Assembly: GCA_963734275.1 (NCBI GenBank)
Contig: CAVTGO010000013.1
Coordinates: 128,552-192,551 of the forward strand
Reading direction: 5' to 3'
Length of the DNA stretch: 64,000 nucleotides
Source of the DNA: an uncultured Actinomycetes bacterium
GTDB taxonomy: Bacteria > Actinomycetota > UBA4738 > HRBIN12
Both the position numbers and the translations under genes were made by a program. Shown here one piece after another: positions 1-64,000 of this stretch. The notes under the pieces are model-generated. The model saw only the letters and a list, made by a program, of their open reading frames with translations. It made no database searches and was not told where the DNA came from. How positions within the stretch are numbered: position 1 is the first letter of the stretch; every line of letters begins with the position of its first letter.

Positions 1-1545
1 CCGCGCGAGCGACACCAGCTGGCGCTCGCCGACCGAGAGCGACTCGCCTCGCTCGCCGACGCGTGTCTCGAGCCCCGCCGCGAGCCCCTCGACCCAGCCG
101 CCGAGTCCGAGCTCCTCGAACGCGGCCTCGGTCTCGCGGTCGGTTGCGCCCTCGCGGCCGGCGCGGACGTTCTCGCGCACGGTGACGTCGAACAGGAAGC
201 CGTCCTGCGGCACCATCCGGATCGCGCGCTGGCGCGACGCGCGCGCGACCTGACGCAGATCCACGCCCTCGACCTCGATGCGGCCGGTCACCGGGTCGGC
301 GAGCCGCGTCAGGAGCTTGCAGAACGTGGTCTTGCCCGAGCCGGTCTCGCCCACGACCGCGACGTGCGCCCCCGCCGGCACCTCGAGCGACACGTCGCAT
401 ACGACCAGCGGGCCGCCGCCGTAGCGGTACGAGACCTCGGAGGCGCGGACGCCGAGCGGACCCGGCGGCACCTCGGCGCCGGGCGAGGGCTCCACGATCT
501 CGATCGGCATCTCCAGCAGCGCGAGGATCTTGCGCCAGCCGCTGATGGCGGTCTGCGTGTCTGCGTAGATCTCGGGCAGGTCCGTGAAGGTGTGGATGAA
601 CACGTCGGCCAGGAACAGGAAGGCCGCCACCCGGCCGAAGGTCAGCCCCCAGTCGGGACCGAACGTCGCGCCGGTGAAGATCACGACCGAGAGCGACACG
701 CCCCAGAAGATCGTGGCCATCGGGAACATCGTCGCCGTGCGGAAGTGCGCGAGGACCTGCGCGTCGTACCGGTCCCTGATCGCCCGCTTCACGCGGCGGT
801 CCACGCGGTCCTCGAGCCCGTACGCGCGGACGACGGCCGCGCCCATCACACTCTCGGAGACCTCGGACAGCATCTCGCCGACGCGCACGCGGACCGCGTC
901 GTACGCCGCCGAGAGCGATCCCTGCAGCTTCGCCACGATCAGCAACAGCGGCCCCACCATCAGCACGACCGGGATCGCGAGCTGCCACGAGTACACGAGC
1001 ATCAGCACCAGCGCGCCGAGGATCATCGCGAACGAAACGATCCACGCGATGCCGCCCCACTCGGTGAACTTCGACAGCGTGTCGACGTCGGCGGTCACCC
1101 TGGCGACGTAGACGCCGCGGCGCTCGCCCGACTGCGCCGCGATCGACAGCCGGTGGATGTGCTCGAACCCGCGGACGCGGAGCTCCATCAGGGCCTCCTC
1201 GGAGGCGCGCGCGAGGCGGCGCGCCGCGGCCCGGCCGGCGAGGTACGCCATGCCGACCAGCGCGAGCGACACGCCGCAGATCCCGAACACGAACGCGGGC
1301 CGGAATCCGCCGTCGAAGCCGTGGTCGAAGATCTGCTGGATCAGGATCGGCGTCACGAGGTTGGCGACCGTGGCCGCGAGCGAGACGACCACCGTGAAGC
1401 CGAGGCCCTTCCGAAGGGCCGGGCTCACGCGCAGGCCCTCCTTCAGCACGCTCCACGCGCCGCGCAGGTGCGCGGGGACCGGCAGGTCCTCCTCGGACTC
1501 GGCGGCGAGCGGCGTCTCCTCCTCGGTCGCGGTCGCCGTGCTCAT
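1..1545 (-). CDS. ABC transporter, fused permease/ATP-binding protein. The C-terminus is truncated by the window edge; the N-terminal start is reverse ATG at 1545..1543
   Basis: Minus-strand translation gives six-TM ABC exporter helices and, at the window edge, the ABC signature LSVGERQLVSLAR. The start overlaps the stop of the upstream ABC gene (ATGA). Confidence 0.85.
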   Translation of the reverse strand, partial: MSTATATEEETPLAAESEEDLPVPAHLRGAWSVLKEGLRVSPALRKGLGFTVVVSLAATVANLVTPILIQQIFDHGFDGGFRPAFVFGICGVSLALVGMAYLAGRAAARRLARASEEALMELRVRGFEHIHRLSIAAQSGERRGVYVARVTADVDTLSKFTEWGGIAWIVSFAMILGALVLMLVYSWQLAIPVVLMVGPLLLIVAKLQGSLSAAYDAVRVRVGEMLSEVSESVMGAAVVRAYGLEDRVDRRVKRAIRDRYDAQVLAHFRTATMFPMATIFWGVSLSVVIFTGATFGPDWGLTFGRVAAFLFLADVFIHTFTDLPEIYADTQTAISGWRKILALLEMPIEIVEPSPGAEVPPGPLGVRASEVSYRYGGGPLVVCDVSLEVPAGAHVAVVGETGSGKTTFCKLLTRLADPVTGRIEVEGVDLRQVARASRQRAIRMVPQDGFLFDVTVRENVRAGREGATDRETEAAFEELGLGGWVEGLAAGLETRVGERGESLSVGERQLVSLAR

Positions 1546-3320
1546 CGCTCGCCTCGCTCGTAGGCGCGGACCATCGCCTCGTAGCCGCGCTGGGTGGCCA
1601 TCAGCTCCTCGTGCGAGCCGGTCGCGCGGATCCGTCCGTCCTCCAGGTAGAGCACGCGGTCGGCCAGGCGGATCGTCGAGAGGCGGTACGCGATCACGAT
1701 CAGCGTCGTGCGCAGCTCGCGGCGCAGGCCCGAGAGGATCTCGGCCTCGATCGTCGGGTCCACGGCGCTCGTGGCGTCGTCCAGGATCAGCACGCGCGGC
1801 TCGCGCACCAGTGCGCGGGCGAGGGCCACCCGTTGGCGCTCGCCGCCCGAGAGCGTGTGACCACGCTCGCCGAGGATGGTGTCGAACCCCTTCGGCAGCG
1901 CGCGCACGAACCGGTCGGCCTGCGCGATCGTCGCGGCGCGCTCGGCCTGCTCGCGCGTGACGCCCGAGTCGAGCGCGATGTTCTCGGCAACGGTGTTCAG
2001 GAACAGGAAGCTCTCCTGGAACACGACGGAGGCGGCTCGGCGGAGCGACGCCGGGTCGGCGTGGCGCAGGTTCACGCCGCCGATCAGGACCTCGCCGGCG
2101 TCGGGGTCGTCCAGGCGCACGAGCAGCTGCGCGAGCGTCGACTTGCCCGAGCCCGTCGGACCGACGAGCGCGACCGACTCGTCCGCGTGGACGTGGAGCG
2201 TGACCTCGTCGAAGACCCGAGTGCCGCCGAACCCGTACGTGAGGGACTCGGCGCGGACGTCGAGCGGACCGTCGGGCAGCGGGACCGGCCGCGCCGGGCG
2301 CTCGATCGTGACGGGCTGCTCGAGGACCTCGACGACGCGGTCGTGGCCGACGACGGCGCGTGGGAGCTCGGACAAGATCCATCCGATGAACCGCATCGGC
2401 CACGCGAGCATCCCGAACAGCGTGACCACCTGGACCAGCACACCGAGCGTGATCGCGCCGGTCGAGACCCGCCACGCGCCCACACCGAGGAGCACCGTCA
2501 TCGCGAGCGACGGCAGAGCCTCGAGCGCCGGCTCGAACCCGGCGCGGACGAAGCCGGCGTCCACCCGCTCCTTTCGGAGCGCCTCGGCCTTCGCGTGCAG
2601 GCGTTCGGTCTCGGCGCGCTCGCGGCCGAGGGCCTTGACGACGAGCGCGCCGTCGATCGACTCGTGCGCGACGGCGGAGACCTCGCCGATCCGCTCCTGC
2701 GCCCGCCGGGCCGGGCCCTGCATCCGGCGCGCGAACGAGCGGTTCAGCAGGGCCATCGCCGGGACCACCAGCAGGCCGACGAGCGCGAGGTACGGGTCGG
2801 TCGCGATCAGCGAGCCGAGGGCGAACACGACGAGGAACACCACGCCGATCGAGAACGGGATCGGGTACAGCACGTCGATCGAGGCCTCGACGTCCGCCTC
2901 CATGTGCGCGAGGAGTTCGCCGGTCGGCTGCGCCCGATGGTAGGAGAGCGCGAGGTCGCGGTAGCGGTCGGATACGCGGTCGCGGAGCGTGGCGGCGACG
3001 GCCGAGCCGGCCACGCCGCTGTAGAACCGGCGGATCCCGATGCCGAGGGCGCGCAGGGACGCGAGCCCCATCACCGCGCCGATGCCGAGCCAGACGGTGG
3101 AGGCCGGGACGCCCTCGGAGCCGAAGGCGGGCCGCAGGACCCGGTCCGTCACGCGCCCGAGGGCAACCGTCACCGCGACCGAGGCGATCGCGAACACGAA
3201 CGCCCCGGCCACCGCGACCCCGAACGGGCGTGGGTGCATCCGGACGTACGAGACGATCAGGCGGAAGCCCCGGGCGAACAGGCCCTTCGCGTCGAGACGG
3301 TCGCGTTCGGCGGTGTCCAT
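1542..3320 (-). CDS. ABC transporter, fused permease/ATP-binding protein (MsbA-like exporter half-transporter)
   Basis: 592-aa ORF with TM domain then Walker A GPTGSGKST, signature LSGGERQRVALARAL and Walker B ILILDDATSAVD. Confidence 0.9.
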   Translation of the reverse strand: MDTAERDRLDAKGLFARGFRLIVSYVRMHPRPFGVAVAGAFVFAIASVAVTVALGRVTDRVLRPAFGSEGVPASTVWLGIGAVMGLASLRALGIGIRRFYSGVAGSAVAATLRDRVSDRYRDLALSYHRAQPTGELLAHMEADVEASIDVLYPIPFSIGVVFLVVFALGSLIATDPYLALVGLLVVPAMALLNRSFARRMQGPARRAQERIGEVSAVAHESIDGALVVKALGRERAETERLHAKAEALRKERVDAGFVRAGFEPALEALPSLAMTVLLGVGAWRVSTGAITLGVLVQVVTLFGMLAWPMRFIGWILSELPRAVVGHDRVVEVLEQPVTIERPARPVPLPDGPLDVRAESLTYGFGGTRVFDEVTLHVHADESVALVGPTGSGKSTLAQLLVRLDDPDAGEVLIGGVNLRHADPASLRRAASVVFQESFLFLNTVAENIALDSGVTREQAERAATIAQADRFVRALPKGFDTILGERGHTLSGGERQRVALARALVREPRVLILDDATSAVDPTIEAEILSGLRRELRTTLIVIAYRLSTIRLADRVLYLEDGRIRATGSHEELMATQRGYEAMVRAYERGER

Positions 3321-3363
3321 AGGGACACCATGATGCGGGACGGGGCGGGGCGGCGACCGGCAG

Positions 3364-4980
3364 CTAGCCGGTCGCGGAGGTGCGCGGAACGGTGACGACG
3401 GTGCAGCCGAGCGTCACGGGGTCGGCAGGTGTGCAGGTCACGTCGTCGGTCCCGCCGGTCACCACGAGCACCGAGACGTGCCGCGCACCCGGGTCGAGAG
3501 CGAACGTCTCCTGGATCCGGACAGCCCCCGAGGCGTCGCCGTGCCGGGTGACGCTGCCGACCAGCACGCCGACGGTGTCGCCGGGCATGAACTCGCGGAT
3601 CCGGACCTGGATCGTGTCGCGGGCCCCCACGTCGGGCACCCGGACCGACATCGTGGCCGACACGGGCGTGGCGACCGTCCCGACCGTCGTGGTCGGCGCC
3701 GTGAACGTCACCGGCGTCGTGAACGACACGGGGCCGCCGAACTCGACCGGGGTGGTGAACGAGACGGGCCTGGTCACGGTGACGGGGATCGTCTCCGCGC
3801 TGAACGTCACCGTCGCGGCGGGCACGGCCTCGGCGCGGTCGAGCAGCGGGGGCGCCGCCGCGAACAGCAGGGCGAACCCGAAGACGACCCCCGAGATCCC
3901 GGCGCCCCACCTGAGCATGCCGACGCGGCCAGCGTAGTGGCGGCCCGCGACGAAGATGTCGTTCGGGTTGGTGTACGGGTCGCGCGTCGCGAACAGCGGC
4001 ACCGCCGTGATGGCGACGGCTGTGGCGGCGAGCACGAACGAGAACCCGAGCCAGCCGGGCGTCTCGCGCGCGGCCTGGCCGAAGGCGCCGGTGGCCCACG
4101 CGAACAGCACGAGGCCGGCGATCGTCGCGACCTCCACGATCATCAGCGCCGTCAGCCGGCGCTCGACCCGCGCGACCTCGGCCGGCGGCGCGAGGTCGGA
4201 GGCCGTGCCCCGCTCGATCTGCGCGTCCCACGCGTCGACCGGCGTGCCGACGACGAGCGCCGGCTCGGGCATGTCGGCGCCGGTGAACACGATCTCGTGG
4301 TGGACGGCCGGCTCGCCCTCGCGGATCGGGCAGGTCACGGCGACGCGCCACGGCGCGGCGGGCGGCTCCTCGTCGATCGGGAGGCGCGGGGTGCTCCGGA
4401 TCGCGTCGACGATCGCGTCCTCGTCTTCGCCGGCGGCCGCGAGGCTCGCCGACAGGTCGCTGAGCAGGAAGACGCCCTGGGGGATCACGCGCGAGCGGGT
4501 CTCGGGACGGGTCAGCACGGCGTGCAGACCCGGGGAACGTGACGGCGCCTGTGGAAGTTCGTCTGTCTCGCGGTCCTCCGCGGTGCCGTCCCCGTCCTCC
4601 TCGAGGACCAGGAGGTCGTCCTGCCCGGGGGAGCCGCCCAGGCGACCCGCGATCCGCCCGCTGGCGGGATCGGTGGGGAACAGGTGGTCCAGCTCGTACA
4701 GGCCGGGCGGGCGCGTCATCGTGCGCTCGGACAGCACCACGACGGGCAGGTCAGCCGGCGCCGGCGAGCCGCTCACGATGTGCTCGATGGCGGCCCGCCG
4801 CTCGTTCCAGCTGTCGAGGTGCAGGTCGCGGACCTCGTCGACCACCCGTTCGGCTGTGGCGAGGTAGGCCGTCGGGCGGGGGATGAGGGCCCGTTCCAGT
4901 CGGACCTGGGCGGTGAGGTCGATCGGCTGGTTCTCGGCGCGGTGCGCGTGCGACGGGTGTGCGCAGACGTATCTGGTCAT
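3364..4980 (-). CDS. hypothetical membrane protein: acidic N-terminal domain, about 3 TM helices, C-terminal Thr/Pro/Val-rich repeats
   Basis: 538-aa ORF with hydrophobic segments (LTALMIVEVATIAGLVLFAW etc.) and repeated PVSFTTPVEF / PVSFTTPVTF units. Start uncertain. Confidence 0.5.
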   Translation of the reverse strand: MTRYVCAHPSHAHRAENQPIDLTAQVRLERALIPRPTAYLATAERVVDEVRDLHLDSWNERRAAIEHIVSGSPAPADLPVVVLSERTMTRPPGLYELDHLFPTDPASGRIAGRLGGSPGQDDLLVLEEDGDGTAEDRETDELPQAPSRSPGLHAVLTRPETRSRVIPQGVFLLSDLSASLAAAGEDEDAIVDAIRSTPRLPIDEEPPAAPWRVAVTCPIREGEPAVHHEIVFTGADMPEPALVVGTPVDAWDAQIERGTASDLAPPAEVARVERRLTALMIVEVATIAGLVLFAWATGAFGQAARETPGWLGFSFVLAATAVAITAVPLFATRDPYTNPNDIFVAGRHYAGRVGMLRWGAGISGVVFGFALLFAAAPPLLDRAEAVPAATVTFSAETIPVTVTRPVSFTTPVEFGGPVSFTTPVTFTAPTTTVGTVATPVSATMSVRVPDVGARDTIQVRIREFMPGDTVGVLVGSVTRHGDASGAVRIQETFALDPGARHVSVLVVTGGTDDVTCTPADPVTLGCTVVTVPRTSATG

Positions 4981-5031
4981 GGGGCACGTCTACCCAGGTG
5001 CGAAGAACCGCAAACGCGTTCCGCCCGCCGG

Positions 5032-6243
5032 TCAGGCGCGAGGGCGTTCCCCGTCGGGGTCGTAGAAGGCCCGGTCCGTGACCGTCCCGATGGCCGACGC
5101 CTGGCCCTCGGCCGCGGTCACCGTCACCTCCTCGCCGAGTGCGGATGGCGGGAGGTAGGCCATCGCGAGCGCCCGGCCGAGCGAATGGCCCTGGTCGGCG
5201 GAGGTGACGGTGCCGACCGGCTCGCCGTCCAGACGCACCTCGTCGCCGATCGCGGGCACGAACGACAGGTCGGGGAACGCGATCCCGAGCAGCAGCCGTT
5301 CGACGCCCTCGTCGCGCTGGCGCCGCAGCGCCTCGCGACCGACGAACCCGTCCGAGTCGAGGTCGACGGCCCACGCGAGGTTCGCCTCGAGCGGCGAGGT
5401 CGTCTCGTTCACATCGAGGCCGTAGAGGGGGTACTTCTTCTCCATCCGCACGCTGCGCAAGGCGCCGAGACCGGCCGGCACGGCGCCGAGATCCCTGCCG
5501 GCGTCGAGCACCGCGTCCCAGACGTGCTCGGCGTAGTCGCGCGCGTAGAAGAGTTCGTACCCGAGCTCGCCCGAGTAGCCGGTCCGAGACAGGACCGCGG
5601 GGACCTCGGCGACGGTGGCGTCGGTGAAGCGGAAGTAGGGGAGCGCCTCGGTCGCCAGGTCGGCGTCGGTGATCCCGGACAGCAGCTCGCGCGAGCGCGG
5701 ACCCTGGACCGACAGGTACGCGGTGCCCGAGATCGTGTTCGTCACGTAGGCCCGCCGGTCCTCGGCGTGCTCTCGGACCCACGCCTCGACGACGTCGGCA
5801 CGCGCGGGGGTGGCCACCAGCCAGAAGTGCTCGGCCGAATGCCGGAAGCACGTGAGGTCGTCCACCATCCCGCCCTCCTCGTTGCACACGGCCGAGTACA
5901 GGACGCCGCCGTCGGTCAGGCGGCGGGCGACGTCGCGCACCAGGATCGTCTGCAGGAGCGCTTCGGCGTCGGGTCCCTTGATGTCGATCGGGCCCGAGTA
6001 GTACACGTCGTACACGCCGGCGGCGCCGCGGGTGGCGAGATGCTCGTCCTCGACGCTGGTGAACACCACCGCGGCGTCGAAGCCGATCCGGTCTGCCATC
6101 TCGGCTCCGGCCTCGAGCAGCTTGTGGAAGTACGGCGTGTGTCGGCGTGCCAACCGGAGCTCCGTTCCGGGCTCGGCGATCCGGACGGGGAGGAGGATAC
6201 GGCGTTCGGTCTCCCCCGTACCCGGCGTCAGGCACGCGAGAAC
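5032..6243 (-). CDS. aminomethyltransferase family protein (GcvT-like, folate-dependent)
   Basis: Collinear similarity to GcvT (TPYFHKLLEAGAEM..., GMVDDL, TGYSGELGYEL, GLGALRSVRMEKKYPLYG). The long N-terminal extension of the 528-aa ORF is R-rich and not GcvT-like. A GTG start near 6243-6246 is inferred. Confidence 0.75.
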   Translation of the reverse strand, partial: VLACLTPGTGETERRILLPVRIAEPGTELRLARRHTPYFHKLLEAGAEMADRIGFDAAVVFTSVEDEHLATRGAAGVYDVYYSGPIDIKGPDAEALLQTILVRDVARRLTDGGVLYSAVCNEEGGMVDDLTCFRHSAEHFWLVATPARADVVEAWVREHAEDRRAYVTNTISGTAYLSVQGPRSRELLSGITDADLATEALPYFRFTDATVAEVPAVLSRTGYSGELGYELFYARDYAEHVWDAVLDAGRDLGAVPAGLGALRSVRMEKKYPLYGLDVNETTSPLEANLAWAVDLDSDGFVGREALRRQRDEGVERLLLGIAFPDLSFVPAIGDEVRLDGEPVGTVTSADQGHSLGRALAMAYLPPSALGEEVTVTAAEGQASAIGTVTDRAFYDPDGERPRA

Positions 6244-6284
6244 CACCCGCGATGAGTAGCCCCGTCGTGAGCCGAAACGCTGTG
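6232..6284 (+). promoter_or_regulatory. conserved upstream element, copy 1 (candidate promoter/operator or leader RNA) preceding Zn-ribbon paralog A
   Basis: 53 nt (gcacgcGAGAACCACCCGCGaTGAGTAGCCCCGTCGTGAgCCGAAACGCTgtg) about 90% identical to 7918..7970. It ends 31 nt before the ATG at 6316. Confidence 0.5.
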
Positions 6285-6315
6285 GTTCCCGGGCACCGCT
6301 TCCGATAGCAGAGCT

Positions 6316-6663
6316 ATGAACATCAAGACCAAGTGCCCCTCCTGCGGAGGCGTCGAGATGGGGATCCACGAGATCTCCCTGCGCCTCAAGGCCGACGGCT
6401 CGAACGGGATCTACGGGTTCACGTGCCCGAGCTGCAGCCTCGAGGTGAACAAGTCGGCCAGCCGCAAGACCGTCGCGCTCCTGATCGCCGCGGGCGTGGA
6501 GCCTGTCGAGGCCGACTTCGAGGCCATGGAGGCCGAGCTCCGGGCGCTTCCGGCCCAAGACCTGAGCCCGAACCCGGCCGCTCCGGCGTTCACGATGGAC
6601 GACCTCATCTCGTTCCATTTCCTGCTCCTGGACGACGCGGCGCTCGACGAGCTCGTCTCCTAG
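6316..6663 (+). CDS. small Zn-ribbon protein (CPSCGG...CPSC), paralog A; hypothetical
   Basis: 115-aa ORF. Paralogous (roughly 60% identity by eye) to the ORF at 8003..8356. Four Cys in two CxxC pairs; conserved C-terminal acidic FHFLLLDDAALDEL tail. Confidence 0.7.
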   Translation: MNIKTKCPSCGGVEMGIHEISLRLKADGSNGIYGFTCPSCSLEVNKSASRKTVALLIAAGVEPVEADFEAMEAELRALPAQDLSPNPAAPAFTMDDLISFHFLLLDDAALDELVS

Positions 6664-6776
6664 CTCCTCCCCAGGTCCTCCGTCTCCTCCGCCACCCCGG
6701 GTCGGGTCTCACGTAGCCTGGTACGGCGGCGGATCGACCGTCCCGCTGGGATCCGTGCACGCGAGGAGGGGTATCC

Positions 6777-6998
6777 ATGGAGCAGCGACCGGACGAGGAC
6801 CAGGCGATCGAGGAGCTCGAGCATGCGACCGATCCCGGACGTGCGGACGTACCCGAGGCCGACGCCTTGGAACAGGCCAAGGAGCTCGATCCCTCCGCCG
6901 AGCGCGAGCCCGACGCGGTCGGCGACAAACCCGAGTCGGACGCGCTGGACCAGGAGCGCGACGTGGGCGACGACGAGGGCGACGTCGAGCGCCGCTGA
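6777..6998 (+). CDS. small highly acidic hypothetical protein
   Basis: 73-aa ORF preceded by GAGGAGGGG about 8 nt upstream of the ATG. Low-complexity D/E-rich sequence. Confidence 0.4.
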   Translation: MEQRPDEDQAIEELEHATDPGRADVPEADALEQAKELDPSAEREPDAVGDKPESDALDQERDVGDDEGDVERR

Positions 6999-7000
6999 GC

Positions 7001-7849
7001 TCAGACGGTTCCGCTGAACGTGTCGCAGGCGGCCGGGTCGCCGGTTCGGTAGCCGGTGCGGAACCAGTGCTGGCGCTGTGCCGAGGACCCGTGGGTCCAG
7101 GTCTCGCGGTTGACCCGGCCCTGGAACTGCTCCTGGATCCGGTCGTCGCCCACCGCCGCGGCCGCGCTGAGCGCGTCGGCGATGTCCTGGTCCGTGATCA
7201 CCGCGATGAAGCCGGTCTCCTCGGCGTTCGCGGCCCAGGCCCCCGCGAAGCAGTCGGCCTGGAGCTCGATCCGCACGGAGGTGCTCTGCGGCCCCTGGTC
7301 GGTGCCACCCTGGTCAAGCGCGCCCAGGAGGTCCTGCACGTGATGGCCGTACTCGTGCGCGAGCACGTAGGCCTGGGCGAGCGGCCCGCTCCGCGCCCCG
7401 AAGCTATCGAGTTCCTCGAAGAAGCCGAGGTCGATGTAGATCGTGCCGTCGGCCGGGCAGTAGAAGGGCCCCACCCGGCTGGTGGCCGTGCCGCAGCCCG
7501 AGGTCGTCTGGTCGGTGAACAGGACCGTTTGCGCCTCCTGGTAGCCCTTCAGGCGGTCCCCCCAGAAAGCCTGGATGCTGTTCACGAAGCCCACGATCCG
7601 GCAGTCCTCGCTCTGCTGAGCATCCGCGCCCGTCCGGCACTCCTCGAGGTCCGAGCCCCCGCCGGTCGCCCCGTTCGGCGACCCTCCGGCGGTGAGGTTG
7701 AGCACGATGAGGACGATCACGACGAGCAGGCCGATCCCCCCGCCGCCCATCGCCATGCCCGGGCTGAGTGATGCGCCGCCGAACGACCGCTGGCCACGCC
7801 GGTCCTGGATCTGCGAGGGATCGAGCCTCGCCCGCTTGCGCCATCTCAT
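7001..7849 (-). CDS. YpfJ-family neutral zinc metallopeptidase
   Basis: N-terminus [20 protein letters not shown]..., Gly-rich TM segment and HEYGHHVQ zinc-binding motif. The start was chosen at the MRWR Met to match the family N-terminus. Confidence 0.85.
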
Positions 7850-7917
7850 GCGGGGCACCCTACCCGGCTCGACCGGTCCCACTCCTGGCGAACGGCCTCC
7901 CCTGGGACCGGGGCCGT

Positions 7918-7970
7918 GCACGTGAGAACCACCCGCGTTGAGTAGCCCCGTCGTGACCCGAAACGCTACG
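7918..7970 (+). promoter_or_regulatory. conserved upstream element, copy 2, preceding Zn-ribbon paralog B
   Basis: Near-identical to 6232..6284. It ends 32 nt before the ATG at 8003. Confidence 0.5.
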
Positions 7971-8002
7971 GTCCGGCGTACCTTCGCGCCGATACTTCAG
8001 CC

Positions 8003-8356
8003 ATGAGCAACATCCGGACCAAGTGCCCGAGCTGCGGAGGCGTCGAGATGCGGCCCGCCGCCATCTCGCTGCGGATCCAGCCCGACGGCACCAGCGGCAT
8101 CTTCGGCTTCACCTGCCCCGAGTGCAGCCAGGAGGTCAACCGGCCGGCCAGTGAGCGGACCGTGGCCCTGCTGATGGCCGCGGGCGTGGAGCCCACGGAG
8201 GCCTTCGACTTCGGGGTCCGTGAGGCCGAGCTCCTCCAGCTCCCGCCAGAGGACCTCAGCACCATGCCCGGCGCGCCGGCGTTCACCCTCGACGACGTGA
8301 TCGCGTTCCACTTCCTCCTGGAAGACGACGCGGTGCTCGCCGAGCTCGCTGTCTAG
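8003..8356 (+). CDS. small Zn-ribbon protein (CPSCGG...CPEC), paralog B; hypothetical
   Basis: 117-aa ORF with the same architecture as the ORF at 6316..6663. Confidence 0.7.
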   Translation: MSNIRTKCPSCGGVEMRPAAISLRIQPDGTSGIFGFTCPECSQEVNRPASERTVALLMAAGVEPTEAFDFGVREAELLQLPPEDLSTMPGAPAFTLDDVIAFHFLLEDDAVLAELAV

Positions 8357-8357
8357 C

Positions 8358-8534
8358 TCAGCGCTTGACCTTCCGCTCCAGCTTGCCCGCGGTGTCCTGT
8401 ACCGATCCCTTGGCCTTCTGCACCGTCCCCTTCGCCTGAAGGCTCCGGTTCTTCGTCGCCTTGCCGACCGCCTTCTTCGCGGAACCCGCGACCTTGTTCG
8501 CCTTGCCCTTGGCCTGTTTCTCAGCGCCCGCCAT
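8358..8534 (-). CDS. CsbD-family general stress protein (58 aa); not in the ORF track because it is under 60 aa
   Basis: Minus-strand translation MAGAEKQAKGKANKVAGSAKKAVGKATKNRSLQAKGTVQKAKGSVQDTAGKLERKVKR, a typical CsbD KxxG repeat pattern. GAGAGGAGG precedes the ATG. Confidence 0.75.
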   Translation of the reverse strand: MAGAEKQAKGKANKVAGSAKKAVGKATKNRSLQAKGTVQKAKGSVQDTAGKLERKVKR

Positions 8535-8572
8535 CGCTGCCTCCTCTCTCGGTTTCGTGCGTCACCTCCCTG

Positions 8573-8598
8573 ATAACCGGGCGCGACCGATGTCAAAC
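8573..8598 (-). promoter_or_regulatory. candidate SigB/SigF-type stress promoter for the CsbD gene (GTTT-N16-GGTTAT)
   Basis: Minus-strand sequence CCGTTTgacatcggtcgcgcccGGTTATcagg lies about 35 nt upstream of the CsbD start. It matches the actinobacterial SigF/SigB consensus GTTT-N15-16-GGGTAT with one mismatch. Confidence 0.4.
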
Positions 8599-8674
8599 GG
8601 CCGTCGCGACGCGAGGGTTGGCCGGCGCCCGCCCCGGGTAGGAGCGGGGGAACCGTCCGACATGAGGGGGACAC

Positions 8675-8770
8675 GATGCTCGCAGCGCAGATCGGCATCA
8701 TCGGGATCGTCGTGGTCGTGCTGGTGGTTCTCGCCGTCCTATGGTTCATCCGGGGACGACGGACCGTCTA
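8675..8770 (+). CDS. possible 31-aa single-TM peptide (MLAAQIGIIGIVVVVLVVLAVLWFIRGRRTV)
   Basis: Short hydrophobic ORF just upstream of the PAP2 gene. Weak RBS. Speculative. Confidence 0.25.
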
Positions 8771-8775
8771 GGCGC

Positions 8776-9483
8776 GCCCACGTCGTGAGGAACGAGGGGT
8801 CCAACCGCCCGGTCGTCGTCCGGCGCCGGGGCGACGTGGTCGCGCTGGTCGCGTCGATCGGCGTGATCGCGCTCTCGACGGGCGTGCTCGGGCCCGTGCG
8901 CGAGGTCCCCGACGCGGAGCGCTCGGTGTTCCGAGCCCTGAACGGCCTGCCCGACGGGCTGCGGCCGTTCGTGGTCCCGGGGATGCAGCTCGGCGCGGCG
9001 CTCGCGATCGCGATCGTCGCCGTCGTCTGCGTGCTGGTCCGGCGGCGCCGGCTGGCCGCCGTGGTCGCGGCTGCGGGGTACGGCGCCTACCTCATCGCGC
9101 GGCTCTCGAAGCTGCTCGTCGGTCGCGAGCGACCGGGCGAGCTCCTCGACGCGATCCAGCTGCGCGACCAGGTGACCGGCCTGGGCTTCCCATCGGGGCA
9201 CTCCGCCGTCTCGATGGCGATCGTCCTTGCGGTGCTGCCGTACCTCGTGACCCGGTGGCGCTGGGCCCTGCTCGTCGTGCCGGCATTCGTCGGGTTCGCT
9301 CGCGTGTACGTCGGGGCGCACCTGCCGCTCGACGTCGTGAGCGGCTGGGCTATCGGGGTCGCGGCCGCCTTGATCACCCACCTCGCGTTCGGCGTGCCGC
9401 GGCGGATGCGTGGCTCTCGAGGCGCCGAGGATGGGGGAGAGCGGGGACGGGTGGCGGAGCGCGACCGGGAACCGGCCGTCTAG
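8776..9483 (+). CDS. PAP2-family phosphatase (phosphatidic acid phosphatase type 2 / undecaprenyl-diphosphatase-like)
   Basis: Motifs KLLVGRERP, PSGHS and YVGAHLPLDV (PAP2 signature), with multiple TM helices. A GTG start is inferred; the 340-aa ORF N-terminus is not protein-like. Confidence 0.75.
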   Translation, partial: AHVVRNEGSNRPVVVRRRGDVVALVASIGVIALSTGVLGPVREVPDAERSVFRALNGLPDGLRPFVVPGMQLGAALAIAIVAVVCVLVRRRRLAAVVAAAGYGAYLIARLSKLLVGRERPGELLDAIQLRDQVTGLGFPSGHSAVSMAIVLAVLPYLVTRWRWALLVVPAFVGFARVYVGAHLPLDVVSGWAIGVAAALITHLAFGVPRRMRGSRGAEDGGERGRVAERDREPAV

Positions 9484-9806
9484 CGACCCACGGCGCGCTG
9501 CAATTGCTGCTTGTCCATCTTCGAGCGGCCCTCGACGCCCTTGCGCCTGGCCTCCTCGTACAGCTGCGCCTTCGTTCGGCCGCCCGGGCCCGAGTGCGAT
9601 CGCAGGCCGCCGCGGCGCGAGGACGAGATGTCCTTCACCGACGTACGGCTGCGCGTCTTGGACTCACCGGCTCGTGCCCGTTCCTTGTTGACGGTTCGCG
9701 CGGCGATCTCCTCGGCCGTGTCCTCGCTCCGTCCGCTCTTCTTCAGCCCCTGCTTGATGTGCTTGTACTGCCGTTCGCGCTTCGCGCTCCATGCCTTCTG
9801 CGGCAT
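9480..9806 (-). CDS. small basic protein with C-terminal Rho-N-like motif (TKAQLYEEARRKGVEGRSKMDKQQL)
   Basis: 111-aa ORF with GGAAGGA about 11 nt upstream of the ATG (MPQKAW...). Lys/Arg-rich. Confidence 0.6.
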   Translation of the reverse strand: MPQKAWSAKRERQYKHIKQGLKKSGRSEDTAEEIAARTVNKERARAGESKTRSRTSVKDISSSRRGGLRSHSGPGGRTKAQLYEEARRKGVEGRSKMDKQQLQRAVGR

Positions 9807-9837
9807 CTTGATCACGTCCTTCCGGATGAGACGACCC

Positions 9838-10155
9838 CTACACGACCTCGGAACGCTCCTCGCCCGCGCGGGGCAGCGGGTCGTCCTCCGCGGCGGGCGG
9901 GCCGAGGCCGGTCATGCCACCCCAGAACGCCCCGAGGAGCGCTCCGAACACGGCGCCCGCTACGACGGACCCCCACATCCCACGGGCGCCGGCCTCGAAG
10001 AAAATCATGCCGGCGCCGACGCCCAGCGCGGCGCCGATGAGCACGCCGACGATTGATCCGAGCGCGATGCGGGGCCCCACGCCACGGCCGACGCGGTCCG
10101 AGCGGTGCGGATCGGCACCCATCGCCCGGACCGTACCCGCCTCGGCAACGCTCAC
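9838..10155 (-). CDS. glycine-zipper (GxxxG-repeat) small membrane protein
   Basis: The 105-aa ORF contains GSIVGVLIGAALGVGAGMIFF and GAVFGALLGAFWGGMTG segments. Confidence 0.5.
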   Translation of the reverse strand: MSVAEAGTVRAMGADPHRSDRVGRGVGPRIALGSIVGVLIGAALGVGAGMIFFEAGARGMWGSVVAGAVFGALLGAFWGGMTGLGPPAAEDDPLPRAGEERSEVV

Positions 10156-10168
10156 ACCTTGCGGACGC

Positions 10169-10441
10169 TCAGCCTCCCTCGCCGGACTCGTATTCCATCT
10201 GCACGACCAGCCGCTCGATGTCCGGCTCGACGGTCCACTCGAGGATCTCCTCCTGCGAGAACACGTGGCCTCCGGAACCGAGCCGGCGGATCACCTCGGC
10301 ACGACCCTTGTCGGTGAGGAAGCGGAGCACGCGCACGCCATCCTCGTTCACGAACGATGCCTCGTAGTGCCCGGGCAGTGGCCCGGCGCCCTCGTCCAGG
10401 ACGTAGGGGGGTTCCTCGTCGAGACGGTAGGTCGCGATCAC
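10169..10441 (-). CDS. hypothetical protein (90 aa)
   Basis: Protein-like composition. Co-directional with the two downstream small genes. Confidence 0.4.
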   Translation of the reverse strand: MIATYRLDEEPPYVLDEGAGPLPGHYEASFVNEDGVRVLRFLTDKGRAEVIRRLGSGGHVFSQEEILEWTVEPDIERLVVQMEYESGEGG

Positions 10442-10503
10442 GGGGCCACCTTATCCGTTGCCTGTTCGCGACGTAACCCGGGGAACGCGGGTATGACACA
10501 CGG

Positions 10504-11553
10504 ATGAACCCAGTCCTCAACAACGGCGATGTCGGCGAGCTGCTGTGGCGGGCCGGCGCCGAGGAAACCGGCCACCGCAAGCAGGCGCTCCAGCGCGCCT
10601 CCCGGGCGGCCCGGTTCTGGCCCGAGGAGGCCGCCGACGTCGCCGAGGCCGGGCGCTCGCTCACCGAGCTCCAGGGCGTTGGGCCGTGGGTGGCCGCGCG
10701 GATCCACGGCTGGCTCGAGGCGCCGCCGCCGGTTCCCGAGCCCGACGAGACCCGGAGCGGCTACCTGACGCTCGCGCAGGTCCGGCGCGCGCTCGACGCC
10801 GATCCGGCGTGGGAGGCCACGCCGCACGCCGACCTGCAGGTCCACAGCACCGACAGCGACGGCGCGCTGCCGCTCCGCGAGATCGCGATGGCCGCTCGCG
10901 GGCTCGGCCGGACGTTCACGGCCGCCACCGACCACTCGCAGAGCCTGACGATCGCGCGCGGGATGGACGAGGCGCAGCTGGCGGACCAGGGGCGGCGCAT
11001 CGCGGCGCTGAACGCCGAGCTCGAGCTGGGCGGCGATGGATTCCGCGTGCTGCGCTCGATCGAGATGGATCTGCTCGGCGGCGAGGGTGACATGGACCCG
11101 TCGGCGCTCGTCGAGCTGGACCTCGTGCTCGGCGCGTTCCACACGAAGCTCCGTCTGGCCGAGGACCAGACCGAGCGCTACCTGAGCGCGCTTGCGAACC
11201 CGCACGTGCACGTCCTCGCGCACCCCAAGGCGCGGATGTACGGGCGACGCGCGGGGATGATCGCGGACTGGCCGCGCGTGTTCGACGAGGCCGCACGCCT
11301 CGGCAAGGCGGTCGAGCTCGACGCCACTCCGGCCCGCCAGGATCTGAGCGTGGAGCTCGCGCGGCTCGCGGTGGCTTCGGGCGTGCGGTGGTACTCGATC
11401 GGCAGCGACGCGCATGTCGAGCGCGAGCTCGAGTACCTGCCGTTCGGGTTGGCGACCGCGTCGCTCGCCGGCGTCCCGCGCGATCGCGTCCTGAACTACC
11501 GGGCGGCCGACGAGGTCGTCGCGTGGGCGCGGGAGCTGGGAGATGGCCGCTAG
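10504..11553 (+). CDS. PHP-domain phosphoesterase with HhH motif (PolX C-terminal-like, no polymerase domain)
   Basis: HhH LTELQGVGPWVA, PHP motifs HSTDSDG, TDHS and LAHP, with His/Asp metal ligands throughout. Confidence 0.8.
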   Translation: MNPVLNNGDVGELLWRAGAEETGHRKQALQRASRAARFWPEEAADVAEAGRSLTELQGVGPWVAARIHGWLEAPPPVPEPDETRSGYLTLAQVRRALDADPAWEATPHADLQVHSTDSDGALPLREIAMAARGLGRTFTAATDHSQSLTIARGMDEAQLADQGRRIAALNAELELGGDGFRVLRSIEMDLLGGEGDMDPSALVELDLVLGAFHTKLRLAEDQTERYLSALANPHVHVLAHPKARMYGRRAGMIADWPRVFDEAARLGKAVELDATPARQDLSVELARLAVASGVRWYSIGSDAHVERELEYLPFGLATASLAGVPRDRVLNYRAADEVVAWARELGDGR

Positions 11554-12118
11554 CGCGGCCGCAGGCCATTACGCTCTCGGCTCGATGCGGATCGACCACG
11601 ACTTCCAACCGCTCGTCACCGAGCGGCTCGTGCTCCGGCGCTCGCGTCCCGAGGACGCCGAGTCGATCTCGCGGTACCGGAGCGACCCGGAGGTCAACAA
11701 GTGGCAGGGGTGGGAGCGCACAGATCCCGAAGGGATCCGGCACGAGCTAGAGCTGATGGCGGGGCGTCGCCCCGGCGAGCCGGGCTGGGTGCAGCTCTCG
11801 GTGGAGGAGCGCGAGACGGGCAGGCTCGTCGGCGACGTCGGGCTCAGTCCCGCCGAGGGCGAGCCGGGCGTGATCAAGATCGGCTACACGATCGATCCGG
11901 CGTTCCAGGGTGACGGCTACGCGACCGAGGCCGTCGAGGCGCTCGTCGGCTACGCCCTCGACACGCTCGCCGCCGACATCGTCCGGGCGTACGCGAGCGC
12001 CGAGAACGTCCCGTCCCACCGCGTCGCCGAGAAGGCGGGCCTGGAGCTCATGGAGCGATTCGAGCACCGCGAGGGCGACGAGGTCTGGTTCGGCGTGCGG
12101 TACGAGCGCCGCCGCTGA
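11543..12118 (+). CDS. GNAT-family N-acetyltransferase (RimJ/RimL-like)
   Basis: TERLVLRR..., ...VGDVGL..., QGDGYATEA acetyl-CoA binding region. The start could alternatively be the Met at 11585. Confidence 0.8.
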   Translation: MAASAAAGHYALGSMRIDHDFQPLVTERLVLRRSRPEDAESISRYRSDPEVNKWQGWERTDPEGIRHELELMAGRRPGEPGWVQLSVEERETGRLVGDVGLSPAEGEPGVIKIGYTIDPAFQGDGYATEAVEALVGYALDTLAADIVRAYASAENVPSHRVAEKAGLELMERFEHREGDEVWFGVRYERRR

Positions 12119-12142
12119 GCAGCTGGTGAGCCCCGTCCGCGC

Positions 12143-13510
12143 TCAGCGCATCTCGAGGACATCGGCGCCCGCAGGCTCACCGACCCGGCCCAGCAGGAAT
12201 CGCGCGGACGTCGGACCCTTGCCCTTCAGCTGCAGCGTGGTGGACTCGCTCAGCTCGTAGCGGCCTCCGAGGAGCGCTGCGGTGAACTCCGATACGAGGA
12301 TCCGGCCCGGCGTGCCGTGCGCCTCCAGCCGGCTCGCGAGGTTGACCGTGTCACCCCACAGGTCGTACGCGAACTTGCGCCGCCCGATCACCCCCGCGAC
12401 GACGGGACCCGACGCGATCCCGATCCGCACCCGCATCGGGTCGCCGGTCGGCCAGGTCAGCGTCGCGAGCTCCTCCTGGATCCCGAGCGCCGTCTCCGCC
12501 GCCGCCTGCGCGTGGGCCGGGAGAGGCTCGGGTGCGCCGGCGACCGCCATGTACGCGTCCCCGACCGTCTTGATCTTCTCCATGCCGAATCGGTCGGCCA
12601 GTGCGTCGAAGCGGCGGAACACATCGTCGAGCACGTCGACGAGCTCCGCGGGCGGGATCGCCTCGGCCTGTCGCGTGAAGCTCTCGAGGTCGGCGAACAT
12701 CACGCTCACCTCGGGCGGCGCGTCGGCCAGCGACGTGGTCCGCGGGTTCGCGTGCTGCTCCTTCAGGCGACTGACGATCGCGCGTGGCAAGGTGTTGCCG
12801 AGGAGGTCGTCGGCGCGCCGGTGCTCGCGGTCGAGCTCCTGCTCGCGGATGAACAGGAGGCGCGCGAAGCGGTCCAGCCCGTACGCCCCCGCCATCCCCG
12901 TGGTCGCGAGCGCGGCGAGGAAGAAGTTCGCGAAGATCAGGTCGCGCGCCCGGTCGTCCGTGGAGACGATCGCGATGATGTCGTAGAACAGGATCAGCAG
13001 GCCACCCGCGATCGCGGAGTACAGGAACTGGATGCGGCTCAGGACGTAGTTGAACGACAGGATCACGATCAGCCCGGCGAAGGCCCAGTCGGCGTCGGCG
13101 CCCGGCACGAACGCGCGGTGCAGCACCCACGTCATCCCGTTCAACAGGAGGACGACGAACAGCACCGGCTGCCAGTGGCGGGGGTACCAGCTCGCGTACG
13201 TGAGCGCGAGGCTCACGAGGACGATCGGGATCGCCACGCCGAACCGCAGGACCAGATCCGCCGTCCCGCCGCCGTCCACAAGCAGGTAGCGGGCGAGCAG
13301 CGCGAAGGCAGCCCACACCCCGATGCCAAGGAGGTGAGCGAGCCGCAGGTAGGTCAGGTTGTCGCGGAAGTAGGCGGCTTGGAACGTCCGCTCGGTCTCC
13401 GGGTCGCGGAAGCGGAGCGAGAATGGGCGGAGCTCCGGCGCCTCGTCGAGGAAGCGGCGGACCGGGCTCGGGAACAGCTTCAGGCGGTCACGGGGAGCGT
13501 CGGAGGCCAT
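12143..13510 (-). CDS. membrane-anchored class III adenylate/guanylate cyclase
   Basis: Six TM helices then a cyclase domain (VSVMFADLESFT, KTVGDAYMAV, GDTVNLASRLE). Confidence 0.85.
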   Translation of the reverse strand: MASDAPRDRLKLFPSPVRRFLDEAPELRPFSLRFRDPETERTFQAAYFRDNLTYLRLAHLLGIGVWAAFALLARYLLVDGGGTADLVLRFGVAIPIVLVSLALTYASWYPRHWQPVLFVVLLLNGMTWVLHRAFVPGADADWAFAGLIVILSFNYVLSRIQFLYSAIAGGLLILFYDIIAIVSTDDRARDLIFANFFLAALATTGMAGAYGLDRFARLLFIREQELDREHRRADDLLGNTLPRAIVSRLKEQHANPRTTSLADAPPEVSVMFADLESFTRQAEAIPPAELVDVLDDVFRRFDALADRFGMEKIKTVGDAYMAVAGAPEPLPAHAQAAAETALGIQEELATLTWPTGDPMRVRIGIASGPVVAGVIGRRKFAYDLWGDTVNLASRLEAHGTPGRILVSEFTAALLGGRYELSESTTLQLKGKGPTSARFLLGRVGEPAGADVLEMR

Positions 13511-13591
13511 CGGCGAGATGGTCCCACAGGCCGCACTGTAGGCTCCACGTTCCGCCCTCGCGCGTACAGAGCCTTCGGAAAGGCGAAGCGT

Positions 13592-14308
13592 TTACAGGGC
13601 CGGTTCGCCGAGCGTGACGCCGTCTGCCGAGCAACCGGAGCCGCCGGAGATGACCCAGTGTCTGTCACGGAACTCCAGGCCGACGTTTGCGATCGTCCGA
13701 TCTTCTCGCACCACCCGTACGGAGCCCGGGCGCTGCGGATATCCCGCCGCCTCGACGGTGTCCCCGGGCTGGAGCCCTATGAGCGCCTCCTCCGCGACGT
13801 CGGTGGGGGCGCCCGAGCCCGGAGGTTCGCCCGGCGTGGGACCCGTCACGTCGGCGGGGGCCACGAAGTCATAGATCAGGCTCCACGCCTCGTCGTCGGG
13901 CGCGCATCCGAGTTCTGGACTGACGTACATGCTCCCTGGGTCCAGGATGGGGAGTTCCTGGGTCGGCGGCTCGTCGCCGGTGCCGTGGTCGGTGAACGGC
14001 CAGCAGGCGACGCCGAGTGTCCCCGGCTCGATGCCGAGAACCCACTCGGATGGCCCCGAATCGACGTCCATACCGAGGCCGTCTAGGCTCGCCGGCTCGT
14101 CGAGGTGGCTCAGGACCTCGAGGTGCACGCCGTCTGCTTGAGCCACGACCTGCGGCGTGACGAGGGTCGTCGTCCCGTCGGCCTCGCATACGATCCTCGC
14201 GACGTCGGTGCCGGCCACCGGCTCCTCTGCCGACGTTCCCGGTGGCGGAGCATCGGCGCATGCTACGGCGAGCACGATCGCGACCACCGAGAAGCGGAGA
14301 CGCATCGG
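13592..14308 (-). CDS. secreted lipoprotein, hypothetical
   Basis: Internal Met gives the signal peptide MRLRFSVVAIVLAVAC with lipobox LAVAC. The upstream part of the 276-aa ORF is R-rich. Confidence 0.55.
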   Translation of the reverse strand, partial: PMRLRFSVVAIVLAVACADAPPPGTSAEEPVAGTDVARIVCEADGTTTLVTPQVVAQADGVHLEVLSHLDEPASLDGLGMDVDSGPSEWVLGIEPGTLGVACWPFTDHGTGDEPPTQELPILDPGSMYVSPELGCAPDDEAWSLIYDFVAPADVTGPTPGEPPGSGAPTDVAEEALIGLQPGDTVEAAGYPQRPGSVRVVREDRTIANVGLEFRDRHWVISGGSGCSADGVTLGEPAL

Positions 14309-14910
14309 CGCTTCTCCCTCAGTGACGATGTCGTGGTCGCCAACGACGAGCGAGGACGAGCGCCAACGTCGAGAGACCCATGGTTCCGAGGGCCGCGAGC
14401 CAGAGGGCCAGGCCCGTGCCACGCACGATGGATGGCCCCGAGCTCGCGAGTGACGCCCCGATCAGGAATGCGAACCAAGAGATCGCCACGAGGCGTTGAA
14501 CCCTGCGCGCAGATCCCAGCGACCGGACCGTAGGGCTCGTCGAAGCTGTCACCCGGTCAGTGCTCACCATCGAAGCATCCCATGAGCGCCGCCGTTGCGA
14601 ACTCCCGATGACGCCAGCCAGGATCGCGAACGCTCCGACGAGCTGCCATTCCAGCCAGCGGATGTCCGTGATGAAGTCCACGAGCGCCAGACTGCCGCCC
14701 GCTCCCGGTCCGACGGCGGCGACCCCGCCCAACACACCAGGACGCGACACCGTGTTGGCCGGTTCATGCGTCGCGACGCCAGCGCCCGGGTCCGACGCAC
14801 GAGCCCACGGTGACCGTTGGTCACGGTGGGCGGATTCCTTCCTGCGCACGTCGGCCGTACCATCGGGCGGCATCCACCGGGCGAGCCTGACCCCGGTTAC
14901 GAGGAGCGAC

Positions 14911-15570
14911 ATGAGAGAAGACCTCGAGATCCTGAAGCAAGGCCTGATCGGCGCGGAGCGCGACGCGGCCGTCGGCGCCGTTCAACGCCTCGTGGACTCG
15001 GGGATGGACCCGAAGGCGATCATGGAGGACGGCATGGCCGTCGCCATGTTCGACCTCGGCGAGATGTGGAAGCGCGGCGAGGTGTTCCTGCCCGAGGTCG
15101 TGGCCTCGGCCGCGATCTTCAAGATGTGCAACGCGATCGTGGAGCCGGCGCTCCTCGCGCAGCGACAGCCGGGGGACGAGCGGGCCGCGCTGGTGCTCCT
15201 CGCGACGGTGAAGGGCGACCTGCACGACCTCGGCAAGAACATGGTTGGTGCGATGCTGCGTACGTCCGGGTTCGAGGTGACCGATCTCGGCAAGGACGTG
15301 TCCGCGGACACGCTGATCGAGAAGATCACCGAGCTGAGCCCGCAGATCGTCGGGCTCTCGGCGCTCCTCACCACGACGGTCCCGTACCAGGAGACGGTCA
15401 TCCGCAAGCTCGAGGCGGCCGGCCTGCGCGACTCGGTCAAGGTGATGGTCGGAGGCGCGCCCGTCACGCCGGAGTGGGCCGACAAGATCGGCGCAGACGG
15501 CTACGCGAACAACGCGCCCGAGGCCGTCGAGGTCGCCCGCAAGCTCGTCGGGCTGGCCCAAACAGCGTGA
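14911..15570 (+). CDS. cobalamin-binding corrinoid protein (MtgC/MttC-like)
   Basis: B12-binding motifs DLHDLGKN (DxHxxG), SALLTTT and MVGGA. GAGGAG RBS. 219 aa. Confidence 0.85.
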   Translation: MREDLEILKQGLIGAERDAAVGAVQRLVDSGMDPKAIMEDGMAVAMFDLGEMWKRGEVFLPEVVASAAIFKMCNAIVEPALLAQRQPGDERAALVLLATVKGDLHDLGKNMVGAMLRTSGFEVTDLGKDVSADTLIEKITELSPQIVGLSALLTTTVPYQETVIRKLEAAGLRDSVKVMVGGAPVTPEWADKIGADGYANNAPEAVEVARKLVGLAQTA

Positions 15571-16430
15571 CCGTGGTCGCGACCACCGTCCTGCGCGGCC
15601 GGGAGGCCGAGGTCAGGATCGGCGACGAGCATCCGTTCGCGATCGTCGGCGAGCGGATCAACCCCACCGGCCGTGCGCGGCTGACCGAGGAGCTCGTCGC
15701 CGGCGACATGACGACGGTGCGGGCCGACGCGCTCGCGCAGGTGGAGGCCGGCGCGCGGATCGTCGACGTGAACGCGGGGATCCCGGGGTTCGACGAGGCC
15801 GAGATGCTCGCGAACGTCGTGCGCGCGGTGACCGAGGTCGTGGGCGTCCCGCTCTGCATCGACTCCTCCACGCCCGCGGTTCTCGAGGCCGTCCTGCCGA
15901 TCGTCCCGGGCAAGCCGCTCGTGAACTCGGTGACCGCCGAGCAGCACTCGCTCGAGCGCCTGCTCCCGCTGATCGCGCGGCACGGCGCGGCGATGATCGG
16001 GATGGCGAACGACGAGGAGGGCATCTCGATCGACCCGCAGGTGCGGCTGAAGGCCGCCCGCAAGGTCGTCGAGGCCGCCGAAGCGCACGGGATCGCGCGC
16101 GAGGACGTGGTGATCGACCCGCTCGCGATGCCGATCGGCGCCGAGCCCCGCGCGGCGACCGCGATGGTCGAGACGATCCGGCTGATCCGCGAGGAGCTCG
16201 GCGTAAACGTCTCCTGCGGCGCCTCGAACATCTCATTCGGCATGCCCGACCGTCCGGCGATCGACGCGTCGTTCCTGACGTTCGCGATCCAGGCCGGCAT
16301 GAACCTCGCCATCACGAACCCGCTGCACGAGCGGGTCCGCAAGGCGGTCCTCGCAGCGGACCTGATGCTCGGTCGCGACGCGCACGGCGCGGCGTGGATC
16401 GCCGCGCACCGCGCCGAGCTCAGACGGTAG
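15567..16430 (+). CDS. methylcorrinoid:tetrahydrofolate methyltransferase (pterin-binding domain, MtgA/MtrH-like)
   Basis: GTGA start/stop overlap with the corrinoid gene. Pterin-binding fold signatures (IVDVNAG, GMANDEEG, NISFGMP). Confidence 0.8.
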   Translation: MTVVATTVLRGREAEVRIGDEHPFAIVGERINPTGRARLTEELVAGDMTTVRADALAQVEAGARIVDVNAGIPGFDEAEMLANVVRAVTEVVGVPLCIDSSTPAVLEAVLPIVPGKPLVNSVTAEQHSLERLLPLIARHGAAMIGMANDEEGISIDPQVRLKAARKVVEAAEAHGIAREDVVIDPLAMPIGAEPRAATAMVETIRLIREELGVNVSCGASNISFGMPDRPAIDASFLTFAIQAGMNLAITNPLHERVRKAVLAADLMLGRDAHGAAWIAAHRAELRR

Positions 16431-16923
16431 AGCTGACCCCGATCCCTCCGCGGGTCTGCGCGCCGTACCGCTCCTTCTCCTTCTGGATGTCGAGCGGGCG
16501 CATGGCCATCTCGTCGGCGTCGGTGAGCCGGTCGGCCGGCACCAGCCAGCAGATCTCGAATTCGAGCCCGTCGGGGTCCTTGCCGTAGACGGCCTTCGTC
16601 GTCCCGTGGTCCGTCGCGCCCGTCATCGCGTTCCGGGACGCGAGCGCTGCCGCGATCCGCTCGAGCTCGTCCAGCGTGTCGACCTCCCAGGCGAGGTGGT
16701 ACAGCCCGACGGCCCCTCGGCCGGCCGGGGAGTCGGCGGCCCCCGACCCGATGGCGAACACGCCGAGGTCATGGTCGTTCGTGCTCGCCTCGGCCTGCAG
16801 GAACGCGGCCCGGCCCGGGATCTCGGTCTTCACGCGGAAGGCGAGCACGTCCCGGTAGAAGCCCACGGTCCGCTCGAGGTCCCGGACGTACAGCACGGCG
16901 TGGTTCAGCTGGGTGATGGGCAT
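16420..16923 (-). CDS. VOC-family protein (glyoxalase/bleomycin-resistance/extradiol dioxygenase fold)
   Basis: MPITQLNHAVLYVRDLERTVGFY... HLAWEV... The start was set at an internal Met; the ORF N-terminus is R/G-rich. Confidence 0.8.
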   Translation of the reverse strand: MPITQLNHAVLYVRDLERTVGFYRDVLAFRVKTEIPGRAAFLQAEASTNDHDLGVFAIGSGAADSPAGRGAVGLYHLAWEVDTLDELERIAAALASRNAMTGATDHGTTKAVYGKDPDGLEFEICWLVPADRLTDADEMAMRPLDIQKEKERYGAQTRGGIGVSSTV

Positions 16924-16982
16924 GACGGGTTCTCCTCTCGTTCGCTCGTGGAACGCGGGAGCCGCTCGGAATCTTCCGCCGG

Positions 16983-17870
16983 TCAGTACTCGGCGCGCAA
17001 GGCGAGCAGGACCGCGACCGTCGCCGCCACGGCGAGCAGGCCCGCCACGGCCACGAACCACGCGCCGAAGCCCGTGATGGCCAGCTCGATCGACAGCTCG
17101 TCGCTGAGCTGCTCGTAGACGTCCACCAGGCCACCGGCGGTCGTCGCGGTGAAGGCGGTGCCGCCGGTCGTCTCCGAGATCCGCGCCATCAGCTCGACGT
17201 TCGCGCCCGCAAGCGTGCCCGGCTCGAGGTCCTGTCCGAGCACGACCGTGTAGACGGGGACCTCCAGGTCGGCCGCGTGTGCCGCGGCGTCGTCGGGATG
17301 GACCAGGCTCCCCGTGTCCCGGCCGTCGGAGAGCACGATGATCGCCGCGGGCGACTCGCCCTGCTGGTCCCAGAGGGTCTCGATCGCGGCGACCGACGCC
17401 TCGATCCCGTCGCCGATCACGGTGCCCTCTCCCCGAGGCAGGTCGATCAGCCCGTCGATGACCTCCTGGTGCTCGGTCGTCGGGGGCACGAGCAGCTCGG
17501 CTTCGGCCGCGAAGGTCACCAGGCCGACCCGCAGGTCGCCCGGGAGGTCCTCGAGGAATGCGCGCGCCGCCTCCTTCGCGGCCTGGAGCCGCGTCGGCGC
17601 GACGTCGTCGCGGCTCATCGACTCGGAGATGTCGAGCACGAGCACGACCGTGCCCGGCGAGCCCTGAAGGAACCGGAACTGCGTGAAGGCGATCAGCAGC
17701 AGGATGCCGGCCCCGGCCATCAGGACGGCGGCGACACGCTTGGCCCGCCGTGCCCGGTCGATCTTGTTGCTCTTACGCCCCGGAGGCCCCTTCTGTGGCG
17801 GCCTGCCGAAGATCACCGCGACGGCCAGGATCGCCACGACCGAGATCACGAGGAGCACGAGCGCGGGCAC
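16983..17870 (-). CDS. von Willebrand factor A (VWA) domain membrane protein (BatA-like)
   Basis: N- and C-terminal TM helices. VWA MIDAS motif DISESMS. Confidence 0.8.
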   Translation of the reverse strand: MPALVLLVISVVAILAVAVIFGRPPQKGPPGRKSNKIDRARRAKRVAAVLMAGAGILLLIAFTQFRFLQGSPGTVVLVLDISESMSRDDVAPTRLQAAKEAARAFLEDLPGDLRVGLVTFAAEAELLVPPTTEHQEVIDGLIDLPRGEGTVIGDGIEASVAAIETLWDQQGESPAAIIVLSDGRDTGSLVHPDDAAAHAADLEVPVYTVVLGQDLEPGTLAGANVELMARISETTGGTAFTATTAGGLVDVYEQLSDELSIELAITGFGAWFVAVAGLLAVAATVAVLLALRAEY

Positions 17871-17972
17871 GTCCCAACGCTAGCAAGGGTTCCGTGAGGA
17901 CGGGGGGAGCCGGCCGGGACGCGAGACGCGGCAGCTCTGGCCGGGACCACGCGGGAGCCGACGCCCCGCGCT

Positions 17973-17987
17973 GTGACCTCAGGTCAC
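17973..17987. promoter_or_regulatory. perfect inverted repeat GTGACCT-c-AGGTCAC (candidate operator) in the divergent intergenic region upstream of the RACo/MttB operon
   Basis: 7-bp arms, 1-nt spacer. Lies about 100 nt upstream of the GTG start at 18084. Confidence 0.3.
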
Positions 17988-18083
17988 GAACCGCCGTTCC
18001 ACCATCGTTCCTGATAGTGGGACGATCGCCTCGTGAGAGGCGGCCGGACATGACCCTGGGTAAGATGCGGAGGCCGCGCTAAG

Positions 18084-20531
18084 GTGCGCAAGCTCCAGGT
18101 CACCTACCTGCCGAGCGGCAAGACCGCCCACGTCCCCGAGGGGACCACGCTGTTCAACGCGGCTCACTGGGCCGGCCTGCCGATCGAGTCCACCTGCGGG
18201 GGGCGGGGCACGTGCGGCAAGTGCAAGGTCCGCGTCGTCGAGGGCATCCACGAGCCGACGCCGGCGGACCACCGAAAGCTCCCCGGCCAGGAGTTGGACT
18301 CCGGCTGGAGGCTCTCGTGCCAGCTCGCGGTCTCGGTCGACGCGGTGTGCGAGGTGCCGAACCTCCAGGTCACGCCGAAGGCCGCGACGATGGGTGTGGG
18401 GCGGTTCGTCCTGCTCGAGCCCAACGTGCAGAAGGTCCTCGTCGCGGTCGAGCCGCCGTCGCTCGAGGACGCGCGGAGCCACATCCGCCGGCTGCTGGAC
18501 GCGCTCGACGCCGAGGGGCTCGAGCCCACCTTCGGCCCGGCCGTGCTGCCGCGCCTGGCGCTCGCGATGCGCGACGAGCCGACGGAGGTCACCGCCACGA
18601 TCGTCGGGGAGCACCTCGTGGACGTCGAGGCCGGCGACACGAGCGGCACGATGTTCGGCGTCTCGCTCGACATCGGCACGACGACCGTCGTGGCCACCCT
18701 CGTCGACCTCACCACCGGCGCCGCCGCGGCCGTCGAGTCGACGATCAACAGGCAGGCGCCCTTCGGCGCGGACGTCATCGCGCGGATGGGGCACGCGATG
18801 ACCGGCCCCCAGGCGATCGACGACCTCCGCGCCGCGGCCCTCGATACGGTCAACGGGCTCCTCGAGAGCGTGTGCGCGACGGGCGGCGTCGCGCTCGAGG
18901 ACGTCTACGAGGTGGTGGTCGTCGGCAACGCGACGATGCTGCACCTGTTCCTCGGCGTCGACCCGCGCTCGATCGCGCTGTCGCCGTTCGTCGCGACCTT
19001 CCTCGAGCCGCAGGATCTGCGAGCGTCCGAGCTCGGCGTCGAGATCCATCCCGACGGCCGGGTCGCGCTGTTTCCCTCGATCGGAGCCTACGTTGGGGCC
19101 GACATCGTGGGTGACGTCGTGGCGACCGGCCTCGCGCGCGAGGAGGCCGTGCGGCTTCTCGTGGACATCGGCACGAACGGCGAGATCGTGTGCGGCAGCT
19201 CCGAGCGCGCGGTCGCCACCGCCGCGCCCGCGGGCCCGGCGTTCGAGGGCGGCCAGATCCTCCACGGGATGCGGGCCACCGAGGGTGCGATCGAAGGGGT
19301 CGTGCTCGACGAGGACGGGGTGCGCCTGCAGGTGATCGGCGGGGACGTGGCGCCCCGCGGGATCTGCGGGTCCGGCCTGATCGACGCGGTGGCTCAGCTC
19401 CGCCTAGCCGGGCTGTTGAGGGACAACGGGATCCTCCTGTCGCGCGACGAGGCCACGCTCGCGGGGCACCCGCTCGCCGGCCGCCTGGTCGACCGCGACG
19501 GCATCCGGGCGTTCGAGCTCGCCGAGGGCGTCCTCCTCACCCAGCTCGACGTCCGCGAGCTCCAGTCGGCCAAGGGCGCAATCGCGACCGGCATCGAGGT
19601 TGCGATGGACGCTCTCGGCGTCGGGGCGGAGGATCTGGACGAGGTGATGCTGGCCGGGTCCTTCGGGACGTACATCGACCCCGAGAGCGCGCGCGTGCTG
19701 GGGCTCGTGCCGCCGGTCCCGGTCGAGCGGATCCGGGCGGTCGGCAACGCCGCCAGCGAGGGTGCCAAGATGGCCCTCATGTCCTTCCGCGAGCGCGAGG
19801 TGGCGTTCGAGCTCCCGGCGTTCGTCGAGTACCTGGAGCTCTCGGGCGCCCCGGACTTCAACGACCGCTTCATCCGCAACCTCGCGTTCCCCGAGCTCGA
19901 CAAGCGCGGAGCGCGCCGAGTGACCTCCACCGGCGCCTCGGTGGCGTTCATCGCGTGCGGCGCGGTCGCCAAGGACACGGCGGCGATCGTGAAGGAGCGA
20001 GGCTGGAGCGCCGACGTGCACGGCATCTCGAGCGACCTGCACATGACGCCGCTCGACATCGGTCCGGCCGTCGAGGAGAAGCTCCAGGCGTTGCTGCCGA
20101 GGTACGACCGCGTGATCGTCGTCTACGGCGACTGCGGGACCGGCGGACGCCTGGACGCCGTCCTCGAGAAGTACCCGGCGGTCCGTCCGGCGGGGTTCCA
20201 CTGCTTCCAGTGGTACGCCGGCGAGCTGTACCGCCGGTTCGAGGACGACATCGGCATCTACTTCCTCACCGACTGGCTGGTGCAGAACTGGGACCGCGCC
20301 GTGATCCACGGCCTCGGCCTGGACCGCTTCCCGTGGCTGAAGGACGAGTACTTCGGCAACCTCACGCGGATCCTGTTCGTCCGCCAGCATCCCGATCCGG
20401 GGCGCGAGACCCGCGCGCGGGAGATCGCCGAGTGGATGGGCAAGCCGCTCGAGATCCACGACCTCGGAACGAAGCCGCTCGAGGACCTGCTCGTGCCGCT
20501 CATGGAGGAGACCTCGGATGTTCACGCCTGA
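18084..20531 (+). CDS. corrinoid reductive activase (RACo-like: 2Fe-2S ferredoxin + ASKHA ATPase) fused to a C-terminal DUF1638-like domain
   Basis: N-terminal plant-type ferredoxin motif CGGRGTCGKCKV. Central ASKHA-like region (GVSLDIGTTTV..., LVDIGTNGEIV). C-terminal roughly 200 aa (YDRVIVVYGDCGTGG...FLTDWL) resembles DUF1638. GGAGG RBS. Confidence 0.85.
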   Translation: MRKLQVTYLPSGKTAHVPEGTTLFNAAHWAGLPIESTCGGRGTCGKCKVRVVEGIHEPTPADHRKLPGQELDSGWRLSCQLAVSVDAVCEVPNLQVTPKAATMGVGRFVLLEPNVQKVLVAVEPPSLEDARSHIRRLLDALDAEGLEPTFGPAVLPRLALAMRDEPTEVTATIVGEHLVDVEAGDTSGTMFGVSLDIGTTTVVATLVDLTTGAAAAVESTINRQAPFGADVIARMGHAMTGPQAIDDLRAAALDTVNGLLESVCATGGVALEDVYEVVVVGNATMLHLFLGVDPRSIALSPFVATFLEPQDLRASELGVEIHPDGRVALFPSIGAYVGADIVGDVVATGLAREEAVRLLVDIGTNGEIVCGSSERAVATAAPAGPAFEGGQILHGMRATEGAIEGVVLDEDGVRLQVIGGDVAPRGICGSGLIDAVAQLRLAGLLRDNGILLSRDEATLAGHPLAGRLVDRDGIRAFELAEGVLLTQLDVRELQSAKGAIATGIEVAMDALGVGAEDLDEVMLAGSFGTYIDPESARVLGLVPPVPVERIRAVGNAASEGAKMALMSFREREVAFELPAFVEYLELSGAPDFNDRFIRNLAFPELDKRGARRVTSTGASVAFIACGAVAKDTAAIVKERGWSADVHGISSDLHMTPLDIGPAVEEKLQALLPRYDRVIVVYGDCGTGGRLDAVLEKYPAVRPAGFHCFQWYAGELYRRFEDDIGIYFLTDWLVQNWDRAVIHGLGLDRFPWLKDEYFGNLTRILFVRQHPDPGRETRAREIAEWMGKPLEIHDLGTKPLEDLLVPLMEETSDVHA

Positions 20532-21966
20532 GACGGCCCCGGCGGTGCTGTCCGACGAGCAACTCGCCCAGATCCACGAGACCGCCATGCGGATCTGCGA
20601 GGAGATCGGCCTCGACGTCCTGCACGACGGCGCCCGCAAGCTCCTTTCCGAGGCCGGCCTGAAGGTCGACGGCGACCGCGTCCGGTTCGACCGCGGGTTC
20701 GTGGAGGAGCAGGTCGCGAAGGCCCCGGCGTCGTTCGGGCTGCGCGCGCGCAACCCCGAGCGCTCGCTCGAAGTCGGCACCGGCACGCCCGTGTGGATGA
20801 ACGTCGGCGGGCCGCCGTTCGCGAGCGACCTCGACGAGGGGCGCCGCAGCGGCCGCGCGCAGGACCACGACGCCCTCGTGAAGCTCACGCAGGCGACCGC
20901 GGTCCTGAACTGCGTCCAGACCGGTGCGGTCGAGTCGGTCGACCTCGACGTGACCACCCGGCATCTCGACATGGAGTACTCGACGATCCGGTGGTCGGAC
21001 AAGCCGTACGTGACCTACGGGACCAGCGGCCCGAAGGCGCGCGACGGGATCGCGATGGCGGAGATCGTGCACGGCGGGCGCGAGGCGATCGAGCGAACGC
21101 CGGCGCTCATTGGCGTCGTGAACCCGAACAGCCCGCTCGTGTGGGACTTCCGGATGACCGACGCCCTGATCGCGTGGGCCGAGGCCAACCAGCCGGTGAT
21201 CGTGACGCCGTTCCTGCTGGCCGGCGCGACGAGCCCGGTCTCGATGGCGGGCGGGTTCGCCCAGCAGGCCGCCGAGGCCCTCTCGGGCGTGGCGCTGGCG
21301 CAGCTCGTGCGGCCGGGCGCGCCCTGCCTGTACGGATCGTTCTTCACGGTGACCGACATGCGGACCGGCGCGCCGGCATTCGGGACGCCCGAGGGCGTGC
21401 TGGCCGTGCTGGCCGGGGCGCAGATCTCGCGTCGCTACGGGCTGCCGTTCCGCGGCGGCGGCGGGCTCTCGAGCTCGAACGCCGTGGACGCGCAGGCGGC
21501 GGCCGAGACCCAGAACATGCTGTGGGCGACGCTGCTCGCCGGCACCGACGTGGTGCTCCACGCCGCGGGCTGGCTCGAGGGCGGGCTGACCGCCTCGTTC
21601 GAGAAGTTCGCGATGGACGTGGAGCTCCTGTCGCAGTTCCGGCGGATGGGGCAGGGGATCGGGTTCGGCGACGAGGAGCTGGCGTTCGACGCGCTGAAGG
21701 CGCTCGGGCCCGGCGGCCTGTTCCTGGAGTCCGACCACACGATGGCGCACTTCAAGGAGTGGCTCACGATGAGCCCGATCTTCCAGACGCAGGACTTCGC
21801 GACGTGGGAGATGTCGGGCTCGGTCGGGCCGGCGGAGCTCGCCAATGCGCGGTGGAAGGAGCTGCTTGCGTCCTACGAGGACCCCGGGATCGACGGGGCC
21901 GTGGACGAGGAGCTCCGCGCCTACCTCGAGCGCCGCAAGCAGGATCCGCCCGAGGACGAGGACTGA
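20518..21966 (+). CDS. MttB-superfamily methyltransferase, non-pyrrolysine type (quaternary amine:corrinoid methyltransferase, MtgB-like)
   Basis: 482-aa uninterrupted ORF (no in-frame TAG). The TIM-barrel MttB family pattern is present throughout. Start overlaps the RACo gene end. Confidence 0.9.
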   Translation: MFTPETAPAVLSDEQLAQIHETAMRICEEIGLDVLHDGARKLLSEAGLKVDGDRVRFDRGFVEEQVAKAPASFGLRARNPERSLEVGTGTPVWMNVGGPPFASDLDEGRRSGRAQDHDALVKLTQATAVLNCVQTGAVESVDLDVTTRHLDMEYSTIRWSDKPYVTYGTSGPKARDGIAMAEIVHGGREAIERTPALIGVVNPNSPLVWDFRMTDALIAWAEANQPVIVTPFLLAGATSPVSMAGGFAQQAAEALSGVALAQLVRPGAPCLYGSFFTVTDMRTGAPAFGTPEGVLAVLAGAQISRRYGLPFRGGGGLSSSNAVDAQAAAETQNMLWATLLAGTDVVLHAAGWLEGGLTASFEKFAMDVELLSQFRRMGQGIGFGDEELAFDALKALGPGGLFLESDHTMAHFKEWLTMSPIFQTQDFATWEMSGSVGPAELANARWKELLASYEDPGIDGAVDEELRAYLERRKQDPPEDED

Positions 21967-22088
21967 GCGAGCTCTCCTCGCGCCTCGGTTCAGGTGGACG
22001 ATCACCGAGATCGCGACCCCGTTCCGACTTGCCCTGGCAGCCATCGGGGCGGGAGGATGGCCGGGTTCATCGTAGATAGGGGGAGGGT

Positions 22089-22553
22089 ATGCGCGGGAAG
22101 GCGAGGATCATGCTTGCTGCCGCCGGTATCTCGGCGGTCGTCCTGGTGATCTCGTTGATCACCGTATCGAGCGCGGCCACCGTCACGAGGATCCACGTGA
22201 TCGAGCACGCGACGACCGACGTCGTGATCGACACGGACGGTGACGGAGCCGACTCGACAGGAGACCTGCTCACGTTCCACAACGAGCTGTTCGACGCGGA
22301 GAACGGCGTGGTCGTCGGCACCAATCAGGGCGACTGCATCCGTATCGAGGTCGGCGTGAGCTGGGAATGCCGGTTCGTGAACTTCCTCGAGGGCGGCTCG
22401 ATCACGGTGGAAGGGCCGTTCCTGGATGCCGGGCCCTCGACCTTCGCTATCACCGGAGGGACCGGTGTCTTCCGCGACGCCGGGGGAACGATGCGCCTGA
22501 TCTCGAACGAGGACGGCACCGAGTTCGACTTCATCTTCCGGGTCATCCGGTAG
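22089..22553 (+). CDS. secreted allene-oxide-cyclase/dirigent-like beta-barrel protein, hypothetical
   Basis: N-terminal signal-anchor MRGKARIMLAAAGISAVVLV. ITGGTGVFRDAGG motif typical of AOC-barrel-like proteins. GGGGGAGGG RBS. Confidence 0.55.
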   Translation: MRGKARIMLAAAGISAVVLVISLITVSSAATVTRIHVIEHATTDVVIDTDGDGADSTGDLLTFHNELFDAENGVVVGTNQGDCIRIEVGVSWECRFVNFLEGGSITVEGPFLDAGPSTFAITGGTGVFRDAGGTMRLISNEDGTEFDFIFRVIR

Positions 22554-22747
22554 TCGCATCCGAGTCGTCGCCCGTCCTGTTGCGATGTTGAGCTTGAGCC
22601 ACGGGGTTCAGCTCGAGGTAACGTCGGCTCGGCGCCTCTTGGCCTGGATTGGGTCCCCTACGCGGACATCTGGTGGGGCATGCTCGCTTGCGCTCTCGAT
22701 CGAAACAGAACAGACTCGCGCTGGTTCGGTCATGGTCGAGCTCGGGT

Positions 22748-23578
22748 ATGGTCGAGGAAGGGGTCGGCGAAGGCGTGGAGCAGCCGCTTCCGGCGGAGCG
22801 TCACCGGCGCATCCAGGAGCTCCTTCGTGACCGTCGCGTCGTCCGCGTGTCGGCCCTCTCCGAGATCATGGGCGTCTCCGAGGTCACGGTCCGGCGCGAC
22901 CTCGAGGCCCTCGAGCGCCGCGGCCTCCTCGAGCGGACGCACGGAGGCGCAGTGCTCACCCAGCGGATGCGAGCTGAGCCCGCCTATCTCGACGCCGCGA
23001 ACAGCAACCCATCGGAGAAGCGGCAGATCGGGCAGACGGCGGCCGGGCTCGTGGAACCGGGGGACGCCGTCTACCTGAACGGCGGAACGACGACCCTCGA
23101 GGTGTTCCGCAATCTCCGCGCCCCGGGCGTTACGGTGATCACGAACCACGTCGGGATCGCGCTCGAGGCACCGGACCACGACATCGACCTCCTTCTCCTC
23201 GGAGGCCACTATCGGGCGCCGAGCAACTCGGTGGTCGGGCCGTTCGCTACCGACGCGCTCCGGCGGACGCACGCGACCAAGGCGTTCATCGGCGTCGAGG
23301 GGATCAGCATGGGCTCCGGTCTCACGACACCGGTCGCCGCCGAGGCGGAGATCGCGCGCGTGATGATCGAGCAGACCCGCGGCCGGGTCGCGGTCGTCGC
23401 CGACCACTCGAAGATCGGGACCGTGGCCGACTTCGTGATCGGACCGCTGGGTCAGGTCGATCGCCTGATCGTGGACGCTGGGATCGGCATGGAGATCCGT
23501 GACCAGTTCGTGGAGGCGGGCGTGGACGTGATCGTCGCCGGGGAGATGGCCGCGCCGGCTGGGGTGGGTCGTGGATAA
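22748..23578 (+). CDS. DeoR/GlpR-family transcriptional regulator
   Basis: N-terminal HTH (RHRRIQELLRDRRVVRVSALSEIMGVSEVTVRRDLEALE) and C-terminal DeoR sugar-binding domain. Confidence 0.8.
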   Translation: MVEEGVGEGVEQPLPAERHRRIQELLRDRRVVRVSALSEIMGVSEVTVRRDLEALERRGLLERTHGGAVLTQRMRAEPAYLDAANSNPSEKRQIGQTAAGLVEPGDAVYLNGGTTTLEVFRNLRAPGVTVITNHVGIALEAPDHDIDLLLLGGHYRAPSNSVVGPFATDALRRTHATKAFIGVEGISMGSGLTTPVAAEAEIARVMIEQTRGRVAVVADHSKIGTVADFVIGPLGQVDRLIVDAGIGMEIRDQFVEAGVDVIVAGEMAAPAGVGRG

Positions 23579-24340
23579 GCGGTCGTTCGAGGCCGAGGCC
23601 GATCGGCTGGTCCGAGGCGCGCGCGCGAATGACATCACGCTCCGCGTGCTCGGAGCGCTCGCGTTCCACCGGCGCTGCCCGAGCCACTCCCACCTACAAG
23701 AGCGCCTGAAGCGCGTCTACACGGACATCGACTTCGGAGGCTACGGGAAACAGGTCCGCCAGATCCGCGGGTTCCTGGTCGCCCAGGGCTACGTCGAGGA
23801 CGAGATGACGTACGTCGAGTCCCAGGGCTCGCGTCTGGTCCTGAACCATCCGGGCATCGGATTGCACATCGACGTGTTCCTCGACAAGCTCGAGTTCTGC
23901 CACACGGTCGACTGGAAGGGCCGACTGGAGCTCGATGACTGGACGATACCGCTCGCCGAGATGCTGCTGCAGAAGATGCAGATCGTCCAGATCAACGAGA
24001 AGGACCTGATCGACACGATCATGCTGCTCCTCGAGTTCCCGCTGACCGAGGACGACAGCGGCGTGAACATCGCGCGCGTCGCTGGTGTGTGCGCGAAGGA
24101 CTGGGGCTGGTGGCGCACGCTCACGATGAACCTCGGCAAGGTTCGGCAGATGGCCGGGCATACGAGCGATCTCGAGCCCGACGAGACAGCGCCGCGTGGC
24201 GGAACAGGTCCACGCCGCCCTCGAGCGGATCGAGAGCGAGCCGAAGTCGCGGGCGATGGAGGATGCGCGCCAAGGTGGGTGACCGCAAGAAGTGGTACCG
24301 AGAGGTGGGTGAGCTGGCCGACCGGGTCCAGGAGCTCTGA
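23571..24340 (+). CDS. hypothetical protein; the C-terminal third appears frameshifted
   Basis: The first roughly 200 aa are protein-like (MDKRSFEAEADRLV...). Beyond about 24170 the reading frame decays and protein-like sequence continues in other frames. Confidence 0.35.
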
Positions 24341-24343
24341 AGC

Positions 24344-25340
24344 GATGCCGCTGTTCAGGAAGGGGAAGCGAGGCGGGCCCGACGCGGCTGTTCTACGCGT
24401 GCGACATCCACGGGTCGGAGCCCACGTACCGCAAGTTCCTGAACGCCGCGAAGTTCTACGAGGTGGACGCCCTCATCTTCGGCGGCGACCTGATGGGCAA
24501 GCTCCTGATCCCGATGGTGCCGACGCGGGTGGGACGTGGCGCGCGCGCCTGCAGGGACAGGACCACCACATCACGAGCGGTGAGGGCATGAAGGAGTTCA
24601 AGCGGACGATGCAGACGCTCGGCTTCTACTGGCAGGAGATGGAGCCCGAGGAGTACGGGACCTACGTGGGAAAGCAGGATCGGATCGACGACCTCTTCGA
24701 CGTCCTGGCCAAGGAGCGCCTGGCTGAGTGGGTCGAACTCGCGGAGGAGCGGCTGGCCGGTACCCACGTCCGCGTCTTCCTGTGCGGGGGCAACGACGAC
24801 ACCGACGAGGTCCTGACCGCCCTGGATGAGGTCCCGCATGATCGGGTCGTGAACGCGGAGAATCGCGCCGTGCCGGTGGACGACGAGCACGTCGTGGTAA
24901 CGATCGGCTACTCGACACCGACGCCGTGGGAGACGCCGCGCGAGAGGACCGAGTCCGAGATCGCCGAGGTCATCGAGAAGGTGATGGCCGAGGTGCCGGA
25001 CCCGTCGCGGGCGGTCTTCAACTTCCATTGCCCGCCGCTGGACTCCGGTCTGGACACGTGCCTGAAGCTCGACGCCTCGGTCTGGCCGCCGACGCCCGTG
25101 CTCGTGAGCGGCCAGCCCGTCTATTACGGCGCCGGCTCCCAGGCGGTGGCCGACGCACTGACGAGCTACCAGCCTACGGTTGGGCTCCACGGCCACATCC
25201 ACGAGTCACGGGGGGTGAACGACTACGGCCGCACGCCCGCGTTCAACCCGGGAAGCGAGTACGGGGAGGGGGTGTTGCGGGGTCTGATCGTGGCGATCCG
25301 AGGAGGAGAGGTCATCGGGCACCAGTTCACGTCCGGGTAG
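24344..25340 (+). pseudogene. metallophosphoesterase (calcineurin-like) disrupted by at least 2 frameshifts
   Basis: MPLFRKGKRG... in one frame, then RLFYACDIHGSEP...GGDLMGK in another, then ...GLHGHIHESRG in a third. Confidence 0.55.
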
Positions 25341-25375
25341 CCCGCACCTGGAGGCGTCGAGCACAAGGAGGGGGG

Positions 25376-27014
25376 ATGGCAGAAGCCGTAGCGCCGCAGG
25401 TCTTCACCCGGCGGGCCTCGGGCCTCGTCCGAGTGATGTCGCCGTACTCGGCGTTCATCTACAACGTCCTGACGATGGGGATCATCTTCCCCTGGACCTA
25501 CGTGTGGGCTCCCACAGCGTTCCAGGGGTCGAACCTCGTCCTCGGCATCGCGTTCGCGTTCGTGTTCGAGCTGCCGATCGCGCTCGCCTACGTGTGGCTC
25601 GCGACCGCGTTGCCGAGCTCGGGCGGGGACTACGTGTTCCAGAGCCGGGTGTTCGGGGGCGGGTTCGGGTTCACGGTGGTGTTCGCGTTCTTCGTCGTCT
25701 GGATCCTGCAGTGGGTGGCGCTGTCGGGATGGCTCCTCGCCGTCCTCGGCATCGCGCCCACGTTCATCGGCCTCGGGGTGACGCTGGAAAACCAGACGCT
25801 GATCAACTGGGGGCGAACGTCGCGACGGCGAACGGGATCATCGTGATCAGCATCCTGAACGCGTTGCGTGTCGCTGGTCGCTGCTCGTGACCGGGTTCCG
25901 GAACTACGTCCGGTTCCAGTACGTGATGTGGTACGCGATCCTTGCCTCGTTCGCCGTGATGCTCCTGCTCTTCTTCACGACGAACCCAGGCGACGCTGCG
26001 GGCGAGGCTGGACGAGTTCGCGCTGGCCACGGGCGGCGCGCCGGACTTCTTCGAGACCGCGAGGGCGGCGGCGGCCGACGCGGGCGTGAACTTCAACCCG
26101 CCGTTCTGGCTCTTCGGGACGCTGATGGTCGCGCCGATCGCGTGGACGAGCCTGCAGTGGGCCACCTACTCAGTCGGAGCAGGGCGGCGAGATCAAGAAC
26201 GCCAACGTGTTCCGCAGCCAGGTCTTCATCATCGTCGGCTCGCTCGCCCTCACCGCGGGGCTCCTGATCCTGCTGGCGCTGGCGATGGGCAAGGGGATCG
26301 GGCAGGACGGGCATCCTGGTCGCGTCCTCCGGCTACTGGTACGGGGTCGCGGAGGCGACGCATCGCGGGGACCTTCATGATGCCCAACCTGATCGCGATC
26401 GGGCTCACGACCAGCCCGATCCTGATCGCGATCATCGGCATCGGGTACATCCTCAACTCGTTCCAGATCGTCTGTAACTGCTACATCGGGACGACGCGGA
26501 TCATGGTGGCGCAGGGGCTGGACGGGTTGCTGCCGGACTGGTTCGCACGGGTGCATCCGCGGTGGAAGACACCGGTGAACGCGCACATCGCCTACTTCCT
26601 GGCGGCGATCCCGGTGATCTGGGGCTACAACAAGATCGGGAGTGGGTGCGGTGGACGCTCGGCGTCACGTTCGCGAACGGCGCGGTGATGACGCTCTCTG
26701 CGCTGGCGGCGGCGCTCCTGCCGTACCGGGCGGCCAAGCTCTACGAGGCGTCGCCGGGGGCGCAGTACAAGGTCGGCAACACGCCGATGGTGACCGTGTT
26801 CGGGGCGCTCGGGTTCCTGTTCGGGGCCTTCATGGTGGGGTCGTTCCTGTTCGTGGAGGACCTCGGCCTGGCGTCCTCGAACGACGCCGTTCCCGTACTA
26901 CATCGTCCTGGGAACGGCGGTGTTCGGGCTGCTCGTGTACTGGTGATGCGGCAGGTCCGGGCGAGCGCCGGCCTCAAGGTCGAGTACGCGTTCCGGGAGA
27001 TCCCGCCGGAGTAG
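25376..27014 (+). pseudogene. APC-family amino acid/polyamine permease disrupted by at least 3 frameshifts
   Basis: TM-rich permease segments spread over ORFs 24926..25846, 25887..26267, 26086..26688 and 26562..27014 in three frames. AAGGAGGGGGG RBS before the ATG at 25376. Confidence 0.6.
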
Positions 27015-27084
27015 CGGGTAGCCGGACGCGGTGGTGGTGGGGCGGGGCCGTTGGCCCCGCCCCATCCGTCTCCGGGAGGGCTCG

Positions 27085-29535
27085 GTGACCGAACGGGTCC
27101 GCGCGGTCGTGATCGGCGGCGGCGTCGCCGGGTGCAGCGTCGCGCTGCACCTGGCTAAGGCCGGGCTGGACCGACGTGCTCCTGTTGGACAAGGGCGAGC
27201 TGACGAGCGGGTCCACGGCGCACGCGGCCGGGTTCGTCACGATGTTCAACCCCTCGCCGACGATGATGCGCGTTCCGCCGCTACTCGATCGAGCTGTACC
27301 GCGAGCTCGGGGTGTTCGAGACGGTCGGGAGCCTGCGGATCGCCTCGAGCGCCGAGTAGCTGCTAGAGCTGCAACGCGGGGTGTCCCGCGCGCGAGGGAT
27401 CGGCCTCGACGTCGAGCTCTGTCGGGCCCGACGAGACGCTGAGGCTGATGCCGGCGGCGAGCGCCGAGTCGCTCTTCGGGAGCGTCTGGGTGCCCGGCGA
27501 CGGCTTCCTCGACCCGCACACCGCGACGTACGCGCTCGCGGCGGCCGCGCGCGCGCTCGGGCGGCACGATCCGGACGGGAGCGCGCGTGACGGCGATCGA
27601 GCTCTCCGAGCGGCGGGAGGTGACCGCGATTGTCGTCGACGGCGAGCGGATCGAGTGCGAGGTCGTCGTGGACGCCGCCGGGATCTGGGCGCCGCGGGTC
27701 GCGGCGATGGTCGGGGCTCCGGGTCCCGTCGACGCCGGTCGACCACCAGCACATCGCGCTGAAGGCGGTGCCGGGGGTCGGAGCTGCCGCGCGACATGCC
27801 GTGCTTCCGCGACCCGGACAACCTCGTCTACGGGAAGTCCGAGGCCGGCGGCATCGTGTTCGGCGGGTACGAGCCCGATCCGGTCGCTCGATGGATCGAC
27901 GGCGCGCCCTGGGAGCACGGCGGCGCGCTCGCTGCCGCCGGACATGGATCGGTTCGAGCAGCTGCTGCGCGGCGCCGCCCGCCGGTTCCCCTTCATCGAG
28001 GACGCCGAGATCGTGAAGCTCGTCTGCCATCCCGACGCGATGACGCCCGACGCGAACCCGCTCGTCGGCCCGATCGCCGACGGTCCGCGGGCCTGTGGCT
28101 CGCGGCCGGGCTGTCGCTGAACGGCTTCGGTGGGGCCGGCGGGCTCGGCAAGGCGCTCGCCGAGTGGATCACGGCCGGCGAGACCGAGCTCGACCTCACC
28201 GCCGTACCGGCCGTGGCGGTTCGGGCGCGTGCACGAGGACGCCGGCTGGGTCGCGCGAGCTGGCGCGCGAGGCCTATCGCTACTACTACCTCCTGCGCTA
28301 TCCGTTCGATCACGACGAGTGGGGACGGCCGAAGCGCGTGTCGCCGCTGCACGGCCGGCTCCAGGAGCCGGCGCCGTGTTCCAGGCGAAGAACGGGTGGG
28401 AGCGCGCCGAGCGCTTCGAGCCGGGCGAGGCCGTGGCGGCGGGCCGGGCGCGGATCAGCGGGCGTTCGGGTGGGCGCGGCCGCCGTGGCTCGACCGGGTG
28501 GGCGAGGAGCATCGCGCGCGTCCGCGAGCGCGCCGGGTCTGTCGACCTGTCAGCTCGTTCGGGAAGATCGAGGTGGCCGGGCCGGACGCGCTCCGGCTGC
28601 TCGAACGGGCGGCGGCGAACCGCGTCGACCGGCCGGTGGGCTCGATCGTCTACTCGCCAGTTCCTCGATCGGCGGGGCGGGATCGTCGGCCGACGTCACG
28701 ATCGTCCGGCTCGCCGAGGACGGTTCCGCGTGGTCACCGGCGTCGGGCGACCGTCGACGGCGACCTCGGCTGGCTGCGGATGCACGTGCGTGACGGAGAC
28801 GGGCGCCGTCGAGCTCCGGGACGCGAGCGAGGAGCTCGCCGTGATCGCACTCTGGGGTCCGGCCGCTCGCGACGTCCTCGGCGGCGACGACCGAGGACGA
28901 CGTGTCGAACGAGGCCTTCCCGACCTGAGCGGCGCGAGCGCTGCGGATCGGTGCCGCGCCGGTACTGGGCCCAGCGGATCAGCTACGCCGGCGAGGCTCG
29001 GCTGGGAGCTGTGGGTCGAGCCGGCGGTGGGCGGTCCAGGCCTGGGACCGGCTGTGCGGCGGCGGGCGAACCGCTCGGTCTCGAGCCGTGCGGGTACCGG
29101 GCCTCGACGGCCTGCGCATCGAGCAGGGGTTCCGGTACCTCGGGACCGACCTCACCGCGGGCGACACGCCCGACGAGGCGGGGCTTGGCCTTCGTCGCGT
29201 TCGATCCCTCGAAGGACTTCGTCGGGCGCGACGCCGTCTTCGCCGCGCGCGAGGCGGGGCCGCCGACGCGGCGGCTGCGGACCCTGCTCGTTGGCGCAGG
29301 CTACGTCACGGCCTACGGGGGAGAGGCGGTGCACGCCGGCGACGAGGTGGTCGGGCGGGTGCGGAGCGTGCGCGTACGGCTACACCGTCGGACCGGAAGG
29401 TCGCGACTCGCCTACCTGCCGTCGGCCCTCGGCCCCGGCGATCGCGTGGAGGTGGAGGTGTTCGGCGAGCTGGTTCCGGCCGAGGTGGCCGAGGACGTCC
29501 TGGTGGATCCCGAGGGCAAGCGAGTGCGGAGCTGA
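27085..29535 (+). pseudogene. dimethylglycine dehydrogenase/oxidase-like (FAD oxidoreductase + GcvT-type folate domain), heavily frameshifted paralog of 30781..33214
   Basis: FAD motif VIGGGVAGCSVALHLAKAG, then LLDKGELTSGSTAHAAGF in the next frame; the GcvT-like C-terminus (FVGRDAVF..., ...VDPEGKRVRS) sits in further frames. Many single-nucleotide indels. Confidence 0.65.
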
Positions 29536-30444
29536 TGCCGACGATCGAGCAGGTCGTCCAGGCCGCGGCGACCTTCCGCGGCCGGCAGGTCGAGGTCTCC
29601 GAGCTCTCGGGCGGTCTCACCAACACGAACTACCTGGTGGATCGCCGACGGCGCGAAGTACGTGGTCCGCATCCCCGGACGCTCGACCGAGCTGCTCGCC
29701 GTCGACCGCGCGAACGAGCGCCACAACGCCGAGGCGGCGTCCACGACCGGGGTGTCGCCTCGGATCGTCGAGGTGCTCGAGGACGTGGAACGTGATGATC
29801 ATGGAGTTCATCGAGGGGCAGACGATGTCGGCGGAGACGCTCCGCGCGCCCGAGCAGGTGCGCCGGATCGCGGCGTCGCTCCGGACGCTGCACGCCGCGC
29901 CGCGGTTCGCTGAAGGACTTCGACATGTTCCGGTTGACCGAGTTCTACCTGGGCGTCTGCGCCGAGCGCTCGGTCCGGATCCCCGACGGGTTCCGAGACC
30001 GCATGCCGACGACGTGGCCGATGATCGAGCGCGCGCTCGCCGCGAACCCCGTGGAGACCGTGCCCTGCCACAACGACCTGCTCGCCGAGAACTACATCGA
30101 CGACGGGTCGCAGCTGTGGATCGTCGACTTCGAGTACAGCGGGAACAACGACCCGTGCTTCGAGCTCGGCGACACCGCGCAGGAGTGCGGGTTCGACCAG
30201 GAGCTGCGGGCGGTGCTGTGCGAGGCCTACTTCGGCACGCGCCGCGAGGACCGGCTGGCGCGGATGGACCTTCAGGCGCGTGATGGCGGACGTCGGATGG
30301 ACCCTGTGGGCCGCGATCCAGGCCACGATCTCCACGATCGACTTCGACTTCTGGGGCTGGGCGGTGGAGCGGTGGGACCGGGCGGTGGCTGTCTTCGACT
30401 CGGACGACTTCGCTCGCTGGGTCCGCGCGTCGGCGGGAGGTTGA
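29535..30444 (+). pseudogene. APH/choline-kinase-family phosphotransferase, frameshifted paralog of 33217..34131
   Basis: SGGLTNTNYLV, CHNDLLAENYI and IVDFEYSGNNDPCFELG motifs lie in different frames. At least 4 frame changes. Confidence 0.6.
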
Positions 30445-30475
30445 CGCATCCGCGCCCGCGTCCGAGGGTGATGGC

Positions 30476-30775
30476 GTGCGCGTGATCGCGACCGGCGAGG
30501 CGGTCGAGTTCGTCCGCGACCACGGCGGGCGGGTGTTCGTCTGGCCCGTCGTGATGGATGTGCCCTCCGGCGGCGCCGTCGTCTTCACCTTGGAGGCGTC
30601 CACCGAGTCGCCGGGCGCGGCGCACGAGTTCGTTCGGTTCGGCGGCGAGGGGTTCGACGTGCTGATCGACGCGACGGGTCACGGCGTCCCCGATGAGCTG
30701 CACCTCGCGATCAAGGGCTGGCGCCGGAGGCAGATCCGCGCCTACTGGAACGGTAACTCGTTCGGCCGAGCCTGA
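30476..30775 (+). CDS. hypothetical small protein (99 aa)
   Basis: Intact ORF with GTG start and protein-like composition, between the two convergent modules. Confidence 0.35.
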   Translation: MRVIATGEAVEFVRDHGGRVFVWPVVMDVPSGGAVVFTLEASTESPGAAHEFVRFGGEGFDVLIDATGHGVPDELHLAIKGWRRRQIRAYWNGNSFGRA

Positions 30776-30780
30776 GCAGG

Positions 30781-33214
30781 TCAGACGCGGATCCGCTCGC
30801 CCTTCGGGTCGTAGAGCGGGTCGTCGACGACGACGGCGCCCACGAGCTCGCCGAAGACGTCGACCGTCAGTCGCGTTCCCGAGGCGGCGAGCTCGGCCGG
30901 GAGGTAGGCGAACGCGATGCTCTGGCCGATCGCGTAGCCGATCCCCCCGCTCGTCACGCGCGAGACCACCCGGTCTCCGCTGCGAACCGGCTCGTTGCCG
31001 AGGGCCATCGCGGTGGCACCGGCGAGGGTCAGGCACCGCAGGGACCTCGATACGCCGCCCTCCCGCTGGGTCTCGAGCGCCTCGCGGCCGACGAACGCTC
31101 GGTCGTCCCACGCGACGGCGAACCCGAGACCGGCCTCGAGCGGCGTGTCGTCGGCCGTGACGTCCGAACCCCACGCGCGGTAGCCCTTCTCCAGCCGCAG
31201 GGAGTCGATCGCCCGGTAGCCGGCCGGGACCAGCCCGTGCGGCGTGCCGGCCTCGACCAGCGTGTCCCAGAGCGCGGCCCCGAACTCGGCCGGCGGGTAC
31301 AGCTCCCAACCGAGCTCGCCCACGTAGGTCACCCGGAGCGCGAGGCACGGGACGTCGCCCACGGTGATCTCGCGCGCGGTCATGTACGGGAACGCCTCGT
31401 TCGACAGGTCGTCGGCGCACGCGGCGGAGAGGATCTCCCGGGCCTTCGGGCCCCACATGCCCAGGCAGGCGAGCGCGGACGTGACGTCGCGGAGCTCGAC
31501 GCCCGGATCGTCCTCCCGCCTGCGTTTCTGCAGCCACGCCAGGTCGTGGTTCCCCGAGGCCGTGCCGGTGACGATCCGGTACCGATCCTCGGTCCAGGCG
31601 CGTGACCGTGACGTCGGCCTCGATGCCGCCGCGGCGGTTCAACATCTGCGTGTAGACGACGCTGCCGAGCGGCCGGTCGACGTCGTTCGCGCAGACCCGC
31701 CGCAGGAATGTCGTTGCTCCCGGGCCGGACACCTCGAGCTTCGCGAAGCTCGACTCGTCGAACAGCCCTGCCGCCTCTCGGGTCGCGAGGTGTTCGGCCG
31801 GGATCGCGGTCGACCAGTGCTCCCCCGCCCATCCTCGCGGTCGCAGGTCCTCGAAACGCTCGTCCTCGTTGGTGGCGAACCAGTTCGCCCGTTCCCACCC
31901 CGCCTTCTCGCCGAACTCGGCGCCGAGCGCCTGCAGCCGCGCGTACGTGGGGGATGTCTTCAGCGGCCGACCCGCCTTCGACTCCTCTCCTGGGTACCGG
32001 ACGTCGTAGTGCGTCGAGTAGATCTCGTACGCCTTGGCGAGCGCGTAGTCGCGGTCACGGTACGCGGGGCCGAACCGCCGGACGTCCATCTTCGACAGGT
32101 CCATCGAGGGCTCGCCCTCGACGATCCACTCGGCGGTGGAGCGGCCCACCCCCGCGGCTCCGGTGATGCCGTGTGCGCAGAACCCCGCGGCCACGAACAG
32201 GCCCGAGACCTCGGTCTCGCCGAGGATGAAGTCGTCGTCGGGCGTGAAGGCCTCGGGGCCGTTGATGAAGCGGTTGACCTCCACGGTCTGCAGCGACGGG
32301 ATCAGCGCGAACGCGCCCTCGGCGATCGCCTCGAACCGCGGCCACTTCTCCTCCAGCAGGCGGTGGTTGAAGTCCTGCGGGATCGGCGTGTGGACGTTCC
32401 AGGGATCCGGGTTCCGCTCGTAGCCGCCGACGACCAGACCGCCCACCTCCTCTCGCACGTAGACGAGGCGGTCGGGGTCGCGGAGCGTCGGGAAGTCGGG
32501 CCTGACACCCTCGATCGGGCGGGTGATCAGATACTGGTGCTCCATCGGGACGACGGGGATCTCCACACCGGCCATGCGCCCGAGCTCGTTGGCCCACAGG
32601 CCTCCCGCGATCACCACCACCTCGGCCTCGATGCGACCGTGGTCGGTGACGGCGCCGGTCACGCGGCCGCCTTCGACCGGGATCTCCACGACCCGGACGC
32701 CGGGACGGATCCGTGCGCCGCGCGACCTGGCGCCTTCGGTGAAGGCCGACGTGAGACCCGAGGGGTCCAGGTGCCCGTCCGTCGGGACGAACGCGGCGCC
32801 CAACACGTCCGTGCGGTCGATCAGCGGGAAGCGGTCGTGCGCCTGCGCCGCAGAGACGATCTCGATCGGCAGGCCGAACGACTCGGCCCATCCGGCCATG
32901 CGCGCGAGCGCCTCGAGCCGGTAGGCCGAGGTCGCGAGGTGCAGGGTTCCCACCTGGTGCCAGCCTGGGTCGACGCCGGTCTCCTCGTGCAGGCGGGGAT
33001 ACAGGTCGACGCCGTACATCATCATCCGCGTGTGGCTGACCGAGTTCCGCAGCTGCGCGACCAGGCCTGCCGAATGGAACGTCGAGCCGCTCGTGAGCTC
33101 GGAGCGCTCAACGAGCACGACGTCGGTCCAGCCGAGCTGCGTGAGGTGGTAGGCGATGCTGGCACCGGCGACGCCTCCGCCGACGATAACGACGCGCGCG
33201 CGATCCTCGGCCAC
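30781..33214 (-). CDS. dimethylglycine dehydrogenase/oxidase-like bifunctional FAD oxidoreductase + aminomethyltransferase domain; one apparent +1 frameshift near 31585-31595 (possible pseudogene or sequencing error)
   Basis: N-terminus VVIVGGGVAGASIAYH...TSGSTFHSAGL; C-terminus (ORF 30781..31458) is GcvT-like. The frames join if one C is removed from gaccgagg: ...VTRLDEDRYRIVTGTASGNHDLAW.... Confidence 0.7.
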
Positions 33215-33216
33215 GG

Positions 33217-34131
33217 CTAGAGGCCGGCCGCGGCGTCGGTCAGCCAGCGCTCGAACCGCTCGTCGGCCATCGTGCGGGCCAACCGGTCGAAATGGGTCTG
33301 CGCGTACGCCACGTAGTCGATCTCCAGGCTGGACAGGCCCTGCTGCACGACGCCCCACATCGCCTCGCGGAAGTCCGACATGACCCGCATCAGCCGCAGG
33401 CGGGCGCGGTGACCGTCGTGCACGTCGCCGAAGTAGAGACGGAGCATCGACTCCTGCGACTCCTCGGACAGGTCGTTGTTGATCGACAGGTTGCCGAGGT
33501 CGAAGAACGGGTCGCCCATCCCGGCGTACTCGTAGTCGACGAGCCACAGGTGTCCCTCGCCCCGCAGGAAGTTGTCCGAGAGCAGGTCGTTGTGACACGG
33601 GTGGACGGGCCGGGGCGTCCGGTTCAGCGCCTGCTCGATCCGCGAAGCGCGCGCCTGCGCATGGTCGAAGTCGGATGGCACGGCGACGTCCCGCTCGAGC
33701 GAGACCCGCCGGTAGTCCTCGACGATCCGGAAGCTGTCGAACGTCCAGTCGAGCTCGGGTCCGGAGTGGATCGTTCGGACGACGGCGACGACGTCGGCGA
33801 GCACGGCCTCGTCGTCCATGTCGCCTTCGGCGAGGGGCAGGCCCGGCACCCACCGTGTGACGAGGCACCCGAGCTCGGGCAGGTGCGCGATGACCTCGGG
33901 GGCGACGCCCGCCTCGGCGGCCGCGGATGCGGCCCGGTGCTCGGCGGTCCGGTCGATCCCGAGCAATTGCGTGTCCTTGCCCGGCAGGCGGAGGAAGAAG
34001 GTCTCGTGCCCGATCTCCACGAGGAAGTTCCGGTTGGTGCGTCCGGCCTCGATGGGCACGACACGCGTCTCGAGACCCGACCAGCCCGGAACCGCGTCGA
34101 TCGCCCGTGACACGTCCGGGTCGAGGTCCAC
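33217..34131 (-). CDS. APH/choline-ethanolamine-kinase-family phosphotransferase
   Basis: Intact 304 aa with Brenner motif HPCHNDLLSDNFL and LVDYEYAGMGDPFFDLG. GTG start; the stop lies 2 nt before the downstream DMGDH-like start. Confidence 0.8.
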   Translation of the reverse strand: MDLDPDVSRAIDAVPGWSGLETRVVPIEAGRTNRNFLVEIGHETFFLRLPGKDTQLLGIDRTAEHRAASAAAEAGVAPEVIAHLPELGCLVTRWVPGLPLAEGDMDDEAVLADVVAVVRTIHSGPELDWTFDSFRIVEDYRRVSLERDVAVPSDFDHAQARASRIEQALNRTPRPVHPCHNDLLSDNFLRGEGHLWLVDYEYAGMGDPFFDLGNLSINNDLSEESQESMLRLYFGDVHDGHRARLRLMRVMSDFREAMWGVVQQGLSSLEIDYVAYAQTHFDRLARTMADERFERWLTDAAAGL

Positions 34132-34274
34132 GACCCCGAACGGTACCTCGGGCGTTCGTTCCTGGTCAATCTCGACCGAACGCGTGCGTTCATTGCCCCG
34201 TCGCCTGTTCGTCCCTGACCGGATGCCGGCCCGACGGTTGACAGGCGCAAGCTCGCCGCTACACTCGACGGACC

Positions 34275-34325
34275 ATGACGAGGAAGAACTTCACCGAGCC
34301 GCTGGTCCTCGTACTTATCCGGTAG
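34275..34325 (+). CDS. ilvB leader peptide (MTRKNFTEPLVLVLIR), candidate attenuation sensor
   Basis: 16-codon ORF ending in six consecutive Leu/Val/Ile codons, directly upstream of a terminator hairpin and the ilv operon. Confidence 0.5.
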   Translation: MTRKNFTEPLVLVLIR

Positions 34326-34364
34326 GCGCGGCCGGGCCCAGGAGGCCCGGGACCCGCGCCGGAT

Positions 34365-34389
34365 GCCCCTCGCTCGCGGGGGGCTTTTT
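34365..34389 (+). terminator. attenuator: intrinsic terminator hairpin (GCCCCUCG-CUCG-CGGGGGGC) followed by UUUUU
   Basis: 8-bp GC-rich stem with tetraloop plus T5 run. An alternative upstream pairing region gcgcggccgggcc/ggcccgggacccgcgc at 34326..34360 could act as antiterminator. Confidence 0.5.
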
Positions 34390-34467
34390 CTACCCCACCG
34401 ATCACCGTCGCTGCGACCCGGGGCCAACGAAGGGCAACGGAAGGCGAGAAGGAAGGAAGGAGACGAG

Positions 34468-34791
34468 ATGCGCTACGAGTTCGAGCGTGACGGGCACCGG
34501 GTGGCGAGCGTGCTCTGGGAGGGCCCCGGTCAGGTCACCGTGGACGTCTCCGAGGCCTCCGATCGCCCGCAGTTCGACCGGTTCTTCGGCTCCGAGGTCG
34601 TCTACCTGTCGGCCGACATGGACTTCGGGGGTGGCTTGGGCGAAGGCGGGCTGGCCTCGCGGCGGCGCGACTGGTCGCCGTGGGAGTTCGAGCGCCACGC
34701 GCGCAACCTCGCGCATCGCCTGGGCTGCACGCTCCGCCGGGTGGAGACCGGGCCCGTCGAGGAGCGTCCCGCGGGTGTGGGGTCCCGATGA
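34468..34791 (+). CDS. hypothetical protein (107 aa), translationally coupled to ilvB
   Basis: Strong RBS GGAAGGAGA. Its stop overlaps the ilvB ATG (ATGA at 34788..34791). Confidence 0.5.
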
Positions 34792-36536
34792 AGGTCACGG
34801 GCGCGCAGGCGCTCTTCAAGTCCCTCGAAGGCGAGGGAGTGGACATCGTGTTCGGGATCCCGGGAGGAGCGATCCTCCCCGCGTACGACCCGCTGCTCGA
34901 ATCCAGTGTCCGCCACGTTCTCTGTCGCCACGAGCAGGGTGCCGGCCACGCGGCCGAGGGCTACGCATGGGCCACAGGAAAGGTCGGCGTCGCGATCGCG
35001 ACGAGTGGTCCCGGCGGCTGCAACCTGGTCACCGCGCTCGCCGACGCGAAGATGGATTCGGTGCCGATCGTGGCGATCACCGGCCAGGTCCCGACGCCCG
35101 TCGTCGGCAACGACGCGTTCCAGGAGGCCGATATCACCGGCATCACGATGCCGATCACCAAGCACAACTTCCTGGTGAAGGACGCCAACGAGCTGGCCGA
35201 GACGATCCGCGAGGCCTTCCACATCGCCTCCACCGGGCGTCCGGGTCCCGTGCTCGTAGACATCCCGAAGGACGTCCAGCTCCAAGAGATCACCTGGCAC
35301 TGGCCCGACTCGGTGGATCTGCCCGGCTACAAGCCGACCACGAAGGGCAACCTGAAGCAGGTCCGGACGGCCGCGAAGATGATCATGGAGTCGACGCGGC
35401 CCGTGCTGTACGTGGGCGGCGGCGTGATCAAGGCGAACGCCAGCAAGGAGCTGTTCAAGCTCGCGACCGATGGCCACCTGCCTGTCACGACCACGCTCAT
35501 GGCGCGCGGCGCCTTCCCCGACACGCACGAGCTCGCGCTGGGCATGCCCGGGATGCACGGCGCGTACACGGCGGTCACCGCGATGCAGAAGGCGGACCTG
35601 CTGGTCGCACTCGGGGCGCGGTTCGACGACCGCGTCACGGGTCAGCTCTCGAGTTTCGCGCTCGGCGCGAAGATCATCCACGTCGACGTGGACCCGGCCG
35701 AGATCGGGAAGAACCGCACGGCCGACGTCCCGATCGTGGGCGACGCGAAGGACGTGATCGCCAAGCTCCATGCCGAGCTGAAGCGCCTGCAGGAGGAGGC
35801 GGGCGGCGAGCCTGATCGAGCCGCGTGGCACGCGCAGCTCGAGAAATGGAAGACGACCTACCCGTACCGCTACGACCAGCCGGCCGACGGCCCGCTGAAG
35901 CCGCAGTTCGCGATCGAGCGCCTGTACGAGCACACGAAGGGTGACGCGGTCGTCGTGGCCGGCGTCGGCCAGCACCAGATGTGGGCGTCGCAGTTCTGGA
36001 AGTTCACGGAGCCGCGCACCTGGGTGAACTCGGGTGGCCTCGGGACGATGGGGTTCGCCGTCCCGGCGGCGCTCGGCGTGAAGGCCGGCGTGCCCGACCG
36101 TCGCGTCATCGCGATCGACGGCGACGGGTGCTTCCAGATGACCTGTCAGGAGCTCGCGACCTCGACGGCAGAGGGCATCCCGTTCATCACGGCCATCATC
36201 AACAACGCGCACCTCGGGATGGTCCGCCAATGGCAGGAGCTGTTCTACGAGGAGCGGTACTCGCAGGTGTACCTGTCCTACGACGTCCCCGACTACGTGA
36301 AGCTCGCCGAGGCGTACGGGGCGGTCGGCCTTCGCGCCGAGCATCCGGACGAGGTCGACGCCGTGATCGACAAGGCGCTCTCGATCGAGGACCGCAGCGT
36401 CGTGATCGACTTCCGGGTCGACGCGAAGGAGATGTGCTTCCCGATGGTCCCGGCCGGCGCCAGCAACGACGACATCATCGTCGGGCCCGAGGGCCTGAAG
36501 CGCGTCAACGATCCGGCGGAGGCACCGGTCGCATGA
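34788..36536 (+). CDS. ilvB: acetolactate synthase, large (catalytic) subunit
   Basis: TPP enzyme with [19 protein letters not shown] and ...GLGTMGF... motifs. 583 aa. Confidence 0.95.
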
Positions 36537-37090
36537 TGACCCTGCATACGATCTCCGTGCTCGTCGAGGACAAACCCGGCGTGCTGACCCGCGTCGCCGG
36601 ACTGTTCGCGGCGCGCGGTTTCAACATCGATTCGCTGGCGGTGGGACCCACCGACGACCAGGGGCTGTCGCGGATGACGATCGTGGTGCAGGTGGACCGA
36701 AAGCCCCTCGAGCAGATCACGAAGCAGCTGAACAAGCTGATCAACGTGATCAAGATCCTGGAGCACGAGCCCGGCGAGTCCGTCGAGCGCGAGCTGATGC
36801 TCGTCAAGGTCAGGGCCGAGGGCGAGGCGCGAGCGCGGATCCTGGAGATCTGCGACGTCTTCCGCGTCCGGGTCTTGGACGTGACGCACAAGACCATCAT
36901 GGTCGAGGGCACCGGAACGCCCGACAAGCTCGAGGCGCTTCTGGAGCTGCTCCGGGACTTCGGCATCGTCGAGCTCTCGCGGACCGGACGTATCGCCCTC
37001 GCGCGGGGCGACCGCGGGATCAAGGAGCGGACGAACCGGACCCGCGCGGTCGCCGCCGGCGCCGAGGACTACGCAGGCGGCGGCGTCTAG
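36533..37090 (+). CDS. ilvN: acetolactate synthase, small (regulatory ACT) subunit
   Basis: [41 protein letters not shown] overlap with ilvB. Confidence 0.9.
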
Positions 37091-37129
37091 GCGGCCGCCG
37101 CCGATCCAGACCTCTCGAAGGGACGAGCG

Positions 37130-38143
37130 ATGGCAACCATCTACCACGAGAACGACACGGACCCCTCGGCGCTGTCCGGCCAGGCGATCGCCGTCGTCGG
37201 CTTCGGGAGCCAGGGGCATGCGCACGCGCAGAACCTGAAGGATTCCGGGTTCGATGTCCGAGTGGGTCTGCGCGAGGGGTCGCAGAGCCGGGCGAGGGCG
37301 GAGGAGGCCGGGCTCGCGGTCAAGCCGGTCGCCGAGGCGGCGGCGGAGGCGGACGTGGTGATGATCCTGCTGCCCGACACCTCGCACGCGAAGGTCTACG
37401 CCGAGGAGGTGGCTCCGCACCTCGCCTCCGGCGACATGCTGATGTTCGCGCACGGGTTCTCGATCCACTTCGGCACCGTCGTGCCGCCCGCCGACGTGGA
37501 CGTCACGATGATCGCCCCCAAGGGCCCCGGGCACCTGGTCCGCCGGACCTTCACCGAGGGGATCGGGACCCCCGCCATCGTCGCCGTGCAGCAGGACGCC
37601 ACCGGCAAGGCGCTGCAGCGGGCGCTCGCCTACGGCGCCGGGATCGGGGCGGCGCGGGCGGGGATCATCCAGACGACGTTCAAGGAGGAGACCGAGACCG
37701 ACCTGTTCGGCGAGCAATCCGTCTTGTGCGGGGGTCTGTCCACTCTGGTCCAGGCCGGTTTCGAGACGCTCGTCGAGGCCGGGTACCAGCCCGAGATCGC
37801 GTACTTCGAGTGCCTGCACGAGATGAAGCTGATCGTGGACCTCGTCTACGAGGGCGGTCTGTCGTGGATGCGCCACTCGATCAGCGACACGGCCGAGTGG
37901 GGCGACTACCGCAGCGGGCCGCGCGTGATCGACGAAGGTGTGCGGGACCGGATGCGCCAGATCCTTTCGGAGATCCAGGACGGATCCTTCGCCAAGGAGT
38001 GGATCGGGGAAGCCGAGCAGGGATTCCCCCACTTCCTCGCCTTGCGCCGCGAGGCGCGCGCCGCCCAGGTCGAGCGGGTGGGCCGCGAGCTCCGCCGGAT
38101 GATGCCGTGGCTGAACTCCGCGGAGAAGGTGGTCGAGGGATGA
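37130..38143 (+). CDS. ilvC: ketol-acid reductoisomerase
   Basis: 337 aa. NADPH-binding [15 protein letters not shown]. Typical IlvC throughout. Confidence 0.95.
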
Positions 38144-39696
38144 CGAACACGACGGAAGGTGACGTAGGCCGGGTACGGATCTTCGACACGACGCTCCGCG
38201 ACGGCGAGCAGGCCCCCGGGATCGCGCTCACCCGACCAGAGAAGGTCGAGATCGCGGAACAGCTGGCCCGTCTCGAGGTGGACATCATCGAGGCGGGCTT
38301 CCCCATCTCGGGCGACGGCGAGTTCGAGGCCGTGCGCGAGATCGCCACGAGCGTGCGCGGGCCCGTGATCGCCGCGCTCGCCCGCGTGACCCCCGGCGAC
38401 ATCGAGCGCGCCGCGGAGGCCCTCAAGGGCGCCGAGCGCTGGCGGATCCACACGTTCATCTCCACGAGCGACATCCACATGACCGACATGCTGCGGATGA
38501 GCCACGGGCAAGTGCTCGACGCGATCCGCGAAGGCGTGAAGCTCGCCGTCGACTACACGGACGACGTGGAGTTCAGCGCCCAGGACGCCACCCGAACCGA
38601 GCTCGAGTTCCTGCTCGAGTGCTACAAGGTGGCCACCGACGCCGGCGCCACCACGATCAACGTGCCCGATACCGTCGGCTACGCGATGCCGCACGAGTTC
38701 GGCGAGCTCGTCCGGGTGGTCCGCGAGGCCGTGCCCGACGACGTGGTGATCTCGACGCACTGCCACAACGACCTGGGGCTGGCGGTCGCCAACTCGCTCG
38801 CGGGGGTCGTGAACGGGGCCCGGCAGGTCGAGGTAGCCGTCAACGGGATCGGCGAGCGCGCGGGCAACTGCTCGCTCGAGGAGATCGCGATGATCGTGCG
38901 GACCCGCCGACAGGCGCTCGGCGTGACCCACGGACTGAACATCAAGGAGATCGTCCGGACCTCGCGCCTCGTCTCCATGACCACCGGATACGGCGTCCAG
39001 CCCAACAAGGCCGTGGTGGGGGCGAGCGCGTTCGCGCACGAGAGCGGGATCCACCAGCACGGCGTGCTCTCCAACCGCGCCACCTACGAGATCATGGACC
39101 CGCTGGAGATCGGGCTTGAGGGCAACCGGCTGGTCCTCGGCAAGCACTCGGGTCGGCACGCCTTCGCCGACGCCCTCGACAAGATCGGCATCCAGCTCGA
39201 TCCAGAGCACCTCAACCGAGCGTTCGCGAGGTTCAAGGAGCTCGCGGACCGCAAGATCCAGCTCACCGACCAGGACCTGTCGGCAATCGTCTCCGAGGAG
39301 CTCGGCGCGGCCGAACAGGACACCTTCGTGCTCGAGTCCATCGTGGTCGGCGGTGGGACGCACCTGCAGCCTCGGGCCTCCGTCCTCCTGAAGCGGGGCG
39401 AGGAGGTGATCGAGGAATCCGCCATCGGCGACGGCCTGATCGACGCCGCGCTCGGAGCCATCCAGCGCGCGACCGCCGTCGAGGGCCGCCTCGTGAGCTT
39501 CAACGTGAGCGCCGTGACCGGCGGGACGGACGCCCTCGGTGACGTGATCGTCCAGCTCGACGTCGACGGCCGCCGCGTGACCGGCCGGGGCGTGGCCACC
39601 GACGTCGTCGAGGCGAGCGCGCGCGCTTACCTGGCCGCGGTGAACCGGGCGCTGCAGGTCGCGCGCGCGGACGGCGAGGAGACGGTCACCCTGTGA
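38140..39696 (+). CDS. leuA: 2-isopropylmalate synthase
   Basis: [12 protein letters not shown]..., [13 protein letters not shown]-terminal LeuA dimerisation/regulatory domain. ATGA overlap with ilvC. Confidence 0.9.
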
Positions 39697-40745
39697 CGCG
39701 CGCCCACACGGTCGGTGTCATCCCCGGCGACGGCACCGGCCCCGAGGTCGTGCGCGAGGCCCTGAAGGTCCTCTCGGCCGTCCGCGAGGGGTTCGACGTC
39801 GGACTCGTCGATTTCGACCTCGGCGCCGAGCGGTACCTGCGCACCGGCGAGGTGTTGCCGGACGAGGACCTCCGGAAGCTCCGCGGGATGGACGCCGTGC
39901 TCCTCGGTGCGGTCGGAGACGCGCGGGTCCGGCCGGGGATCCTCGAGCGCGACCTGTTGCTGCGGATCCGGTTCGAGCTGGACCAGTACGTGAACCTGCG
40001 GCCGATCTTCCGATACCCTGGCGTGAAGACCCTGATCCCCAGCCACACCGAGGACGACGTGAACATGGTCGTCGTGCGGGAGAACTCGGAGGGCCTCTAC
40101 GGCGGCGCGGGAGGCTTCCACCGCAAGGGGACCGAGCACGAGGTGGCCGTTCAGGAGTCGATCAACACGCGCCACGGCGTCGAGCGGATCGTGCGCCACG
40201 CCTTCGGGCTGGCGGCGGAGCGACGGAACAAACTCACGCTGGTGCACAAGACCAACGTCCTCACGTTCGCGGGCGACCTATACCAACGCGTGGTGGACGA
40301 GGTGGGCGAGGCGGACTTCCCCGGCGTCCAGCGCGACTACGTCCACGTGGACGCCGCGTGCATCTACATGCTCGACGCCCCCGCCCGGTTCGACGTGATC
40401 GTCACCGACAACATGTTCGGCGACATCATCACGGACCTCGGCGCGATGATCCAAGGCGGGATGGGCATCGCTGCCGGCGGGAACATCAACCCGGCCGGCG
40501 TGTCGATGTTCGAGCCGATCGGCGGCACGGCGCCGGACCACACGGGGAAGGGAACGATCAACCCGCTCGCGGCGATCGGCGCGCTCCAGATGCTCCTCGC
40601 GCAGCTCGGCGAGTCGGGAGCGGCGGCACGGGTGGACGCCGGGATCCGGTTCGCATGCTCGAAGATGGCCTCGATGCGGGCCGGGGAGATGGGGTTCTCC
40701 ACCGCCGAGGTCGGCGACCTCGTCGTCGAGGGGGCGCTCACATGA
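39693..40745 (+). CDS. leuB: 3-isopropylmalate dehydrogenase
   Basis: IPGDGTGPEV..., NMFGDIITDLGA. GTGA overlap with leuA. Confidence 0.9.
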   Translation: MTRAHTVGVIPGDGTGPEVVREALKVLSAVREGFDVGLVDFDLGAERYLRTGEVLPDEDLRKLRGMDAVLLGAVGDARVRPGILERDLLLRIRFELDQYVNLRPIFRYPGVKTLIPSHTEDDVNMVVVRENSEGLYGGAGGFHRKGTEHEVAVQESINTRHGVERIVRHAFGLAAERRNKLTLVHKTNVLTFAGDLYQRVVDEVGEADFPGVQRDYVHVDAACIYMLDAPARFDVIVTDNMFGDIITDLGAMIQGGMGIAAGGNINPAGVSMFEPIGGTAPDHTGKGTINPLAAIGALQMLLAQLGESGAAARVDAGIRFACSKMASMRAGEMGFSTAEVGDLVVEGALT

Positions 40746-42328
40746 GCGACGACGGCGGTCTGCGCGTCGAGCTGTACGACACCACCCTGCGCGACGGGGC
40801 GCAGGCCCCGGGGATCTCGTATTCGATCGAGGACCGGTTGCGGATCCTCCACAAGGTCGACCAGCTGGGGGTCCCCTACATCGAAGGCGGCTGGCCGGGC
40901 GCGAACCCGCGCGACACCGAGTTCTTCTCGCTCGCCACGAAGGAGACGCTGACGCACGCCTCGCTCACGGCCTTCGGGATGACGCGCAAGGCGGGGGAGC
41001 GGGCCGCCGACAGCGCCGTGCTTCGCGAGCTCCTGGACGCCGGGACCGAGGTCGTGTGCCTGGTCGGCAAGGCCTCGGACCTGCACGTCACCGTGGCGCT
41101 GCGGACGGACCTCGACGAGGCGGTCGCGATGGTGCACGACTCGATCGCGTTCCTCCGCGCCGAGGGCCGCCGGGTCTTCTTCGACGCCGAGCATTTCTTC
41201 GACGGTTACGGGCGCGACCCCATCTTCGCTCTCCGGGTGCTCGCCGCGGCGGAGGAGGCCGGCGCCGAGCGGCTCGTGCTCTGCGACACGAACGGGGGCA
41301 TGCTGCCCACCGACGTCGCGCGCGTCGTGACCGAGGTGCGCGAGCGTGTGACGGCGCCGCTCGGGATCCACGGCCACAACGACGCCGGGTGCGCCGTGGC
41401 GAACTCGCTGATCGCCGTCGAGCACGGCGCGTTCCAGGTGCAGGGGGTCGTGAACGGCTACGGCGAGCGCACCGGCAACGCGGACCTGATCCCGATCGCA
41501 GCGAACCTCGTGCTGAAGATGGGTGCCGCGTGCCTGCCCGAGGGCGCCGTCGAGCGCCTGACCGAGGTCGCGCACTACGTGGCCGAGGTCGCGAACCTCG
41601 CGCCCGACTCGCGCCAGCCGTACGCGGGCCGGTACGCCTTCACGCACAAGGCGGGGCTGCACGCGAGCGGGGTCGCCCGGCTGACGAGTGCCTACGAGCA
41701 CATCGAACCCGAGACGGTCGGCAACCGCCGAGGCGTGGTCGCCTCGGACCTCGGTGGCGCGGCGACCCTTCGGATGAAGGCCGACGTGTTCGGCCTGCCG
41801 CTGGAGGGCGACGCCGTCGCCCGCGTGCTCGAGGACCTGAAGGGGCGCGAGGCACGCGGCTACACCTTCGAGGTGGCCGATGCGTCGCTCGAGCTGCTGA
41901 TGCGACGCTCGGGCGGGTGGGCGCAGCCGTTCTTCCAGATCGAGAGCTACCGGGTCCATGTGGAGGAGCGCGTCGGCGACGGCGAGCCCCCGCTCGCCGA
42001 GGCGACCGTCAAGGTGGTCACCAAAGGCGAGCGCCATATCGAGAGCGCCGAGGGTCAGGGGCCGGTGGGCGCCCTCGACAACGCCCTGCGCAAGGCCCTG
42101 TCGAACGAGTACCCCGAGCTCCGACGAATCACGCTCGAGGATTTCCGGGTCCGCGTTCTCGACGAGACGCACGGTACGGGCGCGGTGGTCCGGGTGCTGA
42201 TCGACACCTCGAACGGCCGCAACGAGTGGACCACGGTCGGGGTCAGCGAGAACATCATCGAGGCCTCGTGGGAGGCCCTCGTGGACGGCTACCTGTTCGG
42301 CCTGCTCCATCCCCGCGACGACGACTGA
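40742..42328 (+). CDS. cimA: (R)-citramalate synthase (CimA; LeuA-like with C-terminal regulatory domain)
   Basis: LYDTTLRDGAQ..., HGHNDAGCAVANS, about 528 aa with the CimA-type C-terminal domain. ATGA overlap with leuB. Confidence 0.85.
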   Translation: MSDDGGLRVELYDTTLRDGAQAPGISYSIEDRLRILHKVDQLGVPYIEGGWPGANPRDTEFFSLATKETLTHASLTAFGMTRKAGERAADSAVLRELLDAGTEVVCLVGKASDLHVTVALRTDLDEAVAMVHDSIAFLRAEGRRVFFDAEHFFDGYGRDPIFALRVLAAAEEAGAERLVLCDTNGGMLPTDVARVVTEVRERVTAPLGIHGHNDAGCAVANSLIAVEHGAFQVQGVVNGYGERTGNADLIPIAANLVLKMGAACLPEGAVERLTEVAHYVAEVANLAPDSRQPYAGRYAFTHKAGLHASGVARLTSAYEHIEPETVGNRRGVVASDLGGAATLRMKADVFGLPLEGDAVARVLEDLKGREARGYTFEVADASLELLMRRSGGWAQPFFQIESYRVHVEERVGDGEPPLAEATVKVVTKGERHIESAEGQGPVGALDNALRKALSNEYPELRRITLEDFRVRVLDETHGTGAVVRVLIDTSNGRNEWTTVGVSENIIEASWEALVDGYLFGLLHPRDDD

Positions 42329-42379
42329 GCCCGTCCAGCGCCGGGCGTGGTGAGCGAAGCGGGCTGTACCCTGTCCGCC

Positions 42380-42889
42380 ATGCGGATCCGCGTGGCCGGC
42401 CCGAAGGACGCTCCTGCGATCGCCGGCGTGCACGTCCGATCCTGGCAGGAGGCCTACCGCGGCCAGCTCACCGACGAGTTCCTCGACGGACTGAGCGCGG
42501 AGGACCGCCTCGATCAGCACCGGGCAACGCTCGAGGCGCCGCGCGCCGATTGGCGGACCTGGGTGGTCGAGGAGGACGGCACCGTCGTCGCGTTCGCGGT
42601 GACGGGTCCGAGCGAAGACGCCGACGCGGACGAGAAGACCGGCGAGGTCTACGCGATCTACCTGGAACCCGAGCGACTCGGCGCCGGTGTGGGTCGCGAG
42701 CTGTTCGCGCACGCCGTCGAGGACCTGCGCGACCGCGGGTTCCACGCCGCGTCGCTGTGGGTGCTCGAGACCAACGAGCGCGCCCGGCGCTTCTACGAGA
42801 TCGCCGGTTGGAAGCCGGACGGTACGGTCGCGAGCGAGCGCGTCGACTGCGAGATGCGCCCGACGGTTCGCTATCGCGTCGAGCTCTGA
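42380..42889 (+). CDS. GNAT-family N-acetyltransferase
   Basis: MRIRVAGPKDAPAIAGVH..., ...GAGVGRELFAHA... acetyl-CoA binding region. Confidence 0.75.
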   Translation: MRIRVAGPKDAPAIAGVHVRSWQEAYRGQLTDEFLDGLSAEDRLDQHRATLEAPRADWRTWVVEEDGTVVAFAVTGPSEDADADEKTGEVYAIYLEPERLGAGVGRELFAHAVEDLRDRGFHAASLWVLETNERARRFYEIAGWKPDGTVASERVDCEMRPTVRYRVEL

Positions 42890-42905
42890 GCCTTCGGCGG
42901 TTCCG

Positions 42906-44135
42906 CTACTTGCCCTTGGCGTGCTTCGCCTGGTCGAGCCCGAGGGCCTTTCCTCGCGCCCACGGAGGCGGGCCGCTCCCCGGCACGTGGTCTCGCTTGT
43001 GGCTCAGGCCCCAGGCCCTGCCGTCGCCGGGCCCGAAGGTGAACCCGTCTCCACCGCCGCCACCGCCGCCACCGCCACCATCCCCGCCGCCGTTGTTGCC
43101 ACCGCCGCCGTTGCCTCCGGTGGTGGTGTCGCCGCCGGACGTGCCGCCTGTGTTCGTGAGGGGCGTACCCCCCAGCACCACGTCGGATCCGCCGCCCGGC
43201 TCGGACTCGTCCTCGAGGACCGGGTACAGACCGCCGAGGATCTGCTGCAGGTCGCCGGAGACGCTCGCCGGGATCCCCGACACCACGGCCTGGAGCCGGG
43301 TCGTGACCTCGGCGTCGAGCCCGCTGATCGAGAAGCCTTGCGCGAGGGCCTGTGCGCGGTCGTCGATGAAGCTCTGCGCCTGCACGGTTGCCAGGACGTA
43401 GTTCCCGCCTTCGATCGCCGCGATCATCGCGTCCATCGACCTGTACGCGGCGTCGAGGGCCGTCTGTTCCGGCTGGGCGATCACGGTGCCGCCGTCGGAC
43501 TGATCGGTCCTGTCGACCGGTCTCGTCGCCGTGTCGGTCCCGATGGTGGTGATCATCGCGATCATCCCCCAGACGACGAGGATCGCCCCGCCGGCGAGCG
43601 TCGTGAGCCGCACCGCCACACCACGATCGCCGTCGCGCCTCGCGCGCAACGTCCCCTTCGTCATCCGCCCCGAGCTCTGGACCATGCCGGCCCTCGACGC
43701 GATGGCGGTGTCCGAGATCGAGTCGTCCGCGCCTGCCCCAGCTCCGACACCCGCCCCGACCAACGCCGGTTCGTGCAGCGAGCCGAGCTCAGAGAACAGC
43801 CGACCGAGGGTCGCCGTGAGGGCGGCGAGGCCGACCCCTTTCTCGAGATAGCCGTCGGCACCGGGGGGGACCCAGCCTTCGCCGGGCGTCGCCGACGTGA
43901 AGACGACGACCTTGGCGTCGGGCGCCTCGCGCCGGATGCGGCCGAGCGTTTCCCCGGGCACGAGCTCATCGTCCACCACGATCGCATCGGGGCGGCCCAG
44001 TCGGATCGCTGGCAGGAGCTCCTCCCCGGTCGTGGCCTCGCCGACGACCTCGTAGCCGTCGTCCTCGAGGAAGCGGCTCACGAGGGCGCGCTTCACGTAG
44101 ATGTTGCCCGCGATCAGGACGCGTATCCGACCGAC
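42906..44135 (-). CDS. receiver (REC)-domain protein with degenerate acidic pocket, one TM helix and a Gly-rich C-terminal tail
   Basis: RVLIAGNIYVKRAL... (GN where canonical REC has DD), ...AIVVDDEL..., then TM GGAILVVWGMIAMITTI and GGGGNNGGGDGGGGGGGGGGDG. Start inferred (GTG). Confidence 0.6.
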   Translation of the reverse strand, partial: VGRIRVLIAGNIYVKRALVSRFLEDDGYEVVGEATTGEELLPAIRLGRPDAIVVDDELVPGETLGRIRREAPDAKVVVFTSATPGEGWVPPGADGYLEKGVGLAALTATLGRLFSELGSLHEPALVGAGVGAGAGADDSISDTAIASRAGMVQSSGRMTKGTLRARRDGDRGVAVRLTTLAGGAILVVWGMIAMITTIGTDTATRPVDRTDQSDGGTVIAQPEQTALDAAYRSMDAMIAAIEGGNYVLATVQAQSFIDDRAQALAQGFSISGLDAEVTTRLQAVVSGIPASVSGDLQQILGGLYPVLEDESEPGGGSDVVLGGTPLTNTGGTSGGDTTTGGNGGGGNNGGGDGGGGGGGGGGDGFTFGPGDGRAWGLSHKRDHVPGSGPPPWARGKALGLDQAKHAKGK

Positions 44136-44326
44136 CAAGATCCTCCCGCCTCCCCTGTGGAACGCCGCCGCTCGTGCTCCCGGCAATCGTAGCGAGAACG
44201 CGCGCGGACCGGGAAGACGATGGTGGCAGGCCTACAGCGGATCGACTACGGCCGAAAGTCCCAAAGGGGGGACGGCCGTTCAGCCGTCTAGGGGGTTCCC
44301 GCGGGAGGCAACCCCGAGGTTCGTGC

Positions 44327-47300
44327 TCAGGAGGAGAGCTCGTTCTCGCGAGTGGCGAGGGCGTCTCGTGCCGTCAGCAGCTCGTCGATGCCTTCCATCG
44401 GCAGGGGCTTGGCGAAGTAGAAGCCCTGACCGAGGGCGCACTTCAGGTCGAGCAGCTTCTCGAGCTGGTCCGCGCGCTCGATGCCCTCGGCGACGGGACG
44501 GAGCTTCAGGATCCCGGCGAGCTCGATGATCGCGGCGGTGAGCGCCGACTCCTCGCCCCCTTCGTTCACGCCGTCCACGAACGATTTGTCGACCTTGAGG
44601 ATGTCCACCGGGAAGCGGCGGATGTAGTTCAGGCTCGAGTAGCCGGTGCCGAAGTCGTCGACCGCCAGCTTGATCCCGAGCTCCTTCAGCTCGGCCAGCC
44701 GCTGGATCGAGAGCTCCATGTCCTCCATCATCACGGACTCGGTGATCTCGATGACCAAGCTCGAGGGGTCGATCTGGGTCTGCATCAGGATCTCCGCGAC
44801 CTCCCCCACGATCTCGGGACGCTGCAGCTGCCGGGCCGACAGGTTCACGGCCATGTGTAGCGGCGGGTCGGCCGGGAAGCGCTGCTGGAGTTGCTTGGCC
44901 TGCTGGCATGCCTCCTGCAGGACCCACTGGCCGATCGGGACGATCAGGCCTGTCTCCTCGGCGAGTGGGATGAAGTCGAGCGGCGGCACCGTCCCACGGG
45001 TCGGGTGGTTCCAGCGCAGCAGCGCCTCCAGGCCCTCGATCCCGCCGGACTCCAGCTCGATGATGGGCTGGTAGTGCAGGACGAACTCGTTGTTGTCGAC
45101 CGCTCGCTGCAGATCCGCCTTCAGCTCCAGGCGCTTCAGCGCGGTGTCGTGCATCGCGGGCTCGAACACCTGGTACCGGCCCTTACCCGACTCCTTGGCC
45201 ATGTACATCGCGACGTCGGCGTTGCGCAGGAGCTCCTCGGCGCCCTCGGGGCCGCTGATCCGATCGGTGTCGGCCGATGCGATTCCGATCGACGCGCGGA
45301 CGAACACCTCCTTGCCCTCGAGGTGGAACGGACCGTCGAGGCTGGTCAGGATCCGCGCCGCGACCTCGGCCGCGTCCACGCCGTCGCCGTCGCCCTCGAG
45401 CAGGATCGCGAACTCGTCGCCGCCGAGACGAGCCGCCGTGTCGGCCTGGCGCAGCGTCGCCTTGATGCGGTCGCCGACCTCGCCCAGCAGGCGGTCGCCG
45501 GCGGCGTGGCCCAGCGAATCGTTGATCGTCTTGAAGTCGTCCAGGTCCATGAACAGGACCGCCACGGGCTCGCCGTCGCGACCCTGGCGCTCCAGGGCAT
45601 GCTCCACGCGGTCCTTGAACAGGGCCCGGTTGGCGAGCCCGGTGACCGAGTCGTGGAACGCCTGGTGCGCGAGCTGCTCCTCGAACGCCTTGCGCTCGGA
45701 CACGTCGCGGGTGTTCAGGACGATGCCCTTGACGTTCTCGTCGTGGAGCAGGTTCGTACGAAGCGTTTCGACGTTGAGCCAGAAGTCGTCGCGGTGGCGC
45801 ATGCGCCACTCGGTGAGCGCCGGGTGTCCATCGCCTTCGCGACGAGCCCCGCTCGTGAGGAACTGGAGCACCTGCGCCTTGTCCTCGGGGTGGATCAGGG
45901 CGATGAGTCGGCTTCCCTCGAGCTCGGCGGCCGAGTGGCCGAGCACGCGCTCGACGGAGGGACTCATGTAGCGGATCGTCGAGTCGGCCTCGACGACCAT
46001 GACCACGTCGGTGGAGTTCTGGACCAGCGAGGAGAAGCGCGCCTCGCTCTGGCGACGCAGCAGCTCCTCGGTCACCGCGGCGCTGTCGAGGGCGAGAGCG
46101 ACCTGCGACGACAGAGCCTCGAAGGCGTCGCGCAGGGCACGCGGCACGCCGGCCGGACCGGCGACGACGAGCAGGCCGCGCAGCTCATCCTTCATGAACA
46201 GCGGGGCGTTCAGGACGAATGCGGCGCTCTCGGGCATCCCGAGGGGGGCCGCGAGCTCGGCCTCGGCGATCGGCACCTCGTAGGAGCGATGCGAGCCGAG
46301 CCGGTCCCGCTTCCACTGGGGCAAGATCTCGAGGGAGAGCGTCTGTCCGGTCGCGCCGTCCTCCTCGCCGCCGGTCGCCGCCACGACGGTGAACTCGTCG
46401 TTGTCGGCGCCCTCGCTCGCGACCATCAGCCGGATAGCCACATCGTCGCCGACCAGCGTGCGGGCGGCGTGCAGCGCGGCCTCGTAGATGCTCTCGCGGT
46501 TCGTGGCGGTGACCAAGGATGCGCCCGCGTTGCGCAGGGCCTTCTCGCGCAAGGCGGAGACCTCCTGCTTGTGCACGAGGCCGGCCATCCGGGCGACCAC
46601 GAGGAGGAACAGGGCGACCGAGGCGCCGATCATGACCGGCATGTCGATCGTGTCCTCGCGCAGGTGCTGCACGAGCATGACGGCCGGGGCCATCAGGGAA
46701 GCTCCGGCGAGCAGCGCCAGCCGCGGCCTCGAGAGCCGCGGCTCGACGTCGGGAGCCTTGTCCGACAGGGTGCGCATGGACATGTGCAGGGCCGCCGCGC
46801 CCCAGAAGAGGTAGAACAGGCCCCATCCGGCCTCGAGGTAGCCCTCCTGGTTGTAGACGATGCCTTGGACCCCGAAGTAGCTGTACACGGTGTCGGTCAG
46901 GAAGAGTGACAGTGCCGCGGCGCCCATCAGGTAGAGGGACGGCGCCTTCTTGCCGGCACCGATCGCGAGGCGGACCACGACCGTCAGCAGGATCAGGTCC
47001 ATGAACGGGTACGCCATGCCGACGAGCTTCTCGATGATCCTGCTGCCCTCGCCGTGCGCGACCGGCGACAAGAGGAACACCCACTGGATCGTCCCGACGC
47101 CGATCGCGACGATCAGCGAGTCGATCACGCTGTCGCGGTCACGGCCGGGGTTCCGGCTACGGATCAGGAGCAGCAGGCCGCCGACCAGGCACGGGTAGAC
47201 GGACAGGTAGAGCAGGTCGCCGATGGATGGATACGGGAGCTCGGTCCCGAAGAACTTGTCGTAGTTGTACGTGATGACGTCGCCGGCCACGAAGAGCGCC

Positions 47301-47494
47301 TGGCCGAGCGCGAACAGGTACCAGGGCAGGCGAACCGCAGGCTTCCACATGCGGACGGCGAAGACGATCGCGACGGGCGAGGAGAAGGCGATGAGGTTGA
47401 AGAACCACCCCTGGCGCATCCCCGGGATGAACAGGAAGACCAGGAGGGCGGCCACGCCCGTGCACAGGTAGAGGAACCACGCTCGCCGCTTCAT
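44327..47494 (-). CDS. multi-domain c-di-GMP signalling protein: polytopic membrane sensor + PAS + GGDEF + EAL
   Basis: 1055 aa. About 9 N-terminal TM helices, PAS region, GGDEF (RLGGDEF) and EAL (EALLRW, DDFGTGYSS) motifs. Confidence 0.9.
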   Translation of the reverse strand: MKRRAWFLYLCTGVAALLVFLFIPGMRQGWFFNLIAFSSPVAIVFAVRMWKPAVRLPWYLFALGQALFVAGDVITYNYDKFFGTELPYPSIGDLLYLSVYPCLVGGLLLLIRSRNPGRDRDSVIDSLIVAIGVGTIQWVFLLSPVAHGEGSRIIEKLVGMAYPFMDLILLTVVVRLAIGAGKKAPSLYLMGAAALSLFLTDTVYSYFGVQGIVYNQEGYLEAGWGLFYLFWGAAALHMSMRTLSDKAPDVEPRLSRPRLALLAGASLMAPAVMLVQHLREDTIDMPVMIGASVALFLLVVARMAGLVHKQEVSALREKALRNAGASLVTATNRESIYEAALHAARTLVGDDVAIRLMVASEGADNDEFTVVAATGGEEDGATGQTLSLEILPQWKRDRLGSHRSYEVPIAEAELAAPLGMPESAAFVLNAPLFMKDELRGLLVVAGPAGVPRALRDAFEALSSQVALALDSAAVTEELLRRQSEARFSSLVQNSTDVVMVVEADSTIRYMSPSVERVLGHSAAELEGSRLIALIHPEDKAQVLQFLTSGARREGDGHPALTEWRMRHRDDFWLNVETLRTNLLHDENVKGIVLNTRDVSERKAFEEQLAHQAFHDSVTGLANRALFKDRVEHALERQGRDGEPVAVLFMDLDDFKTINDSLGHAAGDRLLGEVGDRIKATLRQADTAARLGGDEFAILLEGDGDGVDAAEVAARILTSLDGPFHLEGKEVFVRASIGIASADTDRISGPEGAEELLRNADVAMYMAKESGKGRYQVFEPAMHDTALKRLELKADLQRAVDNNEFVLHYQPIIELESGGIEGLEALLRWNHPTRGTVPPLDFIPLAEETGLIVPIGQWVLQEACQQAKQLQQRFPADPPLHMAVNLSARQLQRPEIVGEVAEILMQTQIDPSSLVIEITESVMMEDMELSIQRLAELKELGIKLAVDDFGTGYSSLNYIRRFPVDILKVDKSFVDGVNEGGEESALTAAIIELAGILKLRPVAEGIERADQLEKLLDLKCALGQGFYFAKPLPMEGIDELLTARDALATRENELSS

Positions 47495-47597
47495 AGTGTT
47501 CCGTATCGGTCGGTGGTGGGTCCGACCTTAGGCGTCGGATGCCGGAAGCTGGGGAGACCTACAGAGGCCGCTGACGTGCGGAAACACGCTTCCATCC

Positions 47598-49271
47598 CTA
47601 CCCCGCCTCGACCTCGAACGGGTCCCGAGGCCCGAGGACGTCGGACTCGGCCACCCGGTAGCCCTCACGCAGGGTGCGCAGGCTGCCCATCCGGATCCGG
47701 ACCTCGGCGAGTCGGACACGGATGCGCTCGGCCTCGGCCACCAGCCGGGCCTCCTCGCGCTCGAGCGTCTCCAGGTCGTCGTTGAGCGCCTCGCGCGAGG
47801 TCCACCAGCGATCCACGGCGGCCCGCATGCTGGTGAGGGTCTCGAGGTATCCCACGACCGTGTCGTCCTCGGGGACGACCGAGGCGGGCGCCACATCCAT
47901 CGCGTCGACCGCAGCAGGCAAGGCGTCGACGCGCACGGCAGGCACGGCCACGAGCGCGGGTGCCAGGGACTGCGGAGCGATCTCCGGCGGAGCGAGCTCC
48001 GGCGGTGCGGTGGGTTCCCGCCCGGCGCCCGCCGCGACGACGAGCCCGGTCCGTCCCTCCACCGAGCGCATGCCGGGCAGGAACAGGAAGGCGATCGTGA
48101 CGATGCTGCCGAGCACGCCCGCGACGACCAACGTCGTGCGTGCGCCGAATGCCTGGGCCACGGGCCCCGTGAGCGCGTAGGAGAGCGGCACGAGGCCGAT
48201 CGAGATGAACCAGTCGAAGCTCGAGACGCGGCCGAGCAGGCGCCCCGGCACGAGTCGCTGCTTGGTCGTGATCCACACGATCAGGCCGGCGCTCTCCAGG
48301 GCGTTGAAGAAGAAGCAGAAGATCATCGCCTGCCACGGGAGGTTCGCGAAGCCGTAGCCGGCGATCATCAGCGTAGAGACCGCCCAGACCACGTACATGA
48401 ACGTCATGTTCCGGCGGGGCATCTCGCGGTTGCCCATCACGATCGCCGCGAGCATCGCGCCGATGCCGCCCATCGCGAGGATGAGGCCGAGGTCGCTCGC
48501 GGAGCGCCCCATCTCCTCCTTCACGATGAAGGGCAGCAGCACCTCGGCCGGTCCCCAGAAGATCAGGTAGGCGAGGGTGGCGGCGAGGAACGTCCCCCAC
48601 AGCCACACCTGGGTCCTGACGAAGCGGAAGCCCTCCTTGATCTCGGTCAGCATCGAGGCGGACGACTCGTCTCCCTCGCGCGCCCGATGCGGCCGCATGA
48701 GGATCAGGCAAGCCACGGAGATCGAGAACGTCACCCCGTCGAGCATGAACGCCTCGCCCGGACGGCCGCCGAACGCGGCGATCAGGCCGCCACCGAGCGC
48801 CGGGCCGATCATCCGATACGCCGCAGGGCGCACGAACTGGTCCAGCGCATTGGCCTGCGTGAGCTCGTCCTCGGGGACGAGGTCGGGGACGATCGCGTCG
48901 AACGCGGGTCCGAAGAACGCGGTCCCGGCGCCGTAGACCGCGGCGATCAGCATCATGTGCCAGATCTGGATCATGCCGTAGACGGAGAGCAGCCCGAGCG
49001 CGAACAGCGCGGCCATCCGGATCGCGTCCGCGAACAGCATCACCTTGCGGCGGTCGAACCGGTCGCTCACGGCGCCGCCGACCAGCAGCAGGATCACGTG
49101 TGGGACGGTCATCGAGAAGCCGATCATCGAGAGCGCGGTCGGCGTGTTCGAGATCTCATACGCCTGCCACGCGAGCGCGATCGTGGTGATGCCGTCGCCG
49201 AGCAGAGAGACCGTCATCCCGGTCCACAGCAAGCGGAACTCGCGATGGCGAAGCGGTACCAGGATGCGCAT
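47598..49271 (-). CDS. MFS transporter with roughly 130-aa C-terminal cytoplasmic coiled-coil extension
   Basis: 12 TM pattern from MRILVPLRHREFRLLWTG. The C-terminus LETLEREEARLVAEAERIRVRLAEVRIRM is helical/charged. The ORF N-terminal 65 aa is not protein-like, so the internal ATG was chosen. Confidence 0.8.
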   Translation of the reverse strand: MRILVPLRHREFRLLWTGMTVSLLGDGITTIALAWQAYEISNTPTALSMIGFSMTVPHVILLLVGGAVSDRFDRRKVMLFADAIRMAALFALGLLSVYGMIQIWHMMLIAAVYGAGTAFFGPAFDAIVPDLVPEDELTQANALDQFVRPAAYRMIGPALGGGLIAAFGGRPGEAFMLDGVTFSISVACLILMRPHRAREGDESSASMLTEIKEGFRFVRTQVWLWGTFLAATLAYLIFWGPAEVLLPFIVKEEMGRSASDLGLILAMGGIGAMLAAIVMGNREMPRRNMTFMYVVWAVSTLMIAGYGFANLPWQAMIFCFFFNALESAGLIVWITTKQRLVPGRLLGRVSSFDWFISIGLVPLSYALTGPVAQAFGARTTLVVAGVLGSIVTIAFLFLPGMRSVEGRTGLVVAAGAGREPTAPPELAPPEIAPQSLAPALVAVPAVRVDALPAAVDAMDVAPASVVPEDDTVVGYLETLTSMRAAVDRWWTSREALNDDLETLEREEARLVAEAERIRVRLAEVRIRMGSLRTLREGYRVAESDVLGPRDPFEVEAG

Positions 49272-49317
49272 CCTGCGTTGTACGAAGGTGCCTCCCGAGC
49301 CCCCCCGGCCACCGGGG

Positions 49318-50013
49318 TCACCCGGCCTGAGACGCGGCTCGGAGCGTGGAGCGCAGGAGGTCGCGGGCGGCGATTGCCTCACGTGTGCCGGCCAGCGCCG
49401 GGCGCTCGGCCAGGGACTCCTCGAGGTCGTCGAGGGCCACCCGAACCACGCCGCGGAGGCGCTCAACGCCGCCGTTCACGGCCTGGTGCACGCCCCGCGA
49501 GTACTCGAGGAACGCGCGCGGGCGCTCGCCCGCGCAGAGGTGCGCGAGGGCGAGGTCGAACCGCACCGCGATCCACCGGCCGTCGCGGTTCAGGGCCTCG
49601 CGGAGCGTGGCCACGGCCTCTTCGCTGCGACCGAGGCGCAACTGGCACCAGCCGACGAGCTCCCAGAGGTCCTCCTCGCGCTCGTAGCGCGCCATGCCCT
49701 CGGCAACGACCTCCTCGCACAGGCGGTCGGCCTCGGCGACGAGGTCCATGCGGCGCAGCACGTTCGCGAGACCCTCCTTGGCCCACAGGGCGCCCGGGTC
49801 CAGCGACAGGGCCCGCTCGTACGCGCGCCGTGCCTCCAGCTGGCGAGCGGGCCCCAGGTTCTCGAGCGCCCACCCGCGCGCGGTGTGGACGGCGGCGTTC
49901 TCCGGATCCTGCGAGAGCGCGGCCTCGAGCTCGTCCAGGGCAGCCGCATAGCTCCCGGCGTCGGAGAGCATCTCCGCGCGCCCCAGCCCTTCGGCGACAG
50001 GACCCTTCGTCAT
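49318..50013 (-). CDS. TPR-repeat protein
   Basis: Repeated A-x-x-x-Y/ W-x-x-L-G TPR-like helices. Start at internal ATG (MTKGPVAEG). Confidence 0.7.
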   Translation of the reverse strand: MTKGPVAEGLGRAEMLSDAGSYAAALDELEAALSQDPENAAVHTARGWALENLGPARQLEARRAYERALSLDPGALWAKEGLANVLRRMDLVAEADRLCEEVVAEGMARYEREEDLWELVGWCQLRLGRSEEAVATLREALNRDGRWIAVRFDLALAHLCAGERPRAFLEYSRGVHQAVNGGVERLRGVVRVALDDLEESLAERPALAGTREAIAARDLLRSTLRAASQAG

Positions 50014-50017
50014 GGTC

Positions 50018-51412
50018 CTACCCTCGTGAGATCCGCGACTCGGCAAGCAGCGCGCGGTGATCCTCGTGCTGCAGCTCGAAGCGCTCGTTGATCTCGCCGA
50101 GCACCTCGCACAGCAGGTCGATCTCGGCGTCGGCATTGGCGGCGGTGATCTGCATGCGGAAGCCGACCTCGTCCTTGGGGACGAGCGGATACGCGGCCAT
50201 CGTGACGTAGATGCCCCGGTCGAACAGGTAGCGCCCGACCGCGTCGATGTCCTCGTGCTTGGCGAGCGGGATCTCGATCAACGGGAAGCCCGACTCGTTG
50301 GGCGTATAGATGTCCAGTTCGTGCAGGCGGTCGAGCACCTGCTTGGTCTTGCGGTAGATCTCGGCGCGGTAGGTGTCGCCGCGCTTCTCGTTCACGTCGA
50401 GCCCGACCAGCGTGGTGGCGAGTGACGCCACCGGGGACGGGCCCGAGTACAGGTAGGGAGGGGCCGCCACCTTCAGCACGTCTTTCAGACGGGTCGGCAG
50501 CGCGAGGAACGACAACAGCGAGCTGTACGCCTTGCTGAAGCCGGCGACCAGGATGACGTTCTCGTACGTCTCGCCCTGGTGACGTACGACGCTGTTGCCC
50601 CTCGTCCCCCACGGGGTGAGCTCGGTGGGAGAGCGCTCCCCGATGACCCCGAACCCATGGGCGTCGTCGACGTAGAGCAGCGCGTCGTACTCGCGCGCGA
50701 CGCGGGCGAGCTCGCGCATGTCGGGCGCGTTGCCGGTCATCGAGTTCACGCCATCCATCGCGATCACGCGCGGTGTCACCGTCGAGGCCTTCAACAGCTC
50801 TTCGAGATGCCGGTGATCGTTGTGACGGAAGCGTTGGATCGTGGCGCCGTGACCGCGGGCGATCATCGCGCCGTCGTAGATCGTCTTGTGGGCCCGCCCG
50901 TCGAGGAAGATGACGCCCGCACCGGCGAGGATCGGGATCACCGACATGTGGATGTGCGTGATCGTCGGGAACAGCAGGGTGTCCTGGCTCCCGAGCAGGT
51001 CCGTGAGCTTCTGCTCGATCTGCTCGTAGATGACGGGGCTTCCGAGCAGGCGGGACCAGCTCGGGTGGGTTCCCCAGCGCGCGACGTACTCGGGGATGGC
51101 GTCCATGATCTCCTGGTCCAGGTCGAATCCCAGGTAGTTGCAGCTGGCGAAGTCGGCAAGCCAGTGGTCCCCGATCCGGATCTGGCGTCCGATCTGTTCG
51201 TCGATCACGGCGTCGAGCATCGGGTGGGACTCCTTCAGGCGCGCCAGGTCGGCGACCGTGGCCATCCATCGCTCGAGCCAGCTATCCGTCTCGCGGCGCA
51301 GGGGCTTGTCCGCGACGACCTGCCGAGGCCGCATGTCGGATTCCCTGCGGCGGACCGCATCGGTACGACGGCGCCCGGCGTTAGCCGGGTCGAACTGCGT
51401 GGGCGTCGACAT
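50018..51412 (-). CDS. PLP-dependent alpha-oxoamine synthase family protein (8-amino-7-oxononanoate synthase / serine palmitoyltransferase-like)
   Basis: Class I/II aminotransferase fold, PLP-Lys region ILVAGFSKAYSSL, YVDDAHGFGVIG. Confidence 0.85.
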   Translation of the reverse strand: MSTPTQFDPANAGRRRTDAVRRRESDMRPRQVVADKPLRRETDSWLERWMATVADLARLKESHPMLDAVIDEQIGRQIRIGDHWLADFASCNYLGFDLDQEIMDAIPEYVARWGTHPSWSRLLGSPVIYEQIEQKLTDLLGSQDTLLFPTITHIHMSVIPILAGAGVIFLDGRAHKTIYDGAMIARGHGATIQRFRHNDHRHLEELLKASTVTPRVIAMDGVNSMTGNAPDMRELARVAREYDALLYVDDAHGFGVIGERSPTELTPWGTRGNSVVRHQGETYENVILVAGFSKAYSSLLSFLALPTRLKDVLKVAAPPYLYSGPSPVASLATTLVGLDVNEKRGDTYRAEIYRKTKQVLDRLHELDIYTPNESGFPLIEIPLAKHEDIDAVGRYLFDRGIYVTMAAYPLVPKDEVGFRMQITAANADAEIDLLCEVLGEINERFELQHEDHRALLAESRISRG

Positions 51413-51502
51413 GGCCTACTCCCCATCGGACCGTCCACGCACGGGCTTGAGCCCTTTGGACGGGTTGCCGGTCGGCCGACCGGGGGAACGTCGGGCGGGC
51501 CG

Positions 51503-52096
51503 TCAGCGGGCGGGGATGGAGGGCCGCCAGAGGGGGCGCGAGCGTTCGTAGACGTCGATCGCGTCCGCGTGGCGGAGGGTGAGACCGATGTCGTCGAGCC
51601 CCTCGAGCAGGCGCCACCGGGTATAGGGGTCGACCCGGAATGACTCGACCATCCCGGGGGCGGTGACGCGCTCCTCCTCAAGGTCGACGGTGATCTGCGT
51701 CGTGGGGTCGTGGACCACCGCGTCCATCAGCGCGCGGACGGACGCGACCGGCAGCTCCACCGGGAGCAGTCCGATCTTGCCGCAGTTGTTGCGGAAGATG
51801 TCGGCGAAGCTCGGGGAGACGATGGCCCGGAAGCCTGCGTCTTCGAGCGCCCACACCGCGTGCTCGCGGCTGGAGCCGCCCCCGAAGTTCGGCCCGGTCA
51901 GCAGGATGCTCGCGCCCCGGTATCCGGGCCGGTCCAGCACGAAGTTCGGGTCCGCGCGCCACGAGTCGAACAGGAACGGGCCGAACCCCGTGCGCTCGAC
52001 CCGCTTCAGGTACTCGGCCGGGATTATCTGGTCGGTGTCGACGTCGGAGCGGTCCAGGGGAACGGCCCGGCCCGTGTGCACGCGGAAGGGCTTCAC
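51503..52096 (-). CDS. leuD: 3-isopropylmalate dehydratase small subunit
   Basis: [26 protein letters not shown]... GTGA overlap with the leuC stop. CCCCGGAGGACCT RBS. Confidence 0.9.
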
Positions 52097-53457
52097 AGGT
52101 CCTCCGGGGTCGCGAAATGGCCGGCGACCGCGGTCGCGGCCGCGACGGCCGGGCTGACGAGGTGCGTCCGTCCGCCCCTGCCCTGGCGCCCTTCGAAGTT
52201 GCGGTTCGACGTCGAGGCCGACCGCTCGCCGGGCGCGAGCTGATCCGGGTTCATCCCGAGGCACATCGAGCAGCCCGCGTCCCGCCACTCGAACCCGGCG
52301 GCGGTGAAGACCTCGTGCAGACCCTCCGCCTCGGCCTCGCGTTTCACGAGCATCGAGCCGGGGACGACCATCGCGCGCAGGCCCTCGCGGATCGTCTTGC
52401 CGCGCAGGATCTCGGCGGCCTCCCGCAGGTCGGACAGCCGGCTGTTGGTGCACGACCCGATGAAGACGGTATCGGGGCGGATGTCGCGGATGGGGGTGCC
52501 GGGCCGCAGGGCCATGTACGTGAGGGCGCGCTCGGCGGTCTCGTCGGCGGGCTCGGGGACGACGTCGTCGATCGTGACCGTCTGCGCGGGGTTCGTTCCC
52601 CACGACACGTATGGCCGGAGCTCGGCGGCGTCGATGCGCACCTCTCGGTCGAACGTCGCGCCGTCGTCGGTGGGGAGCGACCGCCACTCGTCGAGTGCCG
52701 CCTCCCAGTCCGACGGCGCGTGCGGGCGGCCCTCGAGGTACGCGAACGTCGTGTCGTCCGGCGCTACGACCCCGGCGCGAGCGCCGGCCTCGATCGACAT
52801 GTTGCACACCGTCATGCGGCCTTCCATCGACAGCGAACGGATCGCGCTCCCTCGGTACTCGAGGACGTGGCCCACGCCGCCGCCGGTGCCGATACGGGCG
52901 ATGATGCCGAGGATCACGTCCTTGGCCGAGACGCCGGACGGCAGGTCGCCCTCGACGGTGATCGCCATCGTGCCGGGACGCGCCTGCGGGAGGGTCTGCG
53001 TTGCGAGGACATGTTCGACCTCGCTGGTGCCGATGCCGAACGCGAGCGCGCCGAAGGCCCCGTGGGTGCTGGTGTGCGAGTCGCCGCACACGATCACGAG
53101 GCCGGGCTGGGTGAGCCCCATCTGCGGGCCGATCACGTGCACGATCCCTTGCCCGATGTCGCCGGTCGGGAACAGGCGGATGCCGAACTCCGCGGCGTTG
53201 CGGGCGAGCGCCTCCATCTGCTTCACGCTCACGGGGTCCACGGGCCCCGGTCCGGTGGGCACGTTGTGGTCCATCGTCGCGACGGTGAGGTCGGGGCGCC
53301 GGACCGGGCGCCCCTCCATGCGCAGGCCGTCGAAGGCCTGCGGGCTCGTGACCTCGTGGACCAGGTGCAGGTCCACGTAGAGCAGGTCGGGCTCGCCCTC
53401 AGCGCTGTGCACCACGTGGCGGTCCCAGACCTTCTCGGCGAGCGTGCGCGGTTCCAT
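52093..53457 (-). CDS. leuC: 3-isopropylmalate dehydratase large subunit
   Basis: [16 protein letters not shown]..., aconitase-family Cys ligands (CGDSHT, GSCTNSR). 454 aa. Confidence 0.9.
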
Positions 53458-53498
53458 GGGTCCGATGGTGGCAGCCGGTGGACCCTCTGTCCACGGTT

Positions 53499-53535
53499 GT
53501 TCCATCATATGGAACTGTGTTCCACTATATGGAAC
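53499..53535. promoter_or_regulatory. two 17-bp palindromic IclR-type operators: GTTCCATCATATGGAAC (53499..53515) and GTTCCACTATATGGAAC (53519..53535)
   Basis: Perfect GTTCCA-N5-TGGAAC inverted repeats, 20 bp centre to centre, in the 78-bp leuC / IclR divergent intergenic region and overlapping the regulator's candidate start codons. Confidence 0.6.
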
Positions 53536-54423
53536 ATGCCACCGAGCCCACCGAGCCCACCGAGCCCACCGAGCCCACCGAGCCCACCGAGCCCACCGAG
53601 CCCACCGAGCCCACCGAGCCCACCGAGCCGCCTGCGCCCGCCATCCGACCCTTGGCGGCCGCATCGAGCCGCGCCCAGAACGCCGGACCCGACGGCCCCA
53701 TCCGACGTCCCGAACACGGGCGTCGGGACCCTCGACCGGGCGGTCGCCGTCATCGAGGCGGTGGAGCGAGGCGCGAGTTCCTTCACCGCGATCGCCGAGG
53801 CGACCGGCTTGTCCCGGGCGACCGCCCACCGCCTGGTCAAGGCGCTCGTGGAACACGAGCTCCTCGCGACGTACGGAGGGTTCGGCTACCGAATCGGGCC
53901 AAGGCTCCTGCGCCTCGCCGACCGCGCGATGCGCGAGCTCCCCCTCCGTGAGCTGGCCCGCACCGCGCTCGAGCGCCTCGCGCGGGTGACGGGGGAGACC
54001 GCGCAGCTCTACGTCCGTTCGGGCGACGAGCGCGTCTGCATCGACACCGTCGAGTCCGCGAACGAGCTCCGCACGATCGTGCCGATCGGCGCCACCCTGC
54101 CTCTCACCGCCGGCTCCGCCGCCAAGGTGTTCCTCGCCTACGATCCCCGTGCCGACCGGCTGATCCGGCGGGCCGCCGATCCGGCCCGGTTCGGCCGCGA
54201 GGTCGCGCGGGTCAGCGGGCGCGGATGGGCGTCGAGCACCGGCGAGCGGCAGGCCGGGGTCGGCTCGGTGAGCGCCCCGGTCCTCGCGCTGAACGACCTG
54301 CCGATCGCGGTGGTCTCCGTGTCGGGACCGGCGTCGAGGATGGGGCGCATCAGCGCGAAGCGGTACGCGCCGGCGGTGATGGATGCCGCGCGCGAGATCG
54401 AGCGCGCGCTCGGAACGGCTTAG
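53536..54423 (+). CDS. IclR-family transcriptional regulator (LtbR/NdgR-like, divergent from leuCD) with N-terminal (PPS)n low-complexity extension if the ATG at 53536 is used
   Basis: [45 protein letters not shown]-terminal IclR effector domain. Alternative ATG at 53509. Confidence 0.8.
53539..53628 (+). repeat. perfect 9-bp tandem repeat (CCACCGAGC) x10
   Basis: 90 nt of exact repeats immediately after the ATG at 53536. In the regulator frame they encode (PPS)10. Confidence 0.9.
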
Positions 54424-56315
54424 ACGGAACCCGGGATGATGCCGATCGGTCCGTCGGGCAGGTAGACGCGGAACGACGCCCCACCGTCCGGCCGCGCCTC
54501 GACCCACGCCCGTCCGCCGTGCAGCTCCGCGAACCGGGCGACGAGGGAGAGCCCGATCCCGCTGCCTTGTGTCCCCTCGGTGCCGGGACCGCGACGGAAC
54601 GCCTCGAACACGGTCTCCTCGAACCCGGCAGGCACGCCCGGGCCGTCGTCGTCGACGATGATCAAGGCGCCGCCGCCCTCGCGCCGGCAGCGGGCCCAGA
54701 TCCGCGCGTCGGACCCCGTGTGCCGGACGGCGTTCGCGAGCAGGTTCTCGATCATGCGCTCCACCTTCGGGACGTCCACGTTCGCGATGCACCGGCCCGG
54801 CTCCACCTCCACCTTCCGGCCGCGGAGCACGACCGTCCGCTCGACCAGCCCCGACACGAGCTCCACGAGGTCCACCGGGAACCGGCGCGGCTCCGTGATC
54901 CCCGAGTCCAGCCGGTCCAGGTCGAGGAGGTCGGTCAGCAGGCCGTTCATCGCCTTGGTCCGCGCGCCGAGCGTGTGGAGCAGGGCCGTGCGCTCCTCCT
55001 CATCGAGCTGGTCGTCGAGGCGCTCCAGCGTGCTCGCCGCCCCCAGGATCGCCGTGAGCGGCTCCTTCAGGTCGTGCGAGAGGGTGTGGAGCAACGTGTT
55101 CTTCAGCCGGTCCAGGGCCACCAGCCGTTCTTCGGCCCCGCGCCGCTCGGTGATGTCGTACATGAGGCCCTGCAGGCAGATCGGGTTGCCCTCGTCGTCC
55201 AGCACGGCCGTGGCCTCGTCGAGCAGCCACACCCACTCCCCGTCGCGACGCTGCATCCGGTACTCGATGCGGAACGGCACGCCTTCGCGCTGGGACCGCA
55301 CCTCGGCCTCCCGGACCATCTCGAGGTCGTCGGGGTGGGTGAACGAGGCCTGCGGGTGCGGGTGTTCCATCCACTCCGTGGGCGTGAACCCGAGGACGCG
55401 CTCGATCTGGGGGCTGACGTACAGCCAATCGCCGTCGTCCCCGTACTTGGCGAGGTAGACGACGCACGGGAGAGACTCGACGAGGGTGCGGTACTTCGCC
55501 TCGGTCTCCGCGTGGTGCTCTGCCGTCTCCTTCATCTCGGTGACGTCGAGCATCATGCCCTGCCAGAACCGAACCCGGCTCACGGGGTCGGTGATCAGGA
55601 CCGCCTCGTCGCGGAACCACACCACGCGCCCGTCCCGAGCGATCATCCGGTATTCGCTCAAGAAGCGGTCGCCGGTGGTCGCCGACCAGTGGTCCTGCGC
55701 GACGAGCTGGTCGCGATCGTCCGGGTGGGTGGCCCGGACCCGCAGCTCGGGATCGGCCTGCCACTCCCCAGGCGTGTAGCCGAGGATCCGCTCGGTCTGG
55801 GGGCTGATGTACAGGTTGCGGAAGCCGGTGGGACTGGTCGGCTCCTCGACCTGGGTGTACGTGATCGCCGGCATCTGCTCGACGAGCGCGCGGTAGGCCA
55901 TCTCGGTCTCGCGCAGCTCCCGATACCGGCTCCCGGCGGCTGCCCGCCCGTCGACGTCGGAAGCGCGGACGACGACGAGCGGTTCGCCCCCGTTCACGAC
56001 CTCGGCCCACAGGCGGATCACCCGGGTCTCGCCCTCGGGGGTCGACACGGAGGTGTCGAACCCGTCGATCAGGCCGGTCTGCGCGAGACGCCCTCGCGCC
56101 CTGTCCGGCCCGAGCGCGCCCCACAGATCCAGGTCGTACACGTCGGCCCCAAGGACCTCGCCGAGACCTACGCCCATCAGGGCGCAGAATCGGTCGTTGG
56201 CCTCCTGGATCCGGCCGTCATCGAGCCGGGCGACGACCATGCCCACCGCGCTCGCGTGGAAGACGCGGTCGAGCAGGCCCGCCCGATCCTGGGCAGGGGC
56301 GACGTGAGAGTCCAT
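54420..56315 (-). CDS. multi-PAS sensor histidine kinase (orphan)
   Basis: Three PAS-like segments, HisKA H-box [13 protein letters not shown], HATPase_c (...GIGLSLV...). Start at the internal ATG (MDSHVAPAQ); the ORF N-terminus is antisense-type R-rich. Confidence 0.85.
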
Positions 56316-56449
56316 CCCAGGATGCATCGGGTGTCCGCGCGACCGGGTTGACGCATGGGTCGTCATCTGCGTCCTTTGGACGCATCGTTCGGACCATCGG
56401 CCGGTGGGTGACCAGGCCGCGTGGTTCGGGCGCGAGCCACCCGTTCGGG

Positions 56450-58198
56450 CTAACCCAGCTGCCCGGCCAGCACGCGAACGATCTCGTCCTCGATCCCCGA
56501 GGCGGTGGACTTGGACAGACCCGAGCACAGGATCGAGAACTCCACCCAGGCGTCGAGGCGGTCGGCGTAGACCCAGCCCGAGAGGGCGGACACGTCGGTG
56601 AGGGTGCCGGTCTTCGCCCTGATCTTCACGTTGTGGAGCCGGTCGCGAAGGGTCCCCTGGCCGCCGGTGGGCAGGGCCCGCCGCAGGTCGACGCCCCAGG
56701 GCGCGTCTTCTGCGTGCCAGAGCAGCTCCACCATCCCGCGTGCGCTCACTCGGTTCGCGTACGACAGGCCCGAGTTGTCGAACAGTTCGAAGCCCGCGCC
56801 GCGCTCGTTGACCCATTCCTCGACCGTCGCCGCGCCCTTGGCGATCGTGCCCGGGGCGCCGCGAACCTCGGCGCCGAGCCGCTTGCCGAGCACCTCGGCC
56901 GAGAAGTTGTTCGAGGGGACGAGCGTCTTGCGAAGGAGCGTGGCGAGCGGTTGCGAGGAGACCGATGCCACCGGCGTGAGTCCGTCGGGCGACCGACCCG
57001 ACCCCGGCGTTCCCCCGACGCGCACGCCGAGCTCCTCGAGGCGCTCCGTGAGCGCCTCGGCCGCGCGGCGCTCGGGGGCGGGCGAATCGTTGCCATCGAA
57101 CGTGAGCGCCGTCGGCCGGTTCACGTAGTCGCGTGCGACGTTGTTCCATCCCGGGGCGTCCCAGTCCCGTCGGAAGTAGGTGGTGCTCCCGCGGACGTCG
57201 CCCGCGATCCGCACGATCCCCGCGTCCACGATCCGCTGCGCGAGCGCACCCATCGACGCCCGTCCCACACCTGGGTCGCCGCGGCCGAGGATCCACAGGT
57301 CGCCGCGCACGACGCCGTCCCGCACCGTGCGGGCCGAGGCCCGGGTCTGGACCTCGAAGTCGGCTCCGAACGTGTCGAACATCGCCATCGCGAGCAGCAG
57401 CTTCTCGTTCGATGCGGGGGTCCGGGCCGTAAGGTCGGCGCGCCGGTAGAGGTAGACGTCCTCTTCACCGACGGTCACCGAGATCGGGCGACCGCCGATG
57501 GCATCCTCGATCGACTCCATCCACGCGGCCGGCGTGACCTCGAACGCCAGCATCGGCGTCGTGGCCGTCTCGTTCAGCTCGTCCTGCGCGGTCCACCGGA
57601 ACCGGTACCGCACCACCCCGATGTCGTCGAACCCGAGGCAGGGGCTGGCCGTCGCGCTCGAATGAGCGTCGAGCGTCAGCGACTCGAGCACGACCCATCC
57701 GTCCTTCGTGCGCCGCTGGAGCTCGACGAGCTGGCCGGTCTTCGACGGCGTCACGCTGACGAACGCATCGACGCAGGACCCGGCCTCCGCATCGCCGGCG
57801 ACGACCGAACCGTCCACCGAGGCGCGGACGCGCACGAGCGCCAGCTCCGAGGTGGCGGCCGTGCAGCCGCCGCTGGAAGACACGCTCGCCCGGTACCGGC
57901 CGGTGTGCTGCTGGGACTGGTCGAGGGCGACCGTCCCGGTGTCGTCCGTGGTTCCCTGTCCGACGATCGCGGATCCCGAGGAGTCGGCGGGACGCCACTC
58001 GAGGGTGACGGTGCGACCGTCGAGGCACGCCGGGTCGCCCTCGACCGTAACGGTGAGCGTGACGTCGCCTCCGTATGGGGTCGTCTGGTCCGAGGCGACG
58101 ATCGTGACCGTGCTCGTGCCGGCGTGCGCCGGGCCGGCGGCAAGGATCGGCAACAGCACGGCGAAGGTCGCAAGGAGAACGAGGGCGCGGGCTCTCAC
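56450..58198 (-). CDS. dacB: D-alanyl-D-alanine carboxypeptidase/endopeptidase (PBP4, peptidase S13) with N-terminal Ig-like extension
   Basis: Signal peptide VRARALVLLATFAVLLPILAAGPAHA. S13 motifs SNNFSAEVL and KTGTL. Confidence 0.85.
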   Translation of the reverse strand: MRARALVLLATFAVLLPILAAGPAHAGTSTVTIVASDQTTPYGGDVTLTVTVEGDPACLDGRTVTLEWRPADSSGSAIVGQGTTDDTGTVALDQSQQHTGRYRASVSSSGGCTAATSELALVRVRASVDGSVVAGDAEAGSCVDAFVSVTPSKTGQLVELQRRTKDGWVVLESLTLDAHSSATASPCLGFDDIGVVRYRFRWTAQDELNETATTPMLAFEVTPAAWMESIEDAIGGRPISVTVGEEDVYLYRRADLTARTPASNEKLLLAMAMFDTFGADFEVQTRASARTVRDGVVRGDLWILGRGDPGVGRASMGALAQRIVDAGIVRIAGDVRGSTTYFRRDWDAPGWNNVARDYVNRPTALTFDGNDSPAPERRAAEALTERLEELGVRVGGTPGSGRSPDGLTPVASVSSQPLATLLRKTLVPSNNFSAEVLGKRLGAEVRGAPGTIAKGAATVEEWVNERGAGFELFDNSGLSYANRVSARGMVELLWHAEDAPWGVDLRRALPTGGQGTLRDRLHNVKIRAKTGTLTDVSALSGWVYADRLDAWVEFSILCSGLSKSTASGIEDEIVRVLAGQLG

Positions 58199-58266
58199 GG
58201 TTCGGCGATGCTCCCACGCGGGGGCAGAGGCCTCAATAGGGTTCCGGAAGGAGCGGCCGCGGCCGC

Positions 58267-59850
58267 TCAGTCGCGGGACGGGCCGGGAAGGAACACGCGG
58301 AACGAGCTGCCACCGCCGGGTCGATCCTGCACCCACGCGCGTCCCCCGTGGAGCTCGGCGAACCGCGACACGAGCGACAGGCCGATGCCCGAGCCGGCCG
58401 ACCCGGGGTCGCCCTTGTGGAAAGGCTCGAAGATGTCCTGCTTGATCTCGTCGGGAACGCCGGGGCCCTCATCCTCCACGGCGACGAGCACACCACCGTC
58501 CTCCGGCAGGACGCGCACCCACAGCCGCGAGCCCTCGGGCGTGTGCCGCGACGCGTTCACGAGCAGGTTGTCCACCATGCGCTCGACCTTCGGCGCGTCG
58601 ACCGGGGCGACGACCGGACGTGCGGAGATCTCGACGGGTCGGCCGCCGAGGACATCGCTCGCGTGCACGAGGTCGGTCACGAGCTGCCCAACGTCAACCG
58701 GGAAACGCGTCGGTTCTGCGATCCCGCGACCCAGGCGCTCGAGATCGAGCAGGTCGTCAAGGAGCTTGTCCATCTTCCGCGCCCGAACCGTCATCCCGTC
58801 GAGGAGCTCCTGCGCATCGGACTCGCGCAGCTCGGGCCGCTTCAGGGCAGAGGTGGCCGTCAGGATCGCCGTGATCGGTCCCTTCAGGTCGTGCGAGAGG
58901 GTGTGCAGCAGCGTGTTCTTCAGGTCGTCCATCGCACGCAGCTGTTCGGCCTGGGCTTGTTCGCGTTCGAGCGCGCTCATGAGATCGGCCTCGGCCTCCA
59001 TCTGCGCCGAGATGTCGAGCAGGAAGCCCTGCGAGAACAGCGCGGTGCCGTCTTCCTCGAACACGACGACGGCAACGTCGCGGACCCACACGATCCTCCC
59101 ATCGCGGTGCGTCACGCGGTAGGTCTCGTCGAACGGCTCGTTCGTCTCGGCGTGTGCGGCCTCGGCCGCGCGGCAGCGCTCTCGGTCGTCCGGATGCACC
59201 AGCGTGCCGAGCCACAGATCGGGGTCGTCCACCCAGGCCTGTTGGTCGTAGCCGAACAGCGCCTCGGTCTGCGGGCTCGTGTAGACGTTCGTGGCGCGCT
59301 CGTCGAGCTCGTCAACGTAGACGACGCAGGGGAGCGACTCGACGAGGCTGCGGTAGCGCCGGTCTGCGCGCCGCGCTTGCTCCTCGGCCTCCTTCTCGGC
59401 GGTGATGTCGAACATCACGCCCTGCCAGAACGTCCCGCCGTCGCGCTCGATGATCACCGCGTTGTCGCGGAACCAGTGGAGCCGGCCGCCTCGGTCGTGC
59501 ATCCGGTACTCGGCGTGGAACGGGCGCTTGGTCAGCTCGGCCGTGCGCTCGGCCGCCATCACGGTCGTTCGGTCGGCGGGGTGCCTCAGCTTCTGCCACA
59601 GGCCGGGATCGTCGAGGAACTCCTGCGGTGCGTGGCCGAGGATCCTGGCCGCTTGCGGCGAGACGTAGGTGCTCCGCTGACCGGAGGGCGCGCCCGACAT
59701 CGAGGACCCGTGGACCTCGGTATAGGTGATCGCGGGGATCTGTTCGACGAGCGTGCGGTAGTCCACCGGTCCGTCCGGACCGGTCTTCACCGCCGCCGGG
59801 GCGTGGTCGTCCGGCTGCGTCGGCGGTTCCGCTGATCGCGCGAGCGACAC
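58267..59850 (-). CDS. PAS-PAS sensor histidine kinase (orphan), paralog of the kinase at 54420..56315
   Basis: H-box [13 protein letters not shown]. The HATPase_c region is nearly identical in pattern to the other kinase ([21 protein letters not shown]). Confidence 0.85.
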   Translation of the reverse strand: MSLARSAEPPTQPDDHAPAAVKTGPDGPVDYRTLVEQIPAITYTEVHGSSMSGAPSGQRSTYVSPQAARILGHAPQEFLDDPGLWQKLRHPADRTTVMAAERTAELTKRPFHAEYRMHDRGGRLHWFRDNAVIIERDGGTFWQGVMFDITAEKEAEEQARRADRRYRSLVESLPCVVYVDELDERATNVYTSPQTEALFGYDQQAWVDDPDLWLGTLVHPDDRERCRAAEAAHAETNEPFDETYRVTHRDGRIVWVRDVAVVVFEEDGTALFSQGFLLDISAQMEAEADLMSALEREQAQAEQLRAMDDLKNTLLHTLSHDLKGPITAILTATSALKRPELRESDAQELLDGMTVRARKMDKLLDDLLDLERLGRGIAEPTRFPVDVGQLVTDLVHASDVLGGRPVEISARPVVAPVDAPKVERMVDNLLVNASRHTPEGSRLWVRVLPEDGGVLVAVEDEGPGVPDEIKQDIFEPFHKGDPGSAGSGIGLSLVSRFAELHGGRAWVQDRPGGGSSFRVFLPGPSRD

Positions 59851-59990
59851 CCGGTCCTCCCGACCTGTCGATCATCCGTTCGGAGTAGGCATCGGCGCGG
59901 TCGGGCGAGGTCTTGATGGGCGGGTAACGGTTCTGTGAACAGGCACGCTCGAGGCTTGTGCCCTCGCGGTCCCGGGGGCATCATGCCTGC

Positions 59991-60263
59991 GTGGAGGCGT
60001 ACATCTTCCTGCAGGTCAAGGTCGGGACCGATGCGCGCGTGGCTCGGGCCGTCGGCGACCTGGACGGGGTGACCTCGGTGGACGTCGTGACCGGGCCGCA
60101 CGACGTGGTCGCCCGGGCCGAGGCCGACAGCCTCGACGAGCTGGGCAAGCGAGTGCTGCGCCCGTTGCAGGAGGTCGACGGCGTGGTCCGCACGCTGACC
60201 TGCCCGATCATGCGGCGCTGGACGAGGCTCGCCGAGGCCGAGGGAGCGACGGACCCCGAGTAA
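59991..60263 (+). CDS. stand-alone Lrp/AsnC-type RAM (ligand-binding) domain protein
   Basis: VEAYIFLQVKVGTDARVARAVGDLDGVTSVDVVTGPHDVVARAEADSLDELGKRV matches the AsnC C-terminal fold. GTG start inferred. Confidence 0.6.
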   Translation: MEAYIFLQVKVGTDARVARAVGDLDGVTSVDVVTGPHDVVARAEADSLDELGKRVLRPLQEVDGVVRTLTCPIMRRWTRLAEAEGATDPE

Positions 60264-60277
60264 CCGGGCGCGGCCGT

Positions 60278-61162
60278 GTGACAGCCGGCCCCGGCTCGGT
60301 CCAGACTGTCCGGGTGAGCCACGTCGAGTACCGCGCCCGTCCCGAGATCGACCGTCCGATCGTCGTGTGTGCCTTCTCCGGGTGGAACGACGGCGGGGAG
60401 GCCGCGACCACCGCGGTCCGAGAGCTCCGTGACCAGTGGGGCGCGCGCCGGTTTGCGTCGATCGACCCCGAGGAGTTCTACGACTTCCAGGTCAACCGGC
60501 CCACGGTCCGGTCGATCGAGGGCGCGATGCGGCGCGTCTCGTGGCCGCGCAACGACTTCTCGTTCGCGCGCCTCGGCGGTCGCGACATCGTCGTGTTCCT
60601 CGGCGTCGAACCCAATGTGCGGTGGCGGACGTACGCGCAGTCGATCCTCAGCGTTTGCTCCGAGCTCCGCGCCGAGTTGCTCGTGACGCTCGGCGCGTTC
60701 CTCGCCGACGTGCCGCACACGCGGCCGTCGCCGGTGAACGCCGCCAGCGAGGACGAGACGTGGCTGGCGAAGCCCGGCGTCGAGCCGGCGCGGTACGAGG
60801 GTCCCACGGGCATCGTGGGCGTCGTGAACGCGACCGCGGCGCGCGCCGGCGTGCCGGCGCTGTCCCTGTGGGGCGCGGCCTCGCACTACCTGCCGCAGAC
60901 CGTGAACCCGAAGGTCGCGCTCGCGCTGCTGGAGGCCCTGCGGGAGCTGACCGGCCTGCCGATCGACACCGGCGAGATGGAGATGGCCGCCCGCGCGTTC
61001 GAGCGCGAGGTGACCGAGGCGATCGAGGAGGACGGCAACCTCGAGGCCTACGTGAAGCGGCTCGAGGAGTCCGTCGAGGGCGGAGAGCTCGAGGTGGCGA
61101 GCGGGGACGACCTCGCGGCCGAGCTAGAGCGCTACCTCCGCGACCACGGCGGCGCTGAGTAG
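60278..61162 (+). CDS. PAC2-family protein (proteasome-assembly-chaperone-2-like, actinobacterial)
   Basis: 294 aa, ...PIVVCAFSGWNDGGEAAT... pattern typical of the actinobacterial PAC2 family. Confidence 0.7.
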   Translation: MTAGPGSVQTVRVSHVEYRARPEIDRPIVVCAFSGWNDGGEAATTAVRELRDQWGARRFASIDPEEFYDFQVNRPTVRSIEGAMRRVSWPRNDFSFARLGGRDIVVFLGVEPNVRWRTYAQSILSVCSELRAELLVTLGAFLADVPHTRPSPVNAASEDETWLAKPGVEPARYEGPTGIVGVVNATAARAGVPALSLWGAASHYLPQTVNPKVALALLEALRELTGLPIDTGEMEMAARAFEREVTEAIEEDGNLEAYVKRLEESVEGGELEVASGDDLAAELERYLRDHGGAE

Positions 61163-61180
61163 CGCGCTGCCCCGGCGCGC

Positions 61181-62260
61181 TCAGGCCGACTCGGCGCGGA
61201 ACCCATCCATGAATGCCCGGAGCGCCTGCACACCTTCGAGCGGCATCGCGTTGTAGATCGACGCCCGGATGCCGCCCACGCTCCGGTGTCCGCGCAGCTC
61301 CACGAGACCGGCCTCGGCGGCACGGTCCACGAACATCCGCTCCAACTCCTGCGACGGGAGCCGGAACGTGACGTTCATCAGCGAGCGCGCGCCGGGCGCC
61401 GCGTGACCGCGGTAGAAGCCCTCCGAGCCGTCGAGCGCCTCGTACAGCAGGCCGGCCTTCGCCCGGTTGCGGTCGTGCATCTCCTCGAGCCCGCCGACGT
61501 CGTCGAGGAGCCAACGCGTGACGAGCATCATCACGTAGATCGCGAACACCGGCGGCGTGTTGAACATCGACCCGTGATCGGCGTAGGTCCGGTAGTCCAG
61601 CATCGTGGGGAGGCCGGCCGGGCCCTGCTCGAGCAGGTCCTGCCGGGCGATCGCGATCGTCGCCCCGGCCGGTCCGGCGTTCTTCTGCGCTGCCGCGTAG
61701 AGCAGCCCGTAGCGCTCGACCGGGATCGGCTGGGACAGGACGTCGCTGGAGGCGTCGCAGACGAGCGGAGGACCGTCGAGGGGCTCGAAGCCGCTCGGGA
61801 ACGCCACGCCCTCGATGGTCTCGTTCGACGTGACGTGCAGGTAGCCGGCGGCGCCGGGGTCCATAGCCGAAAGATCGGGAACGTCGGTGAAGCTCCCGCC
61901 GGCGCCGTCCCACGCCGAGATCGGATCGCCGAGCCTCTGGGCCTCGGCCCACGCGCGGCGACCCCACGAGCCGGTCACGACGTACGCTCCACGGCCGAGG
62001 TTCATCGGCACCATCGAGAACTGCAGCGACGCCCCGCCCTGCAGGAACAGCACCTGGTACGTGGGCGGGATCCGCAGCAGGTCCCGAAGGTTGGCCTCCG
62101 CCTCCTCGATGACCGCCTCGAACGCGGGAGAGCGATGGCTGATCTCCAGGACCGAGGCGCCCGCGCCGGGGAGCGACAGGAGCTCGTCCCGGGTCCGCTC
62201 GAGCACCGGGAGCGGCAGGGCCCCGGGCCCAGCGGCGAAGTTCCACACGCGCTCGGTCAT
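61181..62260 (-). CDS. serC: phosphoserine aminotransferase
   Basis: MTERVWNFAAGPGALP..., PLP-Lys context (...AQKNAGPAG...). 359 aa. Confidence 0.9.
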   Translation of the reverse strand: MTERVWNFAAGPGALPLPVLERTRDELLSLPGAGASVLEISHRSPAFEAVIEEAEANLRDLLRIPPTYQVLFLQGGASLQFSMVPMNLGRGAYVVTGSWGRRAWAEAQRLGDPISAWDGAGGSFTDVPDLSAMDPGAAGYLHVTSNETIEGVAFPSGFEPLDGPPLVCDASSDVLSQPIPVERYGLLYAAAQKNAGPAGATIAIARQDLLEQGPAGLPTMLDYRTYADHGSMFNTPPVFAIYVMMLVTRWLLDDVGGLEEMHDRNRAKAGLLYEALDGSEGFYRGHAAPGARSLMNVTFRLPSQELERMFVDRAAEAGLVELRGHRSVGGIRASIYNAMPLEGVQALRAFMDGFRAESA

Positions 62261-62343
62261 CCTCCCATGCTCCCGGCCGGGCGGTCGAGCGTCACTCGAG
62301 TCGGTGTTTCACCCGAGGGGGCGGTCGTGCCGATACCCATGCC

Positions 62344-63888
62344 ATGGCCGTCGTCGCCGCTTCCCTGCTGCGCTCGCGAACAGCGCGCGTGCGGCCGTTC
62401 CTCTGGGTCCTCGTGCTCTGCGCAGCGGCGGGCGGGCTCTACGCCTGGATGCGCGTGCCGGTCGCCGGCCAGCTGCACGCGGATTTCGCGGGCTGGTGCG
62501 AGCGGCTGTCGATGCGCCCGGGGGACTGGCCGTGCGAGCTGACGGGCTCGCGGATGCTCGTCTCCTACGTGGGTGGCTCACTCCTGATCGCGGCCGCCCT
62601 CGCGCTCCCGGGGGTCCTGCTCGCGCTGAGCGGGCGTCGGCTCTCGGCGCTGCTCCCGGCCGCGCTCGGCGGCGGGGCCGCGCTGCTCTCCGCCGTCGTG
62701 AACGTGAGCCGCGGGGGCGATCCGCAGATGCTGTTCGGGATCGGTGACTCGTTCCTCGGGGGCGGCGACGGATCCTCCTACTGGCAAGGGCACGGGGCGC
62801 TCGCGATCGCGGCGGACCTGGTCCTCGTGACCGTGCCGGCCGTCGCGGTGATGACCGTGCTCCGGCCGAAGCCCCGGCTGCGGCCGACGGACCTCCCGCG
62901 GCATGCGGCGTGGGCGGCGACCTTCGTCGTCGCCGGCGTCATCCTGATGTTCCGACTGCTCTGGTTCCGCCTGCCCGGTGAGATGTTCATCTCCACGACG
63001 CTCGCGTTCTCGTGGGTCTCGGTCGGCATCATGGCTCTGTTCGGGGCGTTGCTCGGGACACACCGGCGGTGGTGGCCGTGGGCCCTCGCGCCCGTTGCGA
63101 TCCTGCTCTCGCTCGGACCCGCGATGGCCCTGATGGGGATCCCGTCGCGGTTCACGGCTCTCACGTGGTTCCGGGGCGCCGTGCCGCTCGCCGGCGTCGG
63201 GCTGGTTGCCTCGCTGTGGCGGCCGATCGCGAACGTCTTCGCGGGACGTGGCCGCCGCGAGTTGCGGCCGGCGGCCGTCTCTCTGACGATCGACGTTCCG
63301 AGCGTGCGACCGGCGGTGGTCTGGAACGCGCTCGCGGCCGGGCTCCTGGTCGTGACGTTGATCGCCGTTCGTGCCGATCCGCTGCCCGTGCAGATCTCCA
63401 TGACGCTCCCCACCTACCTCGGGCAGCGGGAGCTGGCGCATGACGTTCGCGCCAAGCAGAACCTGGATGCCGCGCTCGACGCGATGGAGTCCTACCGCGC
63501 GACGAACGAGACCTACGCGGGGTTCGACGCGGCAGTCGGAGAGGCGGCCTCCCCCGAGCTCTCCTGGCAAGACGGGCGGACCGGGGAACACCTCGTCGTC
63601 GGCGTGACGCTCGCAACGGAGTCTCACGCGCAGGTGGTCGCGCTCAGCGGGAGCGGGACCGCGTTCTGCCTCCAGGAGATCGGCGGCGATCGGACGCTCG
63701 GTGCGGCGGAGCGAGGTGGTCTGGCGGCCGCGCGCGCCGAGTGCGGCTCGACGATGTGGACCGCGGGGGAGCTGCGCATGTTCGACGTCGAGGCGATGTG
63801 CGACGGCATGGACGATCAGGTCGTGACGATGTGCCGTGCCGTCCAGCGCCTCGTGTACGAGACGCTCGCCACGTCGGCACCTGCCTGA
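62344..63888 (+). CDS. hypothetical polytopic membrane protein with C-terminal extracytoplasmic Cys-containing domain
   Basis: 514-aa ORF, at least 8 hydrophobic helices, C-terminal region with 4 Cys. Confidence 0.55.
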   Translation: MAVVAASLLRSRTARVRPFLWVLVLCAAAGGLYAWMRVPVAGQLHADFAGWCERLSMRPGDWPCELTGSRMLVSYVGGSLLIAAALALPGVLLALSGRRLSALLPAALGGGAALLSAVVNVSRGGDPQMLFGIGDSFLGGGDGSSYWQGHGALAIAADLVLVTVPAVAVMTVLRPKPRLRPTDLPRHAAWAATFVVAGVILMFRLLWFRLPGEMFISTTLAFSWVSVGIMALFGALLGTHRRWWPWALAPVAILLSLGPAMALMGIPSRFTALTWFRGAVPLAGVGLVASLWRPIANVFAGRGRRELRPAAVSLTIDVPSVRPAVVWNALAAGLLVVTLIAVRADPLPVQISMTLPTYLGQRELAHDVRAKQNLDAALDAMESYRATNETYAGFDAAVGEAASPELSWQDGRTGEHLVVGVTLATESHAQVVALSGSGTAFCLQEIGGDRTLGAAERGGLAAARAECGSTMWTAGELRMFDVEAMCDGMDDQVVTMCRAVQRLVYETLATSAPA

Positions 63889-64000
63889 GGATCCGCTAGC
63901 CGGAGGCGGCCCGCCCGGCCAGGATGCGCACCGTCTGCGAGCCCCATCCGCCGACTAGCTGGAGGAGGGGTGTCCCGATCAGCCAATGGTGACCGTGGGG

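Follow-up and report, generated by a model that had tools for sequence, protein, structure and literature searches.

The locus studied here raises the question of why two small Zn-ribbon genes, located within a 64 kb window (the whole stretch of DNA that was analysed), are each preceded at the same distance by an almost identical sequence of 53 nt. This element is genuine: it is a control region in the DNA, strongly conserved before the genes of an uncharacterised actinobacterial Zn-ribbon family, and it appears to form the upstream two-thirds of a family-specific region of about 80 bp acting at the DNA level. The reading to which we give an even chance, judging from the sequences, is that the region combines a sigma-28-type promoter, a leaderless mRNA and an upstream site for a regulator, probably an activator.

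The two copies and their genes

Both the Zn-ribbon ORFs and the near-identical elements before them had been noted in a preliminary description of this DNA, and these observations hold. The predicted proteins are paralogous (68% amino acid identity) and share a CPSCGG...FTCP(S/E)C motif and an FHFLL(L/E)DDA tail. The elements themselves (6232-6284 and 7918-7970) are identical at 48 of 53 positions and end 31 nt (copy 1) and 32 nt (copy 2) before the ATG, as described. They contain a 44-nt core (6238-6281 and 7924-7967) with only two differences between the copies, and no other copy with up to three mismatches was found in the 64 kb window, nor any in 100 shuffles. The block CCGATA between the element and the ATG (6302-6307 and 7989-7994) had been overlooked. 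The features are listed in Table 1.

Table 1 Features of the two control regions and of the neighbouring genes (positions in the 64 kb window)
Feature	Position	Strand	Details
Copy 1 distal module	6241..6269	+	AACCA 6241-6245, 11 nt, TAGCCCCGTCGTG 6257-6269; about -75 to -47 from the A of the ATG
Copy 1 linker and -35-equivalent tetramer	6274..6283	+	GAAAC 6274-6278 (A/T-containing), CTGT 6280-6283; CT invariant in orthologues
Copy 1 -10-like box	6301..6308	+	TCCGATAG; 17 nt after CTGT, 7 nt before ATG
Zn-ribbon gene 1	6316..6663	+	115 aa; 78% amino acid identity to its orthologue in L003; no Shine-Dalgarno sequence; predicted leaderless
Acidic 73-aa ORF	6777..6998	+	downstream of gene 1; no Pfam family
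YpfJ-type peptidase gene	7001-7849	-	
Copy 2 distal module	7927..7955	+	AACCA 7927-7931, 11 nt, TAGCCCCGTCGTG 7943-7955; about -76 to -48
Copy 2 linker and -35-equivalent tetramer	7960..7969	+	GAAAC 7960-7964, CTAC 7966-7969
Copy 2 -10-like box	7988..7995	+	GCCGATAC; 18 nt after CTAC, 7 nt before ATG
Zn-ribbon gene 2	8003..8356	+	117 aa; more divergent paralogue, 68% to gene 1 and 64% to the L003 gene
CsbD gene	8358-8534	-	

The Zn-ribbon family was not recognised in the preliminary description, and no curated family matches it: searches against Pfam, NCBIfam and the PDB gave no score above the curated cut-off and no clear structural relative. It comprises about 1,800 clusters at 50% identity, and its ancestral locus lies between pafBC and tatA-tatC-helY, directly downstream of pafB-pafC. 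In the public annotation of the assembly, both genes begin at an internal Met (101 aa for gene 1 and 102 aa for gene 2), which removes the first CxxC. A 76-aa ORF following the Zn-ribbon gene of the related contig L003 is a clear orthologue of the 73-aa ORF, so the pair is conserved there, and the 73-aa ORF is probably co-transcribed with gene 1.

The copies had also been said to bracket the YpfJ and CsbD genes as part of a stress- or metal-responsive mini-regulon. The YpfJ-type peptidase gene does lie between them, together with the 73-aa ORF, while the CsbD gene lies outside. The mini-regulon finds no support, with the element present only before Zn-ribbon genes and the peptidase and CsbD genes located on the opposite strand and not conserved as neighbours.

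Conservation of the element in orthologous loci

The direct orientation of the copies, their distance of 1.7 kb and the two core differences are what would be expected if their near-identity had no function and reflected nothing more than a recent duplication, or gene conversion between the neighbouring paralogues. However, the sliding-window identity between the copies reaches 0.87-0.93 in the element, against 0.33-0.6 upstream of it and 0.6-0.8 in the coding sequence. Overall, the flanks agree at about 40-50% of positions and the paralogous coding regions at about 73% (67% at third codon positions). The element is also kept, with its distance from the start codon unchanged, in 24 non-redundant orthologous loci, and the same invariant bases occur as a single-copy element in at least 20 other lineages, whose proteins are 50-78% identical. 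This explanation is refuted by the conservation across lineages, and the selective conservation of a cis element, proposed earlier from the two copies, proves to be genuine.

In the 24 aligned upstream regions, AAC-A, CC, TAGCCCCG, CT and CCGATA are invariant (the last in 24/24), the TCGTG following TAGCCCCG is kept in at least 90%, and the stretch from AAC to CT is free of gaps. Conservation does not extend upstream of the module. Across a wider set of about 80 loci, nearly all have GGTAG 61-65 nt and CCGAT 14-18 nt ahead of the ATG; CCGAT was found within 25 nt of the ATG at 22 of 22 deduplicated near-clade loci and 43 of 46 far-clade loci.

The element is specific to the gene family. Eight strict matches were found in 185,579 species genomes, seven of them preceding Zn-ribbon family genes and the eighth being a chance occurrence. 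With a position weight matrix (PWM) of the module, copies 1 and 2 scored 48.8 and 46.8 bits, no other site of at least 8 bits was present in the 64 kb window, and every match in 390 kb of loci sits before a gene of the family.

A structured leader RNA was among the readings first offered; it would be a riboswitch, an attenuator or a protein-binding leader whose promoter lies further upstream. Strong sequence conservation before a gene with no Shine-Dalgarno sequence would suit it, and alternating C4/G4 runs in one far-clade subgroup could pair as hairpins, although these are not kept beyond that subgroup. Neither leader matched Rfam at E ≤ 10 (there were three chance miRNA matches elsewhere in the region), and single-sequence folds, tried on both strands, were no better than shuffles (z = -0.5 and +0.1). 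With 24 diverse sequences, RNAalifold found zero consensus pairs on the + strand, and the sole hairpin on the - strand is weak (-4.4 kcal/mol), depends on G-U pairing and is disrupted in L004, L012 and L069. Given the lack of conservation upstream of the module, a promoter common to the loci is not visible there either, and a leader RNA is highly improbable.

A short coded peptide in the upstream region (beginning with ATG in copy 1 and TTG in copy 2, followed by SSPVV) was also rejected: orthologues have GCG, ATA or other codons in place of the start codon, and the conservation lacks three-base periodicity. Control of a divergent gene was discarded because the upstream gene is co-directional at many loci.

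The proposed core promoter

The element had been read as a sigma-A-like promoter, TTGAGT-N18-AACGCT, but these hexamers are not conserved among orthologues. The TT of TTGAGT varies (AT, TT, GC, AC, TC and others), only the final CT of AACGCT is invariant, the pair scores 6 of 12 against the consensus, and a sigma-70 scan of 6050-8450 returned no site. A SigF/SigB-type promoter with GGGTAG as the -10 was rejected as well, there being no conserved -35 located 14-17 nt upstream in either clade.

The block near the start codon instead resembles sigma-28 (FliA/WhiG) promoters. In Actinomycetota these have the form TAAA or T(A/C)AA-N16-GCCGATAA for WhiG2 and CTCA-N16-17-GCCGAACT for WhiG1/FliA (PMC8325347, PMC7005675, PMC12871210), the flagellar consensus being TAAA/GCCGATAA (PMC8325347), and CTCA-N16-17-GCCGA or T(A/C)AA-N16-GCCGA has been given as the rule for WhiG/FliA promoters of actinobacteria (PMC12871210). 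Sequences following this published rule, with CTCA-N16/17-GCCGA, were found at 42 of 46 non-redundant far or distant homologue loci, against 102 of 5000 control windows (2%); two of the 42, L094 and L095, have long leaders with a Shine-Dalgarno sequence.

The boxes of the window, TCCGATAG and GCCGATAC, share with sigma-28 -10 elements the central CGA and depart from them at no more than one of the first two bases, copy 1 starting with T instead of G. The resulting box T/GCCGATA(G/C), with its central CGA, is invariant in the family and common to these regions and sigma-28 promoters; the spacer is of 16-18 nt. The tetramers in the -35 position differ: against T(A/C)AA or CTCA, the window copies agree at only 2 of 4 positions each, and the near-clade loci have CTGG (11), CTCG (4), CTGT (2) and others, of which the CT aligns with that of CTCA in the CTCA-N17-GCCGAT of distant homologues. 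The published spacer range of 16-17 nt includes copy 1 and is exceeded by one nucleotide in copy 2, and near-clade spacers are 16 nt (4 loci), 17 nt (11, with L006 counted by eye) or 18 nt (9).

We infer that the core promoter is of the sigma-28 type, with the -10 box at -15 to -8 and, 17-18 bp further upstream, a -35 equivalent of which the near clade keeps the CT alone in place of CTCA or T(A/C)AA. In 14 of the 24 sequences the box is separated by 7 nt from an ATG preceded by a pyrimidine, so transcription is predicted to begin with the A of the start codon or with a base adjoining it. This would yield a leaderless mRNA, which would account for the missing Shine-Dalgarno sequence; at the Zn-ribbon genes of the window, neither such a sequence nor an upstream in-frame start codon was found. 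A leaderless transcript would also set these genes apart from known sigma-28 promoters. At 10 loci the box and the ATG are separated by 10 nt, not 7, and the subgroup of L015, L017 and L030 has GAGG-like bases 4-6 nt before the ATG, which makes a longer transcript from further upstream possible.

Within the window, CCGATA-N5-12-ATG occurs 5 times against 0.77 expected. Such an arrangement of box and ATG precedes a PAS-GGDEF-EAL gene, as CTAA-N17-ACCGATAC-N8-ATG, and also another ORF. Diguanylate cyclase and phosphodiesterase genes of this kind are the commonest predicted WhiG targets (PMC8325347, PMC12871210), and the PAS-GGDEF-EAL gene with its matching box agrees with the typical content of predicted WhiG regulons. 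Exact CTCA-N16-17-NCCGAT was found once in the window against 1.5 expected, a count that is not significant by itself. No whiG/fliA, flagellar or pilus genes were found in the 64 kb window or any locus examined, no sigma-70 region 2 pattern in the window or 390 kb of loci, and no sigma factor among the Pfam matches of the 42 window ORFs.

The upstream module

A long invariant module at a fixed distance has not been described for sigma-28 promoters. It has the form AAC-A-CC-N8-TAGCCCCGTCGTG, lies at about -76 to -47 and is rigidly spaced from the -35 position, with no indels in between. Its conservation is the inverse of that of the -35: far-clade loci have a near-invariant -35 and an only moderately conserved module, whereas in the near clade the -35 has decayed (1 of 22 loci matches) and the module is invariant, which fits dependence on an activator. 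The module is most likely bound by a dedicated, putative transcription factor that would contact RNA polymerase from upstream and so compensate for the weak -35.

At class I activator promoters, such as lac with CRP, the site is centred near -61 and the activator contacts RNA polymerase from upstream. The present regions share with them a site located wholly upstream of the -35, rigid spacing and a weak -35; the analogy is positional only, as the module is non-palindromic with a 13-bp invariant block. A non-palindromic block of this length is unusual for a typical dimeric regulator.

It is possible, but in our view doubtful, that the module is instead a repressor operator, bound by the Zn-ribbon protein itself (autoregulation) or by a stress-responsive regulator, with the CCGATA promoter constitutively competent. 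All-against-all BLAST of the ORFs of 21 near-clade loci found no recurrent transcription factor neighbour.

ECF promoters have the consensus GGAAC-N16-17-CGT. An ECF-type -35 had been suggested for the element, and the module can be read as a second upstream promoter (-35 GA(A/G)AAC, -10 CGTC) that would stand in tandem with the CCGATA promoter and yield a leader of about 42 nt. The bases that are the hallmark of such promoters are indeed both conserved in the near clade (AAC invariant, CGTC in at least 90%), and the Shine-Dalgarno-like bases at a few loci would be usable solely by a longer transcript. The geometry does not hold, however: AAC and CGT are 19 nt apart in near-clade sequences (20 nt in the far clade), and TAGCCCC, the most invariant stretch, would be part of the spacer, a segment not read by sigma factors. 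In addition, much of the far clade conserves GGGTAG but not AAC, and the strict motif occurs at no other gene, although an ECF regulon normally contains the sigma/anti-sigma operon at the least. This second promoter is unlikely.

PafBC acts by "sigma adaptation" at hybrid promoters with tGTCgg-N10-tA(N3)T, in which GTC is strictly conserved (PMC8635444). The location of the ancestral family locus directly downstream of pafB-pafC, the GTCG within the module and the idea of an upstream factor standing in for a missing -35 are all reminiscent of this system. A PafBC-dependent promoter was rejected, in that TAnnnT is not conserved at N10 after GTCGTG (TACGGT is present in copy 2 alone, at N11), GTC is replaced by GTT in the far clade, and the element lies near -50, not -26. 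No PafBC genes were found in the 64 kb window.

Other regulator sites fitted no better. In the pseudo-palindromic CsoR/RcnR operator, inverted repeats enclose a G/C tract of at least 4, as in GTAGCCCACCCCCAGTGGGGTGGATAC (PMC10318464); GTAGCCC is shared, but the two C tracts lie on one strand, with no inverted partner in the near clade. BldM and BldM-WhiI boxes (TCACcCgnncGgGTGA and TGnnCCGnnCGGGTGA) are 16-bp motifs with a CGGGTGA half-site (PMC4125116); copy 1 has CGGGTGG on the - strand (9 of 12 specified positions), many orthologues have GGGATGG, and the second half is mismatched. Motifs of the IdeR, LexA, CRP and GlnR/PhoP types, compared by eye, did not fit the invariant positions, and a literature search with the core strings returned only primers and unrelated sequences.

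Implications

In flgM-type logic, a small regulator gene is transcribed by the sigma factor that its product controls. The Zn-ribbon protein is likewise small, acidic and non-enzymatic, and in many lineages its gene has a sigma-28-type promoter; the comparison is pure analogy, as the protein has no sequence or fold similarity to FlgM or RsiG. That the family is an unrecognised component of the actinobacterial sigma-28 (WhiG1/FliA) circuit, for example a regulator or anti-sigma factor of RsiG-independent WhiG1 transcribed in this manner, is improbable; if it were true, the invariant module would be a new polymerase-adapting promoter element replacing the -35.

The control region is useful for annotation and is not a new kind of mechanism. 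It provides a widespread, unnamed family of small Zn-ribbon proteins with a testable regulatory anatomy, consisting of a -10 box, a predicted leaderless start and a 33-bp candidate regulator site, and the module is a ready bait for its putative binding protein. The results also suggest that sigma-28/WhiG-type promoters operate in uncultured Acidimicrobiia-like lineages, with candidate sites before a gene adjoining the Pup-proteasome/Tat locus and before a c-di-GMP enzyme gene. Finally, the start codons of the public annotation are corrected, restoring the first CxxC to both proteins.

Zinc-ribbon genes and their upstream elements

The window, with a G+C content of about 70.6%, contains two paralogous ORFs coding for small zinc-ribbon proteins which share 68% amino acid identity, each possessing a CPxCG...CPxC ribbon at the N-terminus and an acidic FHFLLxDD helix at the C-terminus. 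Searches of Pfam and NCBIfam returned no family for these proteins. Close relatives numbered 57 in a word-indexed search, while an exhaustive profile search gave 1,836 clusters at 50% identity (574 at E ≤ 1e-10); the named members, all annotated as hypothetical, are from Iamia and Acidimicrobiales metagenome-assembled genomes (MAGs). In the public gene calls (1311-1616 and 3001-3309 of the collected contig L001) both genes start at internal Met codons, leaving 101 and 102 aa without the first CxxC of the ribbon. Members across the family share the extended N-terminal sequence MxxI(R/K)TKCPxCG.

The near-identical 53-nt elements reported upstream of both genes in the preliminary description match at 48 of 53 positions, with 42/44 in a 44-nt core, and no further copy with up to three mismatches was found in the window or in 100 shuffles. 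Within the element identity is 0.87-0.93, whereas the coding region has 0.6-0.8 and the flank 5′ of the element 0.33-0.6; third codon positions of the paralogues are 67% identical. A uniform recent duplication, in which the coding regions would share the similarity of the element, therefore does not describe the pair, and the selective conservation originally proposed holds.

Sampling covered 80 metagenomic loci, several long contigs and 7 loci from species genomes. The near clade, comprising 24 non-redundant orthologous upstream regions with the window copies included, aligns without gaps 5′ of the ATG from a distal module, consisting of AACCA and an invariant block downstream of it, through the -35 position. 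Counted upstream from the ATG, nearly all loci have the start of GGTAG at 61-65 nt and that of CCGAT at 14-18 nt. The element region is a genuine promoter region, conserved selectively and specific to its gene family.

Features of the window and of related contig L003 (where named), with coordinates
Feature	Position	Strand	Remarks
Zinc-ribbon gene 1	6316-6663	+	115 aa; ATG at 6316
Zinc-ribbon gene 2	8003-8356	+	117 aa; ATG at 8003
Element, copy 1	6232-6284	+	
Element, copy 2	7918-7970	+	
AAC-A (copy 1)	6241-6245	+	invariant in near clade
CC (copy 1)	6247-6248	+	at least 90% of near clade
TAGCCCCG (copy 1)	6257-6264	+	invariant in near clade; then TCGTG in at least 90%
CT (copy 1)	6280-6281	+	invariant in near clade
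CCGATA (copy 1)	6302-6307	+	invariant in near clade; overlooked in the preliminary description
Acidic low-complexity ORF	6777-6998	+	73 aa, MEQRPDEDQAIEEL...; directly 3′ of gene 1
Acidic ORF in L003	4417-4647		76 aa; directly 3′ of copy-1-type gene
Hydrophobic ORF	8676-8771	+	31 aa, MLAAQIGIIGIVVVVLVVLAVLWFIRGRRTV
Methylamine/glycine-betaine type gene set	14500-21966, 5032-6100, 30781-31638		
Response-regulator gene	42906-44231	-	next after PAS-GGDEF-EAL gene
PAS-GGDEF-EAL gene	44327-47494	-	1055 aa
CTAA-N17-ACCGATAC-N8-ATG	47520-47492	-	ATG 47494; 5′ of PAS-GGDEF-EAL gene
Class I/II aminotransferase gene	50018-51412	-	
CTCAAG-N15-TCCGATGG	51451-51425	-	11 nt before ATG of aminotransferase gene
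TTCA-N17-GCCGATAC-N7-ATG	62308-62346	+	5′ of 514-aa ORF
514-aa ORF	62344-63888	+	

Proposed core promoter

The sigma-A hexamers originally read in the element (TTGAGT/AACGCT) do not withstand the comparison, as their TT and AACG vary freely among near-clade orthologues, and a sigma-70 consensus scan of 6050-8450 gave no site. In the far clade of more distant homologues, the strongest conserved bases form CTCAAG-N15-GCCGAT(A/G), and the two still more distant Acidimicrobiia loci, L094 and L095, have TTAA/CTCA-N16-GCCGATGG, after which come a leader of some 55 nt and a normal Shine-Dalgarno sequence. This is the published pattern of actinobacterial sigma-28-family promoters, namely -35 TAAA and -10 GCCGATAA (PMC8325347), with the consensus T(A/C)AA-N16-GCCGATAA for WhiG2 and CTCA-N16-17-GCCGAACT for WhiG1/FliA (PMC12871210). 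Of 46 non-redundant loci from the far clade or beyond, the search rule of the latter work retrieved 42, versus 102 of 5,000 control windows.

In the near clade the -10 box is fully kept as GCCGATAC (9 sequences) or GCCGATAA (4), copy 1 having TCCGATAG, and lies 16-18 nt from the -35 tetramer. The tetramers themselves are CTGG, CTCG, CTGT or CTAC, and the same rule retrieved 1 of 22 loci, so the window copies lack the published -35 sequence and are not classed here as proven sigma-28 promoters. They sit at the homologous position of one, and we infer the sigma-28 assignment of the core promoter from this position and from the consensus matches of the homologues.

The end of the -10 box is separated from C/T-ATG by 7 nt in 14 of the 24 near-clade sequences. 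No in-frame start codon was found upstream of the zinc-ribbon ATGs, and no Shine-Dalgarno sequence was found at the window genes. Given this spacing, these two absences and the internal-Met gene calls, a leaderless or near-leaderless mRNA beginning at the ATG is predicted as the simplest reading and is likely.

A structured leader RNA, the other possibility raised initially, found no counterpart in Rfam for either leader (E ≤ 10), single-sequence folds were no better than those of shuffles, and RNAalifold on the 24 sequences predicted no pairs on the coding strand; on the other strand it gave one G-U hairpin of -4.4 kcal/mol, broken in several sequences. The conserved element acts as DNA and not as RNA. 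A coded upstream peptide was also rejected, as the ATG/TTG of the window copies is absent from the orthologues and the conservation has no codon periodicity.

Distal module

Within the near clade nothing is as invariant as the module, AACCA-N11-TAGCCCCGTCGTG at about -76 to -47, and no indel separates it from the -35 position in any sequence. In copy 1 the candidate regulator site spans 33 bp, 6238-6270. When 185,579 species genomes were scanned with a strict pattern, 8 sites matched; 7 lie directly 5′ of family members in Actinomycetota MAGs, and the eighth, in an AT-rich contig, is due to chance. In the 64-kb window a PWM detected no sites beyond the two already known, and all its other matches in the 390 kb of sequence from the collected loci lay upstream of a family member. 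The module is specific to the zinc-ribbon gene family.

It is not palindromic and does not fit PafBC, CsoR/RcnR or BldM/WhiI boxes. Of the ECF promoter suggested earlier, the AAC and CGTC letters are present, but the gap between them is 19-20 nt and the most conserved bases fall in the would-be spacer. Because the module lies upstream of the -35 position at rigid spacing, and because module strength and -35 quality are inversely related across the near and far clades, the favoured reading is the site of a dedicated activator, which would contact RNA polymerase from upstream; binding by a repressor, autoregulation included, is possible. No regulator gene was found as a conserved neighbour of the near-clade zinc-ribbon genes, and the nature of the factor is inferred. 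A core promoter with an upstream regulator site is of an ordinary kind; the motif and the protein family are undescribed.

One near-clade sub-group has an extra upstream block, (G)ATACCCGATCTTTGGGAG, and another has GCGCTACGGCA with GACYTTCGRCCTAGG about 30 nt further upstream (L084, L086, L087 and L088, about 25-45 nt 5′ of AACCA; L005, L007, L008, L012, L013 and L090). These blocks could be additional promoters or sites.

Genomic context

The usual locus order is pafB-pafC (or a GDPD gene), the zinc-ribbon gene, an optional small ORF and tatA-tatC-helY, adjoining Pup-proteasome genes. The distant homologues L029, L092, L094 and L095 show this order beside prcB-prcA-pafA, with pafB-pafC coding for WYL/WCX regulators. 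This arrangement is the ancestral locus and the two window copies are relocated paralogues; at the distant loci the putative sigma-28-type promoter could also drive tatA-tatC.

The copy 1 gene is the orthologue of the single zinc-ribbon gene of L003 (78% identity). The acidic protein encoded directly 3′ of both, which belongs to no known family, may be a co-transcribed partner. Neighbours of the near-clade genes vary between loci, and the peptidase and CsbD genes lie on the opposite strand without the element, so the stress- or metal-responsive mini-regulon proposed for this region is unsupported. Between the CsbD and a PAP2 gene there is a hydrophobic ORF, also called in the public assembly. 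The window further contains, unrelated to the element, a methylamine/glycine-betaine type gene set including a corrinoid-binding protein, RACo reductive activase, an MttB-family methyltransferase, two GCV_T-type aminomethyltransferases and choline-kinase-like genes.

Similar boxes elsewhere in the window

The window has five occurrences of CCGATA-N5-12-ATG versus 0.77 expected; two belong to the zinc-ribbon genes and two precede other ORFs. A second candidate for a leaderless promoter of the sigma-28 type is the box upstream of the PAS-GGDEF-EAL gene. Among predicted WhiG targets, c-di-GMP enzymes are the most frequent (PMC8325347, PMC12871210), and this gene is of a typical class in the predicted regulon. 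The site before the aminotransferase gene fits the published WhiG1 rule and is within chance for 64 kb (1 found, 1.5 expected). The 514-aa ORF, for which Pfam and NCBIfam gave no family, matches the zinc-ribbon genes in the geometry from box to ATG.

Follow-up and report, generated by a model that had tools for sequence, protein, structure and literature searches.

Quaternary amines are demethylated through cobalamin in anaerobic bacteria by three-component systems with ATP-dependent reductive activation, namely MtgB/MtgC/MtgA with RamQ/RamA of D. hafniense (DSY3156-3157) and the MtpB, MtcB, MtyB and MthB systems of Eubacterium limosum. An aerobic system made of MtgBCD, RamA and a DUF1638 protein was described in 2025; the genetic evidence comes from Ruegeria (PMC12478193), where mtgC and mtgD were proven, and from Phaeobacter (bioRxiv 10.64898/2025.12.19.695462), where mtgB1 was. 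Mausz et al. described the S. meliloti genes as co-located mtgBCDE and reactivation modules and placed the roseobacter MtgC near CmuA (PMC12478193). [quoted passage not shown]

Here we analyzed a gene cluster (14911-21966) in a 64-kb stretch of DNA, hereafter the window, of an uncultured high-GC Actinomycetota bacterium, and this cluster is likely to be a five-protein cobalamin-dependent MtgBCD-type methyl-transfer system. It is real but ordinary, of the kind in which a methyl group is moved via vitamin B12 from a betaine-like compound onto folate. The initial annotation had called the taxonomic context unusual for a system characterised mainly in anaerobic Firmicutes, a view that the aerobic system of 2025 has made outdated. 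Current understanding is not overturned by the locus, since oxygen-tolerant bacteria were already known to have systems of this kind; what was recently recognised in aerobic marine Proteobacteria is extended to abundant uncultured soil and groundwater Actinomycetota.

Comparison with described systems

The encoded proteins belong to the same five families as the aerobic MtgBCD(E) sets of Ruegeria pomeroyi, Phaeobacter inhibens and Sinorhizobium meliloti (PF06253, PF02607/PF02310, PF00809, Fer2 plus ASKHA, and PF07796). Each shares 33-46% identity with its S. meliloti counterpart, with 39% for the cobalamin-binding protein, 46% for the methyltetrahydrofolate cobalamin methyltransferase, 34% for the ASKHA protein and 33% for DUF1638; PDB 4yyc is the MttB homologue of the same mtg neighbourhood. 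That neighbourhood was fetched via a search of a plasmid collection, which returned alphaproteobacterial homologues only (40-44% identity). The genes are scattered in Ruegeria and Phaeobacter, whereas here they lie together in a single compact locus in which RACo, DUF1638 and MttB are translationally coupled, and no mtgE, bmt or metF lies near the cluster.

The same three-component logic and ATP-dependent reductive activation are shared with the anaerobic systems. The activase differs from anaerobic RamA in being RACo-type with an N-terminal [2Fe-2S] domain, and it stays under both equivalog cut-offs (AcsV NF040756, 415 bits against 800; RamA TIGR04270, 120 against 500); DUF1638 is moreover an obligatory neighbour here. 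The four-domain architecture over aa 3-606 is that of RACo of Carboxydothermus hydrogenoformans (PDB 3zyy/4c1n; 357 bits to 3zyy), the activator of CoFeSP, but the partner here is a small methylamine-type corrinoid protein instead of CoFeSP, and DUF1638 then follows.

Gene content and conservation

The initial annotation had listed four components of a corrinoid-dependent MtgB/MtgC/MtgA(D)-type methyl transfer with a RACo-type reductive activase. All four were found in their places with strong profile matches (Pfam, NCBIfam), and the domain matches support this assignment; a fifth conserved component, DUF1638, had been missed, concealed inside the activase ORF by a single-base indel (Table 1).

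Table 1. Features of the cluster and its surroundings in the window
Feature	Position	Strand	Evidence or remark
Stand-alone GcvT-like folate-dependent aminomethyltransferase	5032..6246	-	PF01571 255 bits, PF08669
Adenylate cyclase gene, adjoining the cluster	12143-13510	-	Profile search
mtgC-like corrinoid (cobalamin-binding) protein, 219 aa	14911..15570	+	PF02607 (B12-binding_2) 102 bits, PF02310 (B12-binding) 50 bits
mtgD/mtgA-like methylcorrinoid:tetrahydrofolate methyltransferase, 287 aa	15567..16430	+	PF00809 (Pterin_bind) 106 bits
VOC/glyoxalase-family gene	16420..16923 (/17061)	-	PF00903 57 bits
VWA-domain gene	16983..17870	-	PF13519, PF00092
RACo/RamA-like ATP-dependent reductive activase of corrinoid proteins	18084..19919	+	Fer2, RACo_linker, Raco_middle, RACo_C_ter over aa 9-607 (Pfam)
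Single extra G	19899..19899	+	Moves the RACo reading frame into that of DUF1638, 20 nt ahead of the usual RACo stop
DUF1638 protein, 203 aa as separate gene; putative accessory of corrinoid reactivation	19920..20531	+	PF07796 74 bits
Non-pyrrolysine MttB-superfamily substrate:corrinoid methyltransferase, 482 aa	20518..21966	+	PF06253 (MTTB) 565 bits
DMGDH/sarcosine-dehydrogenase-like gene (FAD oxidoreductase and GcvT domains)	27085..29520	+	tblastn with the intact 807-aa L009 orthologue as query
Choline-kinase/APH-family genes (two)	29925-30485 and 33217-34131		Likeness to GntI-type small-molecule kinases
Second DMGDH-like paralogue	30787..33160	-	tblastn pieces in frames -2 and -1

The corrinoid protein, preceded by the RBS GAGGAG 7 nt upstream of its gene, carries the DxHxxG motif already noticed (D102-x-H104-x-x-G107, read as D-L-H-D-L-G) along with SxL and GG motifs. 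It scores best against methanogen-type MttC/MtbC models, its best solved relative being the M. barkeri MttC corrinoid protein (160 bits), and remains under the curated NCBIfam cut-offs (TIGR02370, 193.9 against 215.3; MtbC, 195 against 350; MtgC NF047995, 183 against 310). The reported GTGA coupling was verified, the start of mtgD overlapping the mtgC stop at 15567-15570. The mtgD product passes its curated NCBIfam cut-off (PRK07535, 298.3 bits against 259), and its top PDB matches, 4o0q and 2yck, are methyl-THF:corrinoid methyltransferases. Direct comparison showed no internal repeat of mtgCD in the near-identical sister assembly L001.

The five genes follow the order (mtgC)-mtgD-RACo-DUF1638-mttB, an order kept co-directionally in all 27 loci that the GTDB genomes yielded, as well as in L001 and L002. 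By label, 26 of these 27 MAG loci are Actinomycetota, Actinomycetes or just "bacterium", and one lies in a bin labelled delta proteobacterium; the lineage is one of widespread uncultured soil and groundwater Actinomycetota. No corrinoid-protein gene adjoins mtgD in one sub-lineage (L016-L024 and L026). As the parts make up one compact operon, all five can be cloned together.

Rfam searches gave no cobalamin riboswitch in the whole window at the gathering threshold and, for 14200-18150 at E<=1, only a chance PrrB/RsmZ match (E 0.92), so that no such riboswitch is detectable upstream of mtgC or RACo. Nothing was found by a scan of 14200-22700 for sigma-70 promoters and intrinsic terminators, a scan that is uninformative for an actinobacterium of 70% GC.

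Activase and DUF1638

The interval 18084-20531 had been read as one activase. Its RACo-type Fer2 and ASKHA domains were found, comprising a [2Fe-2S] ferredoxin domain (Cys38, Cys44, Cys47 and Cys79), a linker, a middle domain and an ASKHA ATPase, but the 815-aa ORF also holds a complete DUF1638 protein (aa 613-815). The two appear as a single ORF because of one extra G at 19899 (CTCGACAAG in the window versus CTCACAAG in L001). This is the only indel between the window and the sister assembly within the cluster, one further indel being located upstream of mtgC at window 14739. In L001, RACo is a separate gene of 612 aa whose stop TGA overlaps the DUF1638 start, and the two genes are separate with an RTGA overlap in 28 of 28 related loci.

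It could be proposed that this strain has a true natural fusion in the 815-aa ORF, a Rosetta-stone sign that both proteins act as one unit, since the extra G lies outside any homopolymer, only the last 7 RACo residues are replaced before an in-frame join to a complete DUF1638, and the two genes are always adjacent and coupled. We consider this improbable, because the base is missing from the near-identical sister assembly and the genes are separate in all the relatives. The 120 closest DUF1638 proteins are stand-alone (198-242 aa) with not one fused, and among the best 150 family representatives none is near 815 aa (149 at 75-359 aa and one at 645 aa). The protein collection, which does contain the neighbours of the fused product, lacks the product itself, and obvious frameshift splits occur in many related long-read MAG loci. 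An assembly indel or a private frameshift is thus the most likely origin of the fusion, rather than design, and the lesson for annotation is that an apparent multidomain "activase" can be created by a single-base indel in a metagenome assembly.

DUF1638 shows near-universal Cys13, Cys72, Cys95, His41 and His94 on a Rossmann-like fold. Its invariably coupled position between the activase and the MttB gene gives independent comparative support for a place in corrinoid reactivation.

MttB homologue and its substrate

The mttB gene begins 14 nt before DUF1638 ends, with the RBS GGAGGAG before the ATG, and the product is a full-length PF06253 TIM-barrel (aa 9-476 on profile positions 32-498 of 500). 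As the initial annotation had it, the ORF is uninterrupted, its 482 codons holding neither an internal stop nor an amber codon, and the protein stands apart from the pyrrolysine-dependent trimethylamine enzymes, with 130 bits to M. barkeri MttB (7xcl) against 352-382 bits to the non-pyrrolysine PDB members 2qne, 9yce and 4yyc (382 for S. meliloti 4yyc, 352 for D. hafniense MtgB). Database sources name such proteins 'trimethylamine--corrinoid protein Co-methyltransferase', and TIGR02369 is the sole NCBIfam match; a trimethylamine methyltransferase is nonetheless extremely improbable and effectively already refuted. The TIGR02369 score is 289 bits against a cut-off of 525, the absence of UAG from the ORF means that there is no pyrrolysine, the scores just given place the protein with the non-pyrrolysine members, and trimethylamine is not used by D. 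hafniense MtgB (PMC13080624).

In D. hafniense MtgB, whose numbering is used here, the carboxylate is bound by R312 and H348, two residues conserved across the characterised members of the family; the cation-pi pair Y97/F356 is part of the minimum glycine betaine motif, and the changes Y97A and F356L raise Km several hundred-fold (PMC13080624). The comparison with named family members covered D. hafniense MtgB, S. meliloti 4yyc and M. barkeri MttB. All 120 members of the MttB clade have R312, H348 and W352, and the first two are common to the window protein and D. hafniense MtgB. The aromatic pair is absent, both positions being glycine (G97 and G356) in the window protein and throughout the same 120 members, whereas 4yyc keeps Y at position 97. 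The D. hafniense glycine-betaine motif is thus only half retained, with the carboxylate residues kept and the aromatic pair lost.

A strict glycine betaine methyltransferase like D. hafniense MtgB, opening a route from betaine through dimethylglycine and sarcosine to glycine, is possible at somewhat below an even chance. Two DMGDH-like genes and a GcvT-like gene within 5-11 kb, the retained R312 and H348, and the closest solved relative 4yyc, whose S. meliloti neighbourhood has bmt and a glycine betaine/proline ABC transporter gene, point to it; the invariant glycines in place of the cage, a mere 38% identity to D. hafniense MtgB and a DMGDH block that is rarely beside the cluster and frame-disrupted in the window argue against it. 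The initial annotation had suggested this route as far as sarcosine, and the route stays plausible but is weakly anchored, given the missing aromatic pair and the rare, disrupted DMGDH block; the annotation's caution that sequence does not reveal the substrate was justified. The substrate is probably an acidic quaternary amine, with glycine betaine not established: by our estimate a little under half of the probability falls to glycine betaine, a slightly smaller share to another acidic betaine and the remainder to something else.

More speculatively, and with doubt prevailing, an enzyme of this clade with an enlarged pocket (Gly at both cage positions, Trp352, Arg312/His348) may act on some quaternary amine that is not glycine betaine, removing a methyl group from it; if true, the MttB superfamily would gain a new substrate specificity. 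Separately, DUF1638 may be a redox or metal-binding partner needed for corrinoid reactivation outside strict anaerobes. With its altered pocket, the clade is a candidate for use of a different betaine.

Proposed methyl transfer

As regards chemistry, transfer direction, substrate and the part played by DUF1638, we propose the following. The MttB-family enzyme would bind a methylated quaternary amine with an acidic group and pass one N-methyl group to the Co(I) corrinoid on the small B12-binding protein, from which the pterin-binding enzyme would transfer it to tetrahydrofolate, yielding methyl-THF that could be oxidised or assimilated as a C1 unit. The analogy with Ruegeria suggests that methionine synthesis may draw on the methyl group as well. 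Corrinoid oxidised to Co(II) would be re-reduced with ATP by the RACo/RamA-like protein through its [2Fe-2S] and ASKHA ATPase domains, and DUF1638, directly downstream with a coupled start, may assist this reactivation.

It is conceivable, though we hold it unlikely, that the cluster is mainly a housekeeping split methionine synthase core, in which MtgC, MtgD, the RACo activase and DUF1638 partner a homocysteine methyltransferase whose gene lies elsewhere and the MttB homologue merely feeds methyl groups into a shared corrinoid, as in the dual-function Ruegeria system. MtgC, MtgD, the RamA-like protein and DUF1638 are required for methionine synthesis in Ruegeria/Phaeobacter (PMC12478193, PMC5764234). 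Strong conservation (70-82% identity for MttB and 79-90% for DUF1638 among the best 120 listed relatives) and the apparently housekeeping, unrelated genes that flank most related loci (GT87, ABC-F, RlmN, TetR) would also suit such a role. Against it, no homocysteine methyltransferase of the PF02574 type (MtgE) was found in the flanks examined or within the 64-kb window, where MetH and MetF were not found either. In all loci without exception the operon ends in a translationally coupled mttB gene, which ties it to demethylation and not to methionine synthesis alone. This alternative overlaps the preferred reading of a demethylation system and is not exclusive of it.

Neighbouring genes

The cluster had been described as next to DMGDH-like and GcvT-like genes. 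Its neighbour is in fact an adenylate cyclase gene; the GcvT-like gene, which is below the NCBIfam GcvT cut-offs, lies 8.7 kb upstream and the DMGDH-like genes 5-11 kb downstream. Downstream of the cluster, the DMGDH-like genes are accompanied by genes for an amino-acid permease and a DeoR regulator, and only the window, L001 and L009 have the DMGDH block beside the cluster, 3 of 30 sequences (29 fetched actinobacterial-type loci and the window); no betaine transporter was found in the flanks of most related loci. In the window the first DMGDH-like gene is split over frames 1, 2 and 3, and its domains were taken from L001 and L009, while the second has one frameshift near 31590 and GCV_T and GCV_T_C domains in 30781-31458. 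Because of these neighbouring FAD-dependent DMGDH-like oxidoreductases, the host is probably not a strict anaerobe.

Phosphocholine was considered as a substrate on account of the two choline-kinase/APH-family genes and set aside as a weak lead, because these genes are 8-11 kb from the cluster and confined to the window's sub-lineage; they resemble GntI-type small-molecule kinases, not the serine-kinase-like MthK (PMC12155760).

The opposite-strand VOC and VWA genes, which had been noted as splitting the set into two co-directional pairs, are present, but the window, L001 and L004 are the only sequences in which they separate mtgD from RACo. On this distribution the VOC/VWA pair is read as a lineage-specific insertion, and the two genes are probably outside the methyl-transfer system.

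Components of the cluster

The window has a GC content of about 70%, and its reading frames were chosen by third-position GC. Profile searches (Pfam, NCBIfam) bore out the four components which the initial annotation had placed here, namely a corrinoid protein (MtgC), a pterin-binding methyltransferase (MtgD), a reductive activase (RACo) and an MttB-family protein. The motifs D-L-H-D-L-G, SxL and GG are present in the corrinoid protein, whose nearest solved structure is MttC (160 bits), and in the same solved-structure search the matches of the pterin enzyme were methyl-THF:corrinoid methyltransferases. The GTG start of mtgD overlaps the TGA stop of the corrinoid gene, which confirms the reported GTGA coupling. 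The mttB gene is uninterrupted as claimed, with a full-length PF06253 match and no internal stop. Its product matched 4yyc with 382 bits and D. hafniense MtgB (2qne/9yce) with 352 bits, against just 130 bits for the pyrrolysine MttB from M. barkeri; its separation from the pyrrolysine enzymes holds. Trimethylamine as a substrate is effectively excluded.

No Rfam family reached threshold in the whole window, none of the matches at E<=1 around the cluster was credible, and scans for consensus promoters and terminators found nothing. The region of about 600 nt 5′ of mtgC (14306-14910) holds no convincing gene and no Rfam match, only a low-scoring reverse-strand ORF, and is almost exactly kept in the near-identical sister assembly L001.

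Features of the cluster and its neighbourhood (window coordinates)
Feature	Position	Strand	Remarks
GcvT-like gene	5032-6246	-	
Adenylate cyclase	12143-13510	-	immediate upstream neighbour
Low-scoring ORF	14319-14912	-	
Corrinoid protein (mtgC)	14911-15570	+	219 aa; B12-binding_2 50 bits, B12-binding 102 bits
Pterin-binding methyltransferase (mtgD)	15567-16430	+	PF00809 106 bits; NCBIfam PRK07535 298 bits (cut-off 259)
VOC/glyoxalase gene	16420-16923	-	
VWA gene	16983-17870	-	
Activase ORF	18084-20531	+	815 aa; Fer2, RACo_linker, Raco_middle, RACo_C_ter
MttB-family protein (mttB)	20518-21966	+	full length; PF06253 565 bits
AOC-like gene	22089-22553	+	directly after mttB
Merged hypothetical ORF	23571-25340		589 aa
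Amino-acid permease	25358-27011		broken
DMGDH-like gene	~27085-29520	+	three frames in window; intact in L009 (807 aa); split once in L001
Kinase gene	29925-30485	+	choline-kinase/APH family; truncated
DMGDH-like paralogue	30787-33160	-	one frameshift
Kinase gene	33217-34131	-	choline-kinase/APH family

RACo and DUF1638 reading frame

The activase ORF does carry the RACo domains and matches RACo 3zyy with 357 bits, but it also contains a DUF1638 protein (19920-20531), matched over residues 650-803 (PF07796, 74 bits) and joined to it by a one-base indel; the initial annotation missed both. The identical MttB protein is also present on ENA ERZ25039588 contig_58226 (L001), where one gene encodes a RACo of 612 aa and another a DUF1638 protein of 203 aa. 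The two assemblies differ at 11 positions in window 10518-23500, two of which are indels, one in non-coding sequence upstream of mtgC (14739) and the other an extra G at 19899, the sole indel inside the cluster (CTCGACAAG in the window versus CTCACAAG in L001). At this position, 20 nt short of the RACo stop codon, the extra G shifts RACo into the DUF1638 frame.

RACo and DUF1638 are separate in all related loci (28/28), with the DUF1638 start overlapping the RACo stop (ATGA or GTGA, i.e. RTGA). All of the closest 120 listed DUF1638 proteins stand alone (198-242 aa), and of the 150 best family-wide representatives 149 have 75-359 aa and one has 645 aa. The 815-aa product is absent from the protein collection in which the neighbouring proteins are on record, and several related long-read MAG loci have obvious frameshift splits. 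A real fusion protein, as the open frame of the window would imply, is improbable; the separate genes in the relatives and in L001, the unrecorded product and the MAG frameshifts argue that the fusion most likely stems from an indel made in assembly or from a frameshift private to this sequence.

In an alignment of 114 family sequences, Cys13, His41, Cys72 (in the DCGTGG loop), His94 and Cys95 are kept in 86-100% of diverse DUF1638 proteins, the S. meliloti one included, which is suggestive of a site for a metal, an Fe-S cluster or a cofactor. The protein has a Rossmann-like fold, for which no PDB neighbour was informative. Price et al. (2018) reported that RamA-like (Fer2 + DUF4445) and DUF1638 genes are cofit with methionine synthesis and have one common phylogenetic profile, and proposed no function for DUF1638 (PMC5764234).

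Relation to known systems

The S. meliloti neighbourhood (L030; CP090106.1, 2207816-2239225) holds genes for an MttB homologue, a cobalamin-binding protein, DUF1638, MetF-like proteins, a methyl-THF cobalamin methyltransferase, an ASKHA protein, bmt and a betaine/proline ABC transporter. The window proteins are identical to their counterparts there at 42% (MttB), 39% (corrinoid protein), 33% (DUF1638), 46% (MtgD) and 34% (RACo), and with this five-protein likeness the locus belongs, as an actinobacterial representative, to a kind of system already known. The L030 MttB homologue contains the opening 103-residue block of the 4yyc chain without a change, and this PDB entry (named "putative trimethylamine methyltransferase") appears to represent the MttB homologue from that neighbourhood. 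CP090106.1 is labelled as plasmid pSymB yet is 3.7 Mb long.

The observation of the initial annotation is real and mostly accurate, but its view of the system as one mainly of anaerobic Firmicutes is countered by several reports. Mausz et al. (2025) found that in the aerobic Ruegeria pomeroyi MtgC and MtgD are needed for both betaine demethylation and methionine synthesis, and that betaine induces a RamA-like protein, a DUF1638 protein and two proteins of the PF06253 family; they put the Actinomycetota share of marine mtgC reads at about 5% (PMC12478193). In Phaeobacter, mtgB1 was confirmed by genetics in a 2025 preprint (bioRxiv 10.64898/2025.12.19.695462), and Ellenbogen et al. (2023) described corrinoid methyltransferase genes expressed by Actinobacteriota MAGs in peat (PMC10805028); PMC5764234 bears on the same point. 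With aerobic and Actinobacteriota cases reported, the surprise at the taxonomic context was overstated.

From the families involved, the MttB homologue would pass a methyl group from the amine to the Co(I) corrinoid protein and MtgD would pass it on to THF, while RACo would use ATP and its [2Fe-2S] domain for the re-reduction of adventitious Co(II) and DUF1638 may assist reactivation. A dual role including methionine synthesis is possible by analogy with Ruegeria; no homocysteine methyltransferase, MetH or MetF was found within the 64-kb window.

Gene order in related loci

A genome scan with one genome per GTDB species yielded 27 loci. Of these, 24 belong to MAGs with an Actinomycetota or Actinomycetes label, drawn from soil, groundwater and Microflora-Danica-type long-read bins, the MAG of L013 is labelled just "bacterium", and one bin is labelled delta proteobacterium, with cluster proteins 69-82% identical to those of the window. 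In this last locus (L027, CAVQUW010000003.1, "uncultured delta proteobacterium") MtgC, DUF1638 and RACo are 81%, 82% and 69% identical; the contig is probably mis-binned, or else the cluster was transferred.

The genes mtgD-RACo-DUF1638-mttB are contiguous and co-directional wherever the contig extends far enough. In closer relatives mtgC lies directly before mtgD, and in a sub-lineage (L016-L024 and L026) the two are non-adjacent, so that the corrinoid protein must be encoded elsewhere. The MttB of this sub-lineage is 67-70% identical to that of the window, and a GT87 glycosyltransferase occupies the corrinoid-gene slot beside mtgD. The arrangement of two co-directional pairs split by VOC and VWA genes is present in the window as claimed, but it is no trait of the system; apart from the window, just L001 and L004 have it, and L029 has two different small reverse-strand genes at this position. 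The split is thus a local insertion. The flanks are variable (GT87 glycosyltransferase, ABC-F, RlmN, TetR, aminotransferase, peptidase), and no betaine transporter was found in the flanks examined of the related loci.

Substrate pocket of the MttB homologue

The glycine-betaine motif of D. hafniense MtgB was described in a 2026 structure-function study, where the cation-pi contacts come from Y97 and F356 and the carboxylate is bound by R312 and H348, of which R312 is common to all characterised family members (PMC13080624). These positions were mapped from an HMMER alignment and from a MAFFT alignment in which 120 listed clade members stand beside D. hafniense MtgB and S. meliloti 4yyc; to these two the window protein is 38% and 43% identical.

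Residues at the pocket positions (D. hafniense MtgB numbering)
Protein	97	312	348	352	356
Window protein and 120/120 relatives	G	R	H	W	G
S. meliloti 4yyc	Y	R	H	W	G
D. hafniense MtgB	Y	R	H	I	F

Compared with D. hafniense MtgB, the window protein keeps the acid-binding half of the pocket but lacks the aromatic cage seen in the Firmicute enzyme; Trp352, invariant in the window clade, is shared with the rhizobial 4yyc. The kept acid-binding half makes an acidic quaternary amine the most likely substrate. Because DMGDH genes occur in this sub-lineage and betaine is abundant, glycine betaine is the single most likely candidate, though not established. The interpretation in the initial annotation was right in kind, but it made too much of the betaine pathway context. 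What novelty is left to test lies in the changed pocket of the clade and in what DUF1638 does.

Downstream region

The block downstream of the cluster (AOC-like gene, DeoR, two hypothetical genes, amino-acid permease, DMGDH-like gene, kinase) is restricted to the window, L001 and L009. The AOC-like gene codes for a small allene-oxide-cyclase/dirigent-like beta-barrel protein and is followed by the DeoR regulator; the same pair stands after the cluster in L009 (74% and 84% identity).

The window and L001 are almost identical over the preceding 13 kb, and from about 23500 to 32000 they diverge by about 10%, with nearly all of the 136 gap openings of their alignment in this part (L001 12980-21449). 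The permease and both DMGDH-like genes are broken in the window by this divergence, and the two hypothetical genes are merged into one ORF; poor consensus, strain mixture or gene decay could be the cause. DMGDH- and GcvT-like genes are indeed in the window, but the cluster's immediate upstream neighbour is an adenylate cyclase, and the argument from adjacency is weaker than first stated since the DMGDH-like genes are frame-broken, whether by consensus error or decay.

Two kinase genes flank the DMGDH-like genes, and the best score of both, below cut-off, is to GntI, the guanitoxin pre-toxin N-oxide kinase. By analogy with MthB/MthK the pair hints weakly that the amine substrate may be phosphorylated. 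The remaining window is ordinary chromosome with ABC exporters, ilvBNC, leuA/leuB/leuCD-type genes, PAS histidine kinases, a GGDEF-EAL protein, an MFS transporter and aminotransferases.

Follow-up and report, generated by a model that had tools for sequence, protein, structure and literature searches.

Within a window of 64,000 nucleotides, the whole stretch of DNA that was analysed, an open reading frame (ORF) of 815 codons joins an ATP-dependent corrinoid reductive activase of the RACo/RamA type to a protein of the DUF1638 family (Table 1). The ORF is present, free of stop codons, as the initial annotation described it, the GC3 phase that reflects codon bias is unbroken along its entire length, and a 569,618-bp NCBI/ENA contig is the source of a deposited protein, P0511, with the same 815 aa. 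The N-terminal part was rightly assigned to a RACo-type activase, proteins that usually measure about 610 aa. Specifically, Pfam places Fer2 at residues 9-83 (E 6.5e-12), RACo_linker at 109-187, Raco_middle at 191-352 and RACo_C_ter at 356-607 (E 1e-71), with the linker, middle and ASKHA domains (PF17650, PF17651 and PF14574) in order and all above their gathering cut-offs. The [2Fe-2S] ferredoxin domain carries Cys38, Cys44, Cys47 and Cys79 in the spacing C-x5-C-x2-C-x31-C, PDB entry 3ZYY matches residues 3-599 (E 2.7e-105), and scores against the NCBIfam AcsV and RamA models fall short of the cut-offs. Members of the RACo family spend ATP to drive the energetically unfavourable reduction of Co(II) to Co(I). 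The last 200 or so residues had been likened to DUF1638, and the Pfam search bears this out, with a hit at residues 650-803 (E 1.5e-20; 74.2 bits, cut-off 27) that covers positions 4-161 of the 161 in the PF07796 profile.

The surrounding genes point to corrinoid-dependent methyl transfer. The MttB-superfamily gene begins inside the end of the 815-codon ORF, by exactly the overlap given in the initial annotation. Its product is matched by PF06253 over residues 9-476 (565 bits, E 1e-169), its 482 codons hold no in-frame amber, and against the pyrrolysine MttB equivalog TIGR02369 it reaches 289 bits, under the cut-off of 525. In the PDB, the product is closest to the uncharacterised 4YYC (E 2.8e-113); a match at about 3e-104 is to the glycine betaine methyltransferase (9YCE/2QNE). 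Upstream of the activase, a corrinoid protein that matches MtgC models under their cut-offs is followed by a pterin-binding methyltransferase that scores 298 bits against NCBIfam PRK07535 (cut-off 259).

Table 1 Features of the locus, in window coordinates
Feature	Position	Strand	Basis or remark
Cognate corrinoid protein, 219 aa, MtgC/MtbC-like	14911..15570	+	B12-binding_2 and B12-binding
Methyl-corrinoid:tetrahydrofolate methyltransferase, 287 aa	15567..16430	+	Pterin_bind; 4-nt overlap with corrinoid protein gene
815-codon ORF, RACo joined to DUF1638	18084..20531	+	GTG start, uninterrupted
RACo/RamA-like ATP-dependent corrinoid reductive activase	18084..19898	+	Pfam; equals residues 1-605 of 612-aa P0001
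Extra G, single-base insertion joining both genes	19899..19899	+	Comparison with ENA contig_58226 and a 90%-identical relative
GGAG, Shine-Dalgarno-like motif	19908..19911	+	8 nt upstream of ancestral DUF1638 start; read from sequence
Ancestral DUF1638 gene, 203 aa, GTG start	19920..20531	+	P0121 100% identical; PF07796; gene calls L001/L002
Non-pyrrolysine MttB-superfamily methyltransferase, MtgB-like, 482 aa	20518..21966	+	14-nt overlap with DUF1638 end

The 815-codon ORF stays open through one base only, an extra G that lies seven codons ahead of the ancestral RACo stop and outside any homopolymer (GAGCTC[G]ACAAGC, with the inserted base in brackets). With this base, as in the window, the junction reads GAGCTCGACAAGC; without it, the junction reads GAGCTCACAAGC, the RACo frame ends at the TGA at 19921-19923, and DUF1638 begins at the GTG at 19920. 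The ancestral RACo tail, TSAERAE followed by the stop, appears in the window in a frameshifted reading as DKRGARR. A public contig, contig_58226 of ENA ERZ25039588, is identical to the window over 16236-23853 with the extra G as the sole difference, and on it the activase (612 aa) and DUF1638 (203 aa) are called as separate genes with a GTGA overlap of 4 nt. The nearest activase homologue, P0001, is 100% identical over its shared residues and ends in TSAERAE-stop, and the last 203 residues of the ORF recur with 100% identity in P0121, a DUF1638 protein encoded on its own. The two-gene arrangement is found in the nearest relatives at both 99.9% and 90% nucleotide identity, and the 90% cluster has three members, two of them 612 aa long. 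Our results strongly suggest, with a probability of roughly 85%, that the ORF consists of two genes, ancestrally separate and translationally coupled, for a 612-aa RACo/RamA-type activase and a 203-aa DUF1638 protein, joined by a single G.

In relatives, the activase stop overlaps the DUF1638 start (ATGA/GTGA), which puts DUF1638 in the -1 frame. A +1 insertion in the last seven activase codons shifts the ribosome into the DUF1638 frame and through the old GTG start, so that the two proteins form a single chain of 815 aa, connected by some 15 residues of linker. The target for such an insertion is about 21 nt, and the insertion seen here leaves the RACo domains (to residue 607) and the whole of DUF1638 intact. 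The initial annotation had named a mis-joining of separate ORFs as the finding that would speak against a fusion, and in substance this is what the locus holds: there is an internal start with its own Shine-Dalgarno-like motif, but the stop was not overlooked, since it lies out of frame through the extra G. Programmed frameshifting was considered and dropped: nothing in the window calls for it, and in the relatives the stop overlaps the start, with no single continuous frame.

RACo and DUF1638 are separate in every relative examined, usually with an ATGA/GTGA overlap. A TGA stop overlaps an ATG or GTG start in 13 of the 17 related loci in which the junction was read, a set that includes Illumina-type assemblies, and the activase tails of P0002 and P0005 close with ERAE-stop. 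DUF1638 is absent from all 120 RACo homologues among the matches listed, and each of the 240 DUF1638 homologues among the matches listed stands alone, at lengths of 196-242 aa. Both domains are joined in just two of the best 150 of 1078 cluster representatives, P0246 and P0329, which were ruled out as true fusions on account of the Arg/Pro-rich out-of-frame stretches inside them; the sole joined ORF in 80 GTDB species loci, L012, was ruled out as a frameshift mosaic in which RACo, DUF1638 and MttB are each incomplete. The joined ORFs other than that of the window are frameshift mosaics in noisy assemblies, and no in-frame RACo-DUF1638 fusion with an intact linker was found among the listed homologues, the best 150 of the 1078 representatives or the 80 species loci. 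A further non-single architecture was seen in P0287, a putative ORF of DUF1638 and DAO.

The initial annotation had taken the fusion for a Rosetta stone that would hint at the function of DUF1638, and had proposed a survey of domain architectures; the survey returned no clean RACo-DUF1638 fusion in any of the three collections, and the joined form proved private to one assembly and made by a +1 insertion. Because the near-identical contig and all relatives lack the extra G, the join is not a conserved domain architecture. A conserved fusion, and with it a true Rosetta stone, would agree with the continuity of the ORF in the window and with the deposition of an identical 815-aa product as P0511, but it is extremely improbable when set against the absence of a clean fused homologue from 120+120+120 listed proteins, the best 150 representatives and the 80 species loci, the two genes of the nearest relatives, and a junction peptide, DKRGARR, that is the conserved tail read in a shifted frame.

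The extra G itself is probably an assembly (consensus) error. The background of indels relative to the public contig was estimated over window positions 10518-31996. Of these, 138 fall in 23854-31996, a stretch that begins 4 kb downstream of the junction, where they scatter two genes, an amino-acid permease gene and a dimethylglycine-dehydrogenase-like one, over different frames and create a second chance fusion, the ORF at 23571-25340. Outside 23.9-32 kb, the proteins of a relative align to the window genes without a change of frame, and a clean 13-kb stretch holds two indels, one intergenic and the other at the end of the activase gene. The pterin-binding methyltransferase carries three non-synonymous variants in the window, two of them at residues conserved in 46/52 and 50/52 relatives. 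On the public contig, the genes downstream are dimethylglycine-dehydrogenase-like, amino-acid permease and choline-kinase-like, and the first of these is itself split there into two calls (L002 16560-18302 and 18245-18982).

A mutation private to the strain is a possible, less favoured source of the extra G. In its fuller form, which we regard as tentative, the mutation is real and recent, and the strain makes a functional single-chain RACo-DUF1638, to which it may add free DUF1638 from the retained GTG and GGAG. The insertion does lie in a clean stretch, away from homopolymers and in a contig segment otherwise identical to its public counterpart; it falls within the few codons where a +1 shift does no harm, the window genes outside the indel-rich island are intact, and both indels of the clean 13 kb occupy positions tolerated by selection, as real variation would. 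The coupling of the two genes suggests, moreover, that both proteins already work together and so could tolerate a tether of about 15 residues. Yet the extra G is seen in one assembly only, at odds with the 612-aa majority of its cluster, and neither form of the junction, with or without the G, had a match in JGI metagenome contigs in two scans. The same assembly holds the many frame-breaking indels and the second chance fusion described above, comparable joined ORFs elsewhere are frameshift noise, and long ORFs tend to be selected as findings, which favours artefacts.

The converse error, a 1-nt deletion in the public contig that would leave the fused form as the true state of the population, is very improbable. 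The name of contig_58226 is in the metaFlye style, which we take to mean that it may come from a long-read assembly, and a long-read origin together with the split dimethylglycine-dehydrogenase-like gene would fit an error on that side. However, its TSAERAE-stop followed by GTG agrees with the tail and the overlap in many independent assemblies, short-read ones included, whereas the reading of the window agrees with none of the relatives. The public contig was therefore rejected as the faulty one, its reading being that of the relatives.

The DUF1638 residues Cys13, His41, Cys72 (in YGDCGTGG), Cys95 and the pair Thr117-Asp118 are conserved at 96-100% across 431 sequences and are all present in the window protein, where the first four correspond to residues 625, 653, 684 and 707 of the ORF. 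The AlphaFold model of DUF1638 is confident (pLDDT 93.5) and places each of these four just past a beta strand or where a helix begins. A fold search of the PDB with this model gave nothing at E 1e-3, the top TM-score being about 0.28 with ATCase/OTCase; sequence and profile searches of PDB sequences with DUF1638 gave no match, and NCBIfam has no DUF1638 model. For the full-length 815-aa chain, modelled with unpaired RACo and DUF1638 alignment rows, AlphaFold returned a mean pLDDT of 69.8 and a pTM of 0.48, with the ASKHA part below 50, a model unsuited to judging docking. The near-invariant Cys13/His41/Cys72/Cys95 and the confident model that lacks a structural relative in the PDB are new here, as is the conservation in Actinomycetota of translational coupling between DUF1638 and RACo.

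The initial annotation was right to place DUF1638 with corrinoid reactivation. Of the 54 species loci whose flanks are complete, 44 carry a RACo gene, 46 a corrinoid protein gene and 42 a pterin methyltransferase gene no more than 6 kb from DUF1638. Its description as a neighbour of MttB genes holds for 46% of loci, but the association is tighter with RACo (81%) and with the corrinoid protein (85%). DUF1638 may bind a metal or an Fe-S cluster through a Cys3-His site and act in electron entry to RACo or in its redox control, a role that we put forward tentatively. It is unlikely, though conceivable, that the extra G is real and that a soil actinobacterium runs a working single-chain RACo-DUF1638 in which DUF1638, with an alpha/beta fold not seen before, feeds or gates electrons through this site. 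If so, the single chain would be a natural demonstration of a 1:1 complex with the C terminus of RACo beside the N terminus of DUF1638.

The functional link between RACo and DUF1638 is real but already known. In Phaeobacter inhibens, mutants of DUF1638 and of a RamA-like protein are rescued by methionine (Price et al. 2018, PMC5764234), and the fitness of both genes is correlated with that of split methionine synthase genes, alongside phylogenetic co-occurrence (PMC5764234); DUF1638 is needed in that organism for cobalamin-dependent methionine synthesis (PMC5764234). In Ruegeria pomeroyi, both proteins, together with MtgBCD, reach higher abundance when the cells grow on N-osmolytes, glycine betaine among them, in a study that drew on the link again (PMC12478193). 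Our search of the literature on PF07796 and DUF4445/RACo yielded nothing to add to these two papers. The fusion itself, one base in one assembly, matters little next to a link that has been out since 2018. It does carry a caution for genome scans, in that a single indel turns ATGA/GTGA-overlapping genes into "fusion proteins", and a possible artefact of this kind already stands in public databases as the 815-aa P0511. Whether the insertion is real or not, the single chain with its natural linker could be a useful construct for expression and structural work.

Taken together, the genes suggest the following cycle. The MtgB-like MttB protein would take a methyl group from a quaternary amine (probably glycine betaine, judging from the gene context) and place it on the Co(I) form of the corrinoid protein, and the pterin-binding enzyme would hand this group to tetrahydrofolate, as its family membership implies. 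Oxidation of the cobalt to Co(II) would call on RACo, which, by analogy with characterised RACo and RamA proteins, would restore Co(I) with the help of ATP and its [2Fe-2S] cluster. DUF1638 would serve in this repair as a helper of RACo, in a stoichiometric ratio if the translational coupling is a guide, and its Cys3-His site could possibly hold the metal or Fe-S cluster through which electrons enter or RACo is controlled.

The activase shares its domain order ([2Fe-2S] ferredoxin, linker, middle and ASKHA) with RACo of Carboxydothermus hydrogenoformans (3ZYY; CoFeSP complex 4C1N). The client of the latter is CoFeSP of the acetyl-CoA pathway, whereas here it would be an MtgC-type corrinoid protein, and to our knowledge no DUF1638 partner has been described for the C. 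hydrogenoformans enzyme. The non-pyrrolysine MttB protein belongs to the same superfamily as MtgB of the Desulfitobacterium hafniense MtgB/MtgC/MtgA system (2QNE/9YCE), and the locus also has a pterin-binding methyltransferase, as that glycine betaine system does; by contrast with D. hafniense, the host lineage here is probably aerobic. A further parallel is with the alphaproteobacterial pairs, P. inhibens PGA1_c15200/PGA1_c13340 and R. pomeroyi SPO2041/SPO2162, which belong to the same RamA-like (DUF4445) and DUF1638 families and, like the pair described here, occur alongside a pterin-binding methyltransferase and a corrinoid protein. The two genes of these alphaproteobacteria, however, stand at separate loci, whereas in this uncultured high-GC actinobacterium and in other Actinomycetota they are adjacent with an ATGA/GTGA overlap, joined by a frameshift in one assembly only.

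Translation and Pfam bear out the initial annotation in its description of the 815-codon open reading frame: RACo domains followed by a DUF1638 domain, the C-terminal part scoring well above the family cut-off (table below). These features go far beyond chance. Third-position GC reaches 0.96, a single GC3 phase spans 17881 to 20280, and the ATG of the MttB-family gene does sit 14 nt within the end of the frame.

Features of the corrinoid methyltransferase locus in the window
Feature	Position	Strand	Remarks
Corrinoid protein, MtgC/MtbC-like	14911-15570		B12-binding_2 + B12-binding
Methyl-corrinoid:tetrahydrofolate methyltransferase (pterin-binding)	15567-16430		PRK07535 above cut-off
RACo-DUF1638 ORF	18084-20531	+	815 codons uninterrupted, GTG start
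Fer2	ORF residues 9-83		Pfam
RACo_linker	ORF residues 109-187		Pfam
Raco_middle	ORF residues 191-352		Pfam
RACo_C_ter	ORF residues 356-607		Pfam
DUF1638	ORF residues 650-803		Pfam, 74 bits (cut-off 27), E 1.5e-20
GGAG motif	19908-19911		8 nt 5' of the DUF1638 GTG
MttB-family protein, non-pyrrolysine	20518-21966		565 bits

The closest database match to the whole ORF (P0001) is just 612 aa long. Residues 1-605 are 100% identical, after which P0001 ends in ...NLAFPELTSAERAE-stop, unlike the window, which reads ...NLAFPELDKRGARRVTSTGAS.... P0001 derives from ENA ERZ25039588 contig_58226 (372,560 bp), a near-identical public contig on which RACo (612 aa) and DUF1638 (203 aa, P0121) are called as separate genes with a 4-nt overlap, followed by MttB with a 14-nt overlap identical to that of the window. 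Base-by-base comparison reveals one additional G in the window at position 19899 (GAGCTC[G]ACAAGC), the sole difference from contig_58226 across window 16236-23853; this G is likewise missing from a relative of ~90% identity, ERZ25039586 contig_80048. Minus the G, the RACo frame stops at TGA 19921-19923 and DUF1638 starts at GTG 19920-19922. Given the GTGA overlap of the two genes, inserting one base (+1) within the final seven RACo codons shifts reading exactly into the DUF1638 frame.

We favour an assembly consensus error as the source of the extra G, with a probability of about 60%. P0511 is the database entry for the fused 815-aa product; it derives from one NCBI/ENA contig of 569,618 bp, presumably the contig from which the window was taken, and the two remaining members of its 90% cluster are both 612 aa. 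Counted toward an error are the 440 substitutions and 138 indels that separate window 23854-31996 from contig_58226, where the indels break an amino-acid permease (~25376-27011) over frames 2/1/2/3, intact on the public contig, as well as dimethylglycine-dehydrogenase-like genes (~27085-29520). So is a second accidental fusion, the 589-aa ORF 23571-25340 (+), which corresponds to public-contig genes of 254 and 332 aa, free of Pfam matches, joined via a frameshifted segment at ~24185-24345. Finally, of three non-synonymous differences from the public contig in the window's pterin-binding methyltransferase, two, D93G (window 15844) and V143M (window 15993), strike positions conserved in 46/52 and 50/52 relatives; each is an error or a slightly harmful variant of the strain. 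A mutation private to this strain is a less probable but serious candidate: the G lies outside any homopolymer in a clean neighbourhood, beyond the 23.9-32 kb island the window's genes match a relative's proteins in single frames, and both indels of the clean 13 kb fall where selection would tolerate them. Any other origin is very improbable. Junction searches of JGI metagenome contigs returned neither variant, with or without the G.

The segment 23854-31996 is 5-8% divergent from contig_58226, between flanks that are 99.9-100% identical; its indels are mostly single-base and non-homopolymer, with insertions outnumbering deletions, and its substitutions are mainly C<->G. The pattern resembles a consensus built from mixed strains or at low coverage, within a variable island. 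On the species-level relative contig_80048 (L083 13903-14453), mttB is followed by one small gene and then by acetolactate synthase and ketol-acid reductoisomerase genes, so the window counterpart (~22000-34500), an AOC-like, DeoR, permease, dimethylglycine-dehydrogenase-like and choline-kinase-like block, is a variable island of roughly 12 kb. The gene at 22089-22553 (+), directly 3' of mttB, encodes a 154-aa protein with weak allene oxide cyclase/dirigent-like beta-barrel matches (PF06351 E 9e-8, PF18678), an unusual neighbour in a corrinoid methyltransferase operon. Contig_58226 likewise has frameshifts or pseudogenes: its dimethylglycine-dehydrogenase-like genes are split (L002 16560-18302 and 18245-18982; L002 20307-20777 and 21051-21449), DAO/FAO_M/GCV_T being called apart from the GCV_T/GCV_T_C that follows.

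Separate, overlapping genes are also the rule among relatives. The RACo TGA overlaps a DUF1638 ATG or GTG in 13 of 17 related loci with junctions read, comprising the public contig, six loci from the closest GTDB species and six other MAGs of Solirubrobacterales, Gaiellales and other Actinomycetota type; several bear short-read assembler names. The other four show a small gap (two) or are non-overlapping Chloroflexota loci (two). The RACo proteins P0002 and P0005 end in ...ERAE-stop, as on the public contig. PF07796 was found in none of the best 120 RACo homologues (564-670 aa), and the best 120 DUF1638 homologues and best 120 family-profile matches were all standalone (196-242 aa). HMMER, run over 1.84 billion cluster representatives, yielded 1078 DUF1638 proteins. 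Of the top 150, only P0246 and P0329 also carried RACo_C_ter; both contain long Arg/Pro-rich out-of-frame stretches and are frameshifted sequences. Across 80 GTDB species loci, stop-to-stop ORFs with both domains occurred in the window and in L012 only, the latter consisting of strings of partial RACo, DUF1638 and MttB pieces. Since none of these surveys gave a clean fusion, RACo-DUF1638 is not a conserved architecture, and false fusions of the same kind recur in noisy assemblies. Separately, the representative P0287 (355 aa) runs from a complete DUF1638 directly into a DAO-family FAD oxidoreductase N-terminus (...GSPETMTDFPSSAKAVVIGAGIVGNS...); in this clean-looking ORF a stop may have been lost or overlapped, or the fusion to a flavoprotein may be genuine.

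The initial annotation's domains and functional theme thus survive, but the fusion, a one-base frameshift private to the window assembly, has no value as independent Rosetta-stone evidence. The link between DUF1638 and corrinoid reactivation is real and already published. In Phaeobacter inhibens, fitness of DUF1638 and RamA-like genes correlates with that of split methionine synthase genes, methionine rescues the mutants, and the two genes co-occur across Alphaproteobacteria, the authors offering no specific function (PMC5764234); Ruegeria pomeroyi has higher levels of both proteins when it grows on N-osmolytes (PMC12478193). Our analysis adds neighbourhood counts, overlap-implied coupling, high DUF1638 conservation and near-invariant residues. 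Across 54 GTDB loci whose 6-kb flanks were complete, DUF1638 neighbours RACo (44/54), a corrinoid protein (46/54), a pterin methyltransferase (42/54) and MttB (25/54); its ties are with the activase and that enzyme's client rather than with MttB. An overlap of the ATGA/GTGA type implies that synthesis of RACo and DUF1638 is coupled and probably equimolar. Few proteins of the locus are as well conserved as DUF1638, which shares 96.6% identity with the L083 relative, versus 90.4% for RACo.

Across 431 sequences, Cys13, His41, Cys72 (YGDCGTGG), Cys95, His94 and Thr117-Asp118 are 96-100% conserved. In a confident AlphaFold model with an alpha/beta fold (pLDDT 93.5, pTM 0.88), each lies directly after a beta strand or at a helix start, a placement suggesting that they form one common site at the ligand-binding sheet edge; searching the PDB with the model gave nothing significant (best E 2e-3, TM about 0.28). 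RACo/RamA activases, presumably including the window RACo, use ATP-driven electron transfer to bring Co(II) back to Co(I). Our preferred but tentative mechanism is that DUF1638 may be a metal- or Fe-S-binding partner subunit delivering or gating electrons to the RACo [2Fe-2S] cluster; alternatively, it may be an adaptor with a structural zinc site that presents the corrinoid protein, or have a cofactor-handling role. That a natural single-chain activase-DUF1638 exists and DUF1638 is a new-fold redox subunit seems unlikely.

Glyoxalase-family and VWA-domain genes lie on the opposite strand (16420-17870, -) between the methyltransferase genes and RACo, an arrangement shared by contig_58226 and contig_80048. 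The nearest PDB entries to the MttB member are 4YYC and the glycine betaine methyltransferase MtgB (2QNE/9YCE), and the genes 3' of the cluster on the public contig (amino-acid permease, dimethylglycine-dehydrogenase-like and choline-kinase-like) would fit a quaternary amine substrate, glycine betaine or a related compound. The window RACo has all four [2Fe-2S] cysteines and is homologous over its full length to the solved Carboxydothermus activase 3ZYY (E 2.7e-105); the locus is an actinobacterial member of an already known kind of system.

Follow-up and report, generated by a model that had tools for sequence, protein, structure and literature searches.

Clustered frame breaks in a conserved catabolic cluster of an uncultured actinomycete: very probably consensus errors at a strain-variable locus

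Genes and frame breaks at the locus

The window discussed here is the whole 64-kb stretch of DNA that was analysed, taken from the metagenome-assembled genome (MAG) of an uncultured Actinomycetes bacterium. The genes between ~23.6 and 33.2 kb form an ordinary, conserved, and functional-looking catabolic cluster. Its order is a DeoR regulator, a hypothetical gene, a metallophosphoesterase, an APC permease, DMGDH-A, kinase-A, and a small ORF, followed by a convergent pair of DMGDH-B and kinase-B. The features of the cluster and its borders are as follows.

22775..23578, + strand: DeoR-family regulator (Pfam HTH_DeoR + DeoRC), intact; the final gene before the disturbed stretch
23571..24340, + strand: conserved hypothetical protein, ~254 aa, no Pfam family; 2 net frameshifts
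23854, no strand: sharp breakpoint relative to ENA contig_58226, with ~99.9% identity to its left and ~5% substitutions plus indels to its right
24345..25340, + strand: metallophosphoesterase-like gene (relatives: 332 aa), with 2 net frameshifts close to its 5' end, at ~24,375 and ~24,520
25376..27014, + strand: APC-superfamily permease (AA_permease_2 match), 544 aa in relatives; 10 frameshifts, 25,814-26,944
27085..29535, + strand: DMGDH-A (relatives: 806 aa), which joins an FAD oxidoreductase to a folate-binding aminomethyltransferase domain; one TAG and at least 32 single-base indels
29535..30444, + strand: kinase-A, a choline/ethanolamine-kinase-like APH-family phosphotransferase, 301 aa; 6 frameshifts, 29,643-30,279
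30476..30775, + strand: small ORF, 99 aa, no family; intact, no Pfam match
30781..33214, - strand: DMGDH-B, paralogue of DMGDH-A; one +1 insertion at ~31,594
33217..34131, - strand: kinase-B, APH/choline-kinase-like, 304-aa ORF; intact, the right-hand end of the disturbed stretch

Two other sequences serve as references throughout: L001, a relative whose orthologues are intact, and L081, a second assembly (ENA ERZ25039588 contig_58226). The DeoR regulator has no frameshifts, is 83.8% identical to its L001 orthologue, and is identical to that of L081. The Metallophos match of the phosphoesterase is marginal; this gene is intact at 332 aa in both L081 and L001, as is the permease at 544 aa, and the L081 call for the hypothetical gene is intact at 254 aa. 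Once its frames are corrected, DMGDH-A matches DAO (2-353 of 353), FAO_M, GCV_T (6-254 of 255), and GCV_T_C (1-80 of 80). The architecture of DMGDH-B is complete, with DAO, FAO_M, GCV_T, and GCV_T_C at near full model lengths. Both kinases score above the curated cut-offs (Choline_kinase 96.4 bits and APH 82.7 bits for kinase-A; 67.4 and 82.2 bits, respectively, for kinase-B). The exact 304-aa kinase-B protein (P0121) is recorded from a 569,618-bp contig, and a 99-aa gene is also called in L081 at the place that matches the small ORF.

Frame breaks were traced in two ways: by GC3-based frame segmentation across the 64-kb window, and by frameshift-aware protein-to-DNA alignment of the intact L001 orthologues. 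By GC3, coding-frame segments outside the region run for 500-3000 nt. At 24,186-30,707 on the + strand the frame flips every 65-400 nt, and the - strand has a single flip at ~31,591. Alignment to L001 gives 51 frameshifts: 2 in the hypothetical gene (~24,186 and ~24,256, with indel events at 24,149-24,254 relative to L081), 2 in the metallophosphoesterase, 10 in the permease, 30 in DMGDH-A, 6 in kinase-A, and 1 in DMGDH-B. An extra compensating -1/+1 pair in DMGDH-A, at ~28,923/28,928, brings the total to at least 53 frame-breaking indels, at least 32 of them in that gene. They span 24,149-31,594 (~7.4 kb).

In the rest of the 64 kb, frame switches fall at stop codons, and DeoR, MttB, kinase-B, and LeuB are full length; the sole exception is an isolated +1 at 19,899. 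Indel density rises and falls smoothly, with its maximum at 28-29 kb. Frameshift density correlates with GC content (rho 0.53) and local indel-column density with divergence from L081 (rho 0.52), and both correlations leave technical causes unseparated.

Much of what the first-pass annotation reported therefore stands. It had stated that multiple indels are needed to restore the conserved frames, and there are more of them than it described. It had correctly observed that at gccgggctgg (~27,163-27,166) DMGDH-A passes into the adjacent frame between the FAD motif and the sequence that continues it, and had correctly called the disruption regional. Its gene identifications agree with Pfam, except that the 589-aa “metallophosphoesterase” ORF at 23,571-25,340 is in fact two genes, the hypothetical and the phosphoesterase, joined by frameshifts.

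Corrected proteins and the indel spectrum

Every broken gene is full length once its frames are corrected, and 803 of the 806 DMGDH-A residues align. No indel exceeds 3 nt, and the whole stretch holds one true in-frame stop, a TAG in DMGDH-A at 27,357-27,359; the same codon is CAG in L081, L001, and L007, and TCG in L002. Invariant columns are retained almost throughout: 67/68 in the hypothetical protein, 124/124 in the phosphoesterase, 242/243 in the permease, 238/242 in DMGDH-A, and 111/111 in kinase-A. The window departs from columns that are invariant in all other orthologues at 0-1.7%; intact orthologues put through the same test give medians of 0-1.2%. For DMGDH-A the 4 misses compare with ~29 expected (Poisson P = 9e-9), the expectation being our own estimate from 95 real indels, 5 neutral substitutions per indel, and 242 columns.

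DMGDH-A of the window and of L081 differ at 84 amino acids, symmetrically and at variable columns. Among orthologues both residues are seen at 59 of these positions, the window residue only at 12, the L081 residue only at 12, and neither at 1. No excess of window-specific amino acid changes at conserved sites appeared in the invariant-column test or in the comparison with L081. The substitutions in the stretch represent true allelic variation constrained by purifying selection, and the abnormality is limited to the indels.

The indel spectrum was counted relative to L081 over 23,400-30,500. It comprises 62 insertions of one base, three of two, and one of three, together with 29 single-base deletions, and nothing longer; the bias toward insertion (66 vs. 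29) has P = 2e-4. The inserted base is the same as its neighbour in 13 of 62 cases, compared with an expected fraction of 0.51 (P = 1e-6). An origin in homopolymers was considered and rejected: the sites lie outside long base runs, run frequencies match those of the flanks, and inserted bases avoid their neighbours.

The insertions would be accounted for if the consensus had taken up both alleles of a SNP, and a test for this is weakly positive. Insertion slots divide by codon position as 15/20/26, and L001 and L081 differ at 41% of third codon positions beside insertions vs. 30% of control third positions.

Mira, Ochman, and Moran are said to have reported in 2001 that natural bacterial pseudogenes are deletion-biased, with broad indel sizes and slippage at base runs. 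Because the spectrum found here is unlike natural pseudogene decay, the decay reading is unsupported.

A second assembly and related loci

L081 was compared with the window from 10,518 up to 31,996. The two are ~99.9% identical over 10,518-23,853 (14 mismatches and 2 indels over 10,518-23,500), and between 16,236 and 23,853 they differ solely by the +1 at 19,899. From 23,854 there are 11 mismatches within 134 nt and identity falls to ~95%; the indel cluster begins ~300 nt past this breakpoint. Where the window has 2, 2, 10, 30, and 6 frameshifts in the hypothetical gene, phosphoesterase, permease, DMGDH-A, and kinase-A, L081 has 0, 0, 0, 2, and 1. In DMGDH-B the situation is reversed, with 14 frameshifts in L081 (1.2 kb covered) vs. 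1 in the window. The breaks of the window do not recur at matching sites in L081, which is here a ~5% divergent allele and not the same sequence. Three of the six broken genes are intact in L081, whose own errors sit elsewhere in the locus. Another assembly of what is essentially one genome thus has the genes intact or nearly so, with its own indel cluster a few kilobases off.

The first-pass annotation had proposed a comparison with orthologous loci in related strains. In ~30 relatives, a single frame encodes each orthologue. Of the 34 related loci compared, those from short-read MAGs have 0 or 1 apparent frameshift in any gene, no more than the end noise of the method. Frameshift clusters at the locus are confined to MAGs that are Flye-named or presumed to be long-read; ~25 short-read MAGs have none. 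L008 has 13 frameshifts in DMGDH-B (10 of them +1), L021 has 10 across three genes, and L026 has 13 in the permease. By their record titles, L008 and L021 are MFD long-read MAGs, a collection built from Nanopore reads only, with Flye --meta as the assembler and a single Medaka round as polishing, a step motivated by indel errors (PMC12313526). Flye-style names are also carried by L081 and by related MAGs. A codon-degenerate pattern specific to the DMGDH-A allele of the window had no match in metagenome_contigs. The protein database contained no same-species DMGDH-A, kinase-B, or LeuB besides those of the window itself, the best others being 80%, 80%, and 89% identical. Exact-protein searches with kinase-B (V or M start), P0121, LeuB, and the 337-aa ORF at 37,130-38,143 matched no contig.

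The relatives also bear on the paired modules. DMGDH-A and DMGDH-B are 43% identical in amino acid sequence, kinase-A and kinase-B 31%, and both modules are present and syntenic in ~20 related MAGs; they are therefore ancient paralogues and not a redundant recent duplicate. Neither high identity between copies nor a single copy in relatives, as a recent duplication would leave, was found.

Weighing the explanations

We consider it highly probable that the frame breaks are consensus errors at a strain-variable locus and not mutations in the organism. The organism itself almost certainly has these genes unbroken. Some 50-100 single-base indels would have arisen in the assembled consensus. The window probably stems from a Nanopore-only Flye/Medaka metagenome assembly, as we infer from the 569,618-bp contig and from the Flye-style names of its near-identical relative and of related MAGs. 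The drop in identity to L081 at 23,854 suggests strain variation at the locus, and the consensus may have been built from too few reads or from mixed haplotypes, leaving a sequence clean of substitution errors and dirty with indels. Several observations weigh against consensus error: an insertion-biased, non-homopolymeric spectrum differs from textbook Nanopore consensus error, the both-alleles test gives a weak signal, the comparison of the window with L081 yields a rather high dN/dS (0.2-1.0), L081 is a different allele here, and the nonsense codon at 27,357 is real.

One variant of the artefact explanation, and not a biological one, is a low-coverage patch alone, bridged by one or a few reads so that polishing was ineffective, with no strain mixing. 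We hold this to be possible, if rather doubtful. It suits the smooth error density with its maximum at 28-29 kb, the GC correlation (high GC could lower coverage or base-calling quality), and the complementary bad stretches of L081 and the window. However, a raw or near-raw read should bring substitution errors at invariant residues, which are not seen, and the start of the indels 300 nt after the haplotype breakpoint points to population heterogeneity as a factor.

Genuine ongoing pseudogenisation, in which real frameshift mutations accumulate under relaxed selection on a catabolic island, is very unlikely. It is true that the disruption is regional and takes in six adjacent genes of one functional cluster, that one of them has a real in-frame TAG, and that a paralogous DMGDH + kinase module adjoins. 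Against this, invariant residues are kept as in intact orthologues with no window-specific excess, and the indels are all 1-3 nt, favour insertion, and avoid homopolymers. The flanks are ~99.9% identical to L081, and therefore too little time has passed since the genomes split for ~95 indels to arise in situ. L081 and other long-read MAGs bear equivalent clusters in other genes of the locus. Finally, paralogues that are 43% and 31% identical are not redundant copies.

The first-pass annotation had offered relaxed selection on a redundant duplicate, its headline reading, and a locally low-quality assembly. The assembly alternative is the one supported: L081 lacks most of the breaks, and clusters are confined to Flye-named or presumed long-read MAGs. 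Genuine decay fails on the missing substitution-level decay, the unnatural indel spectrum, and the near-identical L081 with most genes intact, and the idea of a decayed redundant duplicate falls with the divergence and shared synteny of the two modules.

Slightly more remote again is that the indels are real: single-base mutations, biased toward insertion, would have struck this one island in a very recent burst, with substitutions yet to follow. If true, a mutational process not yet known would have abruptly inactivated a methylated-amine catabolic cluster. Biological decoding (programmed frameshifting or recoding) or local insertion-prone hypermutation is scarcely credible: the conserved corrected proteins fit it but nothing specific otherwise does, the more than 50 sites share no slippery motif or homopolymer, we know of no system that decodes 30 shifts within one gene, and programmed frameshifting in particular is dismissed by the single-frame orthologues of ~30 relatives.

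Returning to consensus error, no gene loss is documented by this stretch, because the breaks are almost certainly single-base errors of a presumably poorly supported long-read metagenome consensus. We would caution that long-read MAGs may hold kilobase-scale pockets of indel error at strain-variable loci, which mimic clustered pseudogenes. Without frame correction, annotation of this MAG will under-call six genes of a conserved cluster. Three tests that need no reads suffice to recognise such pockets: whether corrected frames keep the invariant residues, what the indel spectrum looks like, and how a second assembly compares.

As to known systems, corrected DMGDH-A and DMGDH-B share the DAO + FAO_M + GCV_T + GCV_T_C arrangement of the DMGDH/oxidase, sarcosine dehydrogenase, and 4-methylaminobutanoate oxidase family, and their database relatives carry names of the dimethylglycine/sarcosine dehydrogenase-type family. 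Unlike in the classical betaine-to-glycine route, the DMGDH genes are here accompanied by choline-kinase-like kinases, a phosphoesterase, and an APC permease.

Genuine decay, as in Mycobacterium leprae or recent symbionts, likewise leaves adjacent genes with multiple frameshifts, but the present stretch has no large deletions or excess substitutions, a single stop, an insertion bias, and full-length alignment. Residual Nanopore errors typically occur throughout a genome, at homopolymers, and more often as deletions, whereas those found here are confined to ~7.4 kb, non-homopolymeric, and insertion-biased. For the typical pattern see also PMC9262707. Flye merges strains of 97.6-98.65% identity into a single consensus, and indels are described as giving rise to frameshifts in its metagenome bins (PMC8302730). 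Strain merging at ~98% identity in a collapsed metaFlye consensus resembles the identity switch between the window and L081 at 23,854 with indels following, although here haplotype mixing is what we infer and the both-alleles signature is weakly supported. In spurious pseudogenes of Nanopore or PacBio assemblies, as here, single-base indels split conserved ORFs and leave substitution-level conservation untouched, and the breaks occur in long-read MAGs and are absent from short-read MAGs of the same lineage.

Broken frames in the window

At ~70% G+C, the window allows the coding frame to be followed by third-position GC (GC3), and we tracked it with a seven-state Viterbi segmentation over the full 64 kb. 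Over most of this length frame segments run for 500-3000 nt; within 24,186-30,707 the + strand frame flips every 65-400 nt, and a further single flip lies at ~31,591, inside a - strand gene. Beyond the disturbed stretch, each frame switch coincides with the stop codon of the upstream gene. The first-pass annotation, which had described a regional run of frameshifted genes (~8 kb), was right in its observation and its coordinates.

A scan of the permease N-terminus against species-representative genomes returned 80 loci. The best was L001, an Actinomycetota MAG locus that is collinear with window 22,688-35,731 at ~79% nucleotide identity and whose genes are all intact. With the L001 proteins as guides, frameshift-aware protein-to-DNA alignment placed the frameshifts as follows (DMGDH-A and kinase-A form the broken module, DMGDH-B and kinase-B the paralogous one immediately downstream).

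Frameshifts per gene, L001-guided alignment
23,571-24,340, + strand: conserved hypothetical gene, 2 frameshifts
24,345-25,340, + strand: metallophosphoesterase, 2 frameshifts
25,376-27,014, + strand: APC permease, 10 frameshifts
27,085-29,535, + strand: DMGDH-A, 30 frameshifts
29,535-30,444, + strand: kinase-A, 6 frameshifts
30,781-33,214, - strand: DMGDH-B, 1 frameshift

DeoR and kinase-B have none. Extra single bases account for 41 of the 51 events, beyond which a concealed -1/+1 pair sits at ~28,923/28,928. Pfam upholds the gene identities, and the corrected DMGDH-A covers DAO, GCV_T, and GCV_T_C at essentially full length. The only true in-frame stop is a TAG at 27,357-27,359, a codon that reads CAG in L001, in the related locus L007 and in the near-identical second assembly L081, and TCG in L002, another relative; either a substitution error or the blending of two alleles into one call may explain it.

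Elsewhere, an extra G at 19,899 (ORF 18,054-20,531) joins a RACo-like corrinoid activation gene to the downstream DUF1638 gene in one 2.4-kb frame. These are two distinct genes in both L081 and L001, with a stop after "...ERAE", and the G is probably an isolated indel error beyond the flagged region. At 14,738, in a stretch that the segmentation calls non-coding, an A run is one base shorter than in L081 (AA to A).

Consensus artefact or decay

We are confident that the broken frames are a consensus artefact: the indels come alone, with no further mark of decay, and the second assembly does not repeat them. Genuine decay of the genes, one of two readings offered earlier and the one that saw a redundant duplicate module, is very improbable, with three sequence-only tests (invariant residues, indel spectrum, and gene length) against it. 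In alignments with 12-35 orthologues, each sequence was scored for departures from columns invariant in all others. The window departs at 4/242 in DMGDH-A, 1/243 in the permease, 0/111 in kinase-A, 0/124 in the phosphoesterase, and 1/68 in the hypothetical protein; for intact orthologues the medians lie at 0-1.2% and the maxima at 3.3-13.9%. Had ~95 real indels come with neutral substitutions, an estimated ~29 invariant columns of DMGDH-A would have been hit, against the 4 observed (P = 9e-9). Natural pseudogene indels are deletion-biased, varied in size, and prefer base runs. Those in the window relative to L081 (62 of +1, 3 of +2, 1 of +3, and 29 of -1, none longer) are biased to insertions (P = 2e-4), and the inserted base matches a neighbour in 13/62 cases versus 51% expected (P = 1e-6). 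All the broken genes are full length, with 803/806 DMGDH-A residues aligned.

The second assembly, ENA ERZ25039588 contig_58226 (372,560 bp; L081), carries an exact copy of the window's MttB protein and was compared over window 10,518-31,996. As far as 23,853, 14 mismatches and 2 indels separate it from the window (~99.9% identity), and within 16,236-23,853 a single base does. At 23,854 nucleotide identity drops abruptly to ~95%, with ~5% substitutions and many indels from there on; the drop marks a breakpoint, recombinational or strain-variable, unless one of the assemblies switches strain there. No LeuB of at least 90% identity was found on record besides the window's own, so both contigs seem to differ downstream too. 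The substitutions beyond 23,854 are enriched at third codon positions, and the amino-acid differences fall at variable columns, symmetrically between both sequences; the substitutions are real variation.

In L081 the hypothetical gene, phosphoesterase, and permease are intact, and DMGDH-A has 2 frameshifts and kinase-A 1. Its DMGDH-B has 14 over the 1.2 kb covered, versus 1 in the window. Two assemblies of what is nearly one genome thus place their frameshift clusters in different genes of the locus, which fits errors and does not fit a shared biological history. Searches of the protein database with DMGDH-A, kinase-B, and LeuB, and of metagenome contigs for the DMGDH-A allele pattern, found no same-species sequence other than L081.

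The paired modules and their neighbourhood

Nor is the module a redundant duplicate, as first proposed. At the amino-acid level DMGDH-A is 43% identical to DMGDH-B, and kinase-A 31% identical to kinase-B, and both modules are syntenic in ~20 relatives; they are old paralogues, with no redundant copy under loss, that presumably act on different substrates. Kinase-B (33,217-34,131, - strand) is intact, but departs at 7/92 columns invariant in 11 orthologues (7.6%, where the median is 1.2%) and shares just 54% identity with its counterpart in L001; fast evolution or a mixed orthologue set may account for this.

The neighbourhood (window 14,900-34,131; L001 1,224-18,684) is conserved in uncultured Actinomycetota. 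It comprises an MttB-family methyltransferase, a B12-binding protein, a pterin-binding protein, and RACo, adjoined by DeoR, the hypothetical gene, the phosphoesterase, the APC permease, and the two DMGDH-like/choline-kinase-like pairs. The ~254-aa hypothetical protein, encoded 5' of the phosphoesterase gene, has no Pfam family, yet is kept in 33/34 related loci (55-74% identity). Permease homologues ~70% identical occur in Chloroflexota and Alphaproteobacteria MAGs. The whole looks like an uncharacterised methylated-amine pathway with one kinase per oxidase.

Similar clusters in long-read or presumed long-read assemblies

The most likely mechanism is that the window, whose source contig measures 569,618 bp, came from a long-read-only metagenome assembly and that the locus is polymorphic in the population, with its sharp breakpoint at 23,854, the consensus there probably drawing on few or mixed-haplotype reads. 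Writing both alleles of polymorphic sites into the consensus is a candidate technical cause of the indels; it agrees with the inserted bases' avoidance of their neighbours and is otherwise weakly supported. Frameshifts tend to be denser where GC is higher (rho 0.53), and indel columns where the divergence from L081 is greater (rho 0.52).

Among the 34 related loci, the apparent frameshifts per gene number 0-1 in MAGs whose contig names are short-read in style, which is the level of end noise in this method, and frameshift clusters are limited to Flye-named or presumed long-read MAGs.

Frameshift clusters in related loci
L008 (MFD02840.bin.1.414), 15,958-16,904: DMGDH-B, 13 frameshifts, 10 of them +1
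L021 (MFD09964.bin.2.63), 11,961-20,438: 10 frameshifts over three genes
L026, 10,478-11,431: permease, 13 frameshifts; long-read origin presumed
L081, 20,259-21,329: frameshift cluster

In the long-contig MAGs of the lineage these kilobase-scale clusters, mostly of +1 frameshifts, affect different genes of the same locus, and they are absent from short-read MAGs. For the MFD long-read MAGs, Nanopore data alone were assembled by Flye (--meta --nano-hq), with one Medaka polishing round (PMC12313526), and Flye collapses strains of 97.6-98.65% identity (PMC8302730).
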